IMG/VR virus record: IMGVR_UViG_3300045988_115788 | DNA length: 64,000 bases | From: a virus | Strand: one strand, 5' to 3' | In this document: positions 1 to 64,000 of the stretch, piece by piece | Position numbering within the stretch: the first letter of the stretch is position 1 | Layout: every line of letters begins with the position of its first letter | The notes under the pieces: generated by a model | Database searches by the model: none | What the model was told of the DNA's origin: nothing | The model's input: only the letters and a program-made list of their open reading frames with translations | Translations under genes and position numbers: made by a program

Positions 1-36
1 AACTTTGTGGTCTGGTGAAAAGGGCAAAAAAGAAAT

Positions 37-50
37 AGAACATTTGTTCT
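37..50. promoter_or_regulatory. GAAC-N4-GTTC palindrome, Gram-positive LexA (Cheo) box-like
   Basis: agaacatttgttct read directly. The core matches GAAC-N4-GTTC. The regulated gene is unknown (window edge). Confidence 0.25.
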
Positions 51-80
51 AAAATTGTATTACGTGATTAATACAATTTT
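51..80. repeat. 12-bp perfect inverted repeat (aaaattgtatta / taatacaatttt), operator-like
   Basis: Arms at 51-62 and 69-80 are exact reverse complements, separated by cgtgat. Confidence 0.6.
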
Positions 81-81
81 G

Positions 82-278
82 AAACAACAAAAAATTTCAT
101 AACAACAAATATAACATAATATCAAACATATTCTATAACATATTTCACAACACCAAACATAACAACAAACCTAACATATTTTTATAGCAACCTTCACAAC
201 AACAACTATCCAATCATTTCACTATCACCAGACCCCCAAAAAATCATCTATCTCTAATCATTATAATCAAATCAAACT
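82..278 (+). other. G-depleted A/C-rich tract with CATAACAACAAA-type short repeats
   Basis: Only about 2 G in about 197 nt by eye. A G/T-rich tract at about 400-600 mirrors it. Confidence 0.6.
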
Positions 279-600
279 TTCGCCTAAAATCGCCTATACA
301 AGCTTTTAGCACCTTTGGGTATGTATAGATATAGGTAAGACCTTCCTTGCTTCTCAGCGCGTTCTAGGTGCCTTATAGGCGATATGATGTTTAGTTGTGC
401 ATTATATACATATTCTTTGTTATTATCTTTATAATCTTTGTTGATATTGACGTTGTTCGTCAATATATACAAGTGCGGCCTTGTGTTGTTGTGCATGTTG
501 ACTATATCATTATGTTATCATTATACTTATAGTATTGTGATTGGTGCGGCCCTTGGTTAATGTGTTGTGTTTTGTTGTTGTATTTTGTGCAAGTTGGCTA

Positions 601-628
601 TTGCTTTTTGCCGCCGTTCTGATATAAT
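601..628 (+). promoter_or_regulatory. promoter TTGCTT-16-TATAAT preceded by TTTGTGCAAGTTG motif
   Basis: Hexamers read directly. The same upstream motif plus promoter recurs near 3891-3937 and 4819-4865. Confidence 0.5.
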
Positions 629-702
629 GGGTACTGTCGAAAGGGCAAGGGCGAAAGCTTTTGAGCGAGTAGGCGGGCACCTTGACAATTAAATAGAACG
701 CA

Positions 703-786
703 GCAAGGCTCTATCAAAGACTATGTAATTAAGGCTGTCAGATAGTATAGATGCAGGACTATTGGATAGCTGAGATAGAGCCTTGC
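703..786 (+). other. leader stem: 13-bp perfect long-range hairpin gcaaggctctatc / gatagagccttgc
   Basis: Arms at 703-715 and 774-786 are exact complements. It lies between the promoter at 601 and the first gene. Confidence 0.5.
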
Positions 787-868
787 AAAATGGGGAAAGG
801 TTTAATAGAGTATATTAAGTAATGTAATATATTGTATTAAGTCTTTATATCAAAGGAGGATATATATT

Positions 869-1018
869 GTGATAAAAAGCATCATTAAGTCTTTCCGCGC
901 TGATAATAAAAAGCTGGCGGCGGAACACAAAAGGACGATGCAGGAAGCGGAGGCGGCATTGCGGCAGATGAAGGCTGCAATGGATAAAATCGGAACAAGA
1001 AAGGAGCGTTTGTTATGA
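869..1018 (+). CDS. small hypothetical protein (49 aa), GTG start
   Basis: AAAGGAGGATAT RBS 8 nt upstream. The stop overlaps the next ATG (ATGA). Below the ORF-track size cutoff. Confidence 0.4.
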   Translation: MIKSIIKSFRADNKKLAAEHKRTMQEAEAALRQMKAAMDKIGTRKERLL

Positions 1019-1221
1019 AAAAGTATAAGTATACAAAAAAACACGCGTAAGAATGTGTAGAAGCCTACGCCCATTTGACGGGGTGGTTTGACGAAAGCAT
1101 AACTCAACGAGAAATGTTTGAGATGCTACGGTACAGGATGCAGTTTGGAGAAGCCGAAAGCCGAGTGATTGTTGCGGCGCTGGTTATGGCAGGAGCAAAA
1201 TTCAAAACAAGCGCAGAGTGA
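1015..1221 (+). other. ORF interrupted by in-frame TAA at 1048-1050 (possible pseudogene or internal restart)
   Basis: The coupled ATG at 1015 gives 11 codons, then TAA. A protein-like frame then continues for 56 codons (ECVEAYAHLTGWFDES...) to TGA at 1219. Confidence 0.3.
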
Positions 1222-1292
1222 CGGGGGAGCAATCCCCTGGTAATGCGGCTAAGAGTGGTCACAAGCCCACCGCAAAGAAAGGATGGTTTTTT

Positions 1293-1631
1293 ATGACAAA
1301 CACAAAAGAAGAGCTGCGTCGCATGATGCAAGGTATCCGCCATGATTTGGAGCTTGCCTTTGAAGGTGAGCTTAAAAATGAGGACGGGGAGCCAGTAGAC
1401 CTCTGGGAATATCTGGCGGACGGCCTAGCGCTAGATTACCGCGTAGGCCCTGATAAAAGCCCTACTGCGTGCCGCGTGTGGCTTGTGTTGGGTGGGCCTA
1501 ATATCTGGGTGGATACCGAAACGGATTCTATTCACGGCGCTTGGGGGAGCGACAGAGAAGAAATTTATATCAACTCTGAGCTGTCCGATGCTATTTTAGA
1601 TTCTATGACCTTCGATTGGGATTGCTATTGA
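1293..1631 (+). CDS. hypothetical protein
   Basis: Track ORF 1218-1631. The internal ATG at 1293 is preferred; the GTG at 1218 overlaps the upstream stop. Confidence 0.55.
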   Translation: MTNTKEELRRMMQGIRHDLELAFEGELKNEDGEPVDLWEYLADGLALDYRVGPDKSPTACRVWLVLGGPNIWVDTETDSIHGAWGSDREEIYINSELSDAILDSMTFDWDCY

Positions 1632-1647
1632 AAGGAGGATATCTACC

Positions 1648-1794
1648 ATGAAAAAATATCTCGCAATCCTGTTGCTGTCTGCCTTGTGTTTTGTCGCAGG
1701 GATTGCGGCAACTGTAGCGGAGGCAATGCCGGAACAGTCAGCAGTTGTTAGCTATTTCAACGGATTGATTGTAAAGGAATATTTCAATCCGTAA
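1648..1794 (+). CDS. small secreted or membrane peptide (48 aa)
   Basis: AAAGGAGGATAT RBS. N-terminus MKKYLAILLLSALCFVAGIAA is signal- or TM-like. A hairpin follows at about 1808-1835. Confidence 0.5.
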   Translation: MKKYLAILLLSALCFVAGIAATVAEAMPEQSAVVSYFNGLIVKEYFNP

Positions 1795-1891
1795 ATATTC
1801 AGCGCCTTTAGTCGTTGGGCTTAAAACGACTAACCAGAGCGCAACATGGCCGCGCATTGAAAAGAGCTATGAGAAAGGAGGATATTTAACA

Positions 1892-2113
1892 ATGGCAAAT
1901 GTCAAGAAGTCTGCAACGTTGGAAGTTGAGGATGTGTTTACTCAACAGGTAAACGCCAACTACAAACGTTGCAAGGAAGCACGGGAGAAGGCCGCAAAAC
2001 AGAGGCAGGAAGAGCTGAAGCGCATGTATCGCAATAGCAAACGTGTCGCAGTGTGGGGCATTGTGGGTTGTATAGCGGTATTGATTGCCGCCTATGCTAT
2101 GTGGTTCATTTAA
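1892..2113 (+). CDS. hypothetical protein with C-terminal TM helix
   Basis: AAAGGAGGATAT RBS. C-terminus VAVWGIVGCIAVLIAAYAMWFI is hydrophobic. Confidence 0.6.
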   Translation: MANVKKSATLEVEDVFTQQVNANYKRCKEAREKAAKQRQEELKRMYRNSKRVAVWGIVGCIAVLIAAYAMWFI

Positions 2114-2126
2114 GGAGGCACATACT

Positions 2127-2525
2127 ATGATAACAAGCATCAATCTAAAGGCACTGAGTGGGGCTATCCTTGCAGCATTGAGCGCCTATATGCCAACGTC
2201 CGTCCCCTGCGTGGTGGACAGGATAGAGCAGGACGGCGGGGATAGAATTGCAGTGGTGGAGATTGCGGACAAGGACACAGGGGACATTCTTTTCTGTGAT
2301 ATTGATAGCGATACATTGGTTGACGATGAACATCTGACCATGCAGCGCTTGTCAGGGGAAGTTGTAGACTGTGAAGCATACGGCGGCAACTGGTATACTG
2401 TGTCTGTAGCAGTAGGGGACGAAATACATTCTGTAGTAGAAGGTATTAGCTATCCTGTGGGCGCTATCGTGTGGGCCTATATGTATAAAGGAAATATGCA
2501 AACTATTGCAGTGCAACACCAGTAA
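2127..2525 (+). CDS. hypothetical protein
   Basis: ATG at 2127 after a TAAGGAGG RBS, chosen over the track start at 2085. Confidence 0.6.
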   Translation: MITSINLKALSGAILAALSAYMPTSVPCVVDRIEQDGGDRIAVVEIADKDTGDILFCDIDSDTLVDDEHLTMQRLSGEVVDCEAYGGNWYTVSVAVGDEIHSVVEGISYPVGAIVWAYMYKGNMQTIAVQHQ

Positions 2526-2540
2526 GGAGGATATTTTGTA

Positions 2541-2981
2541 ATGGGTACTATTAACTACGGAAGCAACTGCACCAATGAGGGCCTTCTCAATATCGGCCTT
2601 AACTTGAACCGGTTTAATTCGCCTATAACAATTATGCGCCGCGCAAATATGATGCGGGAAATCGTTGACGATTATAACGGTACTTGGTTCAAAGTAAACG
2701 TTGAACCAGGATACTACGAGGGCGCGTGGGTCTCCGTTGAATGGGACGAGGATATACTATTCTATAACGGGCCTTGGTCTTTCGAAGAGGTGCGCTCAGA
2801 AATAACGTACTTGAATACGATGCTTCAGCTTTTGGTTAATGCTGGGTGCGTGGAATATTGGCCAGGGTGGTGCACAGGATATAGTACGGCGGCAGAAACG
2901 AGAAAGGCAATTATAGCCAACGTCGAGCGCTTATGGACGTACTACAAAGAAACATATCAGGAGGATGAAGGGGATGATTAA
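2541..2981 (+). CDS. hypothetical protein
   Basis: TAAGGAGGATAT RBS; 146-aa ORF. Confidence 0.6.
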   Translation: MGTINYGSNCTNEGLLNIGLNLNRFNSPITIMRRANMMREIVDDYNGTWFKVNVEPGYYEGAWVSVEWDEDILFYNGPWSFEEVRSEITYLNTMLQLLVNAGCVEYWPGWCTGYSTAAETRKAIIANVERLWTYYKETYQEDEGDD

Positions 2982-3138
2982 CAAGAAAGACTTGGAAATT
3001 ATCCTATCTATGGATAATGAACTTGAACGTTTGCGAATGTTTTTCAACAAACGACGTGACAGCCAAGCAGACAAGAGGAAATGGACAGCAGAAAGCAAGC
3101 TGTTCATTAACAAGGTTGAATCAAAGAAAGGAGTATAA
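2974..3138 (+). CDS. small hypothetical protein (54 aa)
   Basis: ATG at 2974 overlaps the upstream gene end and fills the gap to 3144. Confidence 0.4.
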   Translation: MINKKDLEIILSMDNELERLRMFFNKRRDSQADKRKWTAESKLFINKVESKKGV

Positions 3139-3143
3139 TTGTT

Positions 3144-3497
3144 ATGGAAAAGTATCTGGTGAACACTTACGGCAATCATTGGGTGGAATGTGACAGCGCA
3201 GAAAGTGCCGCGCAGGAAGTAATCGAAAATGTAGAGGATTGCTATTGGGACGATTTACTTGATGAGGCATGGGGAGAAGTCGAAGTATGCGGTTATACAT
3301 ACTGTGCTTCTCGTGCGTTGTCTCTGATTGATGAGGTAGCTTATAGGTGTGGAAAAAACGATTGGTTAGACGGGGAATATCGGGATATAGTATACAGTCT
3401 CGAAAGAATGATGGACGGCGACGAAGAGGAATATTTCGGGGTAACTGTTCGTTATGAAGAGGTATCCGACAACGAAGAGGAGGAAGAAGATGAATGA
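3144..3497 (+). CDS. highly acidic hypothetical protein
   Basis: 117 aa with an EEVSDNEEEEEDE tail; early-arm position. Confidence 0.6.
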   Translation: MEKYLVNTYGNHWVECDSAESAAQEVIENVEDCYWDDLLDEAWGEVEVCGYTYCASRALSLIDEVAYRCGKNDWLDGEYRDIVYSLERMMDGDEEEYFGVTVRYEEVSDNEEEEEDE

Positions 3498-3636
3498 TAT
3501 AATTCATTGGAAACTATATGCAGAGTGGTTAGACAACGGTAACTTTTGCGCTGATTTCTTTATGAGTTATGACGAGTTATGGGACAGCTTGTTCAATCCT
3601 GAGCTTGAGCTGCTTACAATAGTTGAGCGCAAGTAA
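3490..3636 (+). CDS. small hypothetical protein
   Basis: ATG at 3490 (MNDIIHW...) overlaps the upstream stop. Confidence 0.45.
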   Translation: MNDIIHWKLYAEWLDNGNFCADFFMSYDELWDSLFNPELELLTIVERK

Positions 3637-3649
3637 CCATTAAATATAG

Positions 3650-3680
3650 GCTAGGGTATTTTATCCTAGCTTATATTTTT
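3650..3680 (+). terminator. rho-independent terminator
   Basis: gctagg / cctagc stem followed by ttatattttt. Confidence 0.6.
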
Positions 3681-3908
3681 ATACTTATATTTGTTAATAA
3701 CAATTATATCAATTTGCATCTGGTACCATATAACGCAGCCCAGCATCTCAAAACAAGGGCCTAGAATCGTCTGTACTGCGTTGTAATGTATTGGGCAGGG
3801 TAGTTATAGCCATAGTGCAAAGTGGCCCTTGTGGCGCGTTCTGGAGGCTGTCAGGAGGTGTTGGATAAATTGCATAAAAAAGCAAAATAATTTTGTGCAA
3901 TTTGATTA

Positions 3909-3937
3909 TTGCTTTTCGTCCTGATTTTTGGTAAAAT
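3909..3937 (+). promoter_or_regulatory. promoter TTGCTT-17-TAAAAT (TG-extended)
   Basis: Read directly; preceded by TTTTGTGCAATTTG at 3891-3904. Confidence 0.5.
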
Positions 3938-4117
3938 CTTTATAGAAAATAAGAAAGGGGGTAAAAAGAAAATAAGGGAGACTGCTTCACAGTGCAAGAG
4001 GCAGGGGCAATTCTGAGAAAGCCCATAAGTGAGGAGAGGGAAAGCGCGGGGAGGTTGGTATGATTTCCTATTCAGCTAGTAGGTTTAATGCATTAAAAAG
4101 TAAAAGAAAAATTTTTC

Positions 4118-4146
4118 TTGACTTCCTGGACAGATTTTGATATTAT
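4118..4146 (+). promoter_or_regulatory. promoter TTGACT-17-TATTAT
   Basis: Hexamers and the 17-nt spacer were counted directly. Confidence 0.6.
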
Positions 4147-4196
4147 AATAATAGTATAAAATAGAAAGGGCGGCGCAAGCCGTAAAGGTGAAGGCT

Positions 4197-4373
4197 ATGA
4201 TTACTAAAAAAGAATACTCTGAACGTTGGGAACGTTTTCTTGTGGAATATTGCCATTGTTACGCGGACGAGAACGGAAATCGCCCTTGCGATAATGGAAC
4301 ACTGTGCAACTACTGTGATAGTATGATAGATATTTTTTGGGATGAAATCAATAGAGTAATCAATACAAATTAA
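4197..4373 (+). CDS. small Cys-rich hypothetical protein
   Basis: Contains CHCYADENGNRPCDNGTLCNYCD. It is the only sizeable ORF in the 3640-5440 region and a terminator follows. Confidence 0.45.
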   Translation: MITKKEYSERWERFLVEYCHCYADENGNRPCDNGTLCNYCDSMIDIFWDEINRVINTN

Positions 4374-4387
4374 AAGCAAATATCGGA

Positions 4388-4419
4388 AAAGAAAGAGGCA
4401 CCAGTCTCTTTCTTTTTTT
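4388..4419 (+). terminator. rho-independent terminator
   Basis: aaagaaagag / ctctttcttt stem followed by a T-run. Confidence 0.65.
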
Positions 4420-4836
4420 GTCCTTATATTTCTTATAAACCAATATCTAAAATAAAAAATCCTGGTCTAAGTGTTTCAATTTTGAAACAGTCAATTTGCA
4501 CAATTTTATAATATTTTTTTGTTCATTTTGCAAATTGATTTTCTTAAAAATAAAGTGTAAAATTGAGGGCGGAGGGAGGGTATAGATAAAATAGATATTT
4601 GTTTATAAAAGATATAATCTTGTGTCTTCCTTCTTTGCATCTGCGTCAATGCGCACAGCAAAAACCGATACTGCGCCGCTCAGACCTGCGAGAATGGGCC
4701 TAGAAACAATTCTAGCATTAAATAGGTCAAACTATACCGATTTACAATGTGGGCCTTATAGCGCATTTTAGACGGGTCACAGAATGTTTTGTGTAAAATA
4801 GTCAAAAAAATAATATAATTTTGTGCAACTTGCTAA

Positions 4837-4865
4837 TGGACAAGTAGGTAGATTTTTGATAAAAT
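4837..4865 (+). promoter_or_regulatory. promoter TGGACA-17-TAAAAT (TG-extended)
   Basis: Read directly; preceded by TTTTGTGCAACTTG at 4819-4832. Confidence 0.45.
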
Positions 4866-4871
4866 CGTGTT

Positions 4872-4962
4872 ATGGTGCTTGACTTGCACTCTTTTTTATG
4901 TTATTATAGCCTTGCAAATCAGGAACGGAAAAAACCGGTTTGATTGCAAGGCTTGTTTTTTT
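4872..4962 (+). ncRNA. candidate short RNA (about 50-90 nt) ending in a long hairpin terminator
   Basis: Two promoters are followed at once by gccttgcaa...ttgcaaggc and a T-run. No ORF is present. Confidence 0.35.
4879..4907 (+). promoter_or_regulatory. promoter TTGACT-17-TATTAT
   Basis: Read directly. It abuts the hairpin terminator at 4909-4962. Confidence 0.55.
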
Positions 4963-5119
4963 AAGAAAAATTTGTTATCGGTTAGCATGGCAACAAAAAA
5001 ATCTCTTAAGAGCAAGTGCAAACCTTGAAAAATAGTGGTGGATTGCTAAACACCCAATAAAGTATAATTTTTATTGAAAAGTATGCGGCTGGATTAAGTC
5101 GATAGCAAATTTTTTTGTT

Positions 5120-5166
5120 GAAAAGTATCTTTTAAGTTCGATATTTGGCAATAAAAGATACTTTTC
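5120..5166. repeat. 15-bp perfect inverted repeat gaaaagtatctttta / taaaagatacttttc
   Basis: Arms at 5120-5134 and 5152-5166 are exact complements. Confidence 0.6.
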
Positions 5167-5439
5167 GCCGGAGTTATTTGGTTTTGTGATAACAAATATT
5201 TGTTGTACAAAATGCACAAATTAGGTATTTATCATTAACAAATATCTTTCAATGATTGATACTTGTTTTTGAAAAAACATTTGATTTTGGTGAATATTTG
5301 TTATTATCAAATCGGGTTCGCGTTCGCGTCGCATTACGTTGTTTTTAAAATTCTGGGGCAAATAAAAAATTCCCCCAGATATATACATTAAGTATTTATT
5401 GGTGTACTATATAATGTATAATATTATTTTATTAAGGAG

Positions 5440-6120
5440 ATGATTGTTATTTTAAAAGATTTAACAGGAAAGCGCTTCGGACGTTTATTTGTTGTTGGCC
5501 CTGCTCCCAGAAAGAATAATCGAACTGCTTGGCGTTGTAGATGTAATTGTGGAAACTATACAGATGTTTTAACTCGCAATTTAACAACAGGAAACACAAA
5601 GTCTTGTCGTTGCCTTGAAAAAGATGTTTTTAAACCTAATTTATATTCTTTAGGAGATAAAGTTAGCATAGGTTATTGTGCAAATGGGAGAATTTTTCTT
5701 TTTGATACCGAAGACTATGACAGAATTAAAAAATATAAATGGCGCTCAAATAAAAAAGGATATATTTCAACTCAAATCAACGGAAGAACAACAAGTTTAC
5801 ATCGTTTTATTTTGAACGTGGACAAAGAAAAAGAAGTTGACCATATCGAAGGAAAACCCTGGGACAACCGAAAAGAAAAACTACGAATCGTAACTCATCA
5901 AGAGAATATGATGAATAGAAAAAAGTCTGCTAGAAATTCAACTGGTGTTACAGGGGTTAGCATTGATAAAGACACAGGAAAATTTCGTTCTGAAATTTAT
6001 TATAATGGGAAGAAGTATTCGTTAGGTCGCTTCAAAACTTTGGAAGAAGCAAAACGAGTAAGAATACAAGCAGAAGAAGAATTTTTTAAAGACTACGCTA
6101 GGAAGGAAGAGTTTAGATGA
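5440..6120 (+). CDS. free-standing HNH endonuclease with C-terminal AP2-like DNA-binding domain
   Basis: EVDHIEGKPWDNRKEKLRIVTHQENMMN is an HNH-type motif. GVTGVS...YYNGKKYSLGRFKTLEEAKRVR is AP2-like. Confidence 0.75.
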   Translation: MIVILKDLTGKRFGRLFVVGPAPRKNNRTAWRCRCNCGNYTDVLTRNLTTGNTKSCRCLEKDVFKPNLYSLGDKVSIGYCANGRIFLFDTEDYDRIKKYKWRSNKKGYISTQINGRTTSLHRFILNVDKEKEVDHIEGKPWDNRKEKLRIVTHQENMMNRKKSARNSTGVTGVSIDKDTGKFRSEIYYNGKKYSLGRFKTLEEAKRVRIQAEEEFFKDYARKEEFR

Positions 6121-6398
6121 ACATCGAGCTGTACAGGGAGGGGGTCGCAAAGTTCTACACCGAAGACGAACGGAAGAAAATGAAGCAAGCCATGACAACG
6201 TTTAAAGAAAAGCTTGTGGAAAAGCTCGGTTTGTTCTACGATGAAACAGAAATGACACAAGAAGAGCGCGTAGCTTATGCAGAGCATGAAGTCTCTTTGT
6301 TTTTGATTGAGGCTCTTGTTGCTAAGATGTACGAGGAAGGTGTACCAAAAGAAGAAATTCTGGAGGTGCAAAACAACTTGTGGAATCCTTTTGATTGA
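6117..6398 (+). CDS. hypothetical protein
   Basis: ATGA overlap with the upstream gene; 93 aa. Confidence 0.6.
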   Translation: MNIELYREGVAKFYTEDERKKMKQAMTTFKEKLVEKLGLFYDETEMTQEERVAYAEHEVSLFLIEALVAKMYEEGVPKEEILEVQNNLWNPFD

Positions 6399-6670
6399 GC
6401 CAGAAAATTTAATTTTATTTTTCTGTTGAAGGAATAAGTCAAAAGTTTTGTCGCCAAAACCACCCCTTCACGAGCCAGAAAATTCAAATCGAAAATCGAG
6501 ACTGAGATTCAAAATTAGATTTATTACCGCCAAAACTACCCCTATCAAATAAAAACAGAAAACTTGTTAATAAATGACAAAAACAGCTTGAAGAGCCAGA
6601 AAATTGAAATTTAAAATCGAGATTGATGTTTTTTATTTGTAGGAGTTTAATTTTAATTGTGGCTTCGAGC
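6397..6670. repeat. iteron-like direct repeats (3x GAGCCAGAAAATT, 2x CGCCAAAACYACCCCT, 2x AAAATCGAGAYTGA)
   Basis: Copies at 6397, 6472 and 6593; 6452 and 6528; 6491 and 6613. Read directly in a noncoding stretch. Confidence 0.6.
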
Positions 6671-6706
6671 GGACAAAGTTCTGAAAAATTTTTTCAAAAA
6701 AAAGAC

Positions 6707-6735
6707 TTGACAAATCAAGAAAAATATGGTATAGT
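6707..6735 (+). promoter_or_regulatory. promoter TTGACA-17-TATAGT
   Basis: Read directly. Confidence 0.7.
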
Positions 6736-6761
6736 AAATACAATTAAAGGAGGTGAATAAA

Positions 6762-7013
6762 ATGCTGATTGAAACTACTGAAGATTTTAAAACAGCAAAG
6801 AATGTAATTCTAAAAGGGGGCATCCAAACAATTACCCCTCATGCAGGTACAAATATTAAAGTTCTAGCATACAAGGATGAAATGCTTTTTCTTGAAGTTG
6901 AATCTAATTACATTAAAGAAGTTATTCTTAATCTAAAGACTGGAACGAAGTATTGGTTATCTACCGAACCCGTGTCCTATATATTATATAAAATACGGGA
7001 CAGAAAATTTTAA
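6762..7013 (+). CDS. hypothetical protein
   Basis: ATG at 6762 lies 8 nt after AAAGGAGG, preferred over the track GTG at 6753. Confidence 0.6.
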   Translation: MLIETTEDFKTAKNVILKGGIQTITPHAGTNIKVLAYKDEMLFLEVESNYIKEVILNLKTGTKYWLSTEPVSYILYKIRDRKF

Positions 7014-7021
7014 AAAAGGGC

Positions 7022-7050
7022 TTGACAAATTAAGAAAAATATGATATAGT
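7022..7050 (+). promoter_or_regulatory. promoter TTGACA-17-TATAGT driving the tRNA cluster
   Basis: Near-identical to the promoter at 6707. Confidence 0.7.
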
Positions 7051-7070
7051 AAATACAGAAATTAAGAAAC

Positions 7071-7147
7071 GGGCCTTTAGCTCAGTTGGTTAGAGCCTCC
7101 AGCTCATAACTGGAAGGTCGTGGTTTCGATTACCACAGGGCCCACCA
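7071..7147 (+). tRNA. tRNA with CAT anticodon (Met or Ile2), CCA encoded
   Basis: Clean cloverleaf folded by hand: acceptor gggcctt/agggccc, D-arm gctcagttggttagagc, anticodon loop ctcataa, T-arm gtggt-ttcgatt-accac. Confidence 0.9.
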
Positions 7148-7148
7148 T

Positions 7149-7223
7149 TGCGGGTTGAGTGTTGGCGCTCCGCTTGGTCTCATAAGCCAAGTTACCTCAG
7201 TTCGATTCTGGGACTCGCTTCCA
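7149..7223 (+). tRNA. second CAT-anticodon tRNA, noncanonical
   Basis: T-arm ctcag-ttcgatt-ctggg, loop ctcataa and encoded CCA are present. The anticodon stem extends to about 7 bp and pair 1:72 is a T-T mismatch. Confidence 0.6.
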
Positions 7224-7229
7224 CCCCAT

Positions 7230-7267
7230 TTCAGCCACAATGACCTACGGGCTCGTGGCTGAAATGT
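7230..7267 (+). other. 11-bp perfect hairpin atttcagccac / gtggctgaaat between tRNAs
   Basis: Read directly; no T-run follows, so it is possibly a processing element. Confidence 0.5.
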
Positions 7268-7375
7268 TAAAACTTGTATCTACGCTGAAACTGTGCAAGC
7301 TCCTAACTCTTCGAGAAGGATGAAGGTGATTCAGCTCAAAGTTGGCAGTCTTTGAGAAGTTAAAACTGCCTCTAT

Positions 7376-7450
7376 ACTGGTGTAGCTCAATTGGTAGAGC
7401 GACTGCCTTGTAGCAGCAGGTCGGGGGGTCGAGTCCGTCCACCAGCTCCA
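7376..7450 (+). tRNA. tRNA, anticodon probably GTA (Tyr-type, short variable arm), CCA encoded
   Basis: D-arm gctcaattggtagagc and acceptor ctggtg/caccag fold well. Pair 1:72 is A-C, the loop-closing pair is C-A, and the T stem has one mismatch. Confidence 0.6.
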
Positions 7451-7613
7451 GCGCAGATTGTTGAGTGATTTAACTGCGTGTAAACAAAAATAAAATCACA
7501 TTGCAAAAAGATTTTCCTTCGGGAGTAGCCAAAGATATGTTAGAGATAAGTATTTTTGGCGATTAAGCAAATCTGTTTGCGGTAAGCAGGGTATGAACCA
7601 AAAACCGCTTTAT

Positions 7614-7693
7614 GGCAAAGGTGATGTAACAGCAAACCATCTTAGTTTTGCGATGACTAAGTTATGCGGGTTGGAGTCCCGCCCTTGCCGCCA
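7614..7693 (+). tRNA. tRNA-like element, possible GCG (Arg) anticodon, degenerate
   Basis: T-arm gcggg-ttggagt-cccgc, acceptor ggcaaag/ccttgcc with one A-C mismatch, then g-cca. No GG in the D-loop and the T-loop reads TTGG. Confidence 0.35.
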
Positions 7694-8070
7694 ACACGCA
7701 TTGAAAATTAAATAGTAAATTCTTTGGTTCTCTATCTCCTCCGTTGTTTAATTTTTCATTTATCTCCTTTCTTTTTTGTTTTTGCTATTTAGTTTATCAA
7801 TGCGTTATATCGGGCAACAAACCGCATGAAGTTTGAAGCCTGCTGATGATTTGTTTTTAGAAAAAGCGCTTTTATGGTTCTCTTCCCCCATCGAATCATT
7901 TAAGCGCTTTTTCTGTACTCCCTGTAAAAAATGTGAAAATGAAGCAAAAACTCGCTGTAAAAAGTGTAAATTGTGATTATCAATAAAACACTGGCTTGTT
8001 TTTTGTATTAATTACCTATTGTAAAGAAGGGAAAGAAGTTGTATAATACAATTTAGAAAGGAGGCGAAGT

Positions 8071-8326
8071 AACATAATTAAGTCCTTTAAGATACGTTTA
8101 TATCCAACAAAAGAACAAGAAGCGGCTGAAATATAAATCTGAATGGGCTGGTATTGAATTTGTTCAGGTTAGTAGATTCTATCCAAGTTCTAAAACTTGT
8201 TCTTACTGTGGCAGTGTTAAAAAAGATTTGAAATTAAGTGATAGAACTTATATTTGTAATATGTGTGGCGCAGTAATTGACCGTGATTACAATGCCGCTA
8301 TTAACCTTAGTAGATATGTAATTTAA
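8071..8326 (+). pseudogene. tnpB: internally deleted TnpB remnant (N-terminal about 20 codons fused out of frame to the C-terminal Zn-finger/RuvC-III part)
   Basis: IIKSFKIRLYPTKEQE then a stop. After a frame change: YKSEWAGIEFVQVSRFYPSSKTCSYCGSVKKDLKLSDRTYICNMCGAVIDRDYNAAINL. Confidence 0.7.
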
Positions 8327-8473
8327 ACAGAGAAATTGCAATCTTGAGGTGTCGTTACACCTGTATGTTGTGGAGGGTTACACAAACTTGAGTAGCTTTG
8401 GCGAAAGAGAATCCAATGAAACAGTAAGTTGATTTTTAATTAACATAACGAAAAATATAAGGAGGTCAACGGA

Positions 8474-9010
8474 ATGAAAAAGTTGATTGTTATGATTCTT
8501 GCAGGTATGATGGTATTGAGTATGGCGGCTTGCGAAAATCAGCCATCAGAAGAAGCAAGTAGTGAATCATTAACTCAAAACGCAACTCAGGAAGAGAGTT
8601 TTTATCTAAGCCCCAATACTATGGTCGCTCTTCAGCGTTGTTATAATAATCTTAAAGAACTGGGCGATGCTGGTATGGTTATTTGTGACGATGTGGTTGT
8701 GTTTGATGCAGGAAGCAAGAGCGGTGAAGTTGTTTGCGCTAAAGTTATGTATGCTGAATACGAAGGTGTTATTGAGGGTACAGAAATCGAAATTAGCTTT
8801 GATGAATATGGGCTGATTGATGGTATTTACGTTGAAGGCAATCCTTGCTTCATTGGCGCGAGAGAGTGGTATTTAAGCGCAGATGCGGAAACTCGAAGAA
8901 AAGCAAGCGAGAAATTTACTTGTTACAATGCCGCAAAGGTGGTATCAGAAATGCGCTCCTGGAAGGGATATGAAAGCACTTTTCTCGCAAGAAATTATCT
9001 AAAAAATTAA
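8474..9010 (+). CDS. putative lipoprotein
   Basis: N-terminus MKKLIVMILAGMMVLSMAAC is a signal peptide with a lipobox Cys. Confidence 0.7.
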   Translation: MKKLIVMILAGMMVLSMAACENQPSEEASSESLTQNATQEESFYLSPNTMVALQRCYNNLKELGDAGMVICDDVVVFDAGSKSGEVVCAKVMYAEYEGVIEGTEIEISFDEYGLIDGIYVEGNPCFIGAREWYLSADAETRRKASEKFTCYNAAKVVSEMRSWKGYESTFLARNYLKN

Positions 9011-9018
9011 AAAAGTTC

Positions 9019-9047
9019 TTGACAATGCCGCAAATCTGTGCTATATT
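9019..9047 (+). promoter_or_regulatory. promoter TTGACA-17-TATATT (TG-extended)
   Basis: Read directly. Confidence 0.7.
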
Positions 9048-9077
9048 ATAGTTACAGAAACAAAGGGGGACTTAAAA

Positions 9078-9914
9078 ATGTTGAAGCAGTATGAAGCTTA
9101 TCTAAAAGCAGAACACAGAAGTCAGCGGACGATTGATTCTTATCTTGACACTTGTGCTAAGATGATGAACTATATTAGCAAAAAAGTAAGCGACATCACT
9201 TATTCTGACTTAATGGAATGGAAAGGCACTTTAGCAAATTTAAGTCCTTCTAGCGTAAACCAGAAGACTGCGGCGGTTAAGAACTTCTTCTCTTGGTGCC
9301 AGTCTGTGGGATATACTGAAAGTAATCCTGCGGCTGATATGAAACGTCTGAGAGCGAATCCTAAAGAAAGCATCTATATAGGTGCAGAAGAAATTGAAGC
9401 GTTTCTGGGCGCTTGTAGAAGTATCAGAGACAAAGCTATGCTAACTGTCATGGTGAAAACAGGTGTTCGTCAGCATGAACTTGCAAATCTTACAATTCGT
9501 TCATATCTCAAGATGAGAAACGAAGGCTCCAATTTTTTAGTAATTGTTGGTAAAGGAAATAAGGAACGTAAGATTTACTTCAGTGATGAAGTTATGGATT
9601 TAGTTGATGAGTACGTCATTTGGAGAAATAACCATGCTGTCAATAGCGACAGGTTGTTCTTGACTTTTGCTGGATTGCCGCTTAATGATTCTGGTATGAA
9701 CAGAGTTATTAAGAATACAGCCAAAAGAGCTGGACTTGCAAACGCCGAAGAGTACACTTGTCATTCGTTAAGAAGGGCTTTTGCTACCATTAAGTCGAAT
9801 AATAACGTCCCTATTGCTATTATTAGTAAAGCGTTGGGTCATTCTAATATTGCAACAACTACAAGATATATTAAAACCAATGACGAGCTTATTGAAACCG
9901 CCATGACGATGTGA
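9078..9914 (+). CDS. tyrosine recombinase / integrase (XerC/D-like, 278 aa)
   Basis: Has an N-terminal SAM-like core-binding region. Contains HSLRRAFAT and LGHSNIATTTRY (catalytic R, H-x-x-R and Y motifs). Confidence 0.85.
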   Translation: MLKQYEAYLKAEHRSQRTIDSYLDTCAKMMNYISKKVSDITYSDLMEWKGTLANLSPSSVNQKTAAVKNFFSWCQSVGYTESNPAADMKRLRANPKESIYIGAEEIEAFLGACRSIRDKAMLTVMVKTGVRQHELANLTIRSYLKMRNEGSNFLVIVGKGNKERKIYFSDEVMDLVDEYVIWRNNHAVNSDRLFLTFAGLPLNDSGMNRVIKNTAKRAGLANAEEYTCHSLRRAFATIKSNNNVPIAIISKALGHSNIATTTRYIKTNDELIETAMTM

Positions 9915-9927
9915 AAGGAGTTAAATC

Positions 9928-10203
9928 ATGCCTGAGAACATTAAGTATGTTATCTCGAAGACGGAAGACAATGCGAAATTCTATCTTTGTCCGCATGAAG
10001 ATGGAAATGTAGGTTTTTATAGTTTTCCTGATGAGGAGCATTATGAATGGGAGAAAGAGAACCTATTTAACGCTGTTAAGTTTTCTACTGCCAGTCTTGC
10101 TAGAAGCTATGCTGACAGTCTTCCTAGCGCTATTGTGCAAGCCGTTATCTGGGAAGATGATGTAGGATGTTTTGGCGGCTATAAGTTAGAGGAGGAAACA
10201 TGA
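9928..10203 (+). CDS. hypothetical protein, member of the small KF-x-S/T...A family
   Basis: IKYVISKTED...AVKFSTASLARSYA matches the motif of the 9-member family (see findings). Confidence 0.6.
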   Translation: MPENIKYVISKTEDNAKFYLCPHEDGNVGFYSFPDEEHYEWEKENLFNAVKFSTASLARSYADSLPSAIVQAVIWEDDVGCFGGYKLEEET

Positions 10204-10910
10204 GAAAGCTTACAGGACGTGATGAAGGATTTGGATTTTTGGCTCCATTTCTTAATGATTTTAAAAGAGCGTTAGACGAAGAGATGAAGTGTGATACTGG
10301 AACTGACTTCTTGTGGATGAACTACAGTGGCTCTTCTGGTTGGCATCGAGCTTTTGTTGAAGCATGTATTGACAATGAAGAAGAAGATTTACTGATGTTT
10401 TACGAGAATCTTGAATGGTTTGAGTCTGACAAATTTGATAGTTTTTTGATTGATGTTGCTGTTTTCGTTGGTGTTATTAAACATGATAAGATGATGTTTA
10501 ATGAAGCAAAAGACGAAAAGAACAGTAGTGAGATTAAAATGTTGAATGGTCTAGTTGGCGCAAGTCTCGTTGGGCTAAATGAGCGTAGTTTTATTGTCAA
10601 TAAAGATGATATGCTAGTTTGCTTTACTCTTGAAGAAGACAAAGGTGTTTGTTGTGGATTTAATGAAATCACAACAAACTTGTTCGTTAGCGAAGAAGAA
10701 CTGGATAGAAATCCAATTATTACCAGTATACAAACAGAAAGAGATGCCGGTAATAACGAAGATAGACTCATTATTACTCTTTTTGGAGAGCAGAAACAGC
10801 TTGCAGAAATTGAATCTATGTCTAGCAGTGGGTCTGGTTGGAGTTGTGGCGCAACTGTGACTCTTCACTGTCTTAAAACAAACGAAAAAGAAGTTTTAAC
10901 AAGTTGGTAA
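10200..10910 (+). CDS. hypothetical protein
   Basis: 236-aa ORF with an ATGA overlap to the upstream gene. Confidence 0.6.
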   Translation: MRKLTGRDEGFGFLAPFLNDFKRALDEEMKCDTGTDFLWMNYSGSSGWHRAFVEACIDNEEEDLLMFYENLEWFESDKFDSFLIDVAVFVGVIKHDKMMFNEAKDEKNSSEIKMLNGLVGASLVGLNERSFIVNKDDMLVCFTLEEDKGVCCGFNEITTNLFVSEEELDRNPIITSIQTERDAGNNEDRLIITLFGEQKQLAEIESMSSSGSGWSCGATVTLHCLKTNEKEVLTSW

Positions 10911-10917
10911 AAATCTC

Positions 10918-10946
10918 TTGACAAACAAAAAGAAATGTGGTATAGT
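10918..10946 (+). promoter_or_regulatory. promoter TTGACA-17-TATAGT
   Basis: Read directly. Confidence 0.7.
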
Positions 10947-10974
10947 AGATACACTGAAGGTGGTGGTGATACAC

Positions 10975-11229
10975 ATGATTGTCGAGTCCGATAATCGTTG
11001 CGAGTTTTGCGGCAAAAAGATGTTGACTCAAATTTATAAGGAATCTTATGGAGAGTATAACATGTTTGATTTTTGTCCTGATTGCGACGGCAGACCTGGT
11101 GGAATGGCTTACCTCAAAGTGGCGTCAAAGCCCCCTTGTTTCAGCTATGGGGATATAAGTCACACTGTGTTCCATGTAGTTAAGGGAACGCAGTTTTGCA
11201 GTAAATTTGCATCAGATGGAGTGCAGTAG
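10975..11229 (+). CDS. Zn-ribbon protein whose 3' end runs into the TnpB element left end
   Basis: CEFCGKK...CPDCDG. The ORF continues through the IS left-end hairpin at 11132-11152. Confidence 0.45.
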   Translation: MIVESDNRCEFCGKKMLTQIYKESYGEYNMFDFCPDCDGRPGGMAYLKVASKPPCFSYGDISHTVFHVVKGTQFCSKFASDGVQ

Positions 11230-11280
11230 TATAATATTGCTATAGAATTTAAGAGCAACAACATTATGTGAGGTGTCGAG

Positions 11281-12399
11281 ATGGAATACAGCTATAGGTT
11301 TCGTATCTATCCCAGTATCGCACAAGCGCAACAGATACGCCGGACATTTGGATGCTGTCGCTTTGTCTGGAATCACTATCTTTCGCAGCGAATAGAAGCA
11401 TACAGGGAAACAGGAAAGTCTCTTACACGATTCATGCAAGACAAAAATCTAACGTCCCTGAAGAAACAGGAGGAAACCATTTGGCTACGAGAAGTTGATG
11501 CCACGGCCTTGCAGTCCTCTCTACGGGATTTGGATATAGCTTATCGAAACTTCTTTCGGCGCGTCAAAAAGAGGGAGAAGCCCGGTTATCCAAAATTCAA
11601 AAGCAAGAAAAATCATCGGCAAAGCTATAAGAGCAAATGCGTTGGCAACAACATTAAAGTATTAGAAGGGGCTGTACAACTCCCTAAGCTAGGTAAGGTA
11701 AAATGCCAGGTCAGCAAGCATGTAGAGGGACGTATTCTGTCCGCAACCGTTAGCCAGACCCCAAGCGGAAAATACTTTGTAGCCCTGTGCTGTACAGATG
11801 TTGATATGGAGCCGCTACCATCTACAGGGGCAGCGGTCGGCATCGACATGGGGTTAAAAGCACTTGCAATTACCTCCGATGGTGTGGAGTATCCGAACCA
11901 TAAGCATCTATCCAAGAGCCAGAAGGAACTTACAAAACTCCAACGGAAACTCTCCCGAAAAACAAAGGGGAGTAACCGCTGGGATAAGGCAAAGCAAAAG
12001 GTTGCACGGCTATATGAACGGATTACAAACCAAAGAAAGGACACGTTACACAAGCTTTCCACAAAGCTCATTCGTGAAAATGATATTATTTGCATAGAAA
12101 ATTTGGCTGTCAAGAATATGGTCAAGAATCATAATTTAGCAAGAGCTATTGCAGATGCTTCATGGGGCGAGTTTCGTAGACAACTAACCTATAAAGCAAA
12201 ATGGTATGGTCGAAAGTTAGTCGTTATAGACAGATTCTATCCTTCCAGTCAGATTTGCTCTGCTTGCGGTGCAAAGTGGCCTGGAACAAAGGATTTGTCC
12301 GTTCGGGAGTGGACTTGCCCAAAGTGCAGCACGGTACATGATAGAGATGTTAATGCGGCAAAGAATATTCTAGCAGAAGGACTTCGCATGTTGGCATAA
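11281..12399 (+). CDS. tnpB: TnpB RNA-guided nuclease (372 aa)
   Basis: YRFRIYPS N-terminus, GIDMGLK (RuvC-I), ICIENL (RuvC-II), CSACG...CPKCS Zn finger, HDRDVNAAKNI (RuvC-III). Confidence 0.9.
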   Translation: MEYSYRFRIYPSIAQAQQIRRTFGCCRFVWNHYLSQRIEAYRETGKSLTRFMQDKNLTSLKKQEETIWLREVDATALQSSLRDLDIAYRNFFRRVKKREKPGYPKFKSKKNHRQSYKSKCVGNNIKVLEGAVQLPKLGKVKCQVSKHVEGRILSATVSQTPSGKYFVALCCTDVDMEPLPSTGAAVGIDMGLKALAITSDGVEYPNHKHLSKSQKELTKLQRKLSRKTKGSNRWDKAKQKVARLYERITNQRKDTLHKLSTKLIRENDIICIENLAVKNMVKNHNLARAIADASWGEFRRQLTYKAKWYGRKLVVIDRFYPSSQICSACGAKWPGTKDLSVREWTCPKCSTVHDRDVNAAKNILAEGLRMLA

Positions 12400-12530
12400 A
12401 CTTAATTTTTACAGTAGGGTGGGACACACCCAAACATATACGCTCGTGGAGATTGTGTGAGACCCGCCTATTTGGTGGGCTACGGTCAGCGAACCGAGAA
12501 TCCCCTGTCTTTAGGTGTGGGGAGTGTCAA
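12400..12530 (+). ncRNA. putative omega (right-end) RNA scaffold of TnpB
   Basis: Structured GC-rich sequence lies directly 3' of tnpB and ends at the right-end hairpin. This follows established TnpB architecture; the fold was not computed. Confidence 0.45.
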
Positions 12531-12577
12531 AAGAAGAATATTATAAAAATGATGATTGATAAAAGGAGAAATATTTA

Positions 12578-13615
12578 ATGAAGGATGTTCTAAATCAGAC
12601 TAAGACAAGTTTTGTTTGCGTAGGCACCGCTTATGAGGTGTCCCTGGAAGAAAAGGTAAATTCTAATGGCGATGAGTGTATCATGGGTAGCATCATTCTT
12701 CGTGTTCCTGGCGGCACTCAGAGATTTAGAGTGTATAGCAATAAGTTTTACAAGTCCGGCAAGAACGCTGGTAAGCTACATTATCTATACAACGCTCTTG
12801 TCTCTGCATACAACTGGAACACTGAAATCAATGGCAATGGTGGCGAACCCACCCGTGTTATGCTGAAGGGCGAATTTGATATTAACGATTATGCTTCTAC
12901 AACTTTTAATCGTGTTGTTTCTACTCTTGATTTCAAAACCAAGAGCATTACTCATCGAGTCTCTGAAGATACTGAAGACGGTATGATTATGGAGTTTGAC
13001 GGTATTTGCACCAAGTTTGCTCCTGAGATTAAGGACGATGAAGAGACTGGAAGACTCGTTGGTCAGTTTATGGCTGTCAATTATAATGGTCAGGTAATTC
13101 CTATTGACTTTGTAGTCGAAAAGGAAGGTGCAGAGCTAGTTGTTGATGGTGATAGCGAGATTGAGGCGCTATGTGTGGGTCAGACCAGAACTACTGTTTC
13201 TATGGATGTTCGTCACACCACTCAGGGTGTAGCAAAGGCTCCTGTCAAGAAGGCTGTTTTTGGTAAGTCTCATGGCCCAAAGATGGTTGATACTCCTCGT
13301 GAAATTGTCGAATATGTTCTGACTTCTTATGATTATGAAGCTGTGAAGGAGCCAGAAGATGAAGATGAAAACTCTGTATGGATTAACCCCAAGACTGTTG
13401 CAGAAGCCGTGAAACAGCGTAGAATCCATTTGGAAGAGCTTGAGCAGTCTTTAAAGGATGGTACCGCGGCAAAGTCTAATAACACCCAGAGAAAGACTAA
13501 TGCGGCTTCTAGCGCTCTTAATATGGCTAAGAACGCAAGTCGTCCTTCTACCCCTATCAACGATGACCCCTTTAATGGCGTAAATGTTGATGATGTTTTT
13601 GGTGGTCTAATGTAA
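12578..13615 (+). CDS. putative ssDNA-binding protein (tentative)
   Basis: Sits next to the AAA_24 ATPase and has an acidic C-terminal tip NDDPFNGVNVDDVFGGLM, like SSB tails. No strong motif. Confidence 0.35.
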   Translation: MKDVLNQTKTSFVCVGTAYEVSLEEKVNSNGDECIMGSIILRVPGGTQRFRVYSNKFYKSGKNAGKLHYLYNALVSAYNWNTEINGNGGEPTRVMLKGEFDINDYASTTFNRVVSTLDFKTKSITHRVSEDTEDGMIMEFDGICTKFAPEIKDDEETGRLVGQFMAVNYNGQVIPIDFVVEKEGAELVVDGDSEIEALCVGQTRTTVSMDVRHTTQGVAKAPVKKAVFGKSHGPKMVDTPREIVEYVLTSYDYEAVKEPEDEDENSVWINPKTVAEAVKQRRIHLEELEQSLKDGTAAKSNNTQRKTNAASSALNMAKNASRPSTPINDDPFNGVNVDDVFGGLM

Positions 13616-13700
13616 TTTAGAATTGTCCTGGTAGATGGGGTTGTTTTCTATCTACCAGGACAATATAAAAATAAATTAAGATAGGAGTTAAGTGATAATT

Positions 13701-14750
13701 ATGGCAAAAATTAACTTATTTGACCTTGAACCAGAAAATATTGTAGGGTCAATGGCAGGGCAAAAGTTGTATCTCTACTCTATGAATAATTGCGGCAAGA
13801 CGAAGGTTGCTTCAAAGTTACCTAAAGCTCTTCTTATGATGTGTGAACCTGGTGGCAACGGTGTTAAATGCTTAAAGGTTCGTGTTGATAAGTGGAGTGT
13901 ATTTAAGGATTTTGTCAATCAGCTTACGAGTGAAAAACTTGTTACAGACCCCAATGACGAAAATGTTAAATTACCTCAATGGGAACTAATGCAACGTAAG
14001 ATTCAGACAGTGGTTATTGATACTGTTGATGAATTGGTTGAATATGCTGAAACTGCAACTTGTCAGGAGTATGGAGTAAGTGACCTTTCTGAAATCACAG
14101 GAAAGGTCAATGGTTATTCTATTTATCGTAAGGATTTTAAAAAGCAAATCAATCGACTTTGTTCTTATGGATATACTTGTGTCTTTCTTGGGCATGAGGA
14201 GAGAGTGACTATTACTGATGAGCTAACTGGTAAAGAATATGAATTTATTCAGCCAAAGGGTAGTAGTAATGTGAAAGCATCTACTCGTTTTATTCGAGAT
14301 ATTTGTGATTTCTGTATTTATCTGAAACCCAATGGTATTGATTCTGCTGGTAACACTATTCTTTCTACTGGTATCAGCAAGCAAACAAAGCAGGTTTTTG
14401 CTCGAAGCCGCTATAATATGCAGACTTTGATTGAGCCATTTACTGCAAAAAATCTTGAAGAAGCGATTTTAAAGGCTATTGAAAAGACAGCAGAAGAAGA
14501 AGGTTCTGAAATCAATGAGTGGAAGCGTGATAGCAGTAGCTATGATAAGCATGATTGGCTTGAACTAATTAAGCCTTATTTTGCCGCCATTGGTAAGCGC
14601 TATCCTGAAAAGCTACAAGAAATTGTGATTACTGAAATTGGTGAAGGGCGCAAGCTGTCCGACATTCCAGAAGAAGACCTTGTTCCTTTGGAAAATGTTT
14701 TCAATAAGCTAGTTACTTTTGCCTGTGATAGAGATATTATTGTAGACTAA
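13701..14750 (+). CDS. AAA_24 / Sak4-like recombination ATPase
   Basis: Walker A NNCGKTK, Walker B VVIDTVDE, and the typical phage replication-module context. Confidence 0.6.
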   Translation: MAKINLFDLEPENIVGSMAGQKLYLYSMNNCGKTKVASKLPKALLMMCEPGGNGVKCLKVRVDKWSVFKDFVNQLTSEKLVTDPNDENVKLPQWELMQRKIQTVVIDTVDELVEYAETATCQEYGVSDLSEITGKVNGYSIYRKDFKKQINRLCSYGYTCVFLGHEERVTITDELTGKEYEFIQPKGSSNVKASTRFIRDICDFCIYLKPNGIDSAGNTILSTGISKQTKQVFARSRYNMQTLIEPFTAKNLEEAILKAIEKTAEEEGSEINEWKRDSSSYDKHDWLELIKPYFAAIGKRYPEKLQEIVITEIGEGRKLSDIPEEDLVPLENVFNKLVTFACDRDIIVD

Positions 14751-14760
14751 AAGACAAAAA

Positions 14761-14798
14761 GAAAGCGGCGAGACTAAATCTTGTCGCTTTCTTTTTTT
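14761..14798 (+). terminator. rho-independent terminator
   Basis: gaaagcggcga / ttgtcgctttc stem plus a T-run. Confidence 0.6.
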
Positions 14799-14828
14799 AT
14801 TTTATATAAAATAACGAATAAAAACCTC

Positions 14829-14857
14829 TTGACTTTTTATTCGCAATCTGTTATACT
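14829..14857 (+). promoter_or_regulatory. promoter TTGACT-17-TATACT
   Basis: Read directly. Confidence 0.65.
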
Positions 14858-14886
14858 AAAACCACAAACAAGGGGAGGTCAACAAT

Positions 14887-15216
14887 ATGACTGAACAAGA
14901 GTTTATAGAAGTTTGCAAGGAATTATCAGCACTACTTGTTGCCGGTTACAAAGGAAGGTGCAAAGACATCTATCATTTTCATGGAGAACATGTAGGATAT
15001 GATGTTTGGTACAATTCTAAAACAGGAAATGTTCATTTCTTGCTGGATGGCGCCATTCAAAGCACAGATATTTGGTTTCCTGATGCAAAATACTTTAGAG
15101 GCACAGTGCTTCTTTTGTATAGCAGACAAACTTTTTCTGCGGCAAATAACTTCTTGCATAGAAAAAAGAGACAAATGGAAAATTATTTTGAAAAGGAGAG
15201 AGTTGAAAATGACTAA
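14887..15216 (+). CDS. hypothetical protein
   Basis: GGGGAGG RBS; 109 aa. Confidence 0.6.
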   Translation: MTEQEFIEVCKELSALLVAGYKGRCKDIYHFHGEHVGYDVWYNSKTGNVHFLLDGAIQSTDIWFPDAKYFRGTVLLLYSRQTFSAANNFLHRKKRQMENYFEKERVEND

Positions 15217-15430
15217 CTTTCTGAACGCTTTTGACTATTATTACTATTTTGGTTCTTTGGGAGCCACTTTGGAGGGGATGCGCCAGGCAGTGAAGCATGG
15301 AAAGCTGAAGAAGTCCGTAACTATTCGTATTCTGAGACATGGTCTGGCTAGAGATATTCAGTATGGCTATAATAACGCGCAAATCAGTGAAGTGGTGTCT
15401 AATTTTAAGAAGGAGCTGAATGATGGCTGA
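15209..15430 (+). CDS. hypothetical protein, tandem paralog 1
   Basis: ATG at 15209 after AAAAGGAG. FLNAFDYYYYFGSLGATLEGMRQAV resembles the next gene. Confidence 0.6.
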   Translation: MTNFLNAFDYYYYFGSLGATLEGMRQAVKHGKLKKSVTIRILRHGLARDIQYGYNNAQISEVVSNFKKELNDG

Positions 15431-15659
15431 TTTTTTAAAGCAGTATTATAACAACTATTTCTTAGGCAGCTTGGATAGAACTCTTGCTTGCCTAAGGAAG
15501 AATGTGGAAGCAGGTATCCTTAAACCTACTGTTGCTGTGCAGATTCTCAAAAAAGGACTGAAACAGGATAGATGCTTAAAGCTAACCAAAGAACAAGTTT
15601 TGACGATTGCAGGGGAGTTTCGTAACGAATTGAGAGAGAAAGGGTTGTGGAAGAAATGA
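15420..15659 (+). CDS. hypothetical protein, tandem paralog 2
   Basis: FLKQYYNNYFLGSLDRTLACLRKNV aligns with the previous gene along its length. Confidence 0.6.
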   Translation: MMADFLKQYYNNYFLGSLDRTLACLRKNVEAGILKPTVAVQILKKGLKQDRCLKLTKEQVLTIAGEFRNELREKGLWKK

Positions 15660-15844
15660 AAGATGGTTGGGTTTTAAATATATCGAAAAATTCAGTTATT
15701 CCACGATGGACTGTTGGAAGAATACTAGCAAAAGAATCAAAACATTCTTGTGTTGAATGGTTTTATAAAAGCGGAAAAGTAATGATATGGACAGTACCAA
15801 ACGAAAACTTTATTAAATGGAGAAAACCTAGATGGCAAAAGTAA
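15656..15844 (+). CDS. hypothetical protein
   Basis: ATGA overlap with the upstream stop. Confidence 0.5.
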   Translation: MKDGWVLNISKNSVIPRWTVGRILAKESKHSCVEWFYKSGKVMIWTVPNENFIKWRKPRWQK

Positions 15845-15978
15845 AAACTAAAGTTGGCTACAAACTTTTTGAGATGGATTTTTATGATAATCTTCATCCT
15901 CTTAAAGTAGAAAAGTTAATAAAATTCTTACTGAAGAAGAGAGATTGGATATTTTAAACAAGAAAAAGGAGAGGTAAT

Positions 15979-16206
15979 ATGAGACTTGTAAATGTAGATA
16001 CAGCCCCTATTTATCTAAACACTGCGGCTTGCGAACAAATCAAAAAAATGCCTACAGTTGAATTAGAGGTAGCACAAGAAGAAAAATGCGGCCTATGCAG
16101 TCGTAAGAAACAACTTTCTGGGCAAGGAATGATGATGTTGGGAGACAAAATGAATTGTCATATTTTTATTGTTAATTATTGTCCTAATTGTGGAGCAAAG
16201 TGGTGA
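15979..16206 (+). CDS. hypothetical Zn-ribbon protein (C-terminal CPNCGAKW)
   Basis: Shares the C-terminal CPNCGAK motif with 34430-34735 and 34759-35028. Confidence 0.6.
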   Translation: MRLVNVDTAPIYLNTAACEQIKKMPTVELEVAQEEKCGLCSRKKQLSGQGMMMLGDKMNCHIFIVNYCPNCGAKW

Positions 16207-16209
16207 TAA

Positions 16210-16467
16210 ATGATGGCTAAACTTTCTGATATGGCTAAACTTTATGGGAACAAAGCTCCTTACTGCTGGACTGTTTATTCTGCTTTAAAAAAGCGTAAGT
16301 CAAAAAAAGACGGAAAAACAAGAAGAACTGCTGTTCAACTAACGGAAGAATGTGGAATTAGTTTTAACACTCTTTATTTGGCTATTGACCTTTTAGAAAA
16401 AGAAGGGTATATTAGCAGAACTCGCGCAGGAGATTTTAAGAGAAATACTTATGAAGTTCTAAAATAA
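16210..16467 (+). CDS. winged-helix DNA-binding protein
   Basis: QLTEECGISFNTLYLAIDLLEKEGYISRTR is HTH/wHTH-like. Confidence 0.5.
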   Translation: MMAKLSDMAKLYGNKAPYCWTVYSALKKRKSKKDGKTRRTAVQLTEECGISFNTLYLAIDLLEKEGYISRTRAGDFKRNTYEVLK

Positions 16468-16470
16468 GTA

Positions 16471-16499
16471 TTGACTTTGGGTGACGAAAGTGGTATGAT
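16471..16499 (+). promoter_or_regulatory. promoter TTGACT-17-TATGAT
   Basis: Read directly. Confidence 0.65.
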
Positions 16500-16524
16500 A
16501 TATAAAGAAAGGAGGCGAAGGCAA

Positions 16525-17019
16525 ATGGGCAAGTCAACTTGCAAAGGTTGCGGCGAAAAGTTCCCAACAGAAACACGTTATATTGGAGAAAAATATAAGC
16601 AGTTAAAGTTCTGTTGCCAAGAATGTTATCAAAATTATGTTAATGAGCATAGTAATGAAATTGACAGGAACAGGGATGATTTAATTAAATACTTAGATAC
16701 AATTTATGAAAATCCAAATTATAGGATGCTTGGAGCGCAAATTAAATACTTTCGAGATGAATGTAATGTATCTAGCTTGGCTTTGAGACTCATTATAGAA
16801 TATGCTGTCAAGTATGAAAATTATGTTGTACGTCAGGAAGATGGGCTAGGTCAATTTTATCCTAGATACTATCAGCCAGCCTTAGAGTTTTACAAAAAGA
16901 TTGAAGAAAACAAAAAGTATGCAAGTGAACATCCTGAATTGTTTACTCCTGAAGTTATTCGAGTAAAGCCCAAAAATAGTATGCGAAAATTTTTTACAAA
17001 AGCAGAGTTAGAACTTTAA
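16525..17019 (+). CDS. Zn-finger protein, possible replication organiser (tentative)
   Basis: ATG at 16525 after AAAGGAGG. CKGCGEKF...CCQECY. Sits immediately upstream of the helicase. Confidence 0.5.
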   Translation: MGKSTCKGCGEKFPTETRYIGEKYKQLKFCCQECYQNYVNEHSNEIDRNRDDLIKYLDTIYENPNYRMLGAQIKYFRDECNVSSLALRLIIEYAVKYENYVVRQEDGLGQFYPRYYQPALEFYKKIEENKKYASEHPELFTPEVIRVKPKNSMRKFFTKAELEL

Positions 17020-17043
17020 GCAAGTAAGTAGGTGTATGCAATA

Positions 17044-18627
17044 ATGGAAAACACTTTATATGACAGAAATGCCGCGAGTGCATTGTTGGGCTGTTTGATG
17101 AAAGACCCTGCTCTGTTATTGAATCCTTCTTTTCCTTTGTGTAAAAAGGATTTTGAGTGCATCGCAATGCACGGGATTCTTTTTATTTGTATCGGAAAAC
17201 TTTTGAAAGCAGGAACTAGAGAAATCAGTGCTTTAGAAATTGATACTGTAGCAAAAACCAATTCTCAGTATTACGACATTCTTGTTCAAAATGATTATAT
17301 TGGATATATTGATGCCATCAAAGAATTAGCTAATCACAATAGCTTTGAATATTTTTATACAGTTGTTAGAAAGTATTCATTACTTAGAGAAATGAAAGAA
17401 AATGGTATTTCCATCACTGATTTCTTTGACCCCATTACTGGACAAGCAACAAATTTGGAAAAATTTGAATCTATTACTCTCGAAGAAATGGTTACAAGAG
17501 TAAACAATATAGCTTCAAATCTGAGAAATAAATACGATGTGCGGTTTGTCCGCAATCAAATTTCAGTGGGTGAAGATACAGAAGGACTACTAGAATTTTT
17601 TGAACAAGCTCCTGCTTTTGGCGCTTGCTTGCAGAGCGGAGTCTTGAGTACCATTGTTCAAGGTTGGAATAGAGGACACTTGCTGTGTCGTTCTGGCCCG
17701 TCAGGAGCGAGTAAAACAAAACAAGGTGTAGGTGATTTGTGCATGGTTTCTGTCCCTGCCTACTATTCAGAAGAGACAGGAGACTTTGTAGTAAATCCAA
17801 ATTATCAAGGCCCAGGATTCTATATTCACACAGAAATGGACAGTAGAACAGAAGTCGAGCCAGCATTTTTAAGTTTTGTTGCTTGTGTAGAATATAGAAA
17901 AATGAGAAATGGTTTGCTTACAAAAGAAGAAAGACTTCGTGTTCTTAAAGCAGGTGAAATTTTAAAAAAGTCAAATCTACAGGTCATTGATATGCCTGAA
18001 TACACTTCTGCTTCACTAGAGCAAAAGATTCGTGATATGGCTGAATTTGGTTGTCCTTTTGGCGTGTTTGACTATGTGGAGTTAAACAGCTCTCTTGGCG
18101 CGGAGTTTAAAAGTGTATCCAATATGCCGGTAAGAGAAGATTTGGTGTTAAAATCTTTAGTGACAGACCTTAAAGGTTACGCAGAAAAATATAATGTTGG
18201 TATACTTACTGGAACTCAGCTTAATGACACTTGGAAAGAAAAGGCTTTTCCTGATGAATCTTGTCTTTCTGGCGCGAAGTCTATTAAAAATAAGCTAGAT
18301 GCGGGAACTATTATTATTCCTTTTAATCAAAGAAGGAAAGAGATGGAATGTTTAAAAGCTTTCTTACCTAAACCTCGCTTTGGTGAACCTGCACCGATGA
18401 TGCCCAATATGATAGAATATGTGTATAAATCCCGTTTTGGCACATATGGCGATGAAAAAGTTAAAATTATATATTATTTTGACAAGGGTACTTCAAGAAG
18501 ATACGATTTCTTTTGTGCTGATGATAAGGACAAAATAGTAAATGTCCCTAAAACAGAATTAGAGCCTGGAGGTATTTATAATGCGAATGACGCAGAATGT
18601 GAAGCAAGTATTAAAGAAACTGTATGA
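17044..18627 (+). CDS. DnaB-like replicative DNA helicase
   Basis: DnaB-N-like NAASALLGCLMKDPALLL...DFECIAMHGILF and Walker A GPSGASKTK. Confidence 0.75.
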   Translation: MENTLYDRNAASALLGCLMKDPALLLNPSFPLCKKDFECIAMHGILFICIGKLLKAGTREISALEIDTVAKTNSQYYDILVQNDYIGYIDAIKELANHNSFEYFYTVVRKYSLLREMKENGISITDFFDPITGQATNLEKFESITLEEMVTRVNNIASNLRNKYDVRFVRNQISVGEDTEGLLEFFEQAPAFGACLQSGVLSTIVQGWNRGHLLCRSGPSGASKTKQGVGDLCMVSVPAYYSEETGDFVVNPNYQGPGFYIHTEMDSRTEVEPAFLSFVACVEYRKMRNGLLTKEERLRVLKAGEILKKSNLQVIDMPEYTSASLEQKIRDMAEFGCPFGVFDYVELNSSLGAEFKSVSNMPVREDLVLKSLVTDLKGYAEKYNVGILTGTQLNDTWKEKAFPDESCLSGAKSIKNKLDAGTIIIPFNQRRKEMECLKAFLPKPRFGEPAPMMPNMIEYVYKSRFGTYGDEKVKIIYYFDKGTSRRYDFFCADDKDKIVNVPKTELEPGGIYNANDAECEASIKETV

Positions 18628-18793
18628 ATCAGAAATTCCGATTCCAAAACTTGATGGTCTTGATGAGACGAGTTTTTTGGCAGGTGTTCAGTGGCTAGGT
18701 ATTTATATTAAGGCTGTAGCTGAGACAGGAAGGTTTGATTTTACAGTAGAACAATTAGCTGAAATTGGAGGTTTGAGTAATGAAGAAGTTTAA
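18581..18793 (+). CDS. hypothetical protein
   Basis: GGAGG RBS 8 nt upstream; overlaps the helicase 3' end. Confidence 0.5.
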   Translation: MRMTQNVKQVLKKLYESEIPIPKLDGLDETSFLAGVQWLGIYIKAVAETGRFDFTVEQLAEIGGLSNEEV

Positions 18794-18977
18794 GATAGCT
18801 AATACGATTGCGTGTATTTTAAACGGCATGTGTCTTTCTTATGCAGGAGGTCAAGCGGCATACTATGCCCAGCAAAATGAACTTCCTTGGTTTCTTGTGA
18901 GTATTGGTTTAGCTGGATTATTTACTTTTCTGCTTGTTGACCTTATTCACATGAGGATTAAAAACTGGGAGGACTAA
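18780..18977 (+). CDS. small membrane protein (2 predicted TM)
   Basis: Hydrophobic segments IACILNGMCLSYAGG and WFLVSIGLAGLFTFLLVDLI. Confidence 0.55.
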   Translation: MKKFKIANTIACILNGMCLSYAGGQAAYYAQQNELPWFLVSIGLAGLFTFLLVDLIHMRIKNWED

Positions 18978-18980
18978 TAG

Positions 18981-20027
18981 ATGGAAAGACGGATAGTCTA
19001 TTTGGACAGTGCAGCCACTATGCTTCCCACTTTTTGGTCAAAAGATTTTATGGGATACTCTGGAAATCCTAATGCAAAGCACAAAATGGGACAAATGGTG
19101 CGATATAAATACGAAGAGTGCAAACAGAGACTAAAAGATATTCTTGGAGTGTCCAGTGGAGAGATTTTCTTTGCTAGATGTGCCACAGAAATTGCTAATG
19201 AACTTTGGTTAGAATCTTTTTTTGGTAATAGAGGTCGTAATTTTGATATTTGGTGCAGCCCTTGGGAGCATGATTCATGTTATGTTAATTCTTGTGAATT
19301 TAACAAAGATAGAGATATATTTGCTACAGACTATTATCAAATTGTATTTTGGCAATATGTAAATCACATGACAGGAAACCAATTTTTTATGGAGTTGCCT
19401 AAGAAGCATGATAATACTCTACTGTTCAGTGATTTCACTGCGGCAATCGGTAAGGTCGAAATCCCAAAAATTGAAGGGAATTTTGATGCAATCTGGTGTT
19501 CTGGACATAAGTTTGGCGCAGAAGGTGGCGGTTGGCTTTGGGTATCTGATAAAGCTTTAGATTGGTTGCCTGGAATTAAATATTCTTTTGGCGGAACTCC
19601 TAATGTACCACAAGTTGTAGCCTTGACAACCGCAACAGAGTGTGCTATAATGGGGACAAAGGAAAACTTTAAGCATTATGTTTTTCTTTGGACTGCGGTT
19701 CAAAATCAACTATTTGACGAAGGCATTGAGCATGAGATTATTGGAGACAACAACCTGCCTATTACTTGTGCTGTAATGACTCTGCGTTTTCCTGGAATGA
19801 ATGCAGATGCTCTTGCTACATATCTCAGCGCTAGGAAAATTTATGTCTCTATGGGAAAATCTGCTTGTTCAGAAGATGATGATTTTAGAGCCTTAGAATC
19901 TTGGGGTCTGACCAAAGAACAAGCAGAAGAGTGCATCCGAATTTCTTTTGACCCTGGTAGCACAACGGCAGATACAGATGATTTTGTTAAAGCAGTGGCG
20001 GCATTTAAAGAAGAATATTTAAATTAA
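18981..20027 (+). CDS. NifS/IscS-like cysteine desulfurase (class V aminotransferase fold)
   Basis: YLDSAAT N-terminal motif, PLP-lysine motif SGHKFGAEGG, and active-site-like GKSACS near the C-terminus. Confidence 0.65.
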   Translation: MERRIVYLDSAATMLPTFWSKDFMGYSGNPNAKHKMGQMVRYKYEECKQRLKDILGVSSGEIFFARCATEIANELWLESFFGNRGRNFDIWCSPWEHDSCYVNSCEFNKDRDIFATDYYQIVFWQYVNHMTGNQFFMELPKKHDNTLLFSDFTAAIGKVEIPKIEGNFDAIWCSGHKFGAEGGGWLWVSDKALDWLPGIKYSFGGTPNVPQVVALTTATECAIMGTKENFKHYVFLWTAVQNQLFDEGIEHEIIGDNNLPITCAVMTLRFPGMNADALATYLSARKIYVSMGKSACSEDDDFRALESWGLTKEQAEECIRISFDPGSTTADTDDFVKAVAAFKEEYLN

Positions 20028-20039
20028 GGAGAGTTTATT

Positions 20040-21125
20040 ATGGGGCGGATTGATGTAAAAAAATTAAAAGCAAGTCTGTCCCTTTTAGATATTGAGCATG
20101 TAATGAATCGGCTTGGGATTCCTATGTATAGTAAGGGCAACAGAGAATGGATTTTCTATCCAGGAACTAAATACAAAGACCCTTATGCAGGGAAACCCAA
20201 GCTGTATTTTTATACTGATTCCAAAATATTCATAAGTTACACTGAGTCATGCTCTATGGATATTATAGGTGTAGTACAAAAAAGATTGGCGTTACTGAAT
20301 GAACCTTGTAGTTTCTTGGATGCGGTCAATTATATTCTTGAAACAACAGGAAAAGAAGTCACTAATCTGCATGAATTAACTAAATCTTCATCCTATGACT
20401 GGGAAAACGACTTAGGCAAATTTTCTAAGTTTGGCAGCAGAGGTAATGGTTTGAAGTGTTATGATGCTAGTGTATTGAATCATTTATCCCAGTTATACCC
20501 TTTAAGATGGATTGATGAGGGTATAAGTTGGGATTCTATGAAAAAGTATCGGATAGGTTTTTATGACCGAATGAATCAAACAACTATTCCGGTTTTTGGA
20601 AACGATGGTAGCTTGTTGGGGATTCGGTGTAGGAATTGGACAGAAGATATGCTTGCACAAGCTAAATACATTCCATTAACATTACTTGATGGAACAACTT
20701 ATAAATTCCCTACACACAGTGTTTTGTATGGATTAAATTATAATTGGCCCGCCATTGAAAGAAAGAAAGAGGTGTGGATTGCTGAAGGCGAAAAATCAGT
20801 ATTGAAATTAGATACTTGGTATGGTACAGAATCTTGCGCTGTAGCAATGTTTGGAAATAATCTGGGACTTCAAAGAAGACAACAGTTGTTGAGTCTTGGT
20901 GTGAACAAGGTTTTTTATATCCCTGACCATGATTTTGTGGGACTCGGAGACAAAGAATTCGATTTATGGACAACTAAACTAAATAAATTTTGCGAGTTGT
21001 GGCATGGATTTGCTACTGTCAACGTTTTGCTTGATACTAAAGGTTATCTTGGCGCAAAAGACAATGCAACTGATTATAATAAAGAAATTTTTACAGAGCT
21101 GTTGGAAAATTCAGTTCAAATGTGA
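20040..21125 (+). CDS. DnaG-like DNA primase (Toprim)
   Basis: IPVFGNDGSLLGIRCRNW...KYIPL, Toprim WIAEGEKSVLKLD and IPDHD. Confidence 0.75.
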   Translation: MGRIDVKKLKASLSLLDIEHVMNRLGIPMYSKGNREWIFYPGTKYKDPYAGKPKLYFYTDSKIFISYTESCSMDIIGVVQKRLALLNEPCSFLDAVNYILETTGKEVTNLHELTKSSSYDWENDLGKFSKFGSRGNGLKCYDASVLNHLSQLYPLRWIDEGISWDSMKKYRIGFYDRMNQTTIPVFGNDGSLLGIRCRNWTEDMLAQAKYIPLTLLDGTTYKFPTHSVLYGLNYNWPAIERKKEVWIAEGEKSVLKLDTWYGTESCAVAMFGNNLGLQRRQQLLSLGVNKVFYIPDHDFVGLGDKEFDLWTTKLNKFCELWHGFATVNVLLDTKGYLGAKDNATDYNKEIFTELLENSVQM

Positions 21126-21192
21126 GGAGAAAAAAGGTGAAGAGTTAAGTGAAAAAATGTTTGACTTTTATAAAAAAATAAATAAAAAGCGC

Positions 21193-21221
21193 TTGACAAT
21201 TCTGAAAAAATGTGGTATATT
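21193..21221 (+). promoter_or_regulatory. promoter TTGACA-17-TATATT
   Basis: Read directly. Confidence 0.7.
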
Positions 21222-21261
21222 ATAAATAGTCCAAAGGACAATATAATTTTTGGAGGTATTT

Positions 21262-22089
21262 ATGACGTTTGTAACTTTTACCAGCGAAGAGCTGGCGACC
21301 GGCCCCCTAGCTGACATCTACCCTCGGCTAGGCAGTGTAGGAATTATTATTGGTCAAATGGATGATGAATATAATGTTCAGTTCTCTCCTGACTGTTTTG
21401 ATGATGGCCTTCATAAAAGCACAGAAGAGTGTGCGCTAATTCTTAGTAGAGACGAATTTGAGAGCGCAGATATTTTTGCGGCACAGGTGCTAAATAACTA
21501 CAATGTAGTTAATTCTGTTCCCACAGGCTCACTTGGAGAAGAATCTTGTGATTGCAAATCTGATTATAAATCTGATTGTTGCAATTACGATGAAAGAGAA
21601 GAAGGTGAACTTACAGAAGAAGATGCCGAAAACCTAGAGATTTATAAGATGCTTCTTCCCAAGTTCAAGAAGAATGGTTTTATTACGGAAGATAATAAGA
21701 TTGAAGAAGGTCTTGACGTTATTAGAATGGTTTCTTTGGCCTATAAGAGTGCTTACAAGCGTGGAAAAGCAGGAAGACCTTTCTTTTTTAAGAAGGACAA
21801 TCAAGATAGATGGAGAGAGATGAAGCCAAACGATGTTTACAACACTAGCCTTAGAGTTATGTATGTAAATAAGCCTAGTGAGGCTCAGTACCCAGAAGGG
21901 CCTTGGGATGATGGAAAGGGTTATTTCCCGCCTGAAGGCACTGTTGGAAAAATGTCTCGTCCTGCTTGGGATGATGCTGAAAGTGATGAAGATATTTGGG
22001 TTCAATTTGAGGGAACCGAATACGAACACACTTGCTACGGACAGATGTTTGATTGTTTTCTTGTAAGAGAGGTAGATGAAGATGATTAA
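21262..22089 (+). CDS. acidic hypothetical protein
   Basis: ATG at 21262 after TGGAGG; rich in D and E. Confidence 0.6.
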   Translation: MTFVTFTSEELATGPLADIYPRLGSVGIIIGQMDDEYNVQFSPDCFDDGLHKSTEECALILSRDEFESADIFAAQVLNNYNVVNSVPTGSLGEESCDCKSDYKSDCCNYDEREEGELTEEDAENLEIYKMLLPKFKKNGFITEDNKIEEGLDVIRMVSLAYKSAYKRGKAGRPFFFKKDNQDRWREMKPNDVYNTSLRVMYVNKPSEAQYPEGPWDDGKGYFPPEGTVGKMSRPAWDDAESDEDIWVQFEGTEYEHTCYGQMFDCFLVREVDEDD

Positions 22090-22513
22090 AATCATCAAAA
22101 AGCCTGAAGAAGTAAAAGAAGTTAAGTGTCAATTTTGCGGCTGTGTGTTAGAATACAGTAATGCAGATATTACTCAAACTACAAACGCATTATCTAGTAT
22201 TATTTGTCCGAACTGTGAAAACATCATCACACTGTCCAAAGAAGAGCATTTCAAACCTGACGTTTGGCCCGATTTTTACAGTTATGATGGGCCTAACGTG
22301 AAGCATTTGTCAAATGAAACGATTAGTCAGTATATTGACAAATGTGTTGAATACACAATGCAAAACAAAGATATAGCGTATATGGCAAGTGGTGATACTT
22401 TTGTTCTAAGTCTTCCTGACTGCGATAGTTCTGGAGAAATTGAATCTATTTCTGTTATTGTTGCACAAGGGTACAAAGAAGGCTTGGTCTATGAAAGAGA
22501 GGGACTTTGTTGA
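22076..22513 (+). CDS. Zn-ribbon hypothetical protein
   Basis: CQFCGC...CPNCEN. Confidence 0.6.
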   Translation: MKMIKIIKKPEEVKEVKCQFCGCVLEYSNADITQTTNALSSIICPNCENIITLSKEEHFKPDVWPDFYSYDGPNVKHLSNETISQYIDKCVEYTMQNKDIAYMASGDTFVLSLPDCDSSGEIESISVIVAQGYKEGLVYEREGLC

Positions 22514-24162
22514 GATACAATTCCATATTAAAGGAATTTAATCCCAACACTTTTTTGACCGATTATCTGCAAGCAAAGGGTATCCAGGGTGGAGAGATTG
22601 AAGAATTTCTCCACCCTGACGAAAAAGTGTTGGATAATCCTTTTGATTACAAGAACATGGATAAAGCTGTTGAAGAGTTATCTGTCTTAAAGCAAAAAAA
22701 TGATATGTGGGGAACAAAGAAGATTGGTGTTTTAATTGATTGCGATGTTGACGGCATTATGTCGGCCTCAATCATTTCTGATTTTGTTCTAAAGTTAGGA
22801 ATTAAACCAGAAAATCTCTATCTTTATGCTCACAATGAAAAGGCGCATGGTCTTGGCGCAGAGGGAGATAGCCTTTGTGAAAAAATGATTCAAGATGAAC
22901 TTGACCTTGTATTCACTCCTGACAGTAGTAGTAATGACATTGGTGAACTTAAATTTTTAACAGAGCAGTCTATTTCTGTTATTGTACTTGACCACCATGA
23001 AGTTGAAACAGAGAGTAGCTGGGGAATTATAGTTAATCATCATCTGTCGGAAGGATTGAATAAATCTCTTTCTGGCGCAGGCGTGACAGATAAATTTGTT
23101 CGAGCTTTTTGCGAAAAAGAACAGCTTGAATATCCTGGTTATGAAGATTTTGTAGCAATTAGTCTAGTAAGTGATGTTTGTAACCTTCGGGTATTAGAAA
23201 ATAGATGGTATATTGAAAAGGGATTAAAAAATATCAAACACCCTGCACTTAAAATGATAGTAGATAAATTCTGTCGCTATGGTGTCAGCCCAAAAGGACT
23301 GAGCTTTGGCTGTATTCCCCCTATGAACGCTCTTACACGGCTTTCAGGCACCCTAGAAACGATTGAACTTGTTAAAGCTATCATCGGTATCGGGGATATG
23401 GAACAAGCCCTTAAAATGCTTTCTAGGGCGCACAGAACACAAAAGAAGACAGTTAAAGATATGACTGATGAATTGCAACCTAATATGGATAATACACACA
23501 AGGTTGCTGTGGGTTTTGCAGATGATGAAAACAGGAATTATATTGGGCTTGTTGCTAATAAAATTCGTTATCATTTGAACAAACCTACGTTTGTTTTAAG
23601 AGACACAGGAGCGTCTTATACGGGGTCTTTGAGAAGCCCGATAGATTTGTTGGATATACTCAATGAAAGTGGTCTAGCGATTTGTCAAGGGCATCAGAGG
23701 GCGTGTGGAATTACTTTTAAGAAGGAAAACTATGACCAAGTTATTGACTTGATGGATAGTATGGATTTAGATGTAGACCCCCCTGTTGATGTTGCCGCAA
23801 AAGTAAAATTGAGCGACCTAGATATTGATGTAGCACAGTTAATTGAAGATAATGATTTGCTTTGGGGTGAAGGTGTAGAGTTGCCTACATTTTACACTGA
23901 AGTAAAACTAAATAAAGATGATGTTCATGTCTATAAGAAAAGAGCAACATTTATTAGAATAACCGGCGGAGATGTCGTAATGACGCTACCTTTTGCTTCT
24001 ACTTTAGATAAAATGAAATTAACCGAATATAGTGAATTTACTTTACAAGCTGTTGTAGAACTTGAAGTAAATGAATATAATGGTTATGTAAATCCTCAAT
24101 GTAAGATTATTCAATATGAAGTTGTCCCTGTAGAAACAAAAGAATTCGAAAATTTATGGTAA
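22507..24162 (+). CDS. RecJ-like DHH-family ssDNA exonuclease
   Basis: DCDVDGIMSA (motif I), VLDHHEV (DHH), and a DHHA1-like C-terminal half. Confidence 0.7.
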   Translation: MLRYNSILKEFNPNTFLTDYLQAKGIQGGEIEEFLHPDEKVLDNPFDYKNMDKAVEELSVLKQKNDMWGTKKIGVLIDCDVDGIMSASIISDFVLKLGIKPENLYLYAHNEKAHGLGAEGDSLCEKMIQDELDLVFTPDSSSNDIGELKFLTEQSISVIVLDHHEVETESSWGIIVNHHLSEGLNKSLSGAGVTDKFVRAFCEKEQLEYPGYEDFVAISLVSDVCNLRVLENRWYIEKGLKNIKHPALKMIVDKFCRYGVSPKGLSFGCIPPMNALTRLSGTLETIELVKAIIGIGDMEQALKMLSRAHRTQKKTVKDMTDELQPNMDNTHKVAVGFADDENRNYIGLVANKIRYHLNKPTFVLRDTGASYTGSLRSPIDLLDILNESGLAICQGHQRACGITFKKENYDQVIDLMDSMDLDVDPPVDVAAKVKLSDLDIDVAQLIEDNDLLWGEGVELPTFYTEVKLNKDDVHVYKKRATFIRITGGDVVMTLPFASTLDKMKLTEYSEFTLQAVVELEVNEYNGYVNPQCKIIQYEVVPVETKEFENLW

Positions 24163-24177
24163 AAAAGGAGAGTAAAA

Positions 24178-24351
24178 ATGCGTATTAGAATGATGATTGA
24201 CCTTGAAACGCCTCAGACGGAAGAAGAAATTAAGCAGGTTTACGCTAAGATGGAAGACTACGAAGCAAAGCTTGAACAGGCTTTCATTGAAGGTTGGAAG
24301 GATGAAGGCGCAAAGATTACAAACATTAAAGCAAAGGCTGTAACAAAGTAA
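24178..24351 (+). CDS. small hypothetical protein (57 aa)
   Basis: AAAAGGAG RBS and a TAATG junction to the next gene. Below the track cutoff. Confidence 0.45.
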   Translation: MRIRMMIDLETPQTEEEIKQVYAKMEDYEAKLEQAFIEGWKDEGAKITNIKAKAVTK

Positions 24352-24791
24352 TGGGCAACAATCAAAAAAATATTGATTTTGCATATCTTAACGCTGGAAA
24401 CGCTTGTTATACATTAAATAAGTATCTTAACAAATGGCTTAATCAAACAGATTTAATTTCTGATAGTGATGAACATTTTCTAAAGAAGATTGTAAAAATT
24501 TGTTCTGATGTATCGCAAGCAGGATGCAACACTTTTGGCCGACCTTTTTGCACAGACCCTATTTACTATATGACTGACGGAGAGGCAATAAGAACTAGGT
24601 TTGAAGACATCATATCAAAGCTAGTTGATGTTGGCATCATTGGTGAACAGTATGAATATAATGAATTAAAAGTAGTTAACGATGTATTAGTAAATATTTG
24701 GCTAGCTAATGCTATTACAACTTTTAATCCCGTACCTTCAGATAAAGAATGGTTTTGGCGTTTTAAATGTGAGTCAAAAGAGGTACATTGA
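24351..24791 (+). CDS. hypothetical protein
   Basis: 146-aa ORF. Confidence 0.6.
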   Translation: MGNNQKNIDFAYLNAGNACYTLNKYLNKWLNQTDLISDSDEHFLKKIVKICSDVSQAGCNTFGRPFCTDPIYYMTDGEAIRTRFEDIISKLVDVGIIGEQYEYNELKVVNDVLVNIWLANAITTFNPVPSDKEWFWRFKCESKEVH

Positions 24792-24835
24792 TAGGAAGTG
24801 TTGTTAATAGATTATTGAGGCAAAGGCGGAAGTAA

Positions 24836-25264
24836 ATGAGACTCAAAGAGTTATTTCTTTTTTGGTTTGGCGGCAGTTTTTATGTAACTTTAGAAGTTTT
24901 TTATCGAGGCTATAGTCATATTTCAATGTTTATTCTTGCTGGCGTTGTTTTTAGTCTTGTCGGCCTTTTGAACGAAGTTTTTCCCTGGGAGTTTGATTTA
25001 GTTTGGCAGGATATAATCGGTACTGGCGTTGCTTTGATTGGCGAATACTTTACTGGCATGTTAGTTAATGTCAAATTAGGACTAAATGTTTGGGACTATT
25101 CCAATGAATTTCTAAATTTAAATGGACAAATATGTTTGAAATTTGGTTTAATTTGGATTCCTTTGATTCTGTTAGCTATTGTAATAGATGATATTATTCG
25201 ATGGCGTTTTTATGGAGAAGAGCGGCCCAGATATTATTTATTTGGTAAAATGATAAAAATCTAA
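24836..25264 (+). CDS. integral membrane protein (about 4 TM)
   Basis: Several hydrophobic helices, e.g. ISMFILAGVVFSLVGLL and LIWIPLILLAIVIDDII. Confidence 0.6.
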   Translation: MRLKELFLFWFGGSFYVTLEVFYRGYSHISMFILAGVVFSLVGLLNEVFPWEFDLVWQDIIGTGVALIGEYFTGMLVNVKLGLNVWDYSNEFLNLNGQICLKFGLIWIPLILLAIVIDDIIRWRFYGEERPRYYLFGKMIKI

Positions 25265-25271
25265 ATAAAAC

Positions 25272-25300
25272 TTGACAAACCTCCTGTCTTGTGGTACAAT
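25272..25300 (+). promoter_or_regulatory. promoter TTGACA-17-TACAAT
   Basis: Read directly. Confidence 0.7.
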
Positions 25301-25328
25301 AAATGTATCGAAGATAGGAGGTTTTGTT

Positions 25329-25571
25329 ATGCTGTGTTATGTTAGAAACAATATTTTTAAAAGATTATTACAAAAGTGTGATAGATGTAGAATGAGTTCT
25401 GCTAAATATGGATTTGATTACAGAAGCGATTACGAATCAGGTTATATTTGGACAAATCTTTGTGCTGATTGTATAAGAGAATTAAAGAAACGCGACCCTA
25501 TTACTCCTGAAGCAAAAAGTCTTTCCGCAATAGCTAAACGACTTGAACCAAAAACAATTACGATTTTTTAA
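25329..25571 (+). CDS. hypothetical protein
   Basis: ATG at 25329 after TAGGAGG; the track start at 25272 overlaps the promoter. Confidence 0.55.
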   Translation: MLCYVRNNIFKRLLQKCDRCRMSSAKYGFDYRSDYESGYIWTNLCADCIRELKKRDPITPEAKSLSAIAKRLEPKTITIF

Positions 25572-25580
25572 GGTGATATA

Positions 25581-26051
25581 ATGAGTGAATTTATTGAATT
25601 TAACACTTATCAAGAAGAATTAAAGCAATGTGTCAAATGCAATAGACGGCTTGCTAGATTCAAGGATGTGAATGGTAAATACTATTGTTCGCAATGCGTA
25701 GGTAAAGACCCTACATTATTTGGAAAATGTTATTATAGTAACAATAGAGAAGATTTATATACTATTGCGCGACATGAGTGTAGAGACAATACGATAGAAG
25801 ATGGAGAATTATTAGATTATGAGCAACAAATAAGGTTCTGCGACCCTAAGAAATTCTATTATCGACATGAATCACCAAAGAGAAAGTGGTGGATAGTGAC
25901 CCATGAATTTGATTGGGATTGGGACTCTGAGTGGGACGAAGGTAAAATGATTGTGGAATATTGTCCTTTCTGTGGCAAGAAATTGGAGGCTCCTGATGGA
26001 AACGAAGATGGCAAAAGAGATGCTGAGAATAGTTCAAACAAGATTGGATAA
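25581..26051 (+). CDS. Zn-ribbon hypothetical protein
   Basis: CVKCNRR...CSQC and CPFCGKK. Confidence 0.6.
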   Translation: MSEFIEFNTYQEELKQCVKCNRRLARFKDVNGKYYCSQCVGKDPTLFGKCYYSNNREDLYTIARHECRDNTIEDGELLDYEQQIRFCDPKKFYYRHESPKRKWWIVTHEFDWDWDSEWDEGKMIVEYCPFCGKKLEAPDGNEDGKRDAENSSNKIG

Positions 26052-26196
26052 TCGCGGAGTATTAAAACCTATTGAATACAAGACGCTAGAAATTTGTTGT
26101 GGAGTTTTGAACGGTTATGCTATTATGGAAGAGTGTGATGGGTTAGTTAGACAAGGAGAAAATGATGATTGGTGGGACAAGGAGGATGTGTGTTAG
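26008..26196 (+). CDS. hypothetical protein (start uncertain)
   Basis: Protein-like frame MAKEMLRIVQTRL... overlapping the upstream gene end. Confidence 0.35.
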   Translation: MAKEMLRIVQTRLDNRGVLKPIEYKTLEICCGVLNGYAIMEECDGLVRQGENDDWWDKEDVC

Positions 26197-26223
26197 TTAA
26201 AAATAAGTTATAAAAAGTTGTAA

Positions 26224-26841
26224 ATAATTAATGAAGGTATCGGAATTGATTTAGGTATTAAAGATTTAGCAATATGCTCTGATAAGAATAAGTATCAGAA
26301 CATAAACAAAACACAAAAAGTAAAGAAAATAGAAAAAAGAAAACGTAGGTTGCAACGTTCCGTATCAAGAAGATATGAGAAAAATAAGAAAGGAGCAAGT
26401 TACTGTAAAACAAGTAACATTATAAAAAGAGAAAAAGAACTTTTAAAATTGAATCACAGACTAACAAATATTCGTCAAAATTATTTACATCAAACAACAT
26501 CTGAGATAGTGAAACGAGAACCAAGTTTCATTTGTATTGAAGATTTGAATGTAAGTGGAATGATGAAAAATAAACATTTATCCAAAGTAGTGCAACAGCA
26601 AGGGTTTTATGAATTTAAACGACAGATTGAATACAAGTCAACATGGAACAATATACCAGTTGTTATAGCAGATAGATTTTTTCCAAGTTCTAAATTATGT
26701 AGTTGTTGCGGTAATGTTAAAAAAGATTTAAAGCTATCAGACCGTGTTTACAAATGTAAATGTGGAAATGTAATTGATAGAGATTTTCAGGCAAGTTTAA
26801 ATCTAAAACAGTATGGAGAAAATGTTTTAAATAATCTGTAG
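26224..26841 (+). pseudogene. tnpB: 5'-truncated TnpB (RuvC and Zn-finger half only, no canonical start)
   Basis: The frame opens after TAA at 26221 with GIGIDLGIKDLA (RuvC-I), then ICIEDLN, CSCCG...CKCG, IDRDFQASLNL. The N-terminal region is missing. Confidence 0.7.
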
Positions 26842-26990
26842 CATAACACTTTCAAGTTATTACAGATATGTACTGATATGTTAGTCAGGAATTTACGCCT
26901 ATGGAGAGCACAAGAACTTGTGAGTAGTGATTGGCTTGTCAACACAAAAACATACTCGTTGAAGTAGGAATGGAACATAAAAGTTTATAA
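26842..26990 (+). ncRNA. omega-RNA-like right-end remnant of the truncated TnpB
   Basis: Shares tatgg/gtggag...cacaa..acttg.gtag..ttggc blocks with the sequence 3' of the remnant at 8327-8440. Confidence 0.3.
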
Positions 26991-27021
26991 CTTTTTATAA
27001 GTTTTCAGTAACGGATGAAGA

Positions 27022-30000
27022 ATGGTAGATACTTATTTTTCATTACACAACCATAGTGATTATAGTAATCCAAGTTTAGGTTTTAGTGATTCTATTTGTA
27101 AAGTGAGTGGCTTGATTCAAAGAGCTTATGATATTGGTTTACAAGGTGTTACTATCACTGACCATGAATCACTTTCTTCTTTTGTTGAAGCATTAAATTA
27201 TTATGAATCAATGGAGCAAACTAGACCTTTTACTCTAGCTTTAGGCAATGAAATTTATCTTTTAACTGAAGAAGAATATGAAGAAAATCGTTATAACAAT
27301 GGTACGATTCCCTATTTTCATTTCATTCTTATCGCAAAAGACGATGAAGGTTATCGACAACTTTGTAAATTATCCACAAGAGCTTGGGAACGAGCTTATA
27401 TGAAAGGTTGTTGGCGTAGACCAACTTTAATGGAAGATTTGGTTGAAATTATTCAGCCAAATCAAGGACATGTGTTTGGATTGAGCGCTTGTTTAGGTTC
27501 TCGTATCGACAAAATGCTTCTTGAAAGAAACAAAGCACTGTTTGAAAAAACTGGACACCTAACACAGATTCAACAGATTTTTGGCAAAGATAATTTCTAT
27601 TTAGAAGTGCAACCTTCGGAAATAAAAGGAAACGAACAAAGCACTGTCAATACAATGCTTATGAAGGTAGCCAAACAACTGAAGCTCCCTATTGTTGTCA
27701 GTACAGATAGTCACTATTTAAAAAAAGATGATGCTATTATTCACGAAGTTTTTTTAAAAAGTCAAGATGGCGAAAGAGAAGTAAGTGATTTTTATGCTAC
27801 TGCTTACATGATGGAACCATCTGATTTACGAGAACATTTACGACATGAATTTAATGATGAAGAAATTGACTTTTTGATGTCAAATACAGTGGAATTAGGC
27901 CAACGTATAGGTAAATATAGTTTTAAGCATAAACCAATCATTCCTGAAATTCCTGAAGAAAAAATTCCTGATTTTAAAACCCAACATACTTTTAAACAAT
28001 ATTATTCTGAATATGAGTATTTTGGCTATTATGCTAAAGAAGATTTAGATATACATGAGCGTTATTTCTTTTATCAAATTGAGCAAGGACTAAAGCAAAA
28101 AGTTGTATTGAAACATAAGGATGTAAAAACCTATGTTGACCGGCTTAACACTGAATGGAGAGAACTAAAGTTAATTAGTGATGAATTAAATGGTTTCATG
28201 GTGGCATATTATTCAACTATGAGTAAAATAGTAGACCTTATGTGGGAAGCTAATAGTATAGTAGGCCCAGGAAGAGGCTCTTCTTCTGCTTTTTTAACTT
28301 GTTATTTGTTGGACATTACAGCTATAGACCCTGTTCCGCTAGGTGACTATATGCCTTATTGGAGACATCTTAGCGCAGAAAGAAAGGCGGAGCTTCCTGA
28401 TATTGATACTGACTCAGAACCCAGTAAAAAATACGCTATCATAGAAGAAGTTAAAAAGTTTTTTGGAGAAGATAAAGTATTAAATGTTGCTACATTTTCT
28501 TCAATTTCATCGAAAATAGCTATTGAAAAGGCTTGCCGTGGTTTAGGGATTGATGATACAACTGCGGCATATTTAAAATCTTTGATTCCTATTAATAGAG
28601 GCAAAATTGCTAAACTTAAAGATTGTTTATACGGTAGTGATAAAACACCTGTAGTTCATGCTCTTGTTGAAGAAATGAAAAAATACCCTAATCTTGAAAA
28701 GTGCGCTTTAGGGTTGTGCGACATTATTTCTCAAAAGGGACTTCATGCTGCGGGCCTTACGATTAGTAATAAGCCATATACAGAATATTGTAGTATGATG
28801 AGAGCGCCTAACGGCACTCCTTGTACTTGCTACAATCTTTGGGACGCAGAAGAAGTAAGTTTAGTTAAATTTGATTTGTTGACAGTTGATGCTCTACAAA
28901 AAGTTCATGGTGCATTAGACGCCATGGTAAATGATGGAACCATTGAATGGCAGGGCAATCTTCGAGACACATACAACAAATATATTCACCCAGACGTTAT
29001 TGATTATGACACTCCTGAGATGTGGGATTGTATCAATAAAATGTATTCTATATTTCAGTGGGCCACACCTTTTTCTGTTGCGGCACTAAAGCAAATTCAG
29101 CCAACAACTTTATCAGAACTTTCAGCAGGAAATAGCCTAATTAGACTTATGCCAGACGGAGACGGTGAAACACCTCTTGATACCTATGTTCGATATAAAA
29201 ATCATCCTGAACAATGGAGTGTAGAAGCTTCTGCGTATGGGCTTAATGAAGAAGAAAAATCAATCATAGCCAAATACACCAAAGACGCTCATTATCTTGC
29301 AGATTGTCAAGAAAAGATTATGCGACTTTCTATGGATGAACATATTGCTGGTTATACTCTAAAAGAAAGCAACCAACTTCGCAAAAGCGTAGCTAAAAAA
29401 GACGAAGCTTTGCAAGAAAAAGCCAAGCAACAATTTTATGAATACGGAAAAAAGCAAGGCACTAGACAAGTGATGCTTGATTATGTTTGGAATGTACTGT
29501 TTAGTAAATCATTTGGATATTCTTTTTCAAGCATCCACAGTTGGGCTTATTCAATGATTGCTCTTCAGGAACTAAACATTTTTTATCATTACGGTGCTAT
29601 ATATTGGAACATTGGTTGTTTACTTACAGAAACAAGTGACGAAGGGTCTGGTTCTGGTGCAGATTACGGTAAGATAGCAAAAGCAATTTATAAAATGCTT
29701 GCATTTGGTGTAAATATTGTATCTCCTAATGTTAATGAATCTAAAGACAACTTTACTCCAAACGCAAAAGAGAACACTATTTATTACGGATTAGCTACAA
29801 TTTCTGGAATTAACTCTCAGATAGCGAATCAAATCATTTCTATGCGGCCTTATAATTCATTTTTAGATTTTTATCGCAAAAATACATTTCCTGGTTCTCT
29901 CGTTACAAAGTCTAAAATTATTCAACTAATCAAAGCTGGATGTTTTGATTGTTTTAATACAAATAGAATTAAGGTGATGCAAGAATATTTCTGTTTATCT

Positions 30001-30906
30001 ACGCCACAAAAAACAAAGCTTACAACATCTAATTTGCCTGAAATGATTAAAATTGGTGTTGAAATTCCAGAAGAACTTATCAAACCTTATAATTTTAAAA
30101 AGTATGTTTGTCAAAAGCAATTCTTTTACAGTGTACATCCTTTGTCTAAATCTAAAAAATTATATAAAGTAGATACTACTGTAATGTCATATTGTGAGGA
30201 ATACTTTATTTCCGTAATGAAAGAAGGGGCAGATTATTGGTTTGTTGATAGCGAGGTCGTTATTTGCGACAAATCTATTGATAAATGCTTTAAGCCTGTT
30301 TTTAATGAGTTAAAGTCTTGGCTACAAAGACCTGAAACAATTAAAGAATATAACAAAAAAGCTATTATTGCCGCGTACAACACACTAGATTGTGTAGATG
30401 TCGATAGATGGGCAATGCAATCTACGAGTTATTACCATAACAACGGACATGAATTAAAGAATTTAGATTTTAAGCGTTACGGCATTAGTAGATTTTCCGA
30501 CCTTCCAGAAGAACCAGTATTTGTTGAAAAAAACTTTGGACAGCGTTCTTGGCGGCAATACGAAATCAGCGCCATAGCTGGAACATTGATTGCTAAAGAC
30601 GATACTAAGCATATAATTACTTTGCTAACTACTGATTATGATGTAGTAAACTGTAAGCTTACTAGAGAAGCCTATGCTCATTATAAACGAGTGATTAGTT
30701 CTGGTAGTGGGAAAGATAAAGTAGTGTATGATGATGCTTGGATTCAAAGAGGGTCTTTGCTGATTGTTTGTGGCTATCGAAACGGTGACGATTTTAGATG
30801 TAAAAAATACAAAAACAGTGTATATGACCATCAAATGATATTGATTAAACATGTATATGAAGATGGGAGTGCAGACTTGCAGACGGAAAGGGTGTTGATG
30901 GAATAA
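27022..30906 (+). CDS. dnaE: DNA polymerase III alpha subunit (DnaE-type, PHP domain)
   Basis: PHP HNHSDYS...ITDHESL, palm GPGRGSSSAFLTCYLLDITAIDP, and catalytic PDIDTDSE. Confidence 0.85.
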   Translation: MVDTYFSLHNHSDYSNPSLGFSDSICKVSGLIQRAYDIGLQGVTITDHESLSSFVEALNYYESMEQTRPFTLALGNEIYLLTEEEYEENRYNNGTIPYFHFILIAKDDEGYRQLCKLSTRAWERAYMKGCWRRPTLMEDLVEIIQPNQGHVFGLSACLGSRIDKMLLERNKALFEKTGHLTQIQQIFGKDNFYLEVQPSEIKGNEQSTVNTMLMKVAKQLKLPIVVSTDSHYLKKDDAIIHEVFLKSQDGEREVSDFYATAYMMEPSDLREHLRHEFNDEEIDFLMSNTVELGQRIGKYSFKHKPIIPEIPEEKIPDFKTQHTFKQYYSEYEYFGYYAKEDLDIHERYFFYQIEQGLKQKVVLKHKDVKTYVDRLNTEWRELKLISDELNGFMVAYYSTMSKIVDLMWEANSIVGPGRGSSSAFLTCYLLDITAIDPVPLGDYMPYWRHLSAERKAELPDIDTDSEPSKKYAIIEEVKKFFGEDKVLNVATFSSISSKIAIEKACRGLGIDDTTAAYLKSLIPINRGKIAKLKDCLYGSDKTPVVHALVEEMKKYPNLEKCALGLCDIISQKGLHAAGLTISNKPYTEYCSMMRAPNGTPCTCYNLWDAEEVSLVKFDLLTVDALQKVHGALDAMVNDGTIEWQGNLRDTYNKYIHPDVIDYDTPEMWDCINKMYSIFQWATPFSVAALKQIQPTTLSELSAGNSLIRLMPDGDGETPLDTYVRYKNHPEQWSVEASAYGLNEEEKSIIAKYTKDAHYLADCQEKIMRLSMDEHIAGYTLKESNQLRKSVAKKDEALQEKAKQQFYEYGKKQGTRQVMLDYVWNVLFSKSFGYSFSSIHSWAYSMIALQELNIFYHYGAIYWNIGCLLTETSDEGSGSGADYGKIAKAIYKMLAFGVNIVSPNVNESKDNFTPNAKENTIYYGLATISGINSQIANQIISMRPYNSFLDFYRKNTFPGSLVTKSKIIQLIKAGCFDCFNTNRIKVMQEYFCLSTPQKTKLTTSNLPEMIKIGVEIPEELIKPYNFKKYVCQKQFFYSVHPLSKSKKLYKVDTTVMSYCEEYFISVMKEGADYWFVDSEVVICDKSIDKCFKPVFNELKSWLQRPETIKEYNKKAIIAAYNTLDCVDVDRWAMQSTSYYHNNGHELKNLDFKRYGISRFSDLPEEPVFVEKNFGQRSWRQYEISAIAGTLIAKDDTKHIITLLTTDYDVVNCKLTREAYAHYKRVISSGSGKDKVVYDDAWIQRGSLLIVCGYRNGDDFRCKKYKNSVYDHQMILIKHVYEDGSADLQTERVLME

Positions 30907-31103
30907 TGAAATGTATTTGGTGTGGAAAGGAAGCTATAAGGATGCCCCTGGTTATGTTTGGGCAAAGGGTAGGTGACACTTACGTTTGTGCATCTTGCGG
31001 CTATCATTGGGATAACTATGGAAAGAGCTATTCTTCGGACTGGAAACCTGATAAAGAATCGCTATGGAATAAAATAAAGAAATTTTTTAGAAAATTAAAA
31101 TAA
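30906..31103 (+). CDS. small Zn-ribbon protein
   Basis: CIWCGKE...CASCG. Confidence 0.55.
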   Translation: MKCIWCGKEAIRMPLVMFGQRVGDTYVCASCGYHWDNYGKSYSSDWKPDKESLWNKIKKFFRKLK

Positions 31104-31106
31104 TAC

Positions 31107-31135
31107 TTGACAACCCCTTCTTCGTGTGATATGAT
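31107..31135 (+). promoter_or_regulatory. promoter TTGACA-17-TATGAT
   Basis: Read directly. Confidence 0.7.
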
Positions 31136-31165
31136 TAGGTCACAGCAAAAGAAGGGGTTATTTTT

Positions 31166-31342
31166 ATGGAACATGAATTTTTAATCGCATGGGTAAAGGC
31201 GGTTTTTACAACGATTGGCATTGGAGCGCTGCTAACCGCTTATCTTGCTTTCAAACAGAAAACAATGTGTGACACAATAATTGGAGCAGGGCTTCTGGTT
31301 GCAACAATTCTTTTGTTTGTAGTAATTAGTATGGTACAATAA
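31166..31342 (+). CDS. small membrane protein (58 aa, 2 TM)
   Basis: GAAGGGG RBS. Hydrophobic segments AVFTTIGIGALLTAYLAF and IIGAGLLVATILLFVVI. Below the track cutoff. Confidence 0.45.
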   Translation: MEHEFLIAWVKAVFTTIGIGALLTAYLAFKQKTMCDTIIGAGLLVATILLFVVISMVQ

Positions 31343-31355
31343 AGGGGGACTTAAA

Positions 31356-31745
31356 ATGTTTCGTATTTTTACAATTTGCGTATGTGTTTGTGCGCTTATT
31401 CTTATGATAATTGTTGCTTTTATTTTTATTTTTCATGTAATTCTTGAAAGAAAAGTAAAAAAGTCAGAGCATCCTAAAATTAAATTTAAAGATTTTAAAG
31501 CATGGTTTTTGCTTTGTCCAGAAGCTTACGCTTTGAAAGAAGACAGTATATACCGTTTCGGTCTTGGGGATTTTTACTTTAATATCATTGATATTATTCG
31601 ATACAAGTTTTGGAGAAAAAGAGAATACTGCCGTCAGACTGAAGAAAAAAATACGAAACAGATTCACATGCTCTTGTCATACGTCAAGCATGATATTGAA
31701 GCGTATGAAAACAAAACAAGAAAGGAGATTGAGCGACTTGGATGA
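31356..31745 (+). CDS. membrane-anchored hypothetical protein
   Basis: N-terminal TM segment FTICVCVCALILMIIVAFIFIF. Confidence 0.55.
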   Translation: MFRIFTICVCVCALILMIIVAFIFIFHVILERKVKKSEHPKIKFKDFKAWFLLCPEAYALKEDSIYRFGLGDFYFNIIDIIRYKFWRKREYCRQTEEKNTKQIHMLLSYVKHDIEAYENKTRKEIERLG

Positions 31746-31755
31746 TTTTTTTGAT

Positions 31756-34008
31756 ATGGTTGCCACAACGGAGCCAGAAAAAATTGAAGTAAAGTGTAAA
31801 CCATGTAAGGAACTTTATTTTGATGCCACTACTGGATACAGAGTTATGGCATGTATCCCTGTTGGCCCCCCTCCAAATGGTCTTGAGCTTAATAAATATG
31901 GAAATTTTAGCGTTTCTGGAAATGGATTAAATCTTCTAAAAGAAGGTGTTCCTATCAATCTCAAATTAACAGAAGCTAAAAGCAAATATTCAGCGTCTTA
32001 TAATTTTGCTGGACTTCCTGATTTAAGCATGGAAACAGATAAGGTACACGTCAATAGAGATGGCACGATGAGTATCTTATGTAGCTTTGCAACAAAAACA
32101 CAAGCTCAACACGTCATGGACGCTTATCCTAACTTTGTAGACATGGTTTTGAATGGCGAAGAAGACCAGTTAGATTATAAGAAAATTTATAACGTAGGAA
32201 AGAAACGACTTGAAGAATACATTTACAAAGTAAGAGAGAATAGCGGTGCAGTTCCTTTCCTACCTTTCTTGTTGAGTATTGGTGTTGCCGACTATGATAA
32301 AGCTGTTGAGATAACAAAAGATTATTCCAACCCTGATAATATGATTTATGCTTACAATCGCGACCCCTATAGTTTTATGATTGAAAGCATTAAATATTCT
32401 TTTGAAACTTCTGATAAAATCATTATTGAGCATAATGAGAAAATGGCAGAATCAAGAGAGCGTTGCGGCTGGGCTTTGTCTACTATTTTAAAACAAAATG
32501 AAACTGAAACTGGTGACACTAGAATTGCAAAAGAAATAGTTGAACAAGCCTTAAAAATTATGATTCCAGAGGCCGCACAGTGGTATGAAGTTGGCAAAAC
32601 TTTAAGCAACACAGTAGAGCATGAAGGTTGGCTTTCTCGTTCTGAAACATATTACGCAGAAAAAAGCATCGCTGATTTCATTAAAAATAGAATTGACAAT
32701 TCTGAACATGTTGATTTTGAATGGCAAAATTTTGTACAAAGAGAAGAAGGCAATCTCACAGAAGAACAGAGTAAAATTCTTCAACTAATGTGCGATAACG
32801 ATGTTGTTATCCTTACTGGTTGTGCAGGAAGTGGTAAATCGTTCACCACTAAAACTATCATTGATTTGTTAGAATCTAAGAATTTTACTTATCAATTATT
32901 GGCTCCTACAGGAATAGCTTCTAAAGTGCTTTCTACTGCAACGGGTAGACCAGCTTCTACAATTCATCGCTGGGCTGGTGCTGGCGACCCTAGAGATGTT
33001 GATTACGTTGTTGTTGATGAGCTTGGTATGGTTAGTGCGGAAGTATTAAAAATGCTAATCGAAGTTATTCCACCTACTTGTAAGATGATTTTGGTGTTTG
33101 ACCCCGCTCAGTTAATTAGTATTGGCGCAGGGAACGTTGCTAAAGATTTGGTAATGAGTCGGAGAGTTCCTATAGCTATGCTCACAAAAGTCTTTAGATA
33201 TGGTATCGGTGGCATAGCAACAATAGCCACAGACTTCCGTAAAGGCATTGTAAGCAACTTAGAAGAAGAGTTTGATGATTTTAAGTATTACAATACTAAT
33301 AATGTAAAGGAACAATTTGAAGGCGTTTTAGAAGCTTATCAGGGGTATTTAAATGATGGTTACACAAGAGAAAACATTCTAATCATCTCCCCTTTTAACG
33401 TAGGGGAAGTAGGCACAAAAGCTATCAATTTGGCGATTCAAGAAAAATATTCTCTTGGACAAGAACTTGAATATAAGACCAACTTTGATGGAAAATTTAG
33501 AATTGGCGACAAGGTTATTTGCAACAAAAATACTTATGATGCTAAAGTAGCAGAACAAACAAGTAGCGGATATGGATTTTCATTAAATGGTTCAGGCAAG
33601 TGCGAAACTACTTGGGTTTTCAACGGCAACCAGGGTATTGTACTTGGCGATTTTTACGATGATACAAGCAGAAGTAATTGTATTGTTGTAGAATTTGATT
33701 GTGGCATGGTCGCTTTCAGTCAAAAAGAATTTCAAAAACTATCCCTAGCTTATGCTTTGAGTTGTCATAGAGTACAAGGTTGTGAGTCACCTGCTGTTAT
33801 TTTTGTAGCCAACAGTCAGCACAAAAAGCTTTTGACCAACAATCTTTGTTATGTTGCCGTGACAAGAGCGAAAAAACACTTGACAATTATTGCAGACTAT
33901 GATACAATAGAAGAAGCATTAAGAAAGCATGAAGAAACGACTCGCAACACTTGGTTACAAGAAATGATGCAGAAAGGCTGGAAAGAACATGACAAAAAGT
34001 CAACTTAA
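31756..34008 (+). CDS. RecD-like SF1 DNA helicase
   Basis: Walker A GCAGSGKSFT, VVVDELGMV, and C-terminal SCHRVQGCE...YVAVTRAKKHL. The start may be TTG at 31738. Confidence 0.75.
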   Translation: MVATTEPEKIEVKCKPCKELYFDATTGYRVMACIPVGPPPNGLELNKYGNFSVSGNGLNLLKEGVPINLKLTEAKSKYSASYNFAGLPDLSMETDKVHVNRDGTMSILCSFATKTQAQHVMDAYPNFVDMVLNGEEDQLDYKKIYNVGKKRLEEYIYKVRENSGAVPFLPFLLSIGVADYDKAVEITKDYSNPDNMIYAYNRDPYSFMIESIKYSFETSDKIIIEHNEKMAESRERCGWALSTILKQNETETGDTRIAKEIVEQALKIMIPEAAQWYEVGKTLSNTVEHEGWLSRSETYYAEKSIADFIKNRIDNSEHVDFEWQNFVQREEGNLTEEQSKILQLMCDNDVVILTGCAGSGKSFTTKTIIDLLESKNFTYQLLAPTGIASKVLSTATGRPASTIHRWAGAGDPRDVDYVVVDELGMVSAEVLKMLIEVIPPTCKMILVFDPAQLISIGAGNVAKDLVMSRRVPIAMLTKVFRYGIGGIATIATDFRKGIVSNLEEEFDDFKYYNTNNVKEQFEGVLEAYQGYLNDGYTRENILIISPFNVGEVGTKAINLAIQEKYSLGQELEYKTNFDGKFRIGDKVICNKNTYDAKVAEQTSSGYGFSLNGSGKCETTWVFNGNQGIVLGDFYDDTSRSNCIVVEFDCGMVAFSQKEFQKLSLAYALSCHRVQGCESPAVIFVANSQHKKLLTNNLCYVAVTRAKKHLTIIADYDTIEEALRKHEETTRNTWLQEMMQKGWKEHDKKST

Positions 34009-34234
34009 TAAATTGCTTCTAAAAAGTAATGATATTTGTGGTTTTAATGACATCTTTGGTTATAGTCGAGTGGTGTCACATTATGATAAAAATGAAGACA
34101 GAACAGCGTTGTATTGTGTTCATTACGAAGACCAAGGGGACGGGTATAGACCAGAAACTATTGAAACTTTAGTAAAATTTCAAGGCAGAAGAATATTGAC
34201 ATTTGCACCAATAGAGCGAATCAAGGAGGACTAA
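33989..34234 (+). CDS. hypothetical protein
   Basis: 81-aa ORF overlapping the helicase end. Confidence 0.5.
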   Translation: MTKSQLNKLLLKSNDICGFNDIFGYSRVVSHYDKNEDRTALYCVHYEDQGDGYRPETIETLVKFQGRRILTFAPIERIKED

Positions 34235-34236
34235 TA

Positions 34237-34437
34237 ATGAAAATTTTGGTGGATGAAATGCCCAAGACGCCCAACGATTGTATCTTCTGTGAAGGGTATG
34301 TACCAGGAGAGTATCATTCTGAAACAAAAGAATATGATAAAGGGTATTATCGTTGTTTGTTGAATCCTTTTGAAGAGTGTAAAGAGGTTTGTACTATGCA
34401 ATTCATTAAAAAAGGCAAAGGGTGTTATGATGGCTGA
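34237..34437 (+). CDS. small Cys-rich hypothetical protein
   Basis: CIFCEG...CLLNPFEECKEVC. Confidence 0.5.
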   Translation: MKILVDEMPKTPNDCIFCEGYVPGEYHSETKEYDKGYYRCLLNPFEECKEVCTMQFIKKGKGCYDG

Positions 34438-34735
34438 GTATTTTAAGCGTGACTCGCTAATAAAAGCAATCTGTAAAATTAGCGACGATTCAAAGGGTTC
34501 GTGGAGTACATCAAGCATTGTTGACTTTTTACTTAACCAGCCTGTCGCTAATGTGGAAGAGGTTATTTGGGGACATTGGGAACGTAATGGAAAGATTATT
34601 CAATGTTCTTATTGCGGCTGCGTAATACCCCCAATTTTGTATGTCTCTGAGGGACGTACTTACAAATGGCCGAACAGTGTTCCGAGACGTTGCCCTAATT
34701 GTGAAGCCAAGATGAGGCTAGGAATATACACTTAA
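34430..34735 (+). CDS. Zn-ribbon protein, CPNC-x-AKM family
   Basis: EYFKRDSLIKAI...NQPVANVEEV...CPNCEAKM; paralog of the next gene. Confidence 0.6.
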   Translation: MAEYFKRDSLIKAICKISDDSKGSWSTSSIVDFLLNQPVANVEEVIWGHWERNGKIIQCSYCGCVIPPILYVSEGRTYKWPNSVPRRCPNCEAKMRLGIYT

Positions 34736-34758
34736 TATAAGAAGGAGTATTAAAAAAT

Positions 34759-35028
34759 ATGGATGAATACATTGAGCGAGAAGCGCTAATAAACGCTATT
34801 GCTACAAGCACGGAACCATTTACTACGGGACTTGTGTTTAGAGCAATCAACAACCAACCTGCCGCCGATGTGGCCTCGGTGAAAATTGGGTTTTGGAAAA
34901 TTAGCGGCGTAAATCCAGCCAACAACGTAATAGGTAATTTTAAATGCTCATTATGTGCGAGAACTAGCCTGGAAGATAGTGATTATTGCCCGAACTGTGG
35001 AGCAAAGATGGAGGTGCAAAATGGTTGA
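34759..35028 (+). CDS. Zn-ribbon protein, CPNC-x-AKM family
   Basis: EYIEREALINAI...NQPAADVASV...CPNCGAKM. Confidence 0.6.
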   Translation: MDEYIEREALINAIATSTEPFTTGLVFRAINNQPAADVASVKIGFWKISGVNPANNVIGNFKCSLCARTSLEDSDYCPNCGAKMEVQNG

Positions 35029-35215
35029 TATAAAGAAAAGAACGGAAGAGTTGCATGTAATCCTAGCCGAACTGGAGCGAGATATCGAAACGTTACAGGC
35101 AAACATCTCAAAACTCCGTGAGGATATGGATAGCGTGAACGCGGAAACGGACCTAGCCGCGTTTGACAAAGCCCACAATTTAGAACGTGGCCTCAAGCAT
35201 ATTGAACTGTACTGA
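35021..35215 (+). CDS. small coiled-coil hypothetical protein
   Basis: ATG at 35021 after GGAGG; heptad-like ELHVILAELERDIETLQANISKLRED. Confidence 0.5.
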   Translation: MVDIKKRTEELHVILAELERDIETLQANISKLREDMDSVNAETDLAAFDKAHNLERGLKHIELY

Positions 35216-35228
35216 GGGAGGGAATCGT

Positions 35229-35645
35229 ATGACGATTGAACAAGCTAGAGAGTGGCTCCAACGCCACGCCGACAATACGCCCATGCCTGAAGCGAGGGAG
35301 GTGTACAAGACGATTCTGGAGGCACTGCGATGGACTAGGTGGGTTCCGGTGGAGGAACGATTGCCAAAACCTGAAACCGAAGTGATGATTGTTTGCAATA
35401 GAAATGGTAAGCGGTTTATTGCAACAGCAATCTATGAAGATGGAACACTGTTTGAAGAGGACAGCGATTGGTGCTGGAATGATATCTGGGAGTATGACCG
35501 TTATGATGAAGAGCGTGACGATTACATCATTCCGGAGGGCTGGTGGGAAAGCAGATGCTTCACGCCGGACGATGTTTATAGCTGTTGGGTTGACTGCAAA
35601 GTAACCCACTGGAGGCCGATGCCGGAACCGCCGTGGGTAGAATGA
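35229..35645 (+). CDS. DUF551-like phage protein
   Basis: WVPVEERLPKPETEVMIV...VTHWRPMPEPP follows the typical DUF551 pattern. Confidence 0.55.
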   Translation: MTIEQAREWLQRHADNTPMPEAREVYKTILEALRWTRWVPVEERLPKPETEVMIVCNRNGKRFIATAIYEDGTLFEEDSDWCWNDIWEYDRYDEERDDYIIPEGWWESRCFTPDDVYSCWVDCKVTHWRPMPEPPWVE

Positions 35646-35696
35646 TAACTAACACGTAACCGTGTTGGAATCGACACGGTTAGAAAGGAGAACAAA

Positions 35697-35909
35697 ATGA
35701 AAAAAATCGAACTTTTTCAGTGCGATATTTGCGGAACGCAATTCAAGGAAAAAGCTGATTGCGTGAAGTGTGAGAAAAACCATGAAAGTGGGAAAGATTT
35801 GTGCATAGCTAACGCTAGATTCCTCCCTTTCACACAAGATGCAAGCGGAATGCCTATCACTATCACGCTGATGGGCAAAAATGGTAATACGTATAAATAT
35901 CGGCGATGA
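35697..35909 (+). CDS. small Zn-ribbon protein
   Basis: CDICGTQF...CVKCEKNH. Confidence 0.55.
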   Translation: MKKIELFQCDICGTQFKEKADCVKCEKNHESGKDLCIANARFLPFTQDASGMPITITLMGKNGNTYKYRR

Positions 35910-35920
35910 AAGGGGATAAA

Positions 35921-36214
35921 ATGAAATGCTGGGGAGATTTCCCAGCCATGGTAGCCTATGCTGCCTGCTATGAAGCCCTAGCGGAAGAGTGCATGGAGTT
36001 GGCCCACTGTGCCCTGAAACTCGCCAGAGTTTTGCGGGGAGATAACCCTGTTAAAGAGGGCGGAAGGAACTACCTGGATAAGTTGGACGAAGAATATACT
36101 GATGTTATTTCCTGTGCTATTGCCCTGGAACTGAAACCCAATGCGGATATATCCGTTTGGAAGTGGGAGCGACACAAGAAGCGGTTGGAAGAAATGGAGA
36201 AAGATAATTTTTGA
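35921..36214 (+). CDS. MazG-like nucleotide pyrophosphohydrolase (tentative)
   Basis: EALAEECMELAHCALKLAR and LDEEYTDVISCAIAL resemble the paired E-x-x-E/D helices of MazG-like proteins. Confidence 0.4.
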   Translation: MKCWGDFPAMVAYAACYEALAEECMELAHCALKLARVLRGDNPVKEGGRNYLDKLDEEYTDVISCAIALELKPNADISVWKWERHKKRLEEMEKDNF

Positions 36215-36239
36215 CATATCGTGAATAGAGGAGAATAAT

Positions 36240-36458
36240 ATTATAACAATTAAAGACATTATAAAAATATTATCTGCGTATATACCAGAAACAGAAGTAA
36301 AGATAACTAGCGGCCCTTTTATCAGTGAAATTGTTGATATACGACCAATCACGGATATAGATACTAATAAGACCTATATGTGTATCTATGGAGACAAAGA
36401 TGTTTTCACCAAGTATGAAAACATGGGGGTCTTTTACAATAAGAGAACACGAGATTAA
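36240..36458 (+). CDS. hypothetical protein with probable non-ATG (ATT/ATA) start
   Basis: A 72-codon protein-like frame fills the gap. AGAGGAG RBS lies 6 nt before ATT at 36240. No in-frame ATG, GTG or TTG near the 5' end. Confidence 0.3.
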   Translation: MITIKDIIKILSAYIPETEVKITSGPFISEIVDIRPITDIDTNKTYMCIYGDKDVFTKYENMGVFYNKRTRD

Positions 36459-36574
36459 CAATAATTTACATCTTTGTTCATATTGAGTTCATATTTATGT
36501 GATATAATGCAATAAAAATAAAAAGGTTGTCGGCGTAGGAATGACAACTTATTTTGTATAAGGAGTGATATTTA

Positions 36575-37759
36575 TTGGTACAAGTAATCAAACGTAACGG
36601 AGATGTTGTTGATTTTCAACGAGACAAAATTTCTGTTGCAATCCAAAAGGCAATGAAAGAAGTTAGAGATGAAATCAATACTTATGAAGTCAGAGCAATA
36701 ACTGATAAAGTAATTGACTCTATTGAACAACGAAAAGAAAATATTAATGTAGAAGAAATTCAAGATATTGTAGAACGTGCGCTTATGACTAGCGGCATGA
36801 AGGATGTGGCGAAGAGTTACATTACTTATCGCTATTTGCATGGTCTTATTCGAGAATCAAACACTACTGATAGGACTATTAAAGAACTTATCAATGGTGA
36901 AAGCGAATATTGGAACAGTGAAAACAGCAATAAAAATCCAACACTTGTTACTACTCAAAGAGATTATATCGCAGGAATCACAAGTACAGATATTGCTAGA
37001 CGTTTTTTACTACCCAAAGATGTTGTTGAAGCACATGATAAGGGCATTATTCATTTCCATGATATTGACTATTTTGCGCAAAAAAGTTTGACGAACTGTG
37101 AATTAGTAAATCTTGAGGACATGTTGCAAAACGGAACGGTAGTCAATGGAGTTGGCATTGATAAGCCCCATAAGTTGCTTACTGCCGCTACAATCGCTAC
37201 ACAGATTATTGCAGCAGTAACAAGTTCTACTTATGGTGGGTGTACTATTAACCTTTCTCATTTGGCTCCATTCGTAAGAGATAGTTACAATATTTATTAC
37301 AAAAAGTATGAGCAACGAGGTTTTAGTCCAAGTGAATGCCAAAAGTGGGCAGAGCAAGATACTAAGAAGGAAATTGAAGACGCAGTTCAAACCTTTAATT
37401 ATCAAACTAATTCCATGACTAATACCAATGGCCAAGCTCCATTCTTGTCTGTGTTCATGTATCTCAATGACAATCCAGAATATATCAAAGAGACAGCAGC
37501 ATTGATTAAGGAATTCTTTAATCAACGTATTCTAGGATTTAAGAACGAAGTTGGCCAATATATCACACCAGCCTTTCCAAAGCTATTGTATGTTTTGGAT
37601 GACAATAACATTACCGAGGATTCTGAATATTGGTATCTTACCCAACTTGCAGCAAAATGTACTGCTAAAAGAATGGTACCAGATTATATCTCTGCAAAAA
37701 TTATGCGAAGAGATAAAGTTGATAAGAATGGTAATGGTAATGTCTATGGCTGCATGGGT
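36575..37759 (+). CDS. nrdD: anaerobic ribonucleoside-triphosphate reductase NrdD, exon 1 of 3 (TTG start)
   Basis: ATP-cone VIKRNGDVVDFQRDKI. The exon ends at ...VYGCMG, just before the conserved CRSFL. Confidence 0.8.
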
Positions 37760-38073
37760 CAGCGTAAACTACAGCTCATGTAAAATCCTTTGAACCGTGC
37801 TAACGGGTGTCTATATGATATTTATTATATAGGCTAACGGTTAGGTCTTAATAACCCATTACACTATTAAGATGAGACCGTGGGAAGTTTAATCTTGCCA
37901 CTTTATGACAAAGATTGAAAACCTGTATCGACCATCCCTGATGAATGTATGGGAGTAGGGCTGGAGATAAGCACCAGCAGTGTTTTAGGAAACGAAGCAC
38001 TTGAAAACCAAAGCGGAGGACTATCGAAAGATAGAAGATATGGTCAGTGCCAATGGTGACATTGGATAACATG
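37760..38073 (+). mobile_element. putative ORF-less group I intron 1 in nrdD
   Basis: Removing the 314 nt joins GCMG to CRSFLTPY in frame. The 5' exon ends in T and the intron ends in G. Confidence 0.6.
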
Positions 38074-38970
38074 TGTAGAAGTTTTTTGACACCTTATGTA
38101 GATGAGAATAACAAACCGAAATATTGGGGTCGATATAATCAGGGCGTCGTAACAATAAATCTTGTAGACGTTGCATTGTCTTCTGGCGGAGACTTTGATA
38201 AGTTTTGGCATTTGTTTGAAGAACGGACAGAATTATGTCACAAAGCATTACAGTGTAGACATGAACGAATTGCATTAGCTACATCTGATGTAGCTCCTAT
38301 TTTATGGCAACATGGCGCATTAGCAAGATTGCCAAAAGGAGCGCCAATTCACCCATTACTTCATAATGGCTATTCTACGCTCTCCCTCGGCTACGCTGGA
38401 TTGTATGAGTGCGTTAAATATATGACCGGCGAATCTCATTCCCATGGAAAAGGATTTGATTTTGGCATTAAAGTTATGCAAGCACTCAATGATAAGTGTG
38501 CTAAATGGAAAGAGGCAGAAAAGATTGACTACTCGCTTTACGGCTCCCCCATTGAAAGCACTACCTACAAGTTTGCAAAATGCTTAAAAACAAGATTCGG
38601 CGAAATTAAAGACATTACAGACCATGATTACGTCACAAACAGCTATCATATTAATGTTCGTGAAGTAATTGACCCATTTGACAAACTTGCTATTGAGGCC
38701 AAATATCAAAAATTAAGCCCTGGCGGAGCAATTAGCTATATTGAATGTGCCGATTTGACCAATAATATTCCTGCGGTTCTTGAAGTAATTAAATTCATTT
38801 ATGACAATATCATGTATGCAGAACTTAACACAAAAAGCGATTATTGCCAAGTATGCGGTTACGAACATGAAATTGAAATTATTGATGAAGATGGAGAACT
38901 TAAATGGCGTTGTCCAAATTGCGGCAATGAAGACCAAAACAAGATGAATGTCGCTCGGAGGACTTGCGGT
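38074..38970 (+). CDS. nrdD: NrdD exon 2 of 3
   Basis: CRSFLTPY... through the Zn ribbon CQVCG...CPNCG to ...ARRTCG. Confidence 0.8.
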
Positions 38971-39851
38971 AAAGATATTGCCGCAGTAAAATGACTTAAA
39001 TTCAGAGGAAACCTAAATCTTATATAGACATGGCAATTCTGAGCCAAGCTGATTTATATTATTTTATTATAGAAAGAGGTGATAATGGTGTTAGAACACA
39101 AATGCGAAGTATGTGGTAGATTATATAGAAAAAAACTAAAAGCAGATGGGAAAATTGTATGTAATAAACATTATAAACAATTTAAAAAATATGGCAAATT
39201 TACAGACCATTCCCCAAGAATACAAACGGACAAAAATAATATTACAATCGTTGGAGATTTAGCGTATATTGATTTATACGATAAACATTATGAAGTTATT
39301 GCACAGGCAATAATTGACGCAGAAGATGTTAATCTTGTTAAGAATATTAAATGGAGATTGAATGGCAACGGATATGTTATGAACAATTCCTCAAAGCATA
39401 CGACATTTTTACATTCTTTGATAATGCATACTAAAGAATTAGTAGACCACAAAGATACTAATACACTAAACAACACAAAAGAAAATTTAAGAATCGCAAC
39501 TAAAAGTCAAAACCAAATGAATGTAAATTATAAAGGATATTATCTGGTTAACAATAAATGGATTGTGCATATTAAGTTACATCAAAAGCAATTACATCTT
39601 GGAGTGTATTATATAGAAGAAGAGGCGCAATATGCAAGATGGTATGCGGAAAGAATTGTGTTCAAGGAATTTGCTTATCCAAAAGAAGAGCCATACATCC
39701 CAGAACATAGAAAAGCTCAAATACAAGAATATATAAATCAGAAGGTGCAGAGACTATAATAGTCACTATTGTCCTAACAATTAAAATGTATGGGAAATAG
39801 AAGGTATAGTCCACTCCCCTAATAAATATCGGGAAACCGAGGGTACAAAGG
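38971..39851 (+). mobile_element. putative group I intron 2 in nrdD carrying an HNH-AP2 homing endonuclease
   Basis: Removing the 881 nt joins RRTCG to YIGSQFWNQGRTEEIKDRYVHL in frame. The 5' exon ends in T and the intron ends in G. Confidence 0.65.
39085..39759 (+). CDS. intron-encoded HNH endonuclease with AP2-like domain
   Basis: LVDHKDTNTLNNTKENLRIATKSQNQMN is HNH-type. HLGVYYIEEEAQYARWYAE is AP2-like. Paralogous architecture to 5440-6120. Confidence 0.7.
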   Translation: MVLEHKCEVCGRLYRKKLKADGKIVCNKHYKQFKKYGKFTDHSPRIQTDKNNITIVGDLAYIDLYDKHYEVIAQAIIDAEDVNLVKNIKWRLNGNGYVMNNSSKHTTFLHSLIMHTKELVDHKDTNTLNNTKENLRIATKSQNQMNVNYKGYYLVNNKWIVHIKLHQKQLHLGVYYIEEEAQYARWYAERIVFKEFAYPKEEPYIPEHRKAQIQEYINQKVQRL

Positions 39852-39941
39852 TATATTGGTTCTCAATTTTGGAATCAAGGACGCACAGAAGAAATCAAGG
39901 ACAGATATGTTCATTTAGATAACCACTCTTTGGAGGAATAA
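39852..39941 (+). CDS. nrdD: NrdD exon 3 of 3 (glycyl-radical C-terminus)
   Basis: YIGSQFWNQGRTEEIKDRYVHLDNHSLEE ends 1 nt before the nrdG ATG. Confidence 0.7.
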   Translation, partial: YIGSQFWNQGRTEEIKDRYVHLDNHSLEE

Positions 39942-39942
39942 A

Positions 39943-40491
39943 ATGAATTATTCTTTAATTAACAAAGTAGATATAGTAAATGGCCCAGGAATCAGAATTT
40001 CCCTTTTTGTTTCTGGCTGTAATAGACATTGTAAAAACTGTTACAACAAAGAAGCGCAAAATTTTGATAACGGAGAACCTTTTACTCAAGAAACATATAA
40101 AACAATCTTAGAACATGTAGCAAAGACTCATTGTTCTGGACTATCCATTTTAGGCGGCGAACCATTAGACCAAGACGCAAATGGGTTAATCGCTTTATTT
40201 GAACTTGTGCAAGACGTACACAAGCTAGGTAAAACTGTGTGGCTATGGACAGGATATACTTGGCAAGAAGTGTTTGATAAAATTGTAACAGACCCCAAAG
40301 CTTGTAATATGCGCCCTTATCTTCAACAAACTTTACTGTCTGAAGTTGATGTTGTAGTCGATGGGCCTTTTGTTGAAGATAGTAAAGACTTGTCTTTAGC
40401 TTTTAGAGGTAGCTCAAATCAAGGCATCATTGACGTGAAAAAGACTTTAGCAAACGAATACATTACTTTAGTTGAATATATGATTAGATAA
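39943..40491 (+). CDS. nrdG: anaerobic RNR activating enzyme NrdG (radical SAM)
   Basis: VNGPGIRISLFVSGCNRHCKNCYN carries the CxxxCxxC cluster motif. Confidence 0.85.
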   Translation: MNYSLINKVDIVNGPGIRISLFVSGCNRHCKNCYNKEAQNFDNGEPFTQETYKTILEHVAKTHCSGLSILGGEPLDQDANGLIALFELVQDVHKLGKTVWLWTGYTWQEVFDKIVTDPKACNMRPYLQQTLLSEVDVVVDGPFVEDSKDLSLAFRGSSNQGIIDVKKTLANEYITLVEYMIR

Positions 40492-40542
40492 TTTATACAA
40501 GGAGCTGGGAGAAATCCTGGCTCCTTTTGTTTATTTTGACGA

Positions 40543-40571
40543 TTGACTTTTATGAGATGAGATGATATTAT
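40543..40571 (+). promoter_or_regulatory. promoter TTGACT-17-TATTAT
   Basis: Read directly; preceded by a hairpin terminator at about 40501-40535. Confidence 0.65.
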
Positions 40572-40603
40572 ATAATCAAGCTAAACAAAGGAGGAAACAA
40601 TCA

Positions 40604-41167
40604 ATGATTGAAATTAGAAAGGGTGGCACTTTAAGAACAACATGGGAAGAATTGAAAATCAACATTAAAAACAACACCAGTTCACTAAATGTTGGAGATG
40701 AGCTTGACATCGTATTAAAGACTGGTGAGAATGTCACGCTAGTATGTGAGTATGTGGGATATAAATATACGACATTTTTTACAAAGAATCTACTCGAAGA
40801 CACTCATTGCATGAATGAAAACTGGGGCGCAGACAATGAAAAGTGTCTTAGTACGATGGGGTCTTATCTTAGCAAACTATTCTATTTATTGCCAGACGAT
40901 TTACAAAAAGTTGTAACTGGGCCACTTCGTCTATTACACGAGAGAGAAGTTTTTGGAAAAGATGAATATGGAGAGAAGGAAGGGTATGAAACACTTCCTC
41001 GTTACCTCAAAAAGGAAAATAGGATTAAGACATTGAGCGGTATTCCGTTTCCATATTGGGTGACATCAACAAACTCAGAAATTTTTCCTATTGTGAGTAA
41101 AGACGGCGATAAAAGTGAGCTCAGTGCCAGTGATGGTTGTGGCGTGTGCTTCGGCTTTGATATCTAA
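40604..41167 (+). CDS. hypothetical protein
   Basis: ATG at 40604 after AAAGGAGG. Confidence 0.6.
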   Translation: MIEIRKGGTLRTTWEELKINIKNNTSSLNVGDELDIVLKTGENVTLVCEYVGYKYTTFFTKNLLEDTHCMNENWGADNEKCLSTMGSYLSKLFYLLPDDLQKVVTGPLRLLHEREVFGKDEYGEKEGYETLPRYLKKENRIKTLSGIPFPYWVTSTNSEIFPIVSKDGDKSELSASDGCGVCFGFDI

Positions 41168-41216
41168 TCTAACAATCGTGTGACCTTGTAGCCCAAATAG
41201 GAGGAATACATTTGAA

Positions 41217-42533
41217 ATGAAAACAATGAAATTAGGTAGCTTGTTTGATGGTTCTGGTGGGTTTCCACTTACCGCCTGCTTGTGTGGAATAATACCAGTC
41301 TGGGCCAGCGAAGTTGAGCCGTATCCGATAGCTGTCACACGGAATAGATTTCCAGAGATGAAACATTTAGGAAATGTTAGTACAGTAAACGGTGCTGACA
41401 TCGAACCCGTGGACATCATCACCTTCGGCAGCCCGTGCCAGGACATGAGCATGGCTGGTCGGAGAGACGGCTTGGATGGAAAGCGTTCTAGTCTTTTTTA
41501 TGAAGCTGTCCGAATTATTAAAGAAATGAGGTGTGCCACTAATGGCAAATATCCAAGATACATCGTATGGGAAAATGTTCCTGGAGCTTTCTCCTCAAAC
41601 AGAGGAGAGGATTTCAAAGCCGTCCTCGAAGCGGTCATTGGAATTGTCGAACCGAACACCCAGGTGCCTATGCCTGAAAAAGCACGATGGCCCTACGCCG
41701 ACCTTTACATGGGAGACGGATGGAGTCTTGCGTACCGAACTCTTGACGCTCAATACTGGGGAGTCCCCCAACGCCGTCGTAGAATCTACCTTGTCGCAGA
41801 TTTTACAGGCAGAGGTGCCGGAAAAATACTATTTGAGCGCGAGGGCCTGCAAGGGTATTTTACAGAGGGCAGAACGCCGTGGGAAACCGTTTCCAGAAGT
41901 TTTGCGCCTCGCACTGGAGTGGCAAGCAACCTCTGCCTAAACGACCAAGGCGGGAACCGCATGGAATGTTCCGAAGGAGTGGCACCTACACTCCGTGCGG
42001 AAGCTCATGGTCACCAGCCCTGTGTCCTACGGTCGGCAGGATTTTGCCCTGAAGTCTCTGCCAAAACCAGAGGCATTGGTTGGGGAGTTGAGCGTTCACC
42101 CACGCTTCGTGCAGGTGCTGTTCCCGCCGTTAATGTACAAGAAAATCATTCAACTGTCTTTGCTCAGAGCCACAAAGACCCTCCGACCGTGACGGAAGGG
42201 CCACAGTACATTGTCCGCAGACTTACTCCAACAGAATGTGCAAGGCTACAGGGATTCCCCGATGAGTGGGGAGAAGTTGGTATGATGAGTGATTTCTCCG
42301 ACACGGACTATCAGTTTTGGCTTGGTGTGCGTAATACATACGCTACTATTAACGGCAAGGCAATCAAAGACTATACTAAACCACAAATGTTAACATGGTA
42401 TAACAAACTACACACAGACGGTGCGGAATACAAAATGTGGGGAAATGGTATTGCCCTTCCTACCGCCCTATATGTGATGCAGGGAATTGCGGATTACTCA
42501 AAAGGCAAAAAGGAGGCAGATTATGAAGCGTGA
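41217..42533 (+). CDS. dcm: DNA (cytosine-5) methyltransferase
   Basis: FDGSGGF (I), GSPCQDMS (IV), ENVPG (VI), QRRRRIYLV (VIII), TPTECARLQGFP and GNGIALP (X). Confidence 0.9.
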   Translation: MKTMKLGSLFDGSGGFPLTACLCGIIPVWASEVEPYPIAVTRNRFPEMKHLGNVSTVNGADIEPVDIITFGSPCQDMSMAGRRDGLDGKRSSLFYEAVRIIKEMRCATNGKYPRYIVWENVPGAFSSNRGEDFKAVLEAVIGIVEPNTQVPMPEKARWPYADLYMGDGWSLAYRTLDAQYWGVPQRRRRIYLVADFTGRGAGKILFEREGLQGYFTEGRTPWETVSRSFAPRTGVASNLCLNDQGGNRMECSEGVAPTLRAEAHGHQPCVLRSAGFCPEVSAKTRGIGWGVERSPTLRAGAVPAVNVQENHSTVFAQSHKDPPTVTEGPQYIVRRLTPTECARLQGFPDEWGEVGMMSDFSDTDYQFWLGVRNTYATINGKAIKDYTKPQMLTWYNKLHTDGAEYKMWGNGIALPTALYVMQGIADYSKGKKEADYEA

Positions 42534-42744
42534 GGATATGGAGCAACTTCCAGAATTGGAAATCAACAGGATAGCCATGAAGAAAAATGCCAACGGAGTA
42601 GCAACAAAAGACGCTAAAATGGCCCAGCGAATCATGTACGAACGCTTGCATTGGCCCTGTCCAACCGCACCAAGCCAGCACTGCGATGGGCATGGAAATA
42701 AATACACAAAAACTGGTGTGCGTTATGGGGACACTTACGATTAA
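42523..42744 (+). CDS. hypothetical protein
   Basis: ATG at 42523 overlaps the dcm end. Confidence 0.5.
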   Translation: MKREDMEQLPELEINRIAMKKNANGVATKDAKMAQRIMYERLHWPCPTAPSQHCDGHGNKYTKTGVRYGDTYD

Positions 42745-42759
42745 AGGAGGTAAAAAACA

Positions 42760-42987
42760 ATGACCGAAACAAAAAAATTAGAATGGGCGGTTAATCATCC
42801 AAAATGGGTAGTGGAACACGGCACATTCCTTGACAATTATCCAGGTAGTGATGATTACAATATCTATCAAGTTTACGAAGAAGAAACAAATGTTACAACA
42901 CTTTTTGTTGTAGCTTTTGAGGATTCTTTCATGGAAGAACCAGTAAATTGTTATCCCTTGACTCAAATTGGAGATAGACCTTTATGA
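42760..42987 (+). CDS. hypothetical protein
   Basis: AAAGGAGG RBS; 75 aa. Confidence 0.6.
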   Translation: MTETKKLEWAVNHPKWVVEHGTFLDNYPGSDDYNIYQVYEEETNVTTLFVVAFEDSFMEEPVNCYPLTQIGDRPL

Positions 42988-43478
42988 AGAAAATGAACAA
43001 TAAGTATGAAGCAAGAATTTTTCCAAACGGAAGAGTTGTGTGTTATGAAAGAAAAGACCTAGACGATGCCATCAACGCAGGAAAGGAATTGTTAATTGTT
43101 TGTAATTGTCATACAGGCGGGTTTACTGAAGCGATTGGAGCTACTGAAGAACCTGAAAGAATAAGATATAGCGATTATATTCATGAACAGGTATTTACAG
43201 GAGAGGAAATGGCCAAATTCCATAAAATTATTTTTACCGAAGGAGAAAAGATTTTTGATGCCGACTTTGATTATGCCACCCAATATGACTCTATTTACCA
43301 TTGTTTTTATGATGGCGATAGGAAAATGCAAATAGACGAAAAAACAACTGCGCGTTGTCTTTACAAAGAACAAGTAAAAGCAATGATTGAAATTGGCCTC
43401 CTCACTGAAAAAGCATTAGATTACTGTATTCAAACTCCTGTTCCCGTCAAAAGTTCAGTGGATTATTGCTCTGGTTAA
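42984..43478 (+). CDS. hypothetical protein
   Basis: ATGA coupling; 164 aa. Confidence 0.6.
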   Translation: MKKMNNKYEARIFPNGRVVCYERKDLDDAINAGKELLIVCNCHTGGFTEAIGATEEPERIRYSDYIHEQVFTGEEMAKFHKIIFTEGEKIFDADFDYATQYDSIYHCFYDGDRKMQIDEKTTARCLYKEQVKAMIEIGLLTEKALDYCIQTPVPVKSSVDYCSG

Positions 43479-43490
43479 AAGAAGGCAAAT

Positions 43491-43712
43491 ATGCTACAAG
43501 AACTTACACCTGAATCAATTCGTAAACAAGGCGATTTAATATATGAAAATGTTTTCACAACTTATGGGGAAGGCGAACCATTAGTATGCAGTGAGTGCAA
43601 CTTTGCTATGGCTTCTACCATCGGCGAAGAAATTTGGCTGTTAAAAAATAGTCTATATATTATTACTTATGCCAATAATCCAGACAATATTATTGATATT
43701 GTAGAATTGTAA
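43491..43712 (+). CDS. hypothetical protein
   Basis: 73-aa ORF. Confidence 0.55.
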   Translation: MLQELTPESIRKQGDLIYENVFTTYGEGEPLVCSECNFAMASTIGEEIWLLKNSLYIITYANNPDNIIDIVEL

Positions 43713-43777
43713 AATTCATTAAAAAATCATTGGCAAAATATAAAAATGTAGCACACTAAAAACGAAAGGAGAATAAG

Positions 43778-44239
43778 ATGCTACGAAAGTTGCTTACTTA
43801 TGAAGAAGCAAAAGCAAGACAATGGCATTATGAAGATAAAATTGAGCAAGACAAGGTATATGGCTTGCCTAAAGATTGGTATGGTTGGGACGAACCAATC
43901 AATGTGACGTTGCTTAAAGAACCTCACATTAAAAATATGCCGGTTTATGTATTTAGAAGCTACTATCTTCCTGCTTGGCTTTTTGAAGGCGAAACTTATG
44001 AAATGTTTGTACCTTCTTTTGAAGTAGCAAAAGAACTCGAAAGAAGATATGAACCAGAGTCTAGCAAAGATAGTAGCACTTGTCTTGGCGTTCCGATTAG
44101 TTGGGAAGGCTGGAACAGTTATTGCAAATGGACAGAATACGATTCATTTAACAACTGCTATTTAATCGAGGGTTCTTGGTGGATGCCGTATTGGTTACTC
44201 TGTCCTCATAAAACTATTAACTACGAGGTGTGGAAATGA
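43778..44239 (+). CDS. hypothetical Trp-rich protein
   Basis: AAAGGAG RBS; 153 aa. Confidence 0.6.
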   Translation: MLRKLLTYEEAKARQWHYEDKIEQDKVYGLPKDWYGWDEPINVTLLKEPHIKNMPVYVFRSYYLPAWLFEGETYEMFVPSFEVAKELERRYEPESSKDSSTCLGVPISWEGWNSYCKWTEYDSFNNCYLIEGSWWMPYWLLCPHKTINYEVWK

Positions 44240-44448
44240 AACTAATTACATTTTATAAGATGGGGCCGAATGGTAGAGAATTTGTTAAGGAATTTAATAA
44301 GGATATTACTTTGCCACTCAAAAATGAGGAAATTAAATTTGAGGGAGACGAGACTGTTTATAACGTCGTAAGAGCTGTTAATATTTATGACGAAGAAGGT
44401 AACTGTCGTCTTGAATATGAGCTTGTCGAAAGTGGAGAAATTCTATGA
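44236..44448 (+). CDS. hypothetical protein
   Basis: ATGA overlap with the upstream stop. Confidence 0.55.
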   Translation: MKLITFYKMGPNGREFVKEFNKDITLPLKNEEIKFEGDETVYNVVRAVNIYDEEGNCRLEYELVESGEIL

Positions 44449-44651
44449 AATTCTACACTATTCAGGACAGAACAAACACTTTTCGACTAAGAGAATACGA
44501 TGATAGAAAAGGTTGCTCACTTGCTAATGACACGACACATGCCCTTAAATTTGAGTCTCGCGTCTTAGCGGCACAATGGATGGCTGAAAACATGCCAGAT
44601 GCAGTAGCAAATAACTGGCTTATCGTAGTGGAGGAATATAATGAAAACTAA
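44445..44651 (+). CDS. small KF-x-S/T...A family protein
   Basis: MKFYTIQDRTNTFRL...ALKFESRVLAAQWMAE. Confidence 0.6.
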   Translation: MKFYTIQDRTNTFRLREYDDRKGCSLANDTTHALKFESRVLAAQWMAENMPDAVANNWLIVVEEYNEN

Positions 44652-44892
44652 ATATATGAGAATGAGTGCAGGAAAAGATTATCAGGTAAAAGCAGACCAA
44701 CTGGTAAACATTGTTCAAGATATTGCCGAAACTGCAATTCAGTATGGCATGAGTATTGAAACTGACAAGGAAGCAGAAGATATTGCGGAAAAGAATCTTG
44801 ATGAAGCCATGAGCGCTTTTCTGAAACTAACTGGGCTTAATGAATTATACACTATTCTTGAAGGTTATTATGTTAGAAAGGATGAGCTGTAA
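44641..44892 (+). CDS. hypothetical protein
   Basis: 83-aa ORF. Confidence 0.55.
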   Translation: MKTKYMRMSAGKDYQVKADQLVNIVQDIAETAIQYGMSIETDKEAEDIAEKNLDEAMSAFLKLTGLNELYTILEGYYVRKDEL

Positions 44893-45224
44893 TGGAAAAG
44901 CTAATTAACGCAAAAGTTCACGTTGCTGACCTTGGACAAAAAGTTGTTTCTTTTATTTATAATCCAGATTCACCTTTGTCCGAAGAAGAACAAATTTATA
45001 GCAATCTTGGTATGACTGTATCTAGCACCGAAGAATATGTTAGAAAAGTTTATGTTCTTCGGACTATTGACGGCAAATATATTGGCGAAAGCTTTGACCT
45101 CTTTGAAACTTTTTGTAACAGAGTAAAGCAATTCGCCACTCGCGTTGACGCCATCAAGTGGTGTGAGGCAACTATGTCAGAAGCGCAAATTAGAGAACTA
45201 ACCATTCACGAAGAACAAGTATAA
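44892..45224 (+). CDS. hypothetical protein with C-terminal KF-x-S/T...A family module
   Basis: KVYVLRTIDGKYIG...VKQFATRVDAIKWCEA. Confidence 0.6.
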   Translation: MEKLINAKVHVADLGQKVVSFIYNPDSPLSEEEQIYSNLGMTVSSTEEYVRKVYVLRTIDGKYIGESFDLFETFCNRVKQFATRVDAIKWCEATMSEAQIRELTIHEEQV

Positions 45225-45235
45225 AAGGAGAATGA

Positions 45236-45796
45236 ATGGAAGTAGAACTATTACGTTATCCAACTTACGAAGATTGGACAGAAGTAAAGCGCAGAGCGTT
45301 GGTTACTATTGGGCTAAAGCCTGTCAATCCACCAACAAGCGATTGGTGCCACGACATTCTTGAAGCTAGACATAGCCCCATTCGTTACTTACAATTTTCA
45401 TTTTATTTGCATAACATTCCTACTTGGGTGGCTACTCATCTTGTAAGACATGTCCACGCACAACCTTATGTAAAATCTCAGAGAAACGACAGACAGGAAG
45501 GATATGATAGAAACAAAGCTCCACAAGATGCTCCTGTCGATATGATTCTTGATATGAACGCAGAAGAACTTATGAATATTATGAATAAGAGACTTTGTTT
45601 TCAAGCGTCTCCTGAGACAAGAGAAGTAGTATCCAAGATGCAGACTGCGGTATTAACTGAGTGTCCTGAATTTCAAGGCCTGCTTGTTCCTATGTGCGTC
45701 TATCATGGCGGCAAGTGTCACGAAATGAAACCATGTAAGGAAATGGCAGCATATAGAAAGGTTTACTCAGAAAGGATGGAAAAACACCCTTTTTAA
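45236..45796 (+). CDS. thyX: ThyX-like flavin-dependent thymidylate synthase family protein (divergent motif)
   Basis: ARHSPIRYLQFSFYLHNIPTWVATHLVRHVHAQPYVKSQRNDR parallels the ThyX HxSxxE...RHRxxSxxxxSxR region, but reads RHV instead of RHR. Confidence 0.55.
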   Translation: MEVELLRYPTYEDWTEVKRRALVTIGLKPVNPPTSDWCHDILEARHSPIRYLQFSFYLHNIPTWVATHLVRHVHAQPYVKSQRNDRQEGYDRNKAPQDAPVDMILDMNAEELMNIMNKRLCFQASPETREVVSKMQTAVLTECPEFQGLLVPMCVYHGGKCHEMKPCKEMAAYRKVYSERMEKHPF

Positions 45797-45834
45797 GTAA
45801 AATAAGCAACTAAAATAAGGAGGAAAATAAAACA

Positions 45835-46380
45835 ATGAATGATATTATGATTACTAAAGGCGGAGTACTTGTAAAGCAACTAATCCAGTTTGCGAAGCTG
45901 ACGCCAAAAGCAATTATTCCTAATAAAAAGGACGAAGATGCAGGTTACGATATTTGGGCCTGTATTGAAGAAGATTTCATTAAGATTGACCCTCTTGAAT
46001 CTGTTTTGATTCATACTGGTATTTGTACACATTTTCCAGAAGGCTATGTTATGGTTTTAAAGGAACGCAGTAGCACGGGGCTAAAGGGTATCTCTCTACG
46101 GTCAGGCATCATCGACCAAAGTTACGAAGGGGAAATTGGTGTAATTTGGACTAATTGTTCCAATAAGAGTATTTATCTTTCTAATTTGCCAGAAGAAGAG
46201 TTATACAAGGCCGCACACAGAGAACCTGACTCTTGTACTTACTATAGCACTCAGAAAGCTATCTGTCAGGCTCTACTTTTGCCTGTGGCGAACTTCACTG
46301 TAGATGAAGTATCCAAGGATGCAATTCAATGCAATGCGTCTGAGCGTGGCTCTAAGGGCTATGGGAGTACCAACAAGTGA
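45835..46380 (+). CDS. dut: dUTP pyrophosphatase
   Basis: AGYDIWA, ERSSTGLKG, GIIDQSYEGEIGV, and C-terminal RGSKGYGST. Confidence 0.85.
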   Translation: MNDIMITKGGVLVKQLIQFAKLTPKAIIPNKKDEDAGYDIWACIEEDFIKIDPLESVLIHTGICTHFPEGYVMVLKERSSTGLKGISLRSGIIDQSYEGEIGVIWTNCSNKSIYLSNLPEEELYKAAHREPDSCTYYSTQKAICQALLLPVANFTVDEVSKDAIQCNASERGSKGYGSTNK

Positions 46381-46571
46381 TGCAAAGATTTTATGCTATC
46401 TATGATATAAATCGTCGAAAATATTTTACCGAAAACCCTTTTCGTGCGAATAAATTAACCGATTCGGCGCTTGAAGCAAAATGGTTTTGTTCGAGACTTG
46501 CGGCAAGCATGTTTATCAAGCAGCACAAAGAACTACAACATAAAAGCATTCTTTGTATCAGAATTATCTGA
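46377..46571 (+). CDS. small KF-x-S/T...A family protein
   Basis: QRFYAIYDINRRKYF...AKWFCSRLAASMFIKQH. Confidence 0.6.
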   Translation: MMQRFYAIYDINRRKYFTENPFRANKLTDSALEAKWFCSRLAASMFIKQHKELQHKSILCIRII

Positions 46572-46654
46572 TTATTGACTTCTTGTGATTAAAAAATACC
46601 CCTCTTGGTTAATTCCAGGAAGGGTATTTTTTCAAAAATTCTTAAAGAAAAAGC

Positions 46655-46683
46655 TTGACAAGAATGGTTCTCTATGTTATCAT
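46655..46683 (+). promoter_or_regulatory. promoter TTGACA-17-TATCAT
   Basis: Read directly; a hairpin terminator lies just upstream at about 46596-46635. Confidence 0.65.
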
Positions 46684-46709
46684 AACATCAGAAAACAAAA
46701 GCAAAGGAG

Positions 46710-47096
46710 ATGAACTTTATGAAGTTCACTAGAGAAGCCTATCTAAAGTATGTGGAGCAAGTAGAAGAAGAATACGCCGCTCTCTCTGACTGTGAAAGCA
46801 GTTTAGCCAAAGACATACTCAACAAACCTGTACCGAGCTTTGACGGAAGTGTTTGCGTTTGGGGGCTTGATTATGTGGCATATTTCGATTGCGTGCTTTC
46901 TGGTTGTGGACAAGACAATGCAACCTGGACAACCTATATTGGTTTACAAAGTGACGATAGCAACGACTACAGGACATGGGAAGTAAATTGTTGCACGATG
47001 GAAACGTTCAAAGCATTGATTTACGCTATCTGCAAGTGTAAAAATTTTACACAAGCTGTTGAGGTACTGAAGGGAAGTGATTGGTGTGAAGGTTGA
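46710..47096 (+). CDS. hypothetical protein
   Basis: AAAGGAG RBS; 128 aa. Confidence 0.6.
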   Translation: MNFMKFTREAYLKYVEQVEEEYAALSDCESSLAKDILNKPVPSFDGSVCVWGLDYVAYFDCVLSGCGQDNATWTTYIGLQSDDSNDYRTWEVNCCTMETFKALIYAICKCKNFTQAVEVLKGSDWCEG

Positions 47097-47535
47097 CGGT
47101 GTGAGAATCCAAACTATAGGACATAGACCCTGGAATATTCCTAATCTGGAAAAAGACGAACAAGGCTCTTATGCTTTGAACGAACCGAACAATAACAGAG
47201 CCATTGAACGGCCTGAGTTGGTTCAGCTATGCCTCAACTGCACAAAAGAGAATTGCACAGGTCATTGCGAAGAAATCCGCAAACTTGGTGGAACCAGAAA
47301 CGCAACCAAAGGAACTGTACAAGGAAGAAAAATTCCTTTGCCCAAAAATTTCAAACAAGTCTTTGAAAGACTTAATAGCCAAAAAGACACAGCCGCTGTG
47401 TACAAAGTAAGTATCAGCACAGTACGTCGCTGGATGAAAGACTGTAACATCCCGTATCAAAAGGATAGAAAAACAGCACAAAACTACAAAAAGCAAGTAC
47501 GCGCAGACGGAAAATTCGGGGGTGTCAAAAAATGA
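47077..47535 (+). CDS. HTH DNA-binding protein
   Basis: TAAVYKVSISTVRRWMKDCNI is HTH-like, with a Cys cluster CLNCTKENCTGHC. Confidence 0.5.
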   Translation: MIGVKVDGVRIQTIGHRPWNIPNLEKDEQGSYALNEPNNNRAIERPELVQLCLNCTKENCTGHCEEIRKLGGTRNATKGTVQGRKIPLPKNFKQVFERLNSQKDTAAVYKVSISTVRRWMKDCNIPYQKDRKTAQNYKKQVRADGKFGGVKK

Positions 47536-47759
47536 GGCAAAGACGGCATTATATGAAGCCCGTCTGTAAAGACTGTACAGAACGACATACGGCTTGTCAC
47601 GACACTTGTGAAAAATATTTGGCGGCAAAACAAGAACTCTTCGAGGCCAAATTAAAAGAAACAAAAGATAGTGACATAGATAGATACATTGAAAAAGGTC
47701 GATATCAACGCGCCCATTATCGTTTTGAAATGCAAAGAAGGGGCAGAAAAATTTATTGA
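47532..47759 (+). CDS. small Cys-rich protein
   Basis: CKDCTERHTACHDTCEKY. Confidence 0.55.
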   Translation: MRQRRHYMKPVCKDCTERHTACHDTCEKYLAAKQELFEAKLKETKDSDIDRYIEKGRYQRAHYRFEMQRRGRKIY

Positions 47760-47766
47760 AGAACTC

Positions 47767-47795
47767 TTGACAAAACAGCAAGAGTGCGATATAAT
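47767..47795 (+). promoter_or_regulatory. promoter TTGACA-17-TATAAT (full consensus)
   Basis: Read directly. Confidence 0.75.
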
Positions 47796-47824
47796 AATTC
47801 TATCAAATTAAGGAGGAATTAAAA

Positions 47825-48076
47825 ATGCCTGAAACATTTGAGTATTGGAACGACCTTGCCCTGAGTGACAACTACAAAGACAGATTCCGAAGCGAGTACA
47901 ATATTCTACTTATTCGGACAAGAAAACTTTCTAATATGCTAAAGAAGTGGGAAGATGGTGAACTTGATTTCACCCCTGACTGCCCTTACCAGCTACTAGA
48001 GGAGCAATGTGTCGTAATGGCTCAATATCTTAGCATCCTTCAAAAACGTGCTAAGTTAGAAAATATTCTACTATAA
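47825..48076 (+). CDS. hypothetical protein
   Basis: AAGGAGG RBS; 83 aa. Confidence 0.6.
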   Translation: MPETFEYWNDLALSDNYKDRFRSEYNILLIRTRKLSNMLKKWEDGELDFTPDCPYQLLEEQCVVMAQYLSILQKRAKLENILL

Positions 48077-48088
48077 GGAGAAACGAAG

Positions 48089-48256
48089 ATGAAGCTAACT
48101 ATTGAATTTTCCAAGGATGAAATTCTGAATCTACAGGAAGGCGCAGACGCAGAATATCCTAAGTATCTGCTAGAAGTTGCAACCAATATGCTAACTACAG
48201 TTATTGGCAACAATACTAATGGTAGTCTGAAGAAGGTCACTATCGAGGAGGCATGA
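48089..48256 (+). CDS. small hypothetical protein (55 aa)
   Basis: TAAGGAG RBS; fills the gap; below the track cutoff. Confidence 0.45.
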   Translation: MKLTIEFSKDEILNLQEGADAEYPKYLLEVATNMLTTVIGNNTNGSLKKVTIEEA

Positions 48257-48630
48257 TAATGAAGTTTGATTTTACTGAACTAAGAGACATGATTGATGAT
48301 ATACTAGAAGAGTATGTAAATTCTCGCGAAAATGCTGTGGATATTACAGCGGAGAAGGCGCACGAAGCTAGAATGAAGAGTGTAGGAACCGAAGTGCCTT
48401 TCTTTTCTTACGGCGTATATCATTATCGCCTTTTTTCCGATGATTGCGATTTCTGTTTCTACCAGTGGAGAACAGAGCAGTATTTTAATTTCTCTGTAGG
48501 GGATTACATTGAATCCGACATCATTGGAGAAAGAAGCGAAGGAAGATGGTTGATTAAGTTAATTAGCTATAATATTGAACCTGACGAAGATATTATGATT
48601 GATATTAACGTAGAATTTGAACCATACTAA
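48253..48630 (+). CDS. hypothetical protein
   Basis: ATGA coupling; 125 aa. Confidence 0.6.
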   Translation: MIMKFDFTELRDMIDDILEEYVNSRENAVDITAEKAHEARMKSVGTEVPFFSYGVYHYRLFSDDCDFCFYQWRTEQYFNFSVGDYIESDIIGERSEGRWLIKLISYNIEPDEDIMIDINVEFEPY

Positions 48631-48642
48631 AGGAGGAAAAAT

Positions 48643-48990
48643 ATGTCTGCCGTAACCTATCGTCACCCTACTGTTGACCCTGAAGTTCTAGCTATTATTG
48701 GTGATAACTACATGATTGATGCTCATCATCTTGTTGTATTATCCAGGGAAGAACATTATTTTCATCAAAATGCTTCCCTGACTTATCTTGTGGAAGGATA
48801 CGTTGAGTGCGACGTTACTGCACGTCCGTTAATTTTTTGGTATCAGATGATGCACTTTCCTTGCTCCGAGCAGGAATGGAGAGTAGATATTGTTCCTTAT
48901 ACCTGCGATGGTACCAAGATGAAAGAACTTCGTGATGTTAGTGTCAATCTAGTATACGGAGAACCTATGCCTAGAGTAACAAATCAGTAA
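48643..48990 (+). CDS. hypothetical protein
   Basis: AAAGGAGG RBS; 115 aa. Confidence 0.6.
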   Translation: MSAVTYRHPTVDPEVLAIIGDNYMIDAHHLVVLSREEHYFHQNASLTYLVEGYVECDVTARPLIFWYQMMHFPCSEQEWRVDIVPYTCDGTKMKELRDVSVNLVYGEPMPRVTNQ

Positions 48991-48995
48991 TAAAA

Positions 48996-49030
48996 ATACC
49001 CTCTTGAACAATATCAAGAGGGTATTTTCT
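48996..49030 (+). terminator. rho-independent terminator
   Basis: Perfect 12-bp stem ataccctcttga / tcaagagggtat followed by tttct. Confidence 0.7.
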
Positions 49031-49050
49031 TTAATTTTTTTAAAAAAGAC

Positions 49051-49079
49051 TTGACAAGCTGAAATTTTAATGATACAAT
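49051..49079 (+). promoter_or_regulatory. promoter TTGACA-17-TACAAT
   Basis: Read directly. Confidence 0.7.
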
Positions 49080-49127
49080 AAAGACACAAATAAAGGAGGT
49101 AACACGCATTGAAGAAGGTGAATAAAA

Positions 49128-49718
49128 ATGGCTTGGTATCTTGATGTAGGTGACAACTGTTGTTACGCAGACCACGAAGTAAAGGCATGGCGTTGGTGGA
49201 AAAATGGAATCATTGCTTTTGACAAATGGGCCAAAGAGCATAACATTCATTGCGAGCATAAACAGGACGAAGATTTTGGCGAGGGTTTTGATGAAATCAT
49301 ATTCTATGACCACTACGCCGATACTCGCAATGATGAAATTGTTATCTTCAAAGCAATGGATGAAGACCTTGTTCTTATCTATAATCCACGCATCGAAGAA
49401 ACTGGATGTTTCCCCTTTGATGTAGAAAGTATTGAAGATTTCCATAAAAACTATCTCTGGTATGAAGGATATGATGAAGAATGGGAATGGAATGAAGAAG
49501 GTTTCAAGAGTTTCAGTCTTTGGGCGAAAGAACACGACATTCAGTTTGCTAGAGCCACATGGGACAAAGAAAAACATGAAGACCTTTTAAAGTTCCCTAT
49601 TTATACAGACAGGCACAACATAGTAATACAACTTATCTTGCGGCCTGGAGATATTCTTCATTATTCTCATGATAAAAGAGCAAATGGGGAATTTCCGTTT
49701 AGTATAGGAGGAGAGTGA
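49128..49718 (+). CDS. hypothetical protein with internal duplication
   Basis: AFDKWAKEHNIHCEHKQDEDF and SFSLWAKEHDIQFARATWDKE form repeated modules. Confidence 0.6.
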   Translation: MAWYLDVGDNCCYADHEVKAWRWWKNGIIAFDKWAKEHNIHCEHKQDEDFGEGFDEIIFYDHYADTRNDEIVIFKAMDEDLVLIYNPRIEETGCFPFDVESIEDFHKNYLWYEGYDEEWEWNEEGFKSFSLWAKEHDIQFARATWDKEKHEDLLKFPIYTDRHNIVIQLILRPGDILHYSHDKRANGEFPFSIGGE

Positions 49719-50014
49719 TGAAACATTCCGTAATGACAAATTCATGTGTTTACATTTATCGCAATTATGATGATGATGGTTTAGTGCCAGAATATCTTGA
49801 TGTAAGAGAATATTATGGAACTATTCTATGTCGTTGGTGTACTTATGTACATGATGCAACAGCCTTTAATAGTCTAAAAGAAACAAAACATTATATTGCC
49901 AAGTATATTGAGAAATTTGGCAATATAAAATATCACTTTGCTTTCATGGAGCCTGTTATTGTAATGAAAGATTATTATAGCCATGAAATTTTAGAAGAAG
50001 TAGAAGGTGGATAA
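49715..50014 (+). CDS. hypothetical protein (KF-x-S/T...A family-like)
   Basis: CVYIYRNYDDDG...ATAFNSLKETKHYIAKY. Confidence 0.55.
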   Translation: MMKHSVMTNSCVYIYRNYDDDGLVPEYLDVREYYGTILCRWCTYVHDATAFNSLKETKHYIAKYIEKFGNIKYHFAFMEPVIVMKDYYSHEILEEVEGG

Positions 50015-50016
50015 AA

Positions 50017-50743
50017 ATGAGATATTTAGGTTCAAAAACAAAAATCGCTAAAGATATTGTACCAATTATTCAATCCTATATTGACAATAATAGTATTGAA
50101 CAATATTGGGAGCCATTTGTTGGTGGCGCTAACATTATTGATAAAATCAACTGTAAAGTTAGAGTAGGTACAGACATTCATCCACAGTTAATTGCTTTAC
50201 TTCAACAAGCACAAACTGATATTTCTGTATTTCCCGATACAATCAGCGAAGAAGAATATAAAGAAGTCAAGAATAACAAAGATAAATACCCAGATTGGTA
50301 TGTTGGTCTTGTAGGATTTTGTAGTTTTGGTTCTAAATACTGGGGGGGGGTATAGAAGAAGCTATGACAAAGAAGGCAGAGCCAAAGATGAAACGAAAGG
50401 TGTAATCAGCAATATCAAAAAGCAAGCTCTTAATTTAAAAGATATTAGCTTTAATTGTCTTGATTATAGTTTATGTACACCATACAATCTTCATCGAAGA
50501 ACATTGATTTATTGCGACCCTCCATATAAAGACACAACAAAATACTCTGGCACAAAACTTTTTGATTATGATAAATTTTATAATTGGTGTAAAATGATGT
50601 CAGATGCAGGACATATTGTGATTGTAAGTGAATATGATATGCCAAAAGAATTTACATGTATCTGGCAGAAGGAAATTAAGTGTATGGTTGACAAAAATGG
50701 AAGCAATAGAACAGAAAGGATTGAAAAACTTTGGCTACTTTAA
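50017..50743 (+). pseudogene. dam: Dam-like N6-adenine DNA methyltransferase split by a frameshift at a G9 tract (50342-50350)
   Basis: Frame 1 gives MRYLGSKTKIAKDI...EPFVGGAN...GSKYWGGV then a stop. The +1 frame continues GGYRRSY...IYCDPPYKDT. Eight G's would fuse both into 241 aa. Confidence 0.75.
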
Positions 50744-50964
50744 AATGCACAGCACAAATAAAATATGTGGTACGAATCACTTTTTCAGATAAAAAAGAGT
50801 ATTATCTTGCGCCTAGTGTATATAAAGCAAAAAGACTTGAGGAAAATCCTTATAGAGGGTTTCAATATAGCTTACCAGAAGCTCAGAGCATCTGTGAAGA
50901 ATATAAAGAAAAGTATCCTGACTGTATTGTTGAAGCTGTTAAAATTTTGGCGCATGAGGCATAA
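50731..50964 (+). CDS. small KF-x-S/T...A family protein (start uncertain)
   Basis: IKYVVRITFSDKKEYYL...GFQYSLPEAQSICEEY. Confidence 0.45.
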   Translation: MATLKCTAQIKYVVRITFSDKKEYYLAPSVYKAKRLEENPYRGFQYSLPEAQSICEEYKEKYPDCIVEAVKILAHEA

Positions 50965-50980
50965 CGGAAAATAAAGCAAC

Positions 50981-51466
50981 ATGAAAAATTCTCAAGGAAA
51001 AGGCGAATGGATTAGTATTCCTATGCTAGAGCCGCCATATAATATTGAAGATTTTGAATACAGTGATGAACCTGCTTGGTCAGACCCAGAGGAGTTGGCT
51101 ATGAAAACATATTTTGTACTAAAAGACCCATACGGAAATTGTTGGTTCAAAGACACACGAAATGGCGAATCGAAATACTTTTCAGATGGAGGAAATACAT
51201 ATTATCATCCAAATATGTGTCTAAGATTCAAGACACTAGAAGAAGCTGAATTAGAAGCTATGAATATTATAAATCAAGAAACTTATGTCAACATGCCAGG
51301 AAATATCAATAAAGTATTTATTGAAATTATGGTAGTTGATGAGGAAAAAGAACAAGAATATGCAGACTCAGTATTTGTTGATACAATGTTTAATAAAGCA
51401 AAAGAAGAAGCACATAAAGATTATGAAGAAATGAAAAACGAAAAATTAAAAAACAAGCAAAAATAA
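50981..51466 (+). CDS. hypothetical protein containing a KF-x-S/T...A module
   Basis: KTYFVLKDPYGNCWF...CLRFKTLEEAELEAMN. Confidence 0.6.
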   Translation: MKNSQGKGEWISIPMLEPPYNIEDFEYSDEPAWSDPEELAMKTYFVLKDPYGNCWFKDTRNGESKYFSDGGNTYYHPNMCLRFKTLEEAELEAMNIINQETYVNMPGNINKVFIEIMVVDEEKEQEYADSVFVDTMFNKAKEEAHKDYEEMKNEKLKNKQK

Positions 51467-51564
51467 TAAAGTGGTTTAGAGGACACTAATAAAACATACA
51501 TATTACTCAAAGAAAGAAGTAAAAAAGAAAAATTAGCATTAGACCCATAAAGGAAACTATTTAA

Positions 51565-51816
51565 ATGGAAAAATTAAAATATAAAAGAAAATACACTTAC
51601 AAATCTTGTGATGCTACATTTTATTATGGCAAAAGAGGATTGAAATTAGTCATTATTCAAGATAGCAAAACCAAAAAGATAGTTGAGATATTAATAGAAG
51701 AAGAATTTGACAAGTGTTATGAAAGAGATTATGAAGTGTATGATAAAGTGATAGATGATATTAAAAGTGGGAAAGGATTGAAAAAACGTAAACATAGAAA
51801 GGATGAAGGCACATGA
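51565..51816 (+). CDS. hypothetical basic protein
   Basis: 83-aa ORF. Confidence 0.55.
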   Translation: MEKLKYKRKYTYKSCDATFYYGKRGLKLVIIQDSKTKKIVEILIEEEFDKCYERDYEVYDKVIDDIKSGKGLKKRKHRKDEGT

Positions 51817-51986
51817 ACATCAAAACTTACTATGTATTAAAGTCAGAAAATGGAGGGTACTGGACTTACGACAATTACTTCAAGGAGTACAAACGATTTC
51901 TTTTAGGCCCTATGAATCGACAGAAGCTACTCAAATTTTCATCCTTAGAAGACGCACAGAAAGAAGCAATCAAAATCATGGAATAA
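51813..51986 (+). CDS. small KF-x-S/T...A family protein (57 aa)
   Basis: ATGA coupling. MNIKTYYVLKSENGGYW...LLKFSSLEDAQKEAIKIME. Preferred over the overlapping track ORF 51803-51994. Confidence 0.5.
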   Translation: MNIKTYYVLKSENGGYWTYDNYFKEYKRFLLGPMNRQKLLKFSSLEDAQKEAIKIME

Positions 51987-52088
51987 AAATATGAAATGAT
52001 ATTTGTTGAAACAGTATTTGATAATTGGTAAGTATAACTAACGAAATGTTATAAAAAACTACGAAGCGATAGAAAAGGATGAAACAAC

Positions 52089-52304
52089 ATGGAAAAATAT
52101 CTAGTAAAAGTAACTCTTTTTGACGGAAATGAATACTACGTTTGTAAAGGATTTTTTACAAAATATACTCTTGATTCAAATATTTCTAATGGGATTCATT
52201 TTGATTTAAAAGAGGCTAACGCAGTTAGTCAAGAATTTAAAAAATATTATCCTGAATACGAAGTGCGACTAAGTAAAGTAGATTACGAGAAAGAAGAATT
52301 TTAG
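52089..52304 (+). CDS. small KF-x-S/T...A family protein
   Basis: EKYLVKVTLFDGNEYYV...GIHFDLKEANAVSQEF. Confidence 0.6.
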   Translation: MEKYLVKVTLFDGNEYYVCKGFFTKYTLDSNISNGIHFDLKEANAVSQEFKKYYPEYEVRLSKVDYEKEEF

Positions 52305-52325
52305 CATTGGGACACAATTTGGGAT

Positions 52326-52541
52326 ATGGAAAGGGCCGCAAATGACTTATTCAATTTTTTAAATTATAAAATCAAATATTTTCCAGATGAAACATTTTAT
52401 ACATGGTATGTATATACTGATTGCAGATGTCGTTGTTTGCTAGTAGAACAAAAAGTAGAAGGAATTTCAAAAGGCTTTTATCATGTATATGAAAATGATG
52501 TTGTTAGTGTGACAAGCAAAAAAATAACAAAAGAATTATGA
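52326..52541 (+). CDS. hypothetical protein
   Basis: 71-aa ORF; the last gene of the rightward arm. Confidence 0.55.
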   Translation: MERAANDLFNFLNYKIKYFPDETFYTWYVYTDCRCRCLLVEQKVEGISKGFYHVYENDVVSVTSKKITKEL

Positions 52542-52608
52542 TTTACTCTAAAAATGGAACGATTCTAAGAGTGTTTAATGGATAAATAATAATATAGCGT
52601 AAAAAATA

Positions 52609-52632
52609 CCCCTAGAGAATTATCTCTAGGGG
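52609..52632. terminator. bidirectional terminator hairpin between the convergent arms
   Basis: cccctagag / ctctagggg 9-bp stem with A/T runs on both sides. Confidence 0.65.
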
Positions 52633-52652
52633 TAAAATTATATTATGTTTTA

Positions 52653-53708
52653 TTAAACATAGAAGCAGGGGGCCACCGCATTGCAATAACGCGAGAAGTA
52701 GCCGTCCGCCGAACCATCAGCGTACACATAGCAAAAGGTGTTGGAGTCGCCGAAACACGGACTTCTGTTCCACCACCATACAGCACTGTTAGTGTTATTA
52801 TATTTATACCTAACCTTACTATTTCCATTTTTATAATAATCATACTGCTTCTGCTTATTCTGCTCTGCTGAATTAGCGTAATCTCTAGTACCATGAACTT
52901 CAAATTCCGCTTCTAAGCAGATAGTTTCAGTTGTTGCAGTTACGTTAGAAGAATTATTAGTACCGCCACCTGTATTATCGGTATATTTTGTAACAGTTTT
53001 CAATACGTTCTGAAGGCCAGTAGGTAGAGCATTTTTAATTGCAGACATGATTGTAGAACGCATATAACAACCTTCCCAACCACCGCTATTTGTATTACTG
53101 TCCCCATAAGACATGGAGAAATAACCAGAAGAAGTCATGGGGTATCGGCGATATTGGGAATCAACCAATCCAACAGTTTCGTTATTTACTTTACCGATGC
53201 AGAAATGAATACGATTATTCCCTTCGATTTCTGCGTTGTGATTGATGCCTAAGATATAAGCATCAATCTTTACATTACTAAAAGTAGTATTGCCTACTGT
53301 GCCATTCAATACAATACTTTTAGTATCGCCAACACTGAATAAATTAGCCGCATCACCACTTGCGCTAACAGCACTAATCTCGGCCCAAGAATAATCGTTC
53401 AAAGTACGAAAAACTTTGTATTGCTTAAATTCTCTTACTTCAATAGTTGCCGTATTACTTCCCGCCGTAACAGTCCAAGTACCATATCCTACGTTGCCAA
53501 TAGTCGCAATACCATCTTTACTTGTTGCAGATAAGGTCTTACCGCCGCTAACAGCTTGTGCAACAGTTCCCGTAGTACAGTATACTATAAATTGCGCTCC
53601 ACTTGGTTCATAATCAATAATATTATCTAAAAGAATTTCAGGATACAGAATATCATACTGATTCTGTTCATTTAGATTTCTCATCGTAAATTTATATTTT
53701 CCCATCAT
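52653..53708 (-). CDS. DGR target protein 1 (receptor-binding / tail-fibre protein with C-terminal variable region)
   Basis: C-terminus ...PCFGDSNTFCYVYADGSADGYFSRYCNAVAPCFYV is encoded by VR1. Paralog of 62130-63227. Confidence 0.8.
   Translation of the reverse strand: MMGKYKFTMRNLNEQNQYDILYPEILLDNIIDYEPSGAQFIVYCTTGTVAQAVSGGKTLSATSKDGIATIGNVGYGTWTVTAGSNTATIEVREFKQYKVFRTLNDYSWAEISAVSASGDAANLFSVGDTKSIVLNGTVGNTTFSNVKIDAYILGINHNAEIEGNNRIHFCIGKVNNETVGLVDSQYRRYPMTSSGYFSMSYGDSNTNSGGWEGCYMRSTIMSAIKNALPTGLQNVLKTVTKYTDNTGGGTNNSSNVTATTETICLEAEFEVHGTRDYANSAEQNKQKQYDYYKNGNSKVRYKYNNTNSAVWWWNRSPCFGDSNTFCYVYADGSADGYFSRYCNAVAPCFYV
52658..52761 (-). repeat. DGR variable repeat VR1 (with IMH-like 3' end)
   Basis: Aligns to TR 61464-61568. 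Hand count: 17 differences, 14 at TR adenines (coding sense) and 3 elsewhere. Confidence 0.8.
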
Positions 53709-53980
53709 TTTTCCCCTTCAAGATAAGCTTTGAATTTATCAATAATAGCCTTATCAACATATTGCTTATTAGTCAAATGATTACTGTCAGTAGGAGCGCC
53801 ACCAGAAATATCGTCACAAGTAAGAGTGATAACAGGGTCAGGTTTACCATTAACTACGACAGGAACATCTACAACTCCTTCTACGGCATTTACAACGGGC
53901 CTACCTAGCACATCCTTAGTTACATGGAATTGTTCTGCATTAAACAGATAACCGCCATCTGGAGCCTTAAATTCTGCCAT
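53705..53980 (-). CDS. small fibre-associated protein, paralog of 56931-57131
   Basis: MAEFKAPDGGYLFNAEQFHVTKDVLGRPVVNAVEG versus MAEVKAPGGNFFLNSEQFYITKNRYGQPVLNSID. Confidence 0.6.
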   Translation of the reverse strand: MAEFKAPDGGYLFNAEQFHVTKDVLGRPVVNAVEGVVDVPVVVNGKPDPVITLTCDDISGGAPTDSNHLTNKQYVDKAIIDKFKAYLEGEK

Positions 53981-53993
53981 GTATCATCCCTCC

Positions 53994-54437
53994 TTAAACT
54001 GTGCCAGTGACTTGATACCAGAAGTCGCCAGCTTTTTGATTGGTGGGCTGAGTTTCAGAAACTTTGATATCAATAGAACTTAGAGCAACAGCAGTAGGAA
54101 CGCCACTTTCATTAAATCCTACATATTGACCGCTGGTACCAGTTAGTGCGACAGCTTTACCGTTAGTATCACTAACAATCACACTATTTTTAGTAACAGT
54201 ATTACCTCCAGTAGTCTGCATATAATCAGCTTGAATATCTGCAATATCACTTGCTTGGGTATTAACTTCGTTAGTTAATGTAGTTAAATCGCTCTTGTTA
54301 GCAAGTTCAATTTCACCTTCGGTAATAGCTTTGTCGCCAACAAACACCTGCTTAGTGTCTTTGGCTAGGTACATCTGACCATCTTCAAGATTAGGCTTTT
54401 TCGCAAAAGTGCCTCGAAGTATTTGAATTTTTTTCAT
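53994..54437 (-). CDS. tail-fibre-like protein
   Basis: N-terminus IQILRGTFAKKPNLEDGQMYLAKDTKQVFVGD resembles the IQIKRG...DTGKLYIG N-terminus of the 55232 fibre. Confidence 0.55.
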   Translation of the reverse strand: MKKIQILRGTFAKKPNLEDGQMYLAKDTKQVFVGDKAITEGEIELANKSDLTTLTNEVNTQASDIADIQADYMQTTGGNTVTKNSVIVSDTNGKAVALTGTSGQYVGFNESGVPTAVALSSIDIKVSETQPTNQKAGDFWYQVTGTV

Positions 54438-54452
54438 ATTTACACATCCTCC

Positions 54453-55130
54453 TTAAAGAAATAGTACATTAGTTGCAATAGTATCGTCTGACATATCTAA
54501 ATCGCCGCCATCAATATCTCCAATGGTAAGCTGTTTATCTTTATCAAAGATAATACTTTTTTTATCTGTTTTTATAGATAATACATTGTTTGTAAAATCC
54601 AATCCATCCCCTGTTGCAAGCGTAGTTTCACTTGAAACTGGTATATCGCTAATTTCATACTCTTTCTTTTTGCTATCCCATAGCTTCCAGTATCCTGAAC
54701 TATCTGGAATAGGTGGATGTTGATATAATTCATCCAAATTACTTTCAATTTGATAAAATTCAGAAGGGAGAGGCCCTTTCTCTTGATAAGCAGAACAATA
54801 ACCTAATACAGGTTTTTTAATCCATGCTTCAAATTTATCGCTTAAAAAAACTTTATCATCATTGATTCGTCTTAGTTGAAACAAGCATTTGCCAACAGGG
54901 AGTTGACCGGCAGTGAATATATAATAATATTCGCCTAATTCATCATTGTAATTTAAACTTATAGTGTTATGATAAATACACCCGTCTTGCTTTGATTCAA
55001 CGTCCAATTTATAGTTACCAGGAACATCAACAACGCAAGAAAAAGTATCTACCAAATTATCAGTCTCAAAACCAATTACTCTATCATTAAAAAGGTAAGT
55101 GATTTTGCGACCTTTAAGCTCAACTCGCAT
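54453..55130 (-). CDS. structural hypothetical protein
   Basis: 225-aa ORF in the fibre cluster; C-terminus TIGDIDGGDLDM. Confidence 0.55.
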   Translation of the reverse strand: MRVELKGRKITYLFNDRVIGFETDNLVDTFSCVVDVPGNYKLDVESKQDGCIYHNTISLNYNDELGEYYYIFTAGQLPVGKCLFQLRRINDDKVFLSDKFEAWIKKPVLGYCSAYQEKGPLPSEFYQIESNLDELYQHPPIPDSSGYWKLWDSKKKEYEISDIPVSSETTLATGDGLDFTNNVLSIKTDKKSIIFDKDKQLTIGDIDGGDLDMSDDTIATNVLFL

Positions 55131-55231
55131 CTTCGTTCCGCCTCCTTTTATGAAGAAGTTAAAAAATAAGGGGAGAATGTTTATCCTCCCCTTAAAGTTA
55201 TTTTATATTAAATTGTATATTAAGTTTTCAA

Positions 55232-56851
55232 TTAAGCAATTTCACCAGCATCAATATCGCCAACAGAAATAACACCTGCGGCAACAGTGATAGAAGTACC
55301 ATCGGGCTTAACAGCACCAGCAACAGCAGTAGAAGCAACATCCATAGTAATTCCGTTAGTAGAATTTAGACTTAGACCGTTGCCAGCAACAACCTTGGTA
55401 GAAACAACACGCTCATCAGAAATAGCAATGCCGTCACCAGCAGTATAAGCCTTTTCGGTAGCAACGAATAGACCATCAGTACCTAGAGATAGAGCATTAC
55501 CAGAAGCGGCAGAGATAGCAACCTTTACGGTAGGAGCAGTAGCTTCACCGGCGACAGTAATAGACTTATCTGCGGCAGTTACGGAAGCAACCTTACCATC
55601 TGCGGCAGTCTGAACCTTTGCAATTTCTTCCTGGGCATACTTCTTAACACCGTAAACAGTAGCCTTATCGGCAGCATCAGCGGTAGTACCTAGAACAGCG
55701 GCAGCGGCACCAGCTTCATCAAAAGCGCTCTTGGGCTGATAAGCGGCAGTGTCTAGGCCCTTAACAGCAACGTCAGTACCTTCAACAGCGATAGTGCCAT
55801 TAGTAGCACCAGTTGCAATGTCGCTATTCTGTAGGGCAGAATCAGCTAGACCTAGAGAAGCCTTAACACCAGCGGCAAGCTTTTCTAGGGTGATAGAACC
55901 ATCGGTAATAGTGGCAGTAACCTTGTGGTCTTCAGAAACAGCAATAACGACCATATCATCTGCCTGAGAGCCAGAAGTAACATACTCAATTAGGTCAGCA
56001 ACATTGATATAAATCTTATCAGAAGTCTTGTTAGCAATGGTTAGCTCAATGTAAGTACCAGGGGTCTGACCTTCAGGATTGACAACAACCTTACCAGACT
56101 CAACAACCATGTCTTTAGGAATGTTGATGGAGGCGCCAACATTAGCGCCATCCTTCTGTAGGTTATAGACTGCGGCAAAATCACCAGAATCTTCAGCCTT
56201 AACAATGGTATAAGTAGAGGCGGCAGGAATGGTTACGGATAGACCGGCGGCACCAAGAGTTAGAGCATTGCCTACGGCAGGGTCTACCTTAACAGCAACA
56301 GTAGGTTCAGTGACAGAGCCACCAACAGTTACAGAAGTGTCGCCAGCCTTAACAGCATTTACAACTTCCTTCTTTAGATTTGCGGCGGCTTCAGTGGCGG
56401 CACCAGCAACATCAAAGTATTCAACATCCTTTGCGGAAGCAGTGCCAAGGCCAGTAATCTTGGAAGCAGGAATGTCGAACTTTAGGTCTTCTAGGGCTAG
56501 GTCAGCACCTTCAGTGACGCGGCCCTTTGCATCAACAGTAACCTTACCATAAGTACCAGCAGTAACGCCAGAAGCGGCTAGTTCTAGTACAAGATTAACT
56601 GCGGCAGTGCCATCAAAATCTACGGCAGGAGCAGTAGCATCGCCAGAAATGGAGAAAGCACGAGCAACAGCTAGCTTTGCGGCTTGGTCAGCAGTGCCAC
56701 CATCGGGGTTAATGATTACATTACCAGCAGTAGTACCATTAGTACCAATGTATAGCTTGCCAGTGTCACGGGCAAAAGCAAATTCACCAGCCTTTAGAGC
56801 GGTTGCGAGTACAGCGGCGGATAGACCTCTTTTAATTTGAATAGTCTGCAT
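55232..56851 (-). CDS. tail fibre protein (Ala/Gly/Thr/Val-rich, repeat-containing)
   Basis: Starts at MQTIQIKRG. Has repeated ...GNALTLGAAGLSV / GNALSLGTDGLFV / GNGLSLNSTNGITM motifs and a locally raised GC. Confidence 0.7.
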   Translation of the reverse strand: MQTIQIKRGLSAAVLATALKAGEFAFARDTGKLYIGTNGTTAGNVIINPDGGTADQAAKLAVARAFSISGDATAPAVDFDGTAAVNLVLELAASGVTAGTYGKVTVDAKGRVTEGADLALEDLKFDIPASKITGLGTASAKDVEYFDVAGAATEAAANLKKEVVNAVKAGDTSVTVGGSVTEPTVAVKVDPAVGNALTLGAAGLSVTIPAASTYTIVKAEDSGDFAAVYNLQKDGANVGASINIPKDMVVESGKVVVNPEGQTPGTYIELTIANKTSDKIYINVADLIEYVTSGSQADDMVVIAVSEDHKVTATITDGSITLEKLAAGVKASLGLADSALQNSDIATGATNGTIAVEGTDVAVKGLDTAAYQPKSAFDEAGAAAAVLGTTADAADKATVYGVKKYAQEEIAKVQTAADGKVASVTAADKSITVAGEATAPTVKVAISAASGNALSLGTDGLFVATEKAYTAGDGIAISDERVVSTKVVAGNGLSLNSTNGITMDVASTAVAGAVKPDGTSITVAAGVISVGDIDAGEIA

Positions 56852-56930
56852 AATATCAAACTCTTTTATAAAAATATTTTTATAATTAGCTTTAAGTGAA
56901 ATCTTAATCACAAAAAGCTATTTTTTAATT

Positions 56931-57131
56931 TTAAACAATCTCACCAGCATCTAGTTCAATGTTTTGGTGAGCTTTTTTATCATCATTGTGTTTATTTATA
57001 GCCACGACAATACTGCCGCCACCACCAGAATCAATAGAATTTAATACTGGTTGACCATATCTGTTTTTAGTAATATAAAATTGCTCACTGTTCAAGAAAA
57101 AGTTACCGCCAGGAGCTTTTACTTCGGCCAT
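56931..57131 (-). CDS. small fibre-associated protein, paralog of 53705-53980
   Basis: ATG at 57131 after AAAGGTGG. Ends in ELDAGEIV, like the fibre C-terminus DIDAGEIA. Confidence 0.55.
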   Translation of the reverse strand: MAEVKAPGGNFFLNSEQFYITKNRYGQPVLNSIDSGGGGSIVVAINKHNDDKKAHQNIELDAGEIV

Positions 57132-57221
57132 TAAAACGACCACCTTTCTTAACTCTGTACAAAGTTTTTATAGATTCTATATAAACTTAGCAAGCGGTAC
57201 CTCTCGCCAAGATAATTTTCT

Positions 57222-57533
57222 TTATTCTTCTGGCGCATTTACTTTTTTAGACATAGAGCATAGGTCATCAATTAGTTTAGACACTGCCTCCATGTCAATA
57301 TCATAATTAACTTCATTAGCAGAAGCCTTAATCATAGCAAGAACATACTGTTTCTTTTCTGCACCAGATTCGTATTGCTTTTCGGCCTCTTCCATGTATT
57401 TCATCACAAGATTCAGCACAATAGACCAATTCTTTTCTTTTACTGCTTTCTGAATATATCTTACAAGAGCAATAATAAGAGGAATAGTCGTTGCAATGCC
57501 GCTAAGAATAGAAATTACAATGTTAATATCCAT
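57222..57533 (-). CDS. putative holin (N-terminal TM)
   Basis: MDINIVISILSGIATTIPLIIALV is a TM segment; lies just downstream of the endolysin gene in the direction of transcription. Confidence 0.45.
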   Translation of the reverse strand: MDINIVISILSGIATTIPLIIALVRYIQKAVKEKNWSIVLNLVMKYMEEAEKQYESGAEKKQYVLAMIKASANEVNYDIDMEAVSKLIDDLCSMSKKVNAPEE

Positions 57534-57547
57534 ATATATTACCTCTT

Positions 57548-57877
57548 TTAAATAGTAGGTTCATTATAATCATTTATTTTAAACTCATTTGCTTTAGCTA
57601 AAGCATAAGAAATGCCATCGCCGTCTGCGCTTGTATTTTCATCTCTGTTTTTATCTACAATACGACTTAAAACAATACTACAAGCAGTTCCAATAGGTGT
57701 AAATACAATAGTCCAACAATAAAGGCTACCCGTATAATCCATACCAATACACTTAATAGCTAAATAAAAGCCGCCAGCTAAACCAAATGCTAAAAATAAA
57801 AGAATATAAACAGCTAGTCGATTTGTAAACCCTAACCGCTTAAAATGATTTCTTATTCTATGTTTTCTTTTAGCCAA
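57548..57877 (-). CDS. putative holin / membrane protein (2-3 TM)
   Basis: Hydrophobic segments LAVYILLFLAFGLAGGFYLAI and WTIVFTPIGTACSIVL; sits next to the endolysin. Confidence 0.45.
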   Translation of the reverse strand: MAKRKHRIRNHFKRLGFTNRLAVYILLFLAFGLAGGFYLAIKCIGMDYTGSLYCWTIVFTPIGTACSIVLSRIVDKNRDENTSADGDGISYALAKANEFKINDYNEPTI

Positions 57878-57878
57878 C

Positions 57879-58673
57879 TTAAATCAGCCCTTTTCTCCCC
57901 ATAACCGCAATAAATTCATCACGCTTTAAGAATCCTTCAGGCGCTTCACCATTAACTAGCTTCTGTTGAGTTGCTTTATTCCAATGCCCTTCTTGCTTAG
58001 ACCAATCAGGTTCAGGCTTAGAAGCAACGTATTGAGAAGCCTTTTGTAACAGTGTATATGCCTGTTCAGGAGTCATTTCTTTAATGAAAGTATTTATATC
58101 CATGTCTTCTTCAACCTCCTCTACGGGCTTTGTAGTGGCCTGTAAACGCTTATTTACTTCTGCCGCAATCTCACCATATTTACTGAACAAATAATTACCA
58201 GGACAAGACTTGTCTGGCCTAGTGTATCTATGTGGCACCATATTGCATGCCGCCCAATTACCTGTAAAAGCTGGACAATATTGCTTTCCTTCTTTCCAAA
58301 TAAGCTTCTTGATGCCATTACGTTTACAAATATCCACACATAAATTGATTAGAGCAACGTATGCTTTTTTAGTACATTCATAAGGTTCTTTATAACTTTG
58401 AATACTAGATACTTCAATAGTAACTACTTCATGGTCTACTTTATGGCTTGTACACCAAGCACGATTTTCTTCAAGAACATATTGACCAATTCTACCATCT
58501 GGCCCAATACCATAATGAGAAGAAGCTTTTCTTTGTTGAAAAACTTGTCCACAACCTTCAACAGAACCAGGCCCCGCCATAGTATGAATACTGATGCCCT
58601 TAATCCGGCCTTGTCTAGGCTTTGTACAATGAGGTGATAGTTTAGTATAATTTACTAATTTACTTTGAGACAT
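57879..58673 (-). CDS. N-acetylmuramoyl-L-alanine amidase endolysin (Amidase_2/PGRP type)
   Basis: IKGISIHTMAGPGSVEGCGQVF...SSHYGIGPDGRIGQYV...RAWCTS. Start taken at MSQSK. Confidence 0.75.
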   Translation of the reverse strand: MSQSKLVNYTKLSPHCTKPRQGRIKGISIHTMAGPGSVEGCGQVFQQRKASSHYGIGPDGRIGQYVLEENRAWCTSHKVDHEVVTIEVSSIQSYKEPYECTKKAYVALINLCVDICKRNGIKKLIWKEGKQYCPAFTGNWAACNMVPHRYTRPDKSCPGNYLFSKYGEIAAEVNKRLQATTKPVEEVEEDMDINTFIKEMTPEQAYTLLQKASQYVASKPEPDWSKQEGHWNKATQQKLVNGEAPEGFLKRDEFIAVMGRKGLI

Positions 58674-59343
58674 TAAAAGCACCATCCAACTTATTAACAA
58701 TATTATTCATTTGTTCTTGTGCGGCAGTAAGCATCTCATTCATTTTAGCCTTAAAAGTATCATTTAGTTCTTCGCCATATTGTACACCATACACCTTATT
58801 AGGTTCAGTATAAGTTTTCATTTGAGCTTTTAACATGTTGAAATAAGTGGTATGATAAGTAACGTGTGTCTTATAAGCCATATATAGTTCAGTAATAGAT
58901 TTTGCATCCATTACAGCACATTCTTCACCATCTGCATGATAAGGGAAAGAATTTGCACCAAGAACAATGGAATTAAACATAGAATCAATATTAGTTTGGT
59001 CGGCGGCAGTTAGAGAATAATGCTTGCCATTATAATCAATACCATCAATAATAGTTTTATTGCAAATGGCAGAAAGTTCAACACATTTCTTATCCATTGC
59101 TTCACCCAAATAGTCAAATTTAGGCAGTTGTTTAAGAGTTTCTTCATCTACTTCTCGAATTTCTACACTTTCAGGACAGCCAATTCCGTTAGTACCTAAA
59201 ATATTATAAGCAACAGACATAAACGCAACGCCCTTTGGATTGCTGGATTTATCTTGCCCATAACATCCATTGTCTTGTAGCTTAATATAATTTAGTTCAT
59301 CAGTAGTACCTATTACCAAATTATTTCGGATAATTGCATACAT
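58660..59343 (-). CDS. DUF4376-like protein (fibre-assembly/chaperone-like), paralog of 63246-63866
   Basis: FPYHADGEECAVMDAKSITELY...VTYHTTYFNMLKAQM versus YPYHADGELCELYSANNIKLI...KLYHLTYCNHLMSWI. Confidence 0.5.
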   Translation of the reverse strand: MYAIIRNNLVIGTTDELNYIKLQDNGCYGQDKSSNPKGVAFMSVAYNILGTNGIGCPESVEIREVDEETLKQLPKFDYLGEAMDKKCVELSAICNKTIIDGIDYNGKHYSLTAADQTNIDSMFNSIVLGANSFPYHADGEECAVMDAKSITELYMAYKTHVTYHTTYFNMLKAQMKTYTEPNKVYGVQYGEELNDTFKAKMNEMLTAAQEQMNNIVNKLDGAFNVSK

Positions 59344-59365
59344 TAAATAAACCAGTCCTTTCCGA

Positions 59366-59776
59366 TTAAATTTTTTGACAAATTGTCAAAATACGTTCTA
59401 GTTCTTCGATAGGTGCTTCATAAAAATCTTTACTCCACACCCAAAAGTCACTATGTTCTGCGCGGCGATATTTAGTTAAAGATTCATCTTCCCATAGTAA
59501 ATTCCAACGCTCTTGATGCTTCTTTTGATTAAAGGCCCTGTCTTTGTTAAGACGTTTTAGAATCTTGTCAATTAGTTCGCCACGAAGAAGTCCTTTGTTG
59601 TCGTTATTGATTGCAAAATAATCATAAGCATTTTGAGATGTATTGTAACATAGCGGCCCATTTTCGTTTGAAATAAGACCATTAGTTTCTGTACAAAGCG
59701 TTGCATAAGGCAGATTAACCATGCCTTGAAGTGCTTTTTGATTAAATCTCTTTTTTACAATATAATTATTTTTCAT
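59366..59776 (-). CDS. hypothetical protein immediately downstream of the DGR RT
   Basis: ATG at 59776 lies 1 nt after the RT stop, with a GAAAGGA RBS. Confidence 0.55.
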   Translation of the reverse strand: MKNNYIVKKRFNQKALQGMVNLPYATLCTETNGLISNENGPLCYNTSQNAYDYFAINNDNKGLLRGELIDKILKRLNKDRAFNQKKHQERWNLLWEDESLTKYRRAEHSDFWVWSKDFYEAPIEELERILTICQKI

Positions 59777-59777
59777 T

Positions 59778-61184
59778 TTATTCCTTTCTAATTTGCGGCT
59801 CATTTAAAATATCGTGTATTTTATCAAAGATGTCCATAGGCTTAGATTTCATTTTAGCAAGATAATCTTTTCGTTCGCAAAGAGGTATGAATCCATTATA
59901 CATCATCGACTCAATTTTCTTTGATTGAAGGTCAAGAAAAATCTTTAATTGTTTTTTAGAACAATAATAGACCCAACCACAATAATCATTCCAAACATAT
60001 TTGATATAACATTTAAAAGGTTTATTTTGTTGACTCAAATATTGAATGAAAGTAGATACAAACTTTTTATCCATATTATATATGGTTCGATAGCAACCAA
60101 AATGTTTTGCATAGCCTCTCCAACATTGGTATGTTACACAAATATCATCTATTGACATTTTTCCCTCGTCAGCCCATTTCTTGAAAATTTTTAATTTTCT
60201 TCTAATTCTTTTAAGACTATCTTTATTCAATTTTGTTACGATTTTTCCACTATCTGTCAAAGTAAATCTAATTTTCAAAAAAGTAAAACTATGGTGCTTA
60301 AAAGGAGTTATGCGATTTTTCTTTTCGTTTATTTTTATGCCAACAGAATTGGCTAATATTTCAACAAAATTTTTTATCTCTTTTAGTTCTTCAAAAGAAT
60401 TGCTGATTACATAACCATCATCCATATATCTGCCATAACCTTTTATGCGAAAAACATCTTTAATGTAATGGTCTATAAGATTAGCATAATCTAAAGCAAT
60501 ATTTTGTGATATTGGACTGCCTAATCCAACTCCAAATGGCCCCTTAGAATCATGTAAAGTAAGAAATTCATCAATAAATTTATCTCCAAGAACAATCAAC
60601 TGTCTATCTTTTATATATTTTCTTAATTCCATTTTTGCACCTTCATGCGGAATTGAAGCAAAATATTTAGAAAAATCATATTGATAAATGCCTCCTTTAT
60701 AACCATACTTTCTATAATGATGCCGCAGTTGCTTTTTTAGCATCTGTATGGCAAAGTGGATACCTTTATTTTTCAACGAAGCTGAATTAGTTGAAACAAA
60801 ACTTTTAGAATAAGCTTCTGTCATTATTTCGTTGCAAAAACACTTTTGAACCGCTCTATCTTCAATATTCAAAGCATGTATGTCTCTTATTTTTCCATGC
60901 TCATTTGTTTTAAAGAAGCAAAAGCCATGAAATTTATAGGCATTAGCATCCATCTTTTTCTTTAATTCAAAAGACCTTATTAACAATTCATTTTCAAAAT
61001 TTTGTACTGAAGTTTTCCATCTAACTCCTTTACAACATTCTTTTGATGCTCTATATAAATTTTCAAAAGAATAAACTTCATCATAACTTTTATTTACTAT
61101 ATTTCTTTTCTTTAAATCTCTTTTTGCTTTACGCCTTAAATATCTTTTCTCATGGCGCTCTTTACTTGTCAGAATTTTCACCAC
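59778..61184 (-). CDS. DGR reverse transcriptase
   Basis: RT motifs IYQYDFSKYFASI, GLGSPISQNIALDY (DGR-type SQ motif) and GRYMDDGYVI (YMDD). Adjacent TR and avd. Confidence 0.9.
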   Translation of the reverse strand: MVKILTSKERHEKRYLRRKAKRDLKKRNIVNKSYDEVYSFENLYRASKECCKGVRWKTSVQNFENELLIRSFELKKKMDANAYKFHGFCFFKTNEHGKIRDIHALNIEDRAVQKCFCNEIMTEAYSKSFVSTNSASLKNKGIHFAIQMLKKQLRHHYRKYGYKGGIYQYDFSKYFASIPHEGAKMELRKYIKDRQLIVLGDKFIDEFLTLHDSKGPFGVGLGSPISQNIALDYANLIDHYIKDVFRIKGYGRYMDDGYVISNSFEELKEIKNFVEILANSVGIKINEKKNRITPFKHHSFTFLKIRFTLTDSGKIVTKLNKDSLKRIRRKLKIFKKWADEGKMSIDDICVTYQCWRGYAKHFGCYRTIYNMDKKFVSTFIQYLSQQNKPFKCYIKYVWNDYCGWVYYCSKKQLKIFLDLQSKKIESMMYNGFIPLCERKDYLAKMKSKPMDIFDKIHDILNEPQIRKE

Positions 61185-61463
61185 TTTTTATTTTAATTTT
61201 TTCGTATAATTTTTAGTTTTGTTAAAAACTAAGATAATTTGCTAATTACATAACTGGTACCTATGAAATTTGTCTAAAATTATCAAACAACAAACCATGC
61301 AAGAAGCGTCCAGGACACAGTATCGAAAAAATAATTTAGGATGCCAAAGCAGAGCCAAGGATATTTCCCCCTTCTATGAAAAGATTATTTTCACCTAGCA
61401 AAAACTAGGTTACTTCTCAATCCCAGTAGCCATCTATAACCAAAAAATGGCGGCTACTATTGG

Positions 61464-61568
61464 CATAGAATCAGGGGGGCCACCGCATTGCAATTCCGCG
61501 AGTTGTTGTTGTTCGCCGAACCATCAGTGTTCACATTGCAGAAGTTGTTGGAGTTGTCGGAATACGGA
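61464..61568 (-). repeat. DGR template repeat (TR), AAC/AAT-rich
   Basis: Coding sense reads PYSDNSNNFCNVNTDGSANNNNSRNCNAVAP. 26 adenines by hand count. Noncoding position between avd and RT. Confidence 0.85.
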
Positions 61569-61595
61569 AACGGGAAATACCCTATTTTTTATTTA

Positions 61596-62054
61596 TTATT
61601 CTTTTAATTCATTTTGATACTTTTTATATCTTTTCTTTGTGTCTTGTATTACACCCGAAATCAATTTCCTTTCGGTTGTTATTAAATCTACCCAATCTTG
61701 AAAAATATTATTTGCCTGCTCTTTCGTCCCAAGAAAATTATTTCCTTCTCTTATATATTCATATACGGTTGAAACCATAAAAGTTAAAGCATAAATTTTA
61801 GACCTTGCAATATATAAATGAGATAATCTTTTTTCATACTCTTCTTGAGACATGGTTTTACTTATATAATAAGAATTTGCTTGAAAAACACTAAGACTAA
61901 TATCTCGTGTCAAATTATATAAATCTTGATACATATTAAATTTATAAGATTTTGGAAACTTTTTAGATAATTTTATAGTAAAAATAAAAAGTTTCTTTGC
62001 TGTAGTTAAAAACTCCGCTTTAGAAGGATTTCTTTGTGCTTTATATACAGACAT
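61596..62054 (-). CDS. avd: DGR accessory variability determinant (Avd, four-helix-bundle type)
   Basis: 152-aa basic helical protein between the target gene and TR, the canonical DGR position. Confidence 0.7.
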   Translation of the reverse strand: MSVYKAQRNPSKAEFLTTAKKLFIFTIKLSKKFPKSYKFNMYQDLYNLTRDISLSVFQANSYYISKTMSQEEYEKRLSHLYIARSKIYALTFMVSTVYEYIREGNNFLGTKEQANNIFQDWVDLITTERKLISGVIQDTKKRYKKYQNELKE

Positions 62055-62086
62055 ATTTTATTAAATTCCTTTTCTTCTTGATGTAT

Positions 62087-62114
62087 GCCCTGCCACGCTT
62101 GCGCGAAGCAGGGC
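62087..62114 (-). other. GC-rich hairpin just downstream of VR2
   Basis: gccctgc / gcagggc 7-bp stem, about 16-43 nt past the target-2 stop codon. Confidence 0.5.
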
Positions 62115-62129
62115 TTTGGATTTTACAGA

Positions 62130-63227
62130 TTAAACATAGAAGCAGGGGGCCACCGCATCGCAATACCGCGAGTTGGTGCCGGACGCCGAACCACCAGTGT
62201 GCACAAAGCAGAAGTAGCCGGAGTTGCCGGAATACGGACTCCTGTTCCACCAATATACAGCACTGTTAGTGTTATTATATTCATATCTAACTTTACTATT
62301 CCCGTTTTTATAATAGTCATACTGTTGTTGTTTGTTTTGTTCATAACTATTAGCGTATTTTCTAGTACCATGAACCTCAAATTCTGCTTCAAGACAAATT
62401 GTTTCAGTTGTTGCAGTTACATAAGAAGAGTTGCTACCACCGCCGCCACCTGTATTATCAGTATACTTCGTAACTGTCTTTAACACATTTTGAAGGTCAG
62501 TAGGTAAAACATCTTTAATTGCAGGAATAATTGTAGAACGCATATAACAACCTTCCCAACCTCCAACATTTGTATCGCTATCACCATAAGACATAGAGAA
62601 ATAACCAGAAGAAGTTATTGGATATTGTTCATATTTGGAATCAATTAGTCCAACAGTTTCGTTATTAACCTTGCCAATACAAAAGTGAATACGATTATTC
62701 CCTTCGATTTCTGCATTGTGGTTAATACCTAAGATATAAGCATCAATAGATAAATTAGAAAACGTAGTATTACCTACTTGCCCGTTAATAATAATCGTTT
62801 TTGTATCCCCTACATTCCAATAATTAGAAGCTTCTCCACTTGCGCTAATTTCACTAATAATGTTCCACGAATTATCATTAAGTGTAGCACTAACAACAGT
62901 AAAAGATATTTCATAAATCTTTAAAGCGTCTATTGTTATGTTTTGCGTTTTAGTAGTCCCTGAGATATTAGTAGAAACTAAATATTCTCCATATTGAAGA
63001 TTATCAAAAGTAGCAATGCCAGTTGTGTTAGTTACAGCTGTTGCGGTTTTAGCCCCACTTAAATTTACAACCTGTCCTGCTGCTCCACCGACAATAGCTA
63101 CATCAATTCTTGCTCCTCCTAAATTTTCCAAGTCTTTTATATTTTCTTTCACCGTGTTGGGATACAGTATATCATAACTATTAGAAGCTTCATTATACTC
63201 TCGCATAGTGATTAGATATTCTGCCAT
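62130..63227 (-). CDS. DGR target protein 2 (receptor-binding protein with C-terminal variable region)
   Basis: C-terminus ...PYSGNSGYFCFVHTGGSASGTNSRYCDAVAPCFYV is encoded by VR2. AAGGAGG RBS. Confidence 0.85.
   Translation of the reverse strand: MAEYLITMREYNEASNSYDILYPNTVKENIKDLENLGGARIDVAIVGGAAGQVVNLSGAKTATAVTNTTGIATFDNLQYGEYLVSTNISGTTKTQNITIDALKIYEISFTVVSATLNDNSWNIISEISASGEASNYWNVGDTKTIIINGQVGNTTFSNLSIDAYILGINHNAEIEGNNRIHFCIGKVNNETVGLIDSKYEQYPITSSGYFSMSYGDSDTNVGGWEGCYMRSTIIPAIKDVLPTDLQNVLKTVTKYTDNTGGGGGSNSSYVTATTETICLEAEFEVHGTRKYANSYEQNKQQQYDYYKNGNSKVRYEYNNTNSAVYWWNRSPYSGNSGYFCFVHTGGSASGTNSRYCDAVAPCFYV
62135..62238 (-). repeat. DGR variable repeat VR2 (with IMH-like 3' end)
   Basis: Aligns to TR with 15 differences (hand count), all at TR adenines in coding sense. 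Confidence 0.85.
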
Positions 63228-63245
63228 TGCACAACCTCCTTATTG

Positions 63246-63866
63246 TTATTTTTCTTCCATTTTTATTTTCAAAATTTTTTCCATATTTTCTTTTAAATCA
63301 TCAGGAAGTTCAATCCCATAATAAATTGACTTTAATTCTTTCATCTTGTTACATCTTTTAATCCAAGACATAAGATGATTGCAATAAGTCAAATGATAAA
63401 GTTTATGTTGAACAAAAGCATTACTAATTAACTTGATATTATTAGCACTATATAGTTCGCATAATTCACCATCAGCATGATAAGGATATTCTTTCATTCC
63501 ATTATTAACAGCATCTAATGCAGTTGCAATATTGATTTGGTCTGTTTCTTCCATAGAAAAATGTTTAACAGTTTCATTTTCTAATGTTACGTCGCAACCA
63601 GTAACAATAGCTTTACTACATTTATCAGAAACTTCTTCTAATTTTTGATTTCTTAAAGGAGAAATATCAATATTAAATACTGAAACAGGAATTAGTTTTT
63701 TAACAATATTATTTTCATCTAGTTCAATATTGACGAAAGGAAAAGTAGAAGGAATTTCAATTTCATCTGGGATTAAAGCATAACCTTCTGGCGGCGATAT
63801 TTCTATTTCAGTTACAAAATTCTCATGCGCCCCATTGATATATTCTTCTATTTTAATGTATCTCAT
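63246..63866 (-). CDS. DUF4376-like protein, paralog of 58660-59343
   Basis: ATG at 63866 after AAGGGGTG; contains the YPYHADGE motif. Confidence 0.5.
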   Translation of the reverse strand: MRYIKIEEYINGAHENFVTEIEISPPEGYALIPDEIEIPSTFPFVNIELDENNIVKKLIPVSVFNIDISPLRNQKLEEVSDKCSKAIVTGCDVTLENETVKHFSMEETDQINIATALDAVNNGMKEYPYHADGELCELYSANNIKLISNAFVQHKLYHLTYCNHLMSWIKRCNKMKELKSIYYGIELPDDLKENMEKILKIKMEEK

Positions 63867-64000
63867 AACAAAACACCCCTTATTGAACCTCACATAGTTA
63901 AAGTCACATGATTCTTGAGAACTCTTTTCCATTGAAAAGATATTTATCAAGCTATCCCGACCGTTCCTGCCGTTCTTTTTTGTATTTGCTAGACTACTTC

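Follow-up and report, generated by a model that had tools for sequence, protein, structure and literature searches.

What divides the nrdD gene of this phage into three pieces, and why do the breaks fall where they do? The window (the whole stretch that was analysed, 64,000 nucleotides of the IMG/VR virus record IMGVR_UViG_3300045988_115788) very probably holds a phage nrdD-nrdG operon whose nrdD gene is split by two mobile group I introns (Table 1). The initial annotation had proposed joining three exons, and its coordinates were exact: they sum to 2172 nt in a single stop-free frame and encode a 723-aa NrdD. As it had also pointed out, the frames of the open reading frame (ORF) list run unspliced into each insert and stop eight codons in, ending QRKLQLM-stop and KDIAAVK-stop. 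Exon 1 contains the ATP-cone and the N-terminal part of the barrel and ends ...NVYGCMG (...TGC ATG GGT). Exon 2 begins CRSFL (TGT AGA AGT TTT) and continues through the Zn-ribbon to ...ARRTCG (...ACT TGC GGT), and exon 3 begins TAT ATT GGT and closes with the stop codon at 39939-39941. The expected ligated junctions are GCATGGGT/TGTAGAAG for intron 1 and TTGCGGT/TATATTGG for intron 2.

Table 1. Features of the interrupted nrdD gene and its neighbour, with positions in the window.
Feature	Position	Strand	Basis or remark
nrdD exon 1	36575-37759	+	residues 1-395; ORF list, spliced translation, NF006732/Pfam NRDD/ATP-cone
Intron 1, ORF-less group I, IA2 type	37760-38073	+	boundaries, T4 nrdD intron homology, covariation, RNAalifold, P3 duplex test
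Intron 1 internal guide sequence	37769-37780	+	read directly from sequence
Intron 1 P3 5' strand TCCTTTG	37786-37792	+	partner CGGAGGA 38014-38020; duplex search, RNAalifold
Intron 1, two additional P3-P4 hairpins	37795-37832	+	37795-37806 and 37811-37832; RNAalifold, family covariation
Intron 1 P4-P5 stem	37838-37880	+	RNAalifold columns 78-92 with 112-127, compensatory changes included
Intron 1 P6 hairpin	~37882-37923	+	downstream of P4-P5; limits approximate
Intron 1 catalytic core	37929-38065	+	alignment A1, 43 sequences
Intron 1 P7 5'	37929-37934	+	core
Intron 1 P7.1	37935-37954	+	core
Intron 1 P7.2	37959-37977	+	core
Intron 1 additional hairpin after P7.2	~37978-38002	+	core
Intron 1 P3'	38014-38020	+	core
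Intron 1 P8	38021-38034	+	core
Intron 1 J8/7 joining segment AAGATA		+	core
Intron 1 P7 3'	38041-38047	+	core
Intron 1 P9	38050-38065	+	core
Intron 1 terminal G	38073	+	
nrdD exon 2	38074-38970	+	residues 396-694; spliced translation, structure alignment, profile matches
Intron 2, group I with HNH endonuclease ORF	38971-39851	+	boundaries, partial Rfam match, A2 covariation, 3' conservation
Intron 2 guide sequence	38975-38986	+	sequence; P1 covariation
Intron 2 5' half	38992-39058	+	P3, P4, P5, P6 all with compensatory changes
Intron 2 P3 5' TGACT	38992-38996	+	5' half
Intron 2 P4-P5, then GCCAAG	39001-39043	+	5' half
Intron 2 P6 5', CTGATTTATA	39049-39058	+	5' half
HNH endonuclease, 224 aa	39085-39759	+	ATG 39085; ORF list, Pfam HNH_3, phrog_99
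Intron 2 3' core	39732-39851	+	covariation; conserved cassette AARGTGCAGAGACTATAA
Intron 2 P6 3'	39732-39741	+	3' core
Intron 2 P7 5'	39750-39756	+	3' core
Endonuclease ORF stop TAA	39757-39759	+	3' core
Intron 2 P3 3' AGTCA	39761-39765	+	3' core
Intron 2 P8	39766-39800	+	3' core
Intron 2 P7 3' TAGTCC	39807-39812	+	3' core
Intron 2 P9	39817-39843	+	3' core
Intron 2 terminal G	39851	+	3' core
nrdD exon 3	39852-39941	+	residues 695-723, YIGSQFWNQGRTEEIKDRYVHLDNHSLEE, plus stop
nrdG, NrdD radical-SAM activase	39943-40491	+	TIGR02491 154.9 bits against cutoff 126.1; Pfam Fer4_12

The spliced protein is colinear from end to end with the NrdD equivalog model NF006732 (857 bits, cutoff 657, covering positions 3-709 of the 712 in the model), as well as with PDB entry 9d3x and T4 NrdD (1h78), and both structures align gap-free over the two junctions. 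Pfam NRDD (580 bits), Gly_radical (63 bits), and the ATP-cone are matched too. Both breaks had been claimed to sit on residues of radical chemistry, and the structure alignment puts them there exactly. Junction 1 parts G395 from C396, which aligns with the thiyl-radical Cys290 of T4, and junction 2 parts Y695 from G694, which aligns with the T4 glycyl-radical Gly580 (an Ala in the crystallised protein). All the class III features are present, including the Cys-loop GCRSFL, the C-terminal RxCGY, the Zn-ribbon CQVC...CPNC, and an adjoining nrdG, whose start lies 1 nt past the nrdD stop, so that the two genes form an operon. A homologue without any interruption (MT835469) is 62% identical to the spliced NrdD over residues 1-722.

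Could the three pieces be translated apart and then assembled, in the manner of Aeh1 NrdA with its mobE split, or joined in some way other than RNA splicing? There are intron-free fragmented RNR genes that work (PMC3045599, cited in PMC3653736), and the ORF list includes a GTG-started ORF at 38047-38994. However, this GTG falls within the P9 hairpin of intron 1 with no ribosome-binding site, and exon 3 is 29 aa long and has no start codon. Breaks in the Cys loop and right after the radical Gly mean that separate chains would sever the active site, and a split gene would leave the complete, covarying ribozyme folds of both inserts unexplained. This explanation is very improbable.

The initial annotation had taken both inserts for group I introns on account of their boundary bases, which read as it described. 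Intron 1 (314 nt, with no ORF, again as described) lies between GGT (Gly395) and TGT (Cys396), and intron 2 (881 nt) between GGT (Gly694) and TAT (Tyr695). In each case, the preceding exon base is T and the intron's own last base is G. The 5' exon U forms a U·G wobble with the guide at both splice sites, where P1 pairs GCTCATG (37774-37780) with the exon's CATGGGT in intron 1 and GCCGCAG (38980-38986) with TTGCGGT in intron 2. Intron 1 also has a P10 of 5 bp between CTACA (37769-37773) and the 3' exon's TGTAG. The P10 of intron 2 is weak, consisting of four A-U pairs between ATAT (38975-38978) and 3' exon positions +2 to +5, with a mismatch at +1. These signals extend to the relatives. A final G followed by TGYAGR is seen in 77/77 intron 1 family members with a recognisable 3' end, and in the intron 2 family the U·G is present in all seven sequences and one exon-guide pair covaries (C-G/U-A). 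The P1/P10 statistics for the intron 1 family come from about 20 sequences read by eye, since the 5' ends of many relatives were unrecovered. Beyond the boundaries, both introns have a P3-P9 core with a P3/P7 pseudoknot and covariation.

For intron 1, the core was aligned across 43 non-redundant family members (alignment A1). In this alignment, 97.5% of cells are paired, whereas shuffles give 79% and slid controls 31-45%, and 22 of the 31 pairs have compensatory changes. RNAalifold independently recovers P3, P4-P5, P7.1, P7.2, and P9, and 27 of its 47 pairs covary; P7 itself is conserved in sequence and does not covary. An unbiased duplex search gave one shared location for P3' in 20 of 21 members, with a mean energy of -8.1 kcal/mol for the self-partner versus -4.95 for non-self partners. 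P7.1 and P7.2 are both present with four of five pairs covarying in each, as expected of an IA2 intron. Earlier candidates for P3 (CUUUG/CAAAG, or GCU/AGC) were dropped when the duplex search and RNAalifold put P3' directly 5' of P8. A P4 formed from the strand of the first additional hairpin was likewise rejected, as that hairpin covaries alone (e.g., CCUC/GAGG and CCGC/GCGG). The architecture has its oddities: two hairpins at an unusual place between P3 and P4 and another following P7.2.

Intron 2 was compared with its relatives as seven ORF-deleted mini-introns (alignment A2), with pairing in 98.3% of cells as opposed to about 40% for slid controls. Compensatory changes affect 20 of the 49 pairs in these seven sequences and include the exon-guide P1 as well as P3, P4, P5, P6, and P8; P7 and P9 are invariant, so covariation is uninformative on them. 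More than 230 phage records match the last 50 nt at 90-95% identity. The spacer from the 5' strand of P7 to P3' is UAA only, and since P7.1 and P7.2 are lacking, intron 2 should not be classed as IA2.

The ORF of intron 2 occupies the P6 loop, and its last codons overlap the 3' strand of P6, J6/7, and the 5' strand of P7. It is preceded by a Shine-Dalgarno sequence (AGAGGTG, 39075-39081) and has an alternative start at GTG 39079. The protein has an N-terminal CxxC...CxxH finger and the HNH motif VDHKDTNTLNN...N. Its matches to the curated profiles Pfam HNH_3 (30.0 bits, cutoff 24.8, over residues 120-145) and phrog_99 (E=1.7e-22), along with its site inside a mobile intron, make it a predicted HNH homing endonuclease. 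The best PDB match, the intron-encoded nicking enzyme I-HmuI (1u3e), aligns very weakly over the DHKD...N motif (E=0.48). An HNH-AP2 enzyme had been proposed, and of this only the HNH half stands. No Pfam family matches residues 146-224 at E<=10, and BLASTP gave no alignment with an AP2 domain (Arabidopsis ERF1); a NUMOD domain was likewise not detected with Pfam. By eye, there is an AP2 likeness (YKG...W...LG...EEA..Y), which can serve as a lead only.

The Rfam group I model, to which the initial annotation had looked for support, failed on both inserts. Neither intron reached the gathering score of 50 for RF00028 in scans of the window or of the region, a score that is an operational classifier rather than a structural definition. 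Intron 1 scored 19.1 bits in a full-length alignment, and intron 2 scored 24.6 bits over P4-P6 only (39002-39080, E=0.0015), compared with 105 bits for T4 sunY as a positive control. None of the introns in 13 related loci reached the threshold either, which favours a blind spot of RF00028 over a defect in these two introns, though the test still failed. Comparative analysis was used in its place for this reason, and on that evidence, which is stronger than the covariance-model test, the identification of both inserts as group I introns is supported at the level of sequence. The sequence GATATAGTC at 500-508 on the minus strand hinted at a third intron, which was rejected because the match is at chance level (3 versus 1.8 expected) and has no Rfam signal.

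The low scores could also be read as decay, with one or both inserts being group I-derived remnants that are no longer autocatalytic, splice poorly or only with the aid of proteins, and leave nrdD on its way to a pseudogene. The loss of the ORF of intron 1, the unusual insertions in J3/4 and after P7.2, and the weak P10 of intron 2 would fit. However, all the exons remain intact and colinear and no catalytic motif has been lost, and the copies in the window themselves retain all core helices. The additional hairpins of intron 1 are conserved and covary in many independent contigs, which points to selection on the RNA, and ORF-less relatives about 283 nt long turn up in many nrdD genes whose spliced frame is intact. 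Decay is thus unlikely.

Among known introns, intron 1 is related in sequence to the T4 nrdD (sunY) group IA2 intron, which lies in the same host gene and encodes I-TevII. The two have in common the guide block GCTCATGTAAAATC, a 32-nt P7-P7.1 block, J8/7 GAAGATATAGTC, P7.2, and a P9 hairpin with a GTGA loop, and the final heptamers of their 5' exons are similar (TATGAGT in T4, CATGGGT here). However, the T4 intron is not at the Cys loop, lying about 120 codons upstream (QAYE/YEV, around residue 275 here), and it lacks the two P3-P4 hairpins of intron 1. It also carries a GIY-YIG ORF, whereas intron 1 is ORF-less. This T4 ORF lies at the 3' end of its intron.

The same two sites are occupied in other phages. 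About 47 of 80 IMG/VR relatives are uninterrupted, and in others this intron is found at the identical phosphodiester bond, a presence/absence polymorphism that is precise to the nucleotide. An intron of the intron 1 family is present at the Cys-loop site in 68 of 164 fetched loci and an intron at the Gly site in 9, in a set enriched by pattern searches and therefore biased. No fetched locus besides the window has both, against about 3.7 expected under independence, and with loci retrieved in this biased way, no inference is drawn on whether the two are occupied independently. GGT stands at -1 in all intron-bearing alleles found. Among uninterrupted alleles, site 1 has GGC (16), GGA (9), GGT (8), or GGG (5), and site 2 has GGT in just 6 of 53. 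Both are homing sites that have been occupied repeatedly in gut-phage nrdD, and the initial annotation's view of the locus as a striking case has to be toned down because of this.

Other contigs have a LAGLIDADG intein at the identical Gly/Cys junction, with the radical Cys as its +1 residue, and a second intron 4 nt upstream. One could therefore consider that the inserts in the window are themselves another kind of mobile element, such as an intein, group II intron, IS, or miniature transposon. The frame and structure refute this, leaving it a negligible probability. Neither 314 nor 881 nt is a multiple of three, translation would stop after eight codons, and both inserts have a group I core and none of a reverse transcriptase, domain V, terminal inverted repeats, or target duplication.

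The sunY-related lineage occupies the Cys site across NrdD clades that are only about 25% identical in protein, and it is found in phage contigs and in genome bins of Clostridia, Bacilli, Bacteroidales, and others. It is conceivable, though rather doubtful, that the boundary GGU/UGY of the NrdD thiyl-radical loop is a pan-clade homing site. The T4 sunY intron would then be an ectopic offshoot of the Cys-site lineage, and the 5' exon at its new site, AUGAGU, would still fit the guide GCUCAUG.

How would two such introns work and spread? From the established chemistry of group I introns, the nrdD pre-mRNA would contain both, and each would fold into a ribozyme with P1 to P10 around the P3/P7 pseudoknot core. 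An external guanosine would attack after the last U of the exon, held in its U·G pair by the internal guide sequence, and the freed exon end would then attack after the terminal G of the intron. Ligation would yield GGU/UGU (Gly395-Cys396, thiyl-radical loop) and GGU/UAU (Gly694-Tyr695, glycyl-radical motif) in the mRNA for a single 723-aa NrdD. In a mixed infection, the HNH endonuclease of intron 2 could cut or nick an intron-less nrdD near the Gly-radical codons, and homing would follow when recombinational repair of the cut allele copied in the intron along with a short piece of the adjoining exon. Intron 1 would have lost its endonuclease and persist by splicing cleanly, spreading only by co-conversion or with an endonuclease acting in trans. 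The introns would sit at the codons of radical chemistry because these DNA sequences are the least variable of the gene, and as such are reliable targets for endonucleases and reliable partners for guide pairing.

A pair of alleles bears on this route. The closest relative (L053) has flanks 93-96% identical to the window in nucleotides and does not have intron 2, and its close relative of intron 1 carries an HNH ORF in the P6 region. Ten substitutions between the two are clustered at coding positions 2055-2091, in a 3' end that is otherwise about 98-99% identical, forming a co-conversion-like patch. The window and this relative are thus a natural intron-plus/intron-minus pair for homing and co-conversion. 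It is more speculative that the need for two independent ribozymes, one at each radical residue, ties NrdD activity to the folding or translation state of the RNA, in which case the introns would be regulatory rather than neutral.

Comparable arrangements are known in other RNR genes. The nrdE of Staphylococcus phage Twort has two group I introns beside functionally important conserved residues, one with an HNH homing endonuclease (Landthaler et al. 2002, cited in PMC3984707 and PMC3653736), and the last 50 nt of the window's intron 2 have 84-98% identical counterparts in many genomes of Staphylococcus, Listeria, Enterococcus, and Bacillus phages. Twort differs in having a class Ib nrdE rather than a class III nrdD, other insertion sites, and other intron 5' halves. 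The DNA polymerase intron of Bacillus phage SPO1, with I-HmuI, is likewise a case of an HNH_3-type, intron-encoded enzyme in a Firmicute phage, though in another gene and with other DNA-binding modules. SPbeta has introns in bnrdE/bnrdF together with an intein, again at conserved sites of a shared RNR gene target ("Lightning strikes twice: intron-intein coincidence," PMC3653736 citing it), whereas here the gene is class III, intron and intein coincide at exactly the same junction in different contigs, and the radical Cys is the intein +1 residue.

As for nrdD itself, it is the RNR gene most often split in cultured phages, according to PMC12880540 and PMC3653736. The former describes Jug jumbo gut phages with nrdD in up to four pieces through group I introns, endonucleases, and inteins, as well as metatranscriptomes in which split nrdD is spliced in other gut phages. 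The latter lists fragmented nrdD in T-even phages, an intein in Clostridium phage c-st, and an intron in Lactococcus phage 949. Multiply split phage nrdD with transcript-level evidence of splicing is already published. What the available text of both papers does not do is map insertion points to radical residues. The hosts of the Jug phages are Bacteroides, whereas the window's relatives are Clostridia phages, among them Enterocloster phages at about 64% amino acid identity.

The current understanding of group I introns and of NrdD is unchanged by these findings. The locus illustrates cleanly how homing elements, as a rule, favour the codons of a gene that are under the strongest constraint, in this case those of the two radical-carrying residues, and in the wider survey at least three kinds of mobile element compete for a single junction. 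There is also a consequence for annotation. The standard Rfam model misses the whole set of introns, so gut-phage nrdD is probably under-called systematically, and a gene such as this one would be annotated in three pieces, or else as a truncated nrdD next to a hypothetical protein. The latter is seen in the deposit of Enterocloster phage CB473P3, where the nrdD coding sequence breaks off at the Gly site and the HNH ORF is given as hypothetical.

The nrdD gene in the window is interrupted twice, and the initial annotation, which had divided it into three exons separated by inserts of 314 and 881 nt, is confirmed in every coordinate by the boundaries read from the DNA, the translation, the NrdD profile and structure alignments and the identity of the adjoining nrdG. 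When joined, the exons (1185 + 897 + 90 nt) form one stop-free frame of 723 amino acids that scores 857 bits against the NCBIfam NrdD equivalog NF006732 (cutoff 657; model positions 3-709 of 712) and matches the Pfam families NRDD, ATP-cone, and Gly_radical. In the ORF list, the first two exons run on into the inserts, where a 402-aa frame ends in ...NVYGCMGQRKLQLM and a 315-aa frame, which includes CRSFLTPY, ends in ...ARRTCGKDIAAVK. If the transcript is spliced, the junctions would read ...GGCTGCATGGGT joined to TGTAGAAGTTTTTTG... and ...AGGACTTGCGGT joined to TATATTGGTTCTCAA.... The spliced protein aligns without gaps at both junctions to PDB 9d3x and to T4 NrdD (1h78), so the proposed colinearity with NrdD holds. 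In this alignment, the thiyl-radical Cys (C396) corresponds to T4 C290 and the glycyl-radical Gly (G694) to T4 position 580, where the protein used for the crystal has Ala. The ORF downstream of nrdD is identified as NrdG by TIGR02491 (154.9 bits). Further downstream is a DNA cytosine-C5 methyltransferase-like ORF of 438 aa, part of which has 84-86% DNA identity to two human faecal "NatCom" phages.

Coordinates of features in the window and in related loci
Feature	Record	Position	Strand	Remark
Exon 1	window	36575-37759		3' end TGC ATG GGT
402-aa frame	window	36575-37783
Intron 1	window	37760-38073		Gly395/Cys396
315-aa frame	window	38047-38994
Exon 2	window	38074-38970		TGT AGA AGT to ACT TGC GGT
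Intron 2	window	38971-39851		Gly694/Tyr695
Exon 3	window	39852-39941		5' end TAT ATT GGT
nrdG-like ORF	window	from 39943
Methyltransferase-like ORF	window	41217-42533	+
Type-P5 twister ribozyme (RF02684)	window	1212-1270	+	62.1 bits
137-aa ORF	window	1218-1631
tRNA genes	window	7071-7144 and 7376-7447	+
RAGATH-18 motif (RF03064)	window	26898-26970	+	67.6 bits
RAGATH-18 motif (RF03064)	window	8367-8427	+	55.3 bits
RT-2 motif (RF03077)	window	61177-61427	-	93.4 bits
T4 nrdD region	L005, AF158101	43535-46385	-	compared with window 37760-38073
Mosaic nrdD	L053	4001-6990		compared with window 36575-39941
Intein	L062	2888-4000		Gly-Cys junction
Intron 4 nt upstream of intron 1 site	L061	~5229-5996
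Intron 4 nt upstream of intron 1 site	L081	~5166-6052
Downstream Gly-site intron	L002	4445-4737		after T of Tyr codon
Downstream Gly-site intron	L006	6087-6420		after T of Tyr codon
Downstream Gly-site intron	L049	6177-6866		after T of Tyr codon
nrdD with three inserts	L058, IMGVR_UViG_3300045988_145847	4001-9015
nrdD	L001, OP172757	2146-5276
Skipping-rope RNA	L001, OP172757	6216-6295	-

The initial annotation took both inserts to be group I introns, and the Rfam covariance model did not confirm this. No group I match in the window reaches the gathering threshold (50 bits), and a permissive scan of 37650-40000 yields only 24.6 bits at 39002-39080 (P4-P6 only; E=0.0015) and 19.1 bits at 37807-38066 (E=0.065). 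The T4 nrdD intron, used as a positive control, scores 105 bits, but the homologous introns of 13 related loci all fall below the cutoff. The Rfam model is thus blind to this whole set of nrdD introns, so comparative evidence was used in its place. In the case of intron 1, the poor alignment is probably due to extra hairpins: P3 and P4 are separated by two of them, and a third follows P7.2.

For intron 1, the 5' exon end CAUGGGU pairs with GCUCAUG (37774-37780) to form a P1 whose splice-site pair is a U·G wobble, and CUACA (37769-37773) makes a P10-type pairing with UGUAG at the start of exon 2. Judged by these predicted pairings, 37769-37780 is a textbook internal guide sequence. Across 43 non-redundant cores of the family, pairing reaches 97.5% in P7, P7.1, P7.2, the extra hairpin, P8, and P9, compared to 79% in column shuffles and 31-45% with slid partners, and 22 of the 31 pairs show compensatory changes. 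RNAalifold on seven full-length ORF-less members recovers a long-range P3, two hairpins, P4-P5, P7.1, P7.2, and P9, with covariation in 27 of 47 pairs. In an unbiased duplex search, 20 of 21 members have P3' immediately 5' to P8, and the mean energy of the P3 duplex is -8.1 kcal/mol with the self-partner versus -4.95 with non-self partners.

The T4 nrdD (sunY) intron provides the link to a known element. A distant BLAST search finds 32 nt of it at 94% identity to insert 1, and the two introns have in common the guide block GCTCATGTAAAATC, P7 and P7.1, the J8/7 segment GAAGATATAGTC, and a P9 hairpin with a GTGA loop. The T4 intron differs in location, lying about 120 codons upstream of the intron 1 site (QAYE/YEV), at a place where the 5' exon, TATGAGT, is similar to the CATGGGT of the window. 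One possibility is that the T4 intron arose as an ectopic branch of the Cys-loop lineage. With its guide pairing, T4 homology, and covarying core, insert 1 is a group I intron of IA2 type, belonging to the sunY lineage.

The case for intron 2 is similar. Its guide GCCGCAG (38980-38986) base-pairs with the 5' exon end UUGCGGU, and here too the splice-site pair is U·G. Seven further loci carry introns at the same bond: L001 (Enterocloster phage CB473P3), L058, L215, L217, L227, L255, and L256. In seven of these eight sequences (the window plus six, leaving out L256), aligned with the ORF removed, 98.3% of cells are paired compared to about 40% in slid controls, and 20 of 49 pairs are compensatory, falling in the exon-guide P1, P3, P4, P5, P6, P8, and the P9 hairpin. 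Insert 2 is therefore a group I intron as well, by its guide pairing and its conserved, covarying helices. Since UAA alone separates P7 from P3', P7.1 and P7.2 are absent and the IA2 label does not suit it.

P6 of intron 2 encloses an endonuclease ORF at 39085-39759, whose end (...KVQRL and stop) overlaps the 3' strand of P6, J6/7, and the 5' strand of P7. The HNH part of its earlier HNH-AP2 label is supported by Pfam HNH_3 (30 bits) and phrog_99 (E=1.7e-22), while an AP2 domain was not confirmed by profile or sequence comparison. The best PDB match, a weak one, is I-HmuI. The protein is predicted to be active as an HNH endonuclease. Sequences resembling the last 50 nt of the intron, at 84-98% identity (90-95% in most cases), turn up in over 230 records of phages that infect Staphylococcus, Listeria, Enterococcus, Bacillus, and other Firmicutes, and most of them lie within genes, in gaps that carry no annotation. 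The cassette of ORF end plus P7 is found in 51 IMG/VR stretches. This cassette, AARGTGCAGAGACTATAA, occurs in L206-L256 (e.g., L207, L212, L219); some of these introns are apparently located within tRNA genes of phages, being followed by GGTTCGATCCC-type sequence that resembles a tRNA T-arm, and others are in other protein genes.

The closest relative, L053, has 93-96% nucleotide identity in the syntenic flanks and a 90% identical NrdD. Its nrdD has an ORF-bearing intron 1, lacks intron 2, and reads ...CGCAGGACGTGCGGTTACATAGGCTCTCAA... at the uninterrupted Gly site. The two genes form a mosaic: CDS positions 1-420 and 1860-2172 are about 98-99% identical, the central 1.4 kb with intron 1 is only about 77% identical, and ten substitutions crowd together at CDS 2055-2091, near the insertion point of intron 2. 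Such a pattern is what exon-flank co-conversion during homing would be expected to leave, and it suggests that the middle of nrdD may have been exchanged along with intron 1. The codon before the insertion is GGT in every intron-bearing allele, and mostly another Gly codon in uninterrupted ones.

The Cys-loop junction proves to be a crowded site for homing elements. A search with a P7-P7.1 pattern picks up over 120 IMG/VR stretches. In 77 of them the 3' end can be recognised, and every one of these is followed by TGYAGR, which encodes Cys-Arg in the NrdD loop; wherever the 5' end was found, the exon ends in ATGGGT. Many loci carry this intron at the Gly-Cys junction. ORF-less copies measure about 283 nt, and the L053 copy, which has an HNH-like ORF, 818 nt; in about 47 of 80 IMG/VR relatives, nrdD is uninterrupted. 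In addition, 36 contigs from bacterial genomes or MAGs have the family in their nrdD, in some cases in NrdD clades that share only about 25% identity with that of the window. In nine loci (L062-L066, L069, L071, L072, L077), the identical junction holds an in-frame insert of 371-372 codons (CVDGKE...SGIYSHN). It is an intein, as it starts with Cys, ends with His-Asn, and matches LAGLIDADG_3 (52.5 bits) and Intein_splicing (35.2 bits); because it sits exactly between Gly and Cys, the thiyl-radical Cys serves as its +1 nucleophile. The insertion point of a different group I lineage, one with an HNH/NUMOD-like ORF, lies 4 nt upstream (TGC AT/G GGN TGY), so one 4-nt stretch is contested by two intron lineages and an intein.

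At the Gly site, there are two positions 1 nt apart, after GGT and after GGN-T. The latter is used in L002, L006, and L049, whose introns all differ from intron 2 in the 5' half; L006 and L049 have the intron 2 cassette at the 3' end, and L002 ends differently. In a biased sample of 164 loci that span the two sites, an insert occurs at the Cys-loop site alone in 68, at the Gly site alone in nine, and at both in none, so by this sample the combination seen in the window is uncommon. Other inserts in relatives lie at N174/C175, Q287, and near residues 553 and 613. Three inserts, each about 912-951 nt long, split the nrdD of L058: one at N174/C175, one around GG/AISY (residue 613), and one at G694/Y695. 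C175 is a conserved Cys and presumably the counterpart of T4 Cys79. In the deposited L001 record, the nrdD CDS is truncated and reads into the intron, the intron HNH ORF is named "hypothetical protein," and the last exon is left without annotation; a skipping-rope RNA is found in the same record.

Among cultured phages, nrdD is described as the most frequently split RNR gene, with examples in T-even phages, an intein in Clostridium phage c-st, and an intron in Lactococcus phage 949 (PMC3653736). In Jug gut phages, nrdD is broken into as many as four fragments in 95 of the 104 genomes, and metatranscriptomes give evidence of splicing (PMC12880540). Other precedents on record are the pair of introns adjoining key residues in Twort nrdE, the SPbeta case in which introns and an intein coincide, and the tendency of homing endonucleases to target the codons of critical residues (PMC3984707, PMC3653736). 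Both the nrdD observation and its group I interpretation stand, with both introns predicted to splice. The coincidence with the two radical residues is neat, if unsurprising to a phage-intron specialist; no report of introns at the exact thiyl-Cys and glycyl-radical codons of NrdD was found in the open-access literature.

Elsewhere in the window, there are two tRNA genes, two RAGATH-18 RNA motifs, a twister ribozyme that overlaps the start of a 137-aa ORF, and an RT-2 RNA motif that scores far over its threshold.

Follow-up and report, generated by a model that had tools for sequence, protein, structure and literature searches.

In the established mechanism of DGRs, a reverse transcriptase (RT) copies the RNA of a template repeat (TR) into cDNA and misreads its adenines, and this cDNA replaces a variable repeat (VR) that is known by its IMH.

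In the survey of Wu et al. (2018), two targets were found in 13% of DGRs, and differences of a kind other than A-to-N (non-A-to-N) in 23%; non-adjacent targets were counted at 45/372 and, for phage-associated elements, lay in the same prophage (PMC5758913). The targets of one DGR can differ from each other, one being purely A-to-N and the other carrying non-A-to-N differences, and the cause of this asymmetry was left open among RT error, integration error and independent mutation (PMC5758913). The element described here, which lies in a 64-kb stretch of viral DNA (the window), resembles the phage DGRs of that survey in having one RT and one TR, two paralogous targets a few kilobases apart, VRs at the 3' end and an IMH/IMH* pair (PMC5758913). 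Since two-target, non-adjacent and unequal-mismatch DGRs have already been catalogued, the element is not new in kind. It goes beyond the survey in that population data point to how the asymmetry arises: the VR adjacent to the cassette follows substitutions in the TR, whereas the non-adjacent VR does not.

The locus is also similar to those of the Faecalibacterium phages Lelie, CP11, Roos and Pioen, gut phages of Clostridia whose targets are DUF6273 proteins with the VR at the C-terminus; in Lelie and CP11, one large and one small target protein each contain a variable region (PMC11792537). Unlike these phages, the window phage is much larger (~120 kb), its RT is only 33-39% identical, and its two targets are separated by a lysis cassette and fibre genes. 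With BPP-1, the mtd-avd-TR-brt prototype, the element shares the order target-accessory-TR-RT, adenine-specific mutagenesis, a TR rich in AAY codons, an IMH that starts with a G/C run and a hairpin downstream of the VR, and bRT is the best solved relative of its RT. It differs from BPP-1 in having two targets, in the use of DUF6273 rather than Mtd, in a weak Avd match, and in a VR1 hairpin whose loop is TAAT and not GRNA. One TR with two target genes is likewise known from the nd4-like and nd12-like gut phages ('tentaclins'), for which the comparison of many near-identical genomes revealed adenine-site variation in both VRs (PMC10743442). The targets of those phages are different protein types, both within the cassette, and one has its VR close to the 5' end (PMC10743442), whereas the window targets are paralogs with 3' VRs, one of them outside the cassette.

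The cassette, its targets and the genes between them

The cassette is encoded on the minus strand in the order target 2, Avd-like open reading frame, TR and RT. The RT gene (59778-61184, minus strand) encodes 468 aa with the motifs YMDD and LGSPISQ, which match the DGR-type signatures YxDD and [I/L/V]GxxxSQ. The protein matched RVT_1 (E = 4e-14) and the PHROG reverse-transcriptase family (E = 1e-72), and its match to Bordetella phage bRT (8ub7) had E = 3e-14. The closest phage RT is that of Roseburia phage Shimadzu (39% identity), with those of the Faecalibacterium phages Pioen, Roos and FP_Taranis at 33-34%; from these nearest relatives, the host may loosely be inferred to belong to the Clostridia. 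The putative accessory gene (61596-62054, minus strand) encodes a 152-aa Avd-like protein with a weak match to phrog_3206, 'Avd protein of DGR' (E = 2e-4), and with no significant sequence match in Pfam, NCBIfam or the PDB.

Target gene 1 (52653-53708, minus strand; 351 aa) and target gene 2 (62130-63227, minus strand; 365 aa) are paralogs, and in both products a prealbumin-like N-terminal domain precedes a C-terminal DUF6273, a domain already known from DGR targets (PMC11792537). The C-terminal 251 residues of target 1 were modelled with diverse homologs at high confidence (pLDDT 98); an earlier full-length model of target 1, built on close homologs (pLDDT 44), was set aside. Many phage proteins resemble the confident model, and their annotations are DUF6273, tail-collar fibre or receptor-binding protein. 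The only significant structural match of the DUF6273 domain model in the PDB was to the T. ramosa IgA peptidase 9qa6, and no significant structural match was obtained to solved DGR variable proteins. C-type lectins and DUF1566/Lcl aligned over ~30-70 residues of the model with non-significant E-values. Comparison of a target-1 profile with the sequences of solved structures gave weak, unrelated matches confined to the N-terminal region.

VR1, the repeat in target gene 1, is 8.7 kb away from the TR, and the RT gene ends at a distance of 7.0 kb from it. Between VR1 and the cassette are genes for an Amidase_2 endolysin (57879-58700, minus strand), a holin candidate (57222-57533, minus strand), a 559-aa fibre-like protein with an Mtd_N domain (55232-56911, minus strand) and DUF4376 fibre-like proteins. 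This gene content agrees with the description in the initial annotation of a lysis cassette and other fibre genes separating the two targets. The 559-aa Mtd_N protein was considered as the site of a third VR, but a scan of the window gave none there.

Contigs of related phages, 112-128 kb in length, derive from the gut metagenomes of humans and pigs. The phage is a ~120-kb gut siphovirus with a single DGR. A nucleotide search of a phage collection with positions 52600-64000 returned no match. A scan of a genome collection for the 3'-end pattern shared by the two VRs (described below) returned chance matches only, and therefore no prophage or host is assigned; the same scan of metagenomes returned 40 loci, 4 of them related.

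Three repeat copies and a second target

Ungapped comparison in the coding sense defined three 94-nt copies of the repeat, all on the minus strand: the TR (61475-61568), VR2 next to it in the cassette (62145-62238) and VR1 at the 3' end of target gene 1 (52668-52761). A scan of both strands of the 64-kb window, in which non-adenine positions were scored, recovered the TR, VR1 and VR2 only. Of the 26 adenines in the TR, most belong to AAC/AAT codons; the TR is identical in loci L001, L003 and L085-L096. VR2 differs from the TR by 15 mismatches, every one at a TR adenine (Fisher p = 8e-11). VR1 differs by 17, as had been counted in the initial annotation, with 14 at TR adenines and three at non-adenines (Fisher p = 2e-7). 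The proportion of the 26 adenines that is changed (14 in VR1 and 15 in VR2) is close to the ~50% misincorporation reported for the Bordetella phage RT (PMC7826257).

In the coding sense, the three non-adenine mismatches are a C>T between TR 61560 and VR1 52753 (TCC>TTC, Ser>Phe), a C>T between TR 61541 and VR1 52734, at TR position 27 (TTC>TTT, synonymous), and a G>T between TR 61496 and VR1 52689 (CGG>CGT, synonymous). The plus-strand bases and the codon changes had been read correctly in the initial annotation, but the codons had been paired with the coordinates in reverse order.

The two VRs have the same ending. A stretch of 26 nt, GGTGGCCCCCTGCTTCTATGTTTAAT, composed of the C-run, the IMH and the stop codon, closes VR1 and VR2 alike and encodes AVAPCFYV, the C-terminus of both target proteins. 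Both VRs read GGTGGCCCCC-TGCTTCTATG, with the IMH continuation of VR1, TGCTTCTATG, at 52658-52667 (minus strand). The TR instead reads GGTGGCCCCC(C)-TGATTCTATG and diverges beyond this point, running on as CCCCCCTGATTCTATGCC, the IMH* form. Compared with the IMH of the VRs, IMH* (CTGATTCTATG; 61464-61474, minus strand) has one extra C and a C>A change.

Over the 350 nt upstream of the VR, the target paralogs are 82% identical, whereas VR1 agrees with the TR and VR2 at 65 of 68 non-adenine sites. Given the upstream identity, the chance of so few non-adenine differences is P = 0.001, and VR1 was therefore overwritten from the TR after the two genes had diverged. Orthologs of target 1 tell the same story on a wider scale. 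Among seven TR-coupled VR1 orthologs, all 26 adenine sites vary, as compared with 4 of the 68 others (p = 3e-19), and among the 39 protein clusters of target-1 orthologs (81-100% identity) the differences are concentrated at adenine-coded residues. Outside the VR, target-1 genes of relatives are 83-90% identical. Adenine-site variation within VR1 on flanks of this identity indicates that the VR has been re-templated independently in many lineages. Collectively, these data demonstrate that the single DGR has in VR1 a genuine second target, away from the cassette, the status that VR1 had been given in the initial annotation.

Coupling of VR1 and VR2 to the template repeat

Each VR was scored at 68 non-adenine sites against the TR of its own genome. 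Genomes with their own TR were relied on because the set of cluster representatives mixes RT-less genomes and TR variants; across all cluster representatives, non-adenine deviations at the protein level were 1.25 per allele for target 1 and 0.87 for target 2, a difference short of significance (p = 0.07). In the 13 genomes with an intact RT, VR2 had no non-adenine mismatch in 11 and one mismatch in 2. The count for VR1 was restricted to five RT-carrying genomes; VR1 of L078 was paired with the matching L097 genome, and genomes with a remote target of 730 aa, the VR of which falls outside the loci, were left out. In these genomes VR1 had 0 mismatches (L096), 3 (the window strain), 9 (L100), 9 (L078) and 13 (L102), a distribution that differed from that of VR2 (Mann-Whitney p = 0.002). 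Thus, VR1 lags behind the TR in four of five RT-carrying genomes and VR2 in none.

Substitutions within the TR itself were followed by VR2. In L100, the TR changes AA>GG at positions 13-14, T>C at 48 and C>T at 60 had all been copied by VR2, and the G>A at position 84 of the TR in L097/L098 and the G>A at position 87 in L102 were also present in VR2. The TR's own substitutions were missing from VR1 of L100, L078 and L102, and the IMH of VR1 was mutated in L078 and L102. Where the RT was deleted (L003), VR2 carried 7 non-adenine mismatches, and where the RT was truncated (L099) it carried 3. Window VR1, with mismatches at 3 of 68 sites, falls short of full agreement with its own TR at non-adenines. 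VR1 is weakly coupled to the TR, is probably rewritten only rarely and has drifted.

The window's own strain is represented by a second, isogenic genome, the 120,453-nt scaffold L085. When L085 was compared with the window over positions 52130-64000 (11,871 nt), 17 differences were found, and all 17 were in VR2, between 62165 and 62227. Sixteen of these were at adenine sites and one was a non-adenine C>T (62185). VR2 thus displays adenine-site change between otherwise identical genomes, a sign of DGR activity, and VR1 was unchanged in L085, with all three of its non-adenine mismatches. VR1 was also identical in L077, L085 and L088, and adenine-site variation between near-identical genomes was not found for it. 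At the protein level, the exact target-1 sequence was present on 13 public contigs of the strain, and target 2 of the same strain was present as three alleles on 7, 4 and 4 contigs, which differ only inside the VR. Two of the target-2 alleles, P0123 and P0124 (the latter with no DNA on record), differ solely by the C>T at 62185. Two VR2 alleles come from neighbouring run accessions in two projects of the MetaHIT era, and one host may have been sampled twice.

This within-strain contrast represents very few VR2 rewriting events, one of them certain, and on its own it barely separates the rates of the two targets. Further, because a population consensus shifts only when an allele sweeps, the unchanged VR1 could reflect stabilising selection on a good allele instead of infrequent homing. 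In the initial annotation, a VR1 that was invariant across relatives while VR2 varied had been named as the mark of a fossil target. The outcome is mixed: VR1 varies within the species as a whole, and it is therefore not an ancient fossil, but in the window strain VR2 moves and VR1 does not. Ordinary mutation since the last homing event and drift out of DGR control, which had been offered as separate readings, turn out to be two ends of data in which VR1 lags in four of five genomes and VR2 never.

Competence of VR1 and the origin of its mismatches

The two VRs are followed by different hairpins. Targets of phage DGRs usually have a hairpin 4-34 bp past the VR with a GC-rich stem of 7-10 bp and a GRNA loop (PMC3240598, Guo et al. 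2011), and homing in BPP-1 depends critically on the sequence of this loop (PMC3240598). The VR2 hairpin (62087-62114, minus strand), located 30 nt after the C-run, consists of the GC-rich arms CCCTGCTTCGC-GCAA-GCGTGGCAGGG with a GCAA tetraloop. The VR1 hairpin (52607-52634, minus strand; z = -4.7), located 33 nt after the C-run, reads ACCCCTAGAGA-TAAT-TCTCTAGGGGT and is followed by a T-run; it is a strong hairpin with a 12-bp stem of ~50% GC and a 4-nt loop, TAAT, that is neither GRNA nor GNRA, and by its sequence it looks like an intrinsic terminator. The lower use of VR1 may be due to this non-consensus hairpin or to its position. The RT-carrying genome L096 has the same flank downstream of VR1, and its VR1 has no non-adenine mismatch; the VR1 hairpin therefore does not abolish homing. 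Since the recognition end of VR1 is intact, with the same 26 nt as in VR2, VR1 may still be usable, and we infer that it is still competent.

These observations bear on the possibility that VR1 is a dead target in this strain, once diversified but no longer rewritable and now decaying by ordinary mutation. Such a fossil would account for a VR1 that is the same on 13 contigs and in an isogenic genome with a rewritten VR2, for the three non-adenine mismatches that it carries, and for the decay of VR1 in other RT-carrying genomes (9-13 mismatches, with a mutated IMH in L078 and L102); the want of a GC-rich stem and of a GRNA-type loop, the loop being critical in BPP-1 (PMC3240598), also points in this direction. 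However, the IMH, C-run and stop codon of VR1 are those of the active VR2, its reading frame is unbroken, and only one of the three changes alters an amino acid, which is what purifying selection predicts. A clean VR1 on the same flank in L096, with the RT present, argues further against loss of function, and the VR2 events are too few to exclude equal rates at the two targets. We therefore regard a dead VR1 as unlikely in this strain; an idle or rarely used VR1 is more likely than a dead one because the frame is intact and the IMH is that of VR2.

The three mismatches themselves are all changes from GC to AT, and the GC content of the genome is 25-40%. When these positions were followed in relatives, a check that had been proposed in the initial annotation, the changes at 52753 and 52689 proved private to the window strain. 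L002 and L035 also have the TTC>TTT change in VR1, and L003, which lacks the RT, has it in VR2; the adenine sites differ among these copies. A clade of TTT-bearing target-1 genes was considered and rejected, as pairwise identities are star-like (83-90%). The recurrence of TTT across differing VRs is not predicted by simple drift after the last rewriting; it might stem from a site prone to mutation, from VR segments passed between phages or between paralogs, or from a TR variant that has since been lost. Hybrid proteins (P0121 and P0130) indicate that the target paralogs exchange segments.

A lost TR variant would be one form of a more general explanation, raised in the initial annotation, in which VR1 was templated by another TR, either ancestral or a second copy elsewhere, that had a T in at least one of the three positions. 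The presence of TTT at TR position 27 in the VRs listed above, on different adenine backgrounds, would fit a TR(TTT) source, but it would also fit a transfer of VR segments from phage to phage or from one paralog to the other, of which the hybrids are a sign. No second TR was found by the both-strand scan of the 64-kb window, which leaves ~56 kb of the strain's ~120-kb genome outside it, and the shared 3' end, which would mark any TR of this type, had no additional copy in a 119.7-kb relative or in other long contigs. TCC, TTC and CGG were carried by 17 of the 17 TR copies examined, and the two remaining mismatches are private to the strain. These findings lend no support to another template, which we consider the least probable source of the mismatches and a very improbable one.

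The changes could also have been made by the DGR itself. In this explanation VR1 is serviced like VR2, and all three mismatches were introduced at its last homing, through misincorporation by the RT at non-adenines or through errors of cDNA integration. Wu et al. (2018), who found non-A-to-N differences in 23% of DGRs, raised this option (PMC5758913). In L085, VR2 carries a non-adenine C>T (62185) among its 17 changes while nothing else differs over 11.9 kb, which suggests that some changes of this kind could be DGR-made, and C>T predominates among the non-adenine changes seen. However, 13 VR2 copies have only 0-1 such changes per 68 sites, and three at once would be an outlier. P0123 and P0124 differ by the 62185 C>T and nothing else; this C>T is therefore a point mutation on an existing allele and was not borne by homing. 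Because it separates otherwise identical VR2 alleles, point changes inside VRs are not rare here. In addition, the absence of the TR's substitutions from VR1 of L100, L078 and L102 represents lag and not error, and TTT recurs among differently diversified VR1 copies. The DGR process may have contributed to non-adenine changes, but an origin of all three mismatches in a single homing event is highly unlikely.

On balance, we favor the interpretation that VR1 is a real second target that lags behind the TR and that its three mismatches are most likely ordinary substitutions accumulated since it was last rewritten; they appear to have arisen after homing and not during it. In the mechanism that we propose, the RT, probably with the Avd-like protein, would make mutated cDNA from the TR RNA. 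VR2 would be rewritten often enough to mirror its own TR always at non-adenines, and rewriting of VR1 would be much rarer. In the window strain, VR1 would not have been rewritten since the three GC-to-AT substitutions occurred, and VR2 would have changed over the same period.

A broader proposal, which we put forward tentatively and consider rather doubtful, is that non-adenine mismatches serve as a clock for how long a VR has gone without rewriting. The adjacent target would be rewritten continually and the remote paralog perhaps orders of magnitude less often, possibly for want of a GC-rich hairpin with a GNRA loop, so that the remote VR would cycle between recapture and decay, and the cassette would have been deleted repeatedly. 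The lone 62185 C>T hints at a further element of this proposal, namely that the DGR itself makes non-adenine C>T changes.

The use of one RT to diversify two fibres had been suggested to double the receptor repertoire. In principle this is true for the lineage, and in the present strain only VR2 has been seen to move. For annotation, VR1 is to be recorded as a DGR target whose current activity is unproven. Public assemblies of this abundant gut phage species suffice to follow the behavior of both targets: the adjacent VR follows the TR, including mutations of the TR, the second VR lags, and upon loss of the RT both VRs drift. The system is therefore a convenient one in which to study relative homing rates at two targets of a single DGR, and lag behind the TR would account naturally for the non-A-to-N differences, whose cause surveys had left open.

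Non-adenine changes within the variable repeats

At position 27 of the template repeat (TR; window 61541), a synonymous TTC>TTT change recurred in four variable repeats, each diversified differently: VR1, at the 3' end of remote target 1, in the window and in the related contigs L002 and L035, and VR2, at the 3' end of cassette-adjacent target 2, in L003. The change was found in 0 of the 17 TR copies seen. In the isogenic genome L085, a freshly rewritten VR2 carried one non-adenine C>T change at the position equivalent to window 62185, converting GCG to GTG (Ala>Val); outside VR2, the surrounding 11.9-kb region was identical to the window. This substitution was the sole difference between target protein alleles P0123 and P0124.

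Further changes were observed in the VR1 of a relative in which the reverse transcriptase gene (RT) has been deleted (L002 5999-6110; IMGVR_UViG_3300045988_133080). This repeat was missing one AAC-derived codon, and its IMH contained a run of six Cs rather than five, resulting in a shifted frame for the last residues. The TR of the same genome had five Cs at the site where the window TR has six.

DUF6273 targets and neighboring features

The DUF6273 domain model covered window 52656-53408, corresponding to residues 101-351 of target 1. Among solved structures, only 9qa6, an IgA peptidase from Thomasclavelia ramosa, matched it significantly (E = 3e-6, TM 0.52). The remote target of many relatives was a protein of 728-739 aa that shared the DUF6273 C-terminal end (L091-L095 and L099, ~18770-20459; proteins P0221-P0223). 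Several relatives also carried a third DUF6273 gene immediately upstream of target 2; the end of this gene was not TR-like, matching at 42-44 of the 68 non-adenine sites.

Just downstream of VR1, a 413-nt stretch (window 52046-52458) with two 71-aa plus-strand ORFs (52089-52304 and 52326-52541) was present in the window's strain and absent from L002, L035 and L043. Related genomes either carried or lacked an IS605-type TnpB/OrfB gene at several sites within their fibre region. It was found at L085 8136-9239, just past window position 64000, and also in L082, L095, L100 and L101; in the strain of the window, one copy lay a short distance upstream of target 2. Elsewhere, a 46-nt promoter-like element comprising TTGACA, a 17-nt spacer and a TGxTATAGT-like extended -10 occurred six times across the window (6697-6742, 7012-7057, 10908-10953, 21183-21228, 33870-33915 and 49041-49086), and two genes for tRNA-Met (CAT) and one for tRNA-Arg (GCG) were located at 7071-7693.

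A hybrid repeat and hybrid paralogs

A hybrid repeat was identified at L043 13275-13384 (NFYZ01004836.1), corresponding to window 52668-61584. Its 5' part was identical to the TR and bore the upstream flank of the TR, and its 3' part was VR1-like, with the downstream flank of VR1. The Avd-like gene (avd) and VR2 directly adjoined this repeat, an arrangement equivalent to an 8.8-kb deletion removing target 1, fibres, lysis genes and RT. L029, a sister contig in the same assembly, differed at 8 of 1280 nt. The hybrid reflects either TR-VR1 recombination or misassembly.

Two proteins related to window 52653-53708 and 62130-63227 were hybrids of the target 1 and target 2 paralogs. P0121 joined the N-terminal half of target 1 to a target-2-like C-terminal half, and P0130 combined the body of target 2 with an end that was exactly the VR1 allele of the window. 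The two hybrids reflect either recombination that carries VR alleles from one gene to the other or chimeric assemblies.

Loss of the DGR cassette among relatives

The cassette region (window 59778-62113) was compared with L003, L081, L044/L021, L080, L101, L103 and L099. The GC content of RT and avd was 22-31%, versus 35-50% for the fibre genes. In L099, RT was truncated (391 aa) and adenines had been lost from the TR. The deletion in L003 (window 59883-61344) affected only RT and retained the TR. Window 60050-62018 was absent from L081, and window ~59830-62113 from L044 and L101; in L080 and L103, the deletion junction lay at window ~59787. Within the phage species, the DGR cassette has been lost repeatedly, via deletions that differ in their end points.

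Follow-up and report, generated by a model that had tools for sequence, protein, structure and literature searches.

Does the minus strand of this stretch of phage DNA encode a functional diversity-generating retroelement (DGR), and which of its genes would such an element rewrite? The window, by which we mean the whole 64,000-nucleotide stretch analysed here, belongs to a phage lineage of ~120 kb found in public metagenomes of human and pig gut, whose host is probably a member of the Oscillospiraceae or of related Clostridia. A preliminary description, made from the letters alone, had placed a target gene ending in a variable repeat (VR2), a hairpin, avd, a template repeat (TR) and a reverse transcriptase (RT) in that order on the minus strand, and re-checking of the sequence upheld both the order and the coordinates (Table 1). 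The cassette is a genuine, recently active DGR of canonical type and not a new kind of system. The same VR-avd-TR-RT layout with adenine-biased mismatches was found at 61 of 80 genomic loci encoding relatives of the RT. A megablast search of the cassette against INPHARED phages gave no match at the DNA level, and a scan for promoters and terminators led to no significant assignment, as the signals did not rise above shuffled expectation. We consider it very probable that the DGR is functional in this uncultivated ~120-kb gut phage and that it rewrites VR2 by the mechanism proposed below.

Table 1. Features of the cassette and of the remote target gene, in positions of the window
Feature	Position	Strand	Description
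Hairpin after VR1	52607..52634	-	AT-capped, TAAT loop, then TTTTTT; -15.8 kcal/mol, z -6.8
Target gene 1, 351 aa	52653..53708	-	Paralog of target 2; Pfam DUF6273 4e-12; 9.5 kb from cassette
VR1, remote variable repeat in target 1	52658..52761	-	IMH identical to VR2 IMH
DGR reverse transcriptase, 468 aa	59778..61184	-	GTG start; LGSPISQ and YMDD; RVT_1 4e-14; phrog_1423 1e-72
Rfam RT-2 RNA, the TR-RT spacer	61177..61427	-	93.4 bits; includes downstream duplex arm 61358-61369
Stem-loop directly 3' of TR	61425..61458	-	AGUAGCC...GGCUACU; predicted fold only
TR, non-coding template repeat	61464..61568	-	From TR/VR alignment; IMH* = 61464-61484, GGTGGCCCCCCTGATTCTATG
Upstream arm of long-range TR-bracketing RNA duplex	61572..61583	-	AGGGUAUUUCCC; pairs 12/12 with 61358-61369
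avd-like accessory gene, 152 aa	61596..62054	-	pI 9.7; sequence profiles weak; predicted fold
GC-rich hairpin ~20 nt after IMH	62087..62114	-	8 bp + 3 bp stem, GCAA tetraloop, no T-run
Target gene 2, 365 aa	62130..63227	-	Ends in VR2; N-terminal beta-sandwich and C-terminal DUF6273
VR2, actively diversified variable repeat	62135..62238	-	Core 62145-62238; IMH 62135-62154, GGTGGCCCCCTGCTTCTATG

Over the 94-nt core alignment, TR and VR2 differ at 15 positions, and all 15 are TR adenines at exactly the positions listed in the preliminary description; the TR/VR2 differences are not spread over the four bases, and VR2 of the window shows 0 non-A mismatches. With 26 adenines in the core, the hypergeometric probability of this outcome is 8.3e-11. 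The TR and VR2 peptides quoted earlier could also be read from the sequence. All 26 core adenines occupy codon positions 1 or 2, a stop is unreachable from any codon by adenine mutation, and the theoretical VR2 repertoire amounts to ~2e15 peptides. TR lies 280 nt upstream of the RT, and VR2 ends 3 codons ahead of the target stop codon. As for the IMH and IMH*, the strings given in the preliminary description were correct, but the extra C in the poly-C tract of TR is polymorphic among relatives and not a constant difference. The sole constant one is a C at 62142 where TR has an A (61471): after GC-rich GGTGGCCCCC, both VRs and all alleles continue with TGCTTC and every TR with TGATTC, and the related locus L022 shows the same C/A boundary. 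The diverged IMH* at TR as opposed to the IMH at VR would, judging from sequence, mark the direction of transfer as in other DGRs.

Activity was assessed from assembled consensus sequences of different samples in public metagenomes. Across nine related genomes, the TR core is identical at 94/94 positions (0% variable columns) whereas 26.6% of VR2 core columns vary, compared with 0.7% for avd, 1.0% for the spacer and 2.5% for the RT; this is the large excess of variation at adenine-templated sites on which the preliminary description had made its reading depend. When L004 (4006 columns), L007 (3139) and L019 (11871) were compared with the window, each showed 17 differences, all within VR2, of which 16 fall at adenine-templated sites, with zero flanking changes. 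Genomes that are identical over ~4-12 kb and differ only in VR2 require very recent rewriting. At least 5 DNA alleles of VR2 occur in the relatives, three alleles being carried by target-2 proteins that are identical outside VR, and in 120 homologs the positions of the TR AAY codons have entropies of 3.0-3.6 bits (with one exception of 2.6), while the scaffold residues are invariant. At the population level, these patterns are indirect evidence of ongoing mutagenic retrohoming, into VR2 only. One VR2 allele recurs across samples (L004, L007, L019-L021), so turnover is not fast enough for every sample to differ.

The remote repeat behaves differently. Targets 1 and 2 share 82-84% DNA identity over their last ~600 nt, and VR1 departs from TR at 17 positions, 14 at A and 3 at non-A (P 2e-7). 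VR1 is identical in L019, although VR2 of this genome differs; the exact target-1 protein is present on 13 contigs, whereas target 2 splits into alleles; and A-site differences in VR1 appear only in relatives that are 96-97% identical. Four further contigs (L012-L015), near-identical around target 1, end at least ~290 nt before VR1, probably at the paralog repeat, and are uninformative on VR1. VR1 thus looks static in the phage lineage, with no sign of current diversification. A GC-rich hairpin downstream of VR, which is expected of a DGR, follows VR2 but not VR1. The VR2 hairpin has a fold of -13.1 kcal/mol (z -3.0), 56 related DGR loci have equivalent GC hairpins 3' of VR, which in the nearest subclade are capped by GNRA, and by analogy it is a candidate target-recognition hairpin or cruciform. 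The hairpin after VR1, which is conserved in L010 and L017, is an ordinary terminator and not a member of the GC/GNRA hairpin class.

Could the cassette nevertheless be a fossil, with an adenine-biased TR/VR pattern that records past activity while nothing is diversified in the lineage now? The static VR1 with its 3 non-A mismatches would agree with this, as would the sharing of one VR2 allele by several samples and the persistence of relatives in which the RT (L001) or the entire avd-TR-RT block (L016) is gone but the targets remain. However, avd, TR, RT-2 RNA and RT are all intact and under purifying selection, TR is 0% variable, VR2 in the window is free of non-A mismatches, and genomes identical over 4-12 kb differ at 17 VR2-only positions, 16 of them adenine-templated, which makes a fossil highly improbable. 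The diversity of VR2 might instead have arisen by homologous recombination or gene conversion, between the target paralogs or co-circulating strains and under diversifying selection, rather than by retrohoming. The ~600 nt of similarity between the targets would suit such exchange, a target-2-type protein (P0271) carries the exact VR1 peptide of the window, and L018 resembles a target1/target2 recombinant. Recombination may well contribute to VR1, but it cannot explain the VR2 pattern, as the differences from an invariant non-coding TR are confined to TR adenines (P 8e-11) and end exactly at the repeat boundaries without a single flanking change; as the source of VR2 diversity we give it a negligible chance.

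A further alternative concerns what the diversified proteins bind. Target 2 has matches to Pfam DUF6273 (4e-9), SpaA (5e-5) and phrog_37900 (2e-85), and 1840 homologs. Its AF2 model, built from a 44-sequence alignment, is confident only for residues 40-120, which form a beta-sandwich, and matches in PDB searches with the target are limited to this N-terminal beta-sandwich. A C-type lectin fold is a candidate for the VR domain on the basis of Pfam DUF6273 and published models, and the AF2 model does not confirm it because pLDDT is <50 at residues 169-365. Both targets lie inside a tail-fibre/lysis module, next to DUF4376, phrog_1348 'tail fiber' genes and a gene for a 559-aa fibre-like protein, a context that suggests a receptor-binding tip. 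The DGR could also be real and its targets be virion-surface or secreted adhesins, Hoc- or tentaclin-like, which bind mucus or other glycans instead of forming receptor-binding tail tips. Published DUF6273 DGR targets do include Hoc-like tentaclins with Ig-like domains (PMC10743442; bioRxiv 10.64898/2026.05.08.723808), and the N-terminal beta-sandwich of target 2 is Ig-like. We nevertheless regard adhesins as unlikely, given these tail-fibre/lysis neighbours and the place of the VR, which lies at the very C-terminus of a short protein in the manner of Mtd-type receptor-binding proteins and FP_Taranis-type targets, whereas tentaclins have an N-terminal VR with Ig repeats after it. A receptor- or glycan-binding tip remains our preferred reading of the targets.

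The RT finds its best PDB match in the Bordetella DGR RT (8ub7_A, E 3e-14, versus 5.6e-5 for 5hhj), and its LGSPISQ and YMDD motifs are invariant in 22 aligned homologs (L221, G222, S223 and Q227; Y253-D256). With this match and an invariant LGSxxSQ motif, the enzyme does not group with retron or group II RTs, an outcome that the preliminary description had named as contrary to its reading. An A-biased TR/VR pair adjoins the RT in 56 of the 62 genomic relatives that have enough sequence upstream of it. Assignment as a group II intron was rejected (NCBIfam TIGR04416, 79 bits against a cut-off of 300), and an E-value-threshold Rfam scan of 59000-64000 detected no RNA of such an intron. A retron was rejected as well (NF038233, 30.5 bits against a cut-off of 235), the adjoining RNA being RT-2 beside a TR with a cognate VR and not msr/msd. 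At 468 aa the RT is long, as described, but the proposed extension of ~130 aa had to be shortened: residues 34-342 align to 9-295 of the 328-aa Bordetella bRT, so the excess past the bRT end is ~93 aa. Residues 343 to ~425 are common to most of the RT clade and ~425-468 are sub-clade specific; a Pfam search with this C-terminal tail gave no match.

For the avd-like gene, sequence comparisons yielded 2e-4 against phrog_3206 'Avd protein of DGR' and 0.039 against NF033474, and Pfam bAvd is weakly matched by 12 of 19 members of the family (0.0095 or weaker). PDB sequence searches with a single sequence and with a profile returned nothing meaningful, and structure comparison alone was informative. 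The AF2 model (pLDDT 88.9) consists of four helices, and its top Foldseek matches are 2gsc, 2rld and 8ub7_B, the Bordetella Avd (TM 0.63/0.76). The predicted structure, with weak support from sequence, points to an accessory Avd, a basic four-helix bundle, in the expected place between target and TR.

The structured RNA that flanks TR in DGRs is represented here by RT-2 and by the covarying 12/12 duplex. The RT-2 match far exceeds the gathering score, which is 40, and covers model positions 1-222 with an E-value of 3e-21. In 19/19 related DGRs tested, RT-2 separates a TR mutagenised at A from a DGR RT; these include L005, L022 and 16/16 genomic relatives, in which its position is the same. The duplex between 61572-61583 and 61358-61369 was reached by 0/200 shuffles, and it covaries between loci, with compensating sequences in related loci, in an anchored, ungapped test that mis-registers bulged loci such as L022, L027, L044 and L055. 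Unrestricted RNA duplex folding produced over-extended, non-significant structures. The stem-loop directly 3' of TR is, by its position, a candidate Avd-binding stem-loop, and this position matches that of the stem-loop element just downstream of TR reported by Handa et al.

By analogy with Bordetella phage BPP-1, from which we take co-transcription, cis-priming, the roles of hairpin and duplex, and the binding function, we propose the following mechanism (bioRxiv 10.1101/2023.10.23.563531). avd, TR, the RT-2 spacer and the RT would be transcribed from the minus strand as one RNA, which would fold around TR through the 12-bp bracketing duplex, the stem-loop just 3' of TR and the RT-2 structure, and would assemble with the RT and the basic Avd bundle. 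cDNA synthesis would be primed in cis from the spacer, TR being copied faithfully except opposite adenines, and the DUF6273 target gene would have its 3'-terminal VR2 replaced by the mutagenised cDNA. The direction of transfer would be set by the IMH together with the GC/GNRA hairpin downstream of it, such that TR with its IMH* would never be overwritten. As a result, 15 surface codons (up to ~2e15 peptides) would be hypervariable in a protein of the tail-fibre/lysis module that most likely forms a tip binding a receptor or a glycan.

A bolder proposal, which we put forward tentatively and with some doubt, is that the downstream DNA hairpin gates the choice of target and that RT-2 and the covarying duplex form the RNA scaffold for cis-priming and stopping in a large DGR clade of Clostridia. 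Under hairpin gating, VR2 with its clade-typical GC/GNRA hairpin is rewritten whereas VR1, with an identical IMH followed by an AT-capped terminator, may be no retrohoming substrate, and the A-site diversity of VR1 may be second-hand, acquired via recombination with the VR2 paralog.

With the mechanism proposed here, a widespread ~120-kb gut phage lineage would continually re-engineer a binding protein of its tail module, which has a bearing on its persistence and its host range. As a DGR the element is routine in itself: catalogues list tens of thousands of DGRs, and DUF6273 targets as well as two-target cassettes are already published. The locus offers a natural pair of active and inactive VRs with the same IMH and different downstream hairpins, and natural RT-loss and cassette-loss variants usable as controls. 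It also places the orphan RT-2 motif in the TR-RT spacer of an entire DGR clade, along with a covarying TR-bracketing duplex like the one that the BPP-1 cryo-EM structure predicts. If the scaffold proposal is true, RT-2 would gain a function and a second natural RNA architecture could be set beside the BPP-1 ribonucleoprotein.

The prototype, the BPP-1 DGR (mtd-avd-TR-brt), shares the order target(VR)-avd-TR-spacer-RT, and the best PDB match of the RT and a fold match of Avd both come from it (8ub7_A and 8ub7_B). It differs in its target (Mtd there, DUF6273 here), in the length of its RT (328 aa there, 468 aa here) and in its spacer RNA (here Rfam RT-2, not RT-10). In BPP-1 the hairpin stands directly beside the IMH, whereas here it is ~20 nt away; in addition, IMH and IMH* differ here at only 1-2 positions, and a second, remote VR is present. 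The nearest annotated relatives are DGRs of gut Clostridia phages, namely the Faecalibacterium phages FP_Taranis, Roos, Pioen and Lelie and the Roseburia phage Shimadzu, which have DUF6273 targets with VR at the C-terminus of the domain (PMC11792537). Their RTs are 33-39% identical and their targets ~40% identical to those described here, none of the RTs covers residues past ~389, and they show no DNA-level similarity to the cassette; these phages are of ~45-54 kb, the Faecalibacterium ones being prophages, in contrast to ~120 kb here.

One TR serving two DUF6273 targets has been reported for phages nd4 and nd12 (tentaclins) and for the human-gut Toutatisvirus, with one target adjacent and one remote (17 kb away in Toutatisvirus; bioRxiv 10.1101/2024.10.15.618418), and some of their relatives retain both targets without a DGR (PMC10743442; bioRxiv 10.1101/2024.10.15.618418), just as L001 and L016 keep theirs after loss of the RT or the cassette. 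Unlike in those systems, the two targets here are short and paralogous, carry their VRs at the C-terminus and are not built like tentaclins, and the population data indicate that the adjacent VR alone is currently rewritten. Finally, RT-2 RNA (Rfam RF03077) was described by Weinberg et al. (2017) with no function given; only RT-10 was tied to a DGR, and the authors speculated that other RT motifs might serve DGRs too (PMC5737381). The RNA reported here matches RF03077 over its full length and with a high score, immediately upstream of an RT gene, and goes beyond the published description in lying, in 19/19 cases, between an A-mutagenised TR and a DGR RT.

The element is a complete, recently active DGR; the DGR reading, put forward in the preliminary description, is supported here by both component and population evidence. 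When we read the minus strand between 59500 and 64000 and listed its ORFs, the proposed order of target, hairpin, avd, TR and RT was reproduced, with a gap of 280 nt from the template repeat (TR) to the RT. Local alignment and in-register comparison of the TR with VR2 (62135-62238), the variable repeat that ends target 2, delimited a core of 94 nt in which 15 positions mismatch; at each of them the TR has an adenine, in exact positional agreement with the earlier claim. Because the core holds 26 adenines, the probability that 15/15 mismatches fall on A is 8.3e-11. All 26 TR adenines occupy codon position 1 or 2, a stop codon is unreachable by adenine mutation from any TR codon, and the reachable VR repertoire was computed as ~2e15 peptides. 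TR and VR stand out as GC islands (52-63% GC, versus 32% in the region overall). On re-reading, the peptides and the IMH and IMH* strings (the 3' ends of VR and TR, respectively) initially reported were correct, although the difference first proposed between the two ends stood only in part. C at 62142 versus A at 61471 is the sole constant difference and recurs as a C(VR)/A(TR) boundary in L022, a related locus, whereas the extra C is polymorphic: the TR poly-C tract (61471-61479) is C6 in six genomes and C5 in three, in a comparison that included the related loci L001, L005 and L006.

Features of the DGR module and of the rest of the window, with gene copies and ribozymes located in related loci
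Feature	Coordinates	Strand	Basis
Target 2 ORF, 365 aa, 3' end = GC-rich segment	62130-63227	-	ORF listing
Hairpin between target 2 and 152-aa ORF	62087-62114	-	Sequence reading
avd-like ORF, 152 aa	61596-62054	-	ORF listing
TR, non-coding copy of the target's GC-rich segment	61464-61568	-	Sequence reading
RT-2 RNA (RF03077), full length	61177-61427	-	Rfam scan
RT ORF, 468 aa	59778-61184	-	ORF listing
Conserved 136-aa ORF, phrog_29409	59366-59777	-	
Target 1 ORF, 351 aa	52653-53708		
Third copy of repeat (VR1)	52668-52761		Window-wide repeat search
DUF4376 paralogs	63246-63950, 58660-59343	-	
70-aa ORF	56931-57143	-	
91-aa ORF	53705-53980	-	
~46-nt promoter repeats	6697-6742, 7012-7057, 9001-9050, 10908-10953, 21183-21228, 33870-33915, 49041-49086, others	+	
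Three phage tRNAs	7071-7693	+	
D12-class methyltransferase ORFs, 112 and 138 aa	50017-50355, 50327-50743	+	
TnpB gene copies	L003:963-2066; L019:8136-9239		
Type II hammerhead ribozymes	L045:8035-8099; L047:7962-8023		

Relatives were collected from IMG/VR by scanning with an adenine-masked TR pattern and then an IMH pattern, and by exact-protein look-ups; the phage turned up in numerous human and pig gut metagenomes, its contigs measuring 117-123 kb. In each of the nine genomes with a TR, the TR core is identical at 94/94 positions, and VR2 occurs among the relatives as at least five DNA alleles. Variable columns make up 26.6% of the VR2 core, compared with 0% of the TR, 0.7% of avd, 1.0% of the spacer and 2.5% of the RT. 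Two relatives (L004 over 4006 aligned columns, L007 over 3139) show 17 differences from the window, every one within the VR2 core, and L019, from another sample, shows those 17 only across 11,871 columns (window 52130-64000). Sixteen of these positions are adenine-templated; the seventeenth, a C>T at 62185, is the sole difference between the VR2 alleles P0264 and P0265 and resembles an ordinary point mutation that arose once homing was complete. Across 120 homologous proteins, AAC/AAT-templated codons have 3.0-3.6 bits of entropy and 12-16 residue types (one exception, 2.6 bits), with nearly invariant scaffold residues between them. Excess variation at adenine-templated sites had been proposed as a test of the system; the assembled relatives display that pattern, and it shows very recent rewriting of VR2.

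The RT matches Pfam RVT_1 and phrog_1423 (1e-72), and its top solved relative in a PDB search is the DGR RT of Bordetella phage BPP-1 (bRT; 8ub7, E 3e-14), followed by 9ioa (2e-9) and by 5hhj/5hhl (5.6e-5), the latter pair labelled 'Retron-type reverse transcriptase'. A group II or retron identity was rejected, the NCBIfam models for these classes scoring far under their cut-offs. The protein carries LGSPISQ, an instance of the DGR-type [ILV]GxxxSQ motif; it aligns with IGSLTSQ of bRT and, like YMDD, is invariant among 22 RT homologs. Since RT residues 34-342 align to residues 9-295 of the 328-aa bRT, the C-terminal extension exceeds bRT by ~93 aa rather than by the 130 aa first estimated. Residues 343 to ~425 (SYQSW..., KFKCT...GW.Y) are common to most of the clade, residues ~425-468 are confined to a 'long-form' sub-clade that takes in a Flintibacter muris prophage, and a Pfam search with the tail returned no match. 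The avd-like protein shows weak likeness at the sequence level (phrog_3206, 2e-4; NF033474, 0.039): 12/19 members of its family match Pfam bAvd weakly, and a PDB sequence search gave no match. Its AF2 model (pLDDT 88.9) consists of four long helices and is structurally closest to 2gsc and 2rld, both members of the Avd-related family PF05635; Bordetella Avd (8ub7_B) is among the matches with probability 1.00 and a TM score of 0.63 (query-normalised) or 0.76 (target-normalised). The protein is basic (pI 9.7).

The spacer between TR and RT was identified by Rfam as a full-length RT-2 RNA; L005, L022 (whose RT is ~50% identical) and 16/16 genomic relatives tested have this RNA at the same position and with the same orientation. 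Weinberg et al. gave RT-2 no function, tied only RT-10 to a DGR, that of BPP-1, and speculated that other RT-n RNAs belong to other DGRs (PMC5737381); our literature search found no paper assigning RT-2 to DGRs. The MFE fold pairs AGGGUAUUUCCC (61572-61583), directly 5' of the TR, with GGGAAAUAUCCU (61358-61369), an arm that is unpaired in the Rfam RT-2 model and lies right behind a conserved AAGGAG box. In an anchored test of 18 loci, pairing was 12/12 in seven, with sequences that differ and compensate, and 10-11 of 12 pairs formed in eight more. This TR-bracketing duplex matches the 'cPRT Stop' duplex whose presence in many DGRs was predicted by Handa et al. on the basis of the BPP-1 ribonucleoprotein structure (bioRxiv 10.1101/2023.10.23.563531). 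Those authors also describe an Avd-binding stem-loop, for which a predicted stem-loop directly 3' of the TR (61425-61458) is a candidate.

A window-wide repeat search located a third copy of the repeat at the 3' end of a paralogous gene, target 1; it is the VR1 that the original numbering of VR2 had implied, and VR1 as a whole spans 52658-52761. Targets 1 and 2 are 82-84% identical across their last ~600 nt, and both match phrog_37900 and Pfam DUF6273, which published work describes as a C-lectin-like domain of DGR targets whose C-terminus holds the VR (PMC10743442, PMC11792537, bioRxiv 10.1101/2024.10.15.618418). For target 2, the AF2 model can be relied on only within the N-terminal beta-sandwich (residues 40-120) and fails on the VR-bearing domain. 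The IMH of VR1 is identical to that of VR2. VR1 differs from the TR at 17 positions, 14 at A and three at other bases (two C>T and one G>T), the three amounting to ~4% of non-A sites, as in between-lineage divergence. It is the same in the window and L019 despite different VR2 alleles, and 13 contigs encode a target-1 protein identical to the window's, whereas target 2 is present as alleles on 7, 4 and 4 contigs. VR1 is not being rewritten in the window's lineage; A-site differences in VR1 do occur in relatives with 96-97% identical flanks. The hairpin downstream of VR2 is GC-rich, has a CGC-GCAA-GCG cap and lacks a T-run, whereas VR1 is followed by an AT-capped hairpin and TTTTTT, an ordinary terminator. 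A perfect, GC-rich hairpin also stands within ~5-46 nt past the VR in 56 related DGR loci, capped by GNRA in the six closest and by CT(n)GT loops in most others, and a T-run almost never follows. It is plausible that this downstream DNA, through the type of hairpin, accounts for the stasis of VR1.

A 364-aa target-2-type protein (P0271) bears the window's VR1 peptide exactly, and L018 looks like a target 1/target 2 hybrid, which suggests that paralogous targets may swap their 3' ends by recombination. DUF4376 paralogs flank the DGR cassette on both sides, and the 91-aa ORF upstream of target 1 has a paralog in the 70-aa ORF; partial duplication of the tail-tip module seems to have taken place. 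The 136-aa ORF begins directly past the RT stop codon and is probably not a DGR component, because relatives without the RT or the whole cassette keep it. Beyond the window end (>64000), directly upstream of the DUF4376 gene, this strain has an IS605-family TnpB of 367 aa (OrfB_IS605, Cas12f1-like_TNB); as L005 and L006 are without it, it represents an insertion polymorphism adjoining the DGR module.

Elsewhere, a ~46-nt repeat family carries near-consensus TTGACA-N17-TATAGT/TATAAT promoters behind an A-tract, presumably the phage's own strong early/middle promoters. The tRNAs are two tRNA-Met (CAU) and one tRNA-Arg (GCG). The D12-class DNA methyltransferase is divided between two overlapping ORFs, and since L026 (4957-5683), from another sample, has an equal split, the explanation is either a frameshift that has been conserved or a genuine gene in two parts. 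Coding strand and GC skew flip at ~52000, with genes on the plus strand up to ~52 kb and on the minus strand from 52 to 64 kb (tail fibre, lysis, DGR module).

Scanning GTDB genomes with the RT alignment yielded 80 loci, mostly in Oscillospiraceae, Oscillibacter, Christensenellaceae, Lachnospiraceae and other Clostridia. Oscillospiraceae are candidate hosts of the phage. An A-biased TR/VR pair is present in 61 of the 80 loci, arranged as VR, a stretch of ~0.6-1 kb, TR, spacer and RT; among the 62 loci whose upstream sequence reaches 1.5 kb or more, 56 have such a pair. In L022, 19/19 mismatches are at A and the TR peptide is near-identical to the window's. In two related prophage loci, the DGR RT is followed ~4 kb downstream by type II hammerhead ribozymes. 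Two relatives have lost parts of the cassette. L001 (IMGVR_UViG_3300045988_133080), ~95% identical, carries a 1.46-kb deletion (window ~59883-61344) that takes away most of the RT together with the 3' part of the spacer and whose junction lies at a CTTTG microhomology near L001:2995; its TR is still 94/94 and its VR2 has seven non-A differences. L016 (IMGVR_UViG_3300045988_123492) has no avd-TR-RT block, its target adjoining the ORF downstream of the RT (L016:3188-3195, window 62114 joined to 59828), and its VR keeps the IMH with 18/24 mismatches at A sites. The VRs of both have more non-A differences. Retention of the targets in the absence of the DGR has likewise been reported for Toutatisvirus (bioRxiv 10.1101/2024.10.15.618418).

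The nearest annotated phages, Roseburia phage Shimadzu and Faecalibacterium phages Pioen, Roos and FP_Taranis, have RTs 33-39% identical and targets ~40% identical to those of the window, and the DGRs of Faecalibacterium phages are covered in the DGR literature (PMC11792537). As the components are all of described families and DUF6273 DGRs with two targets have already been published from phages of gut Clostridia, the element adds to a known kind of system. Two points are less routine: an active VR2 and a static VR1 form a natural contrast that correlates with the type of hairpin, and RT-2 RNA, along with a covarying duplex that brackets the TR, is assigned to this DGR clade. Both extend known DGR biology and do not depart from it.
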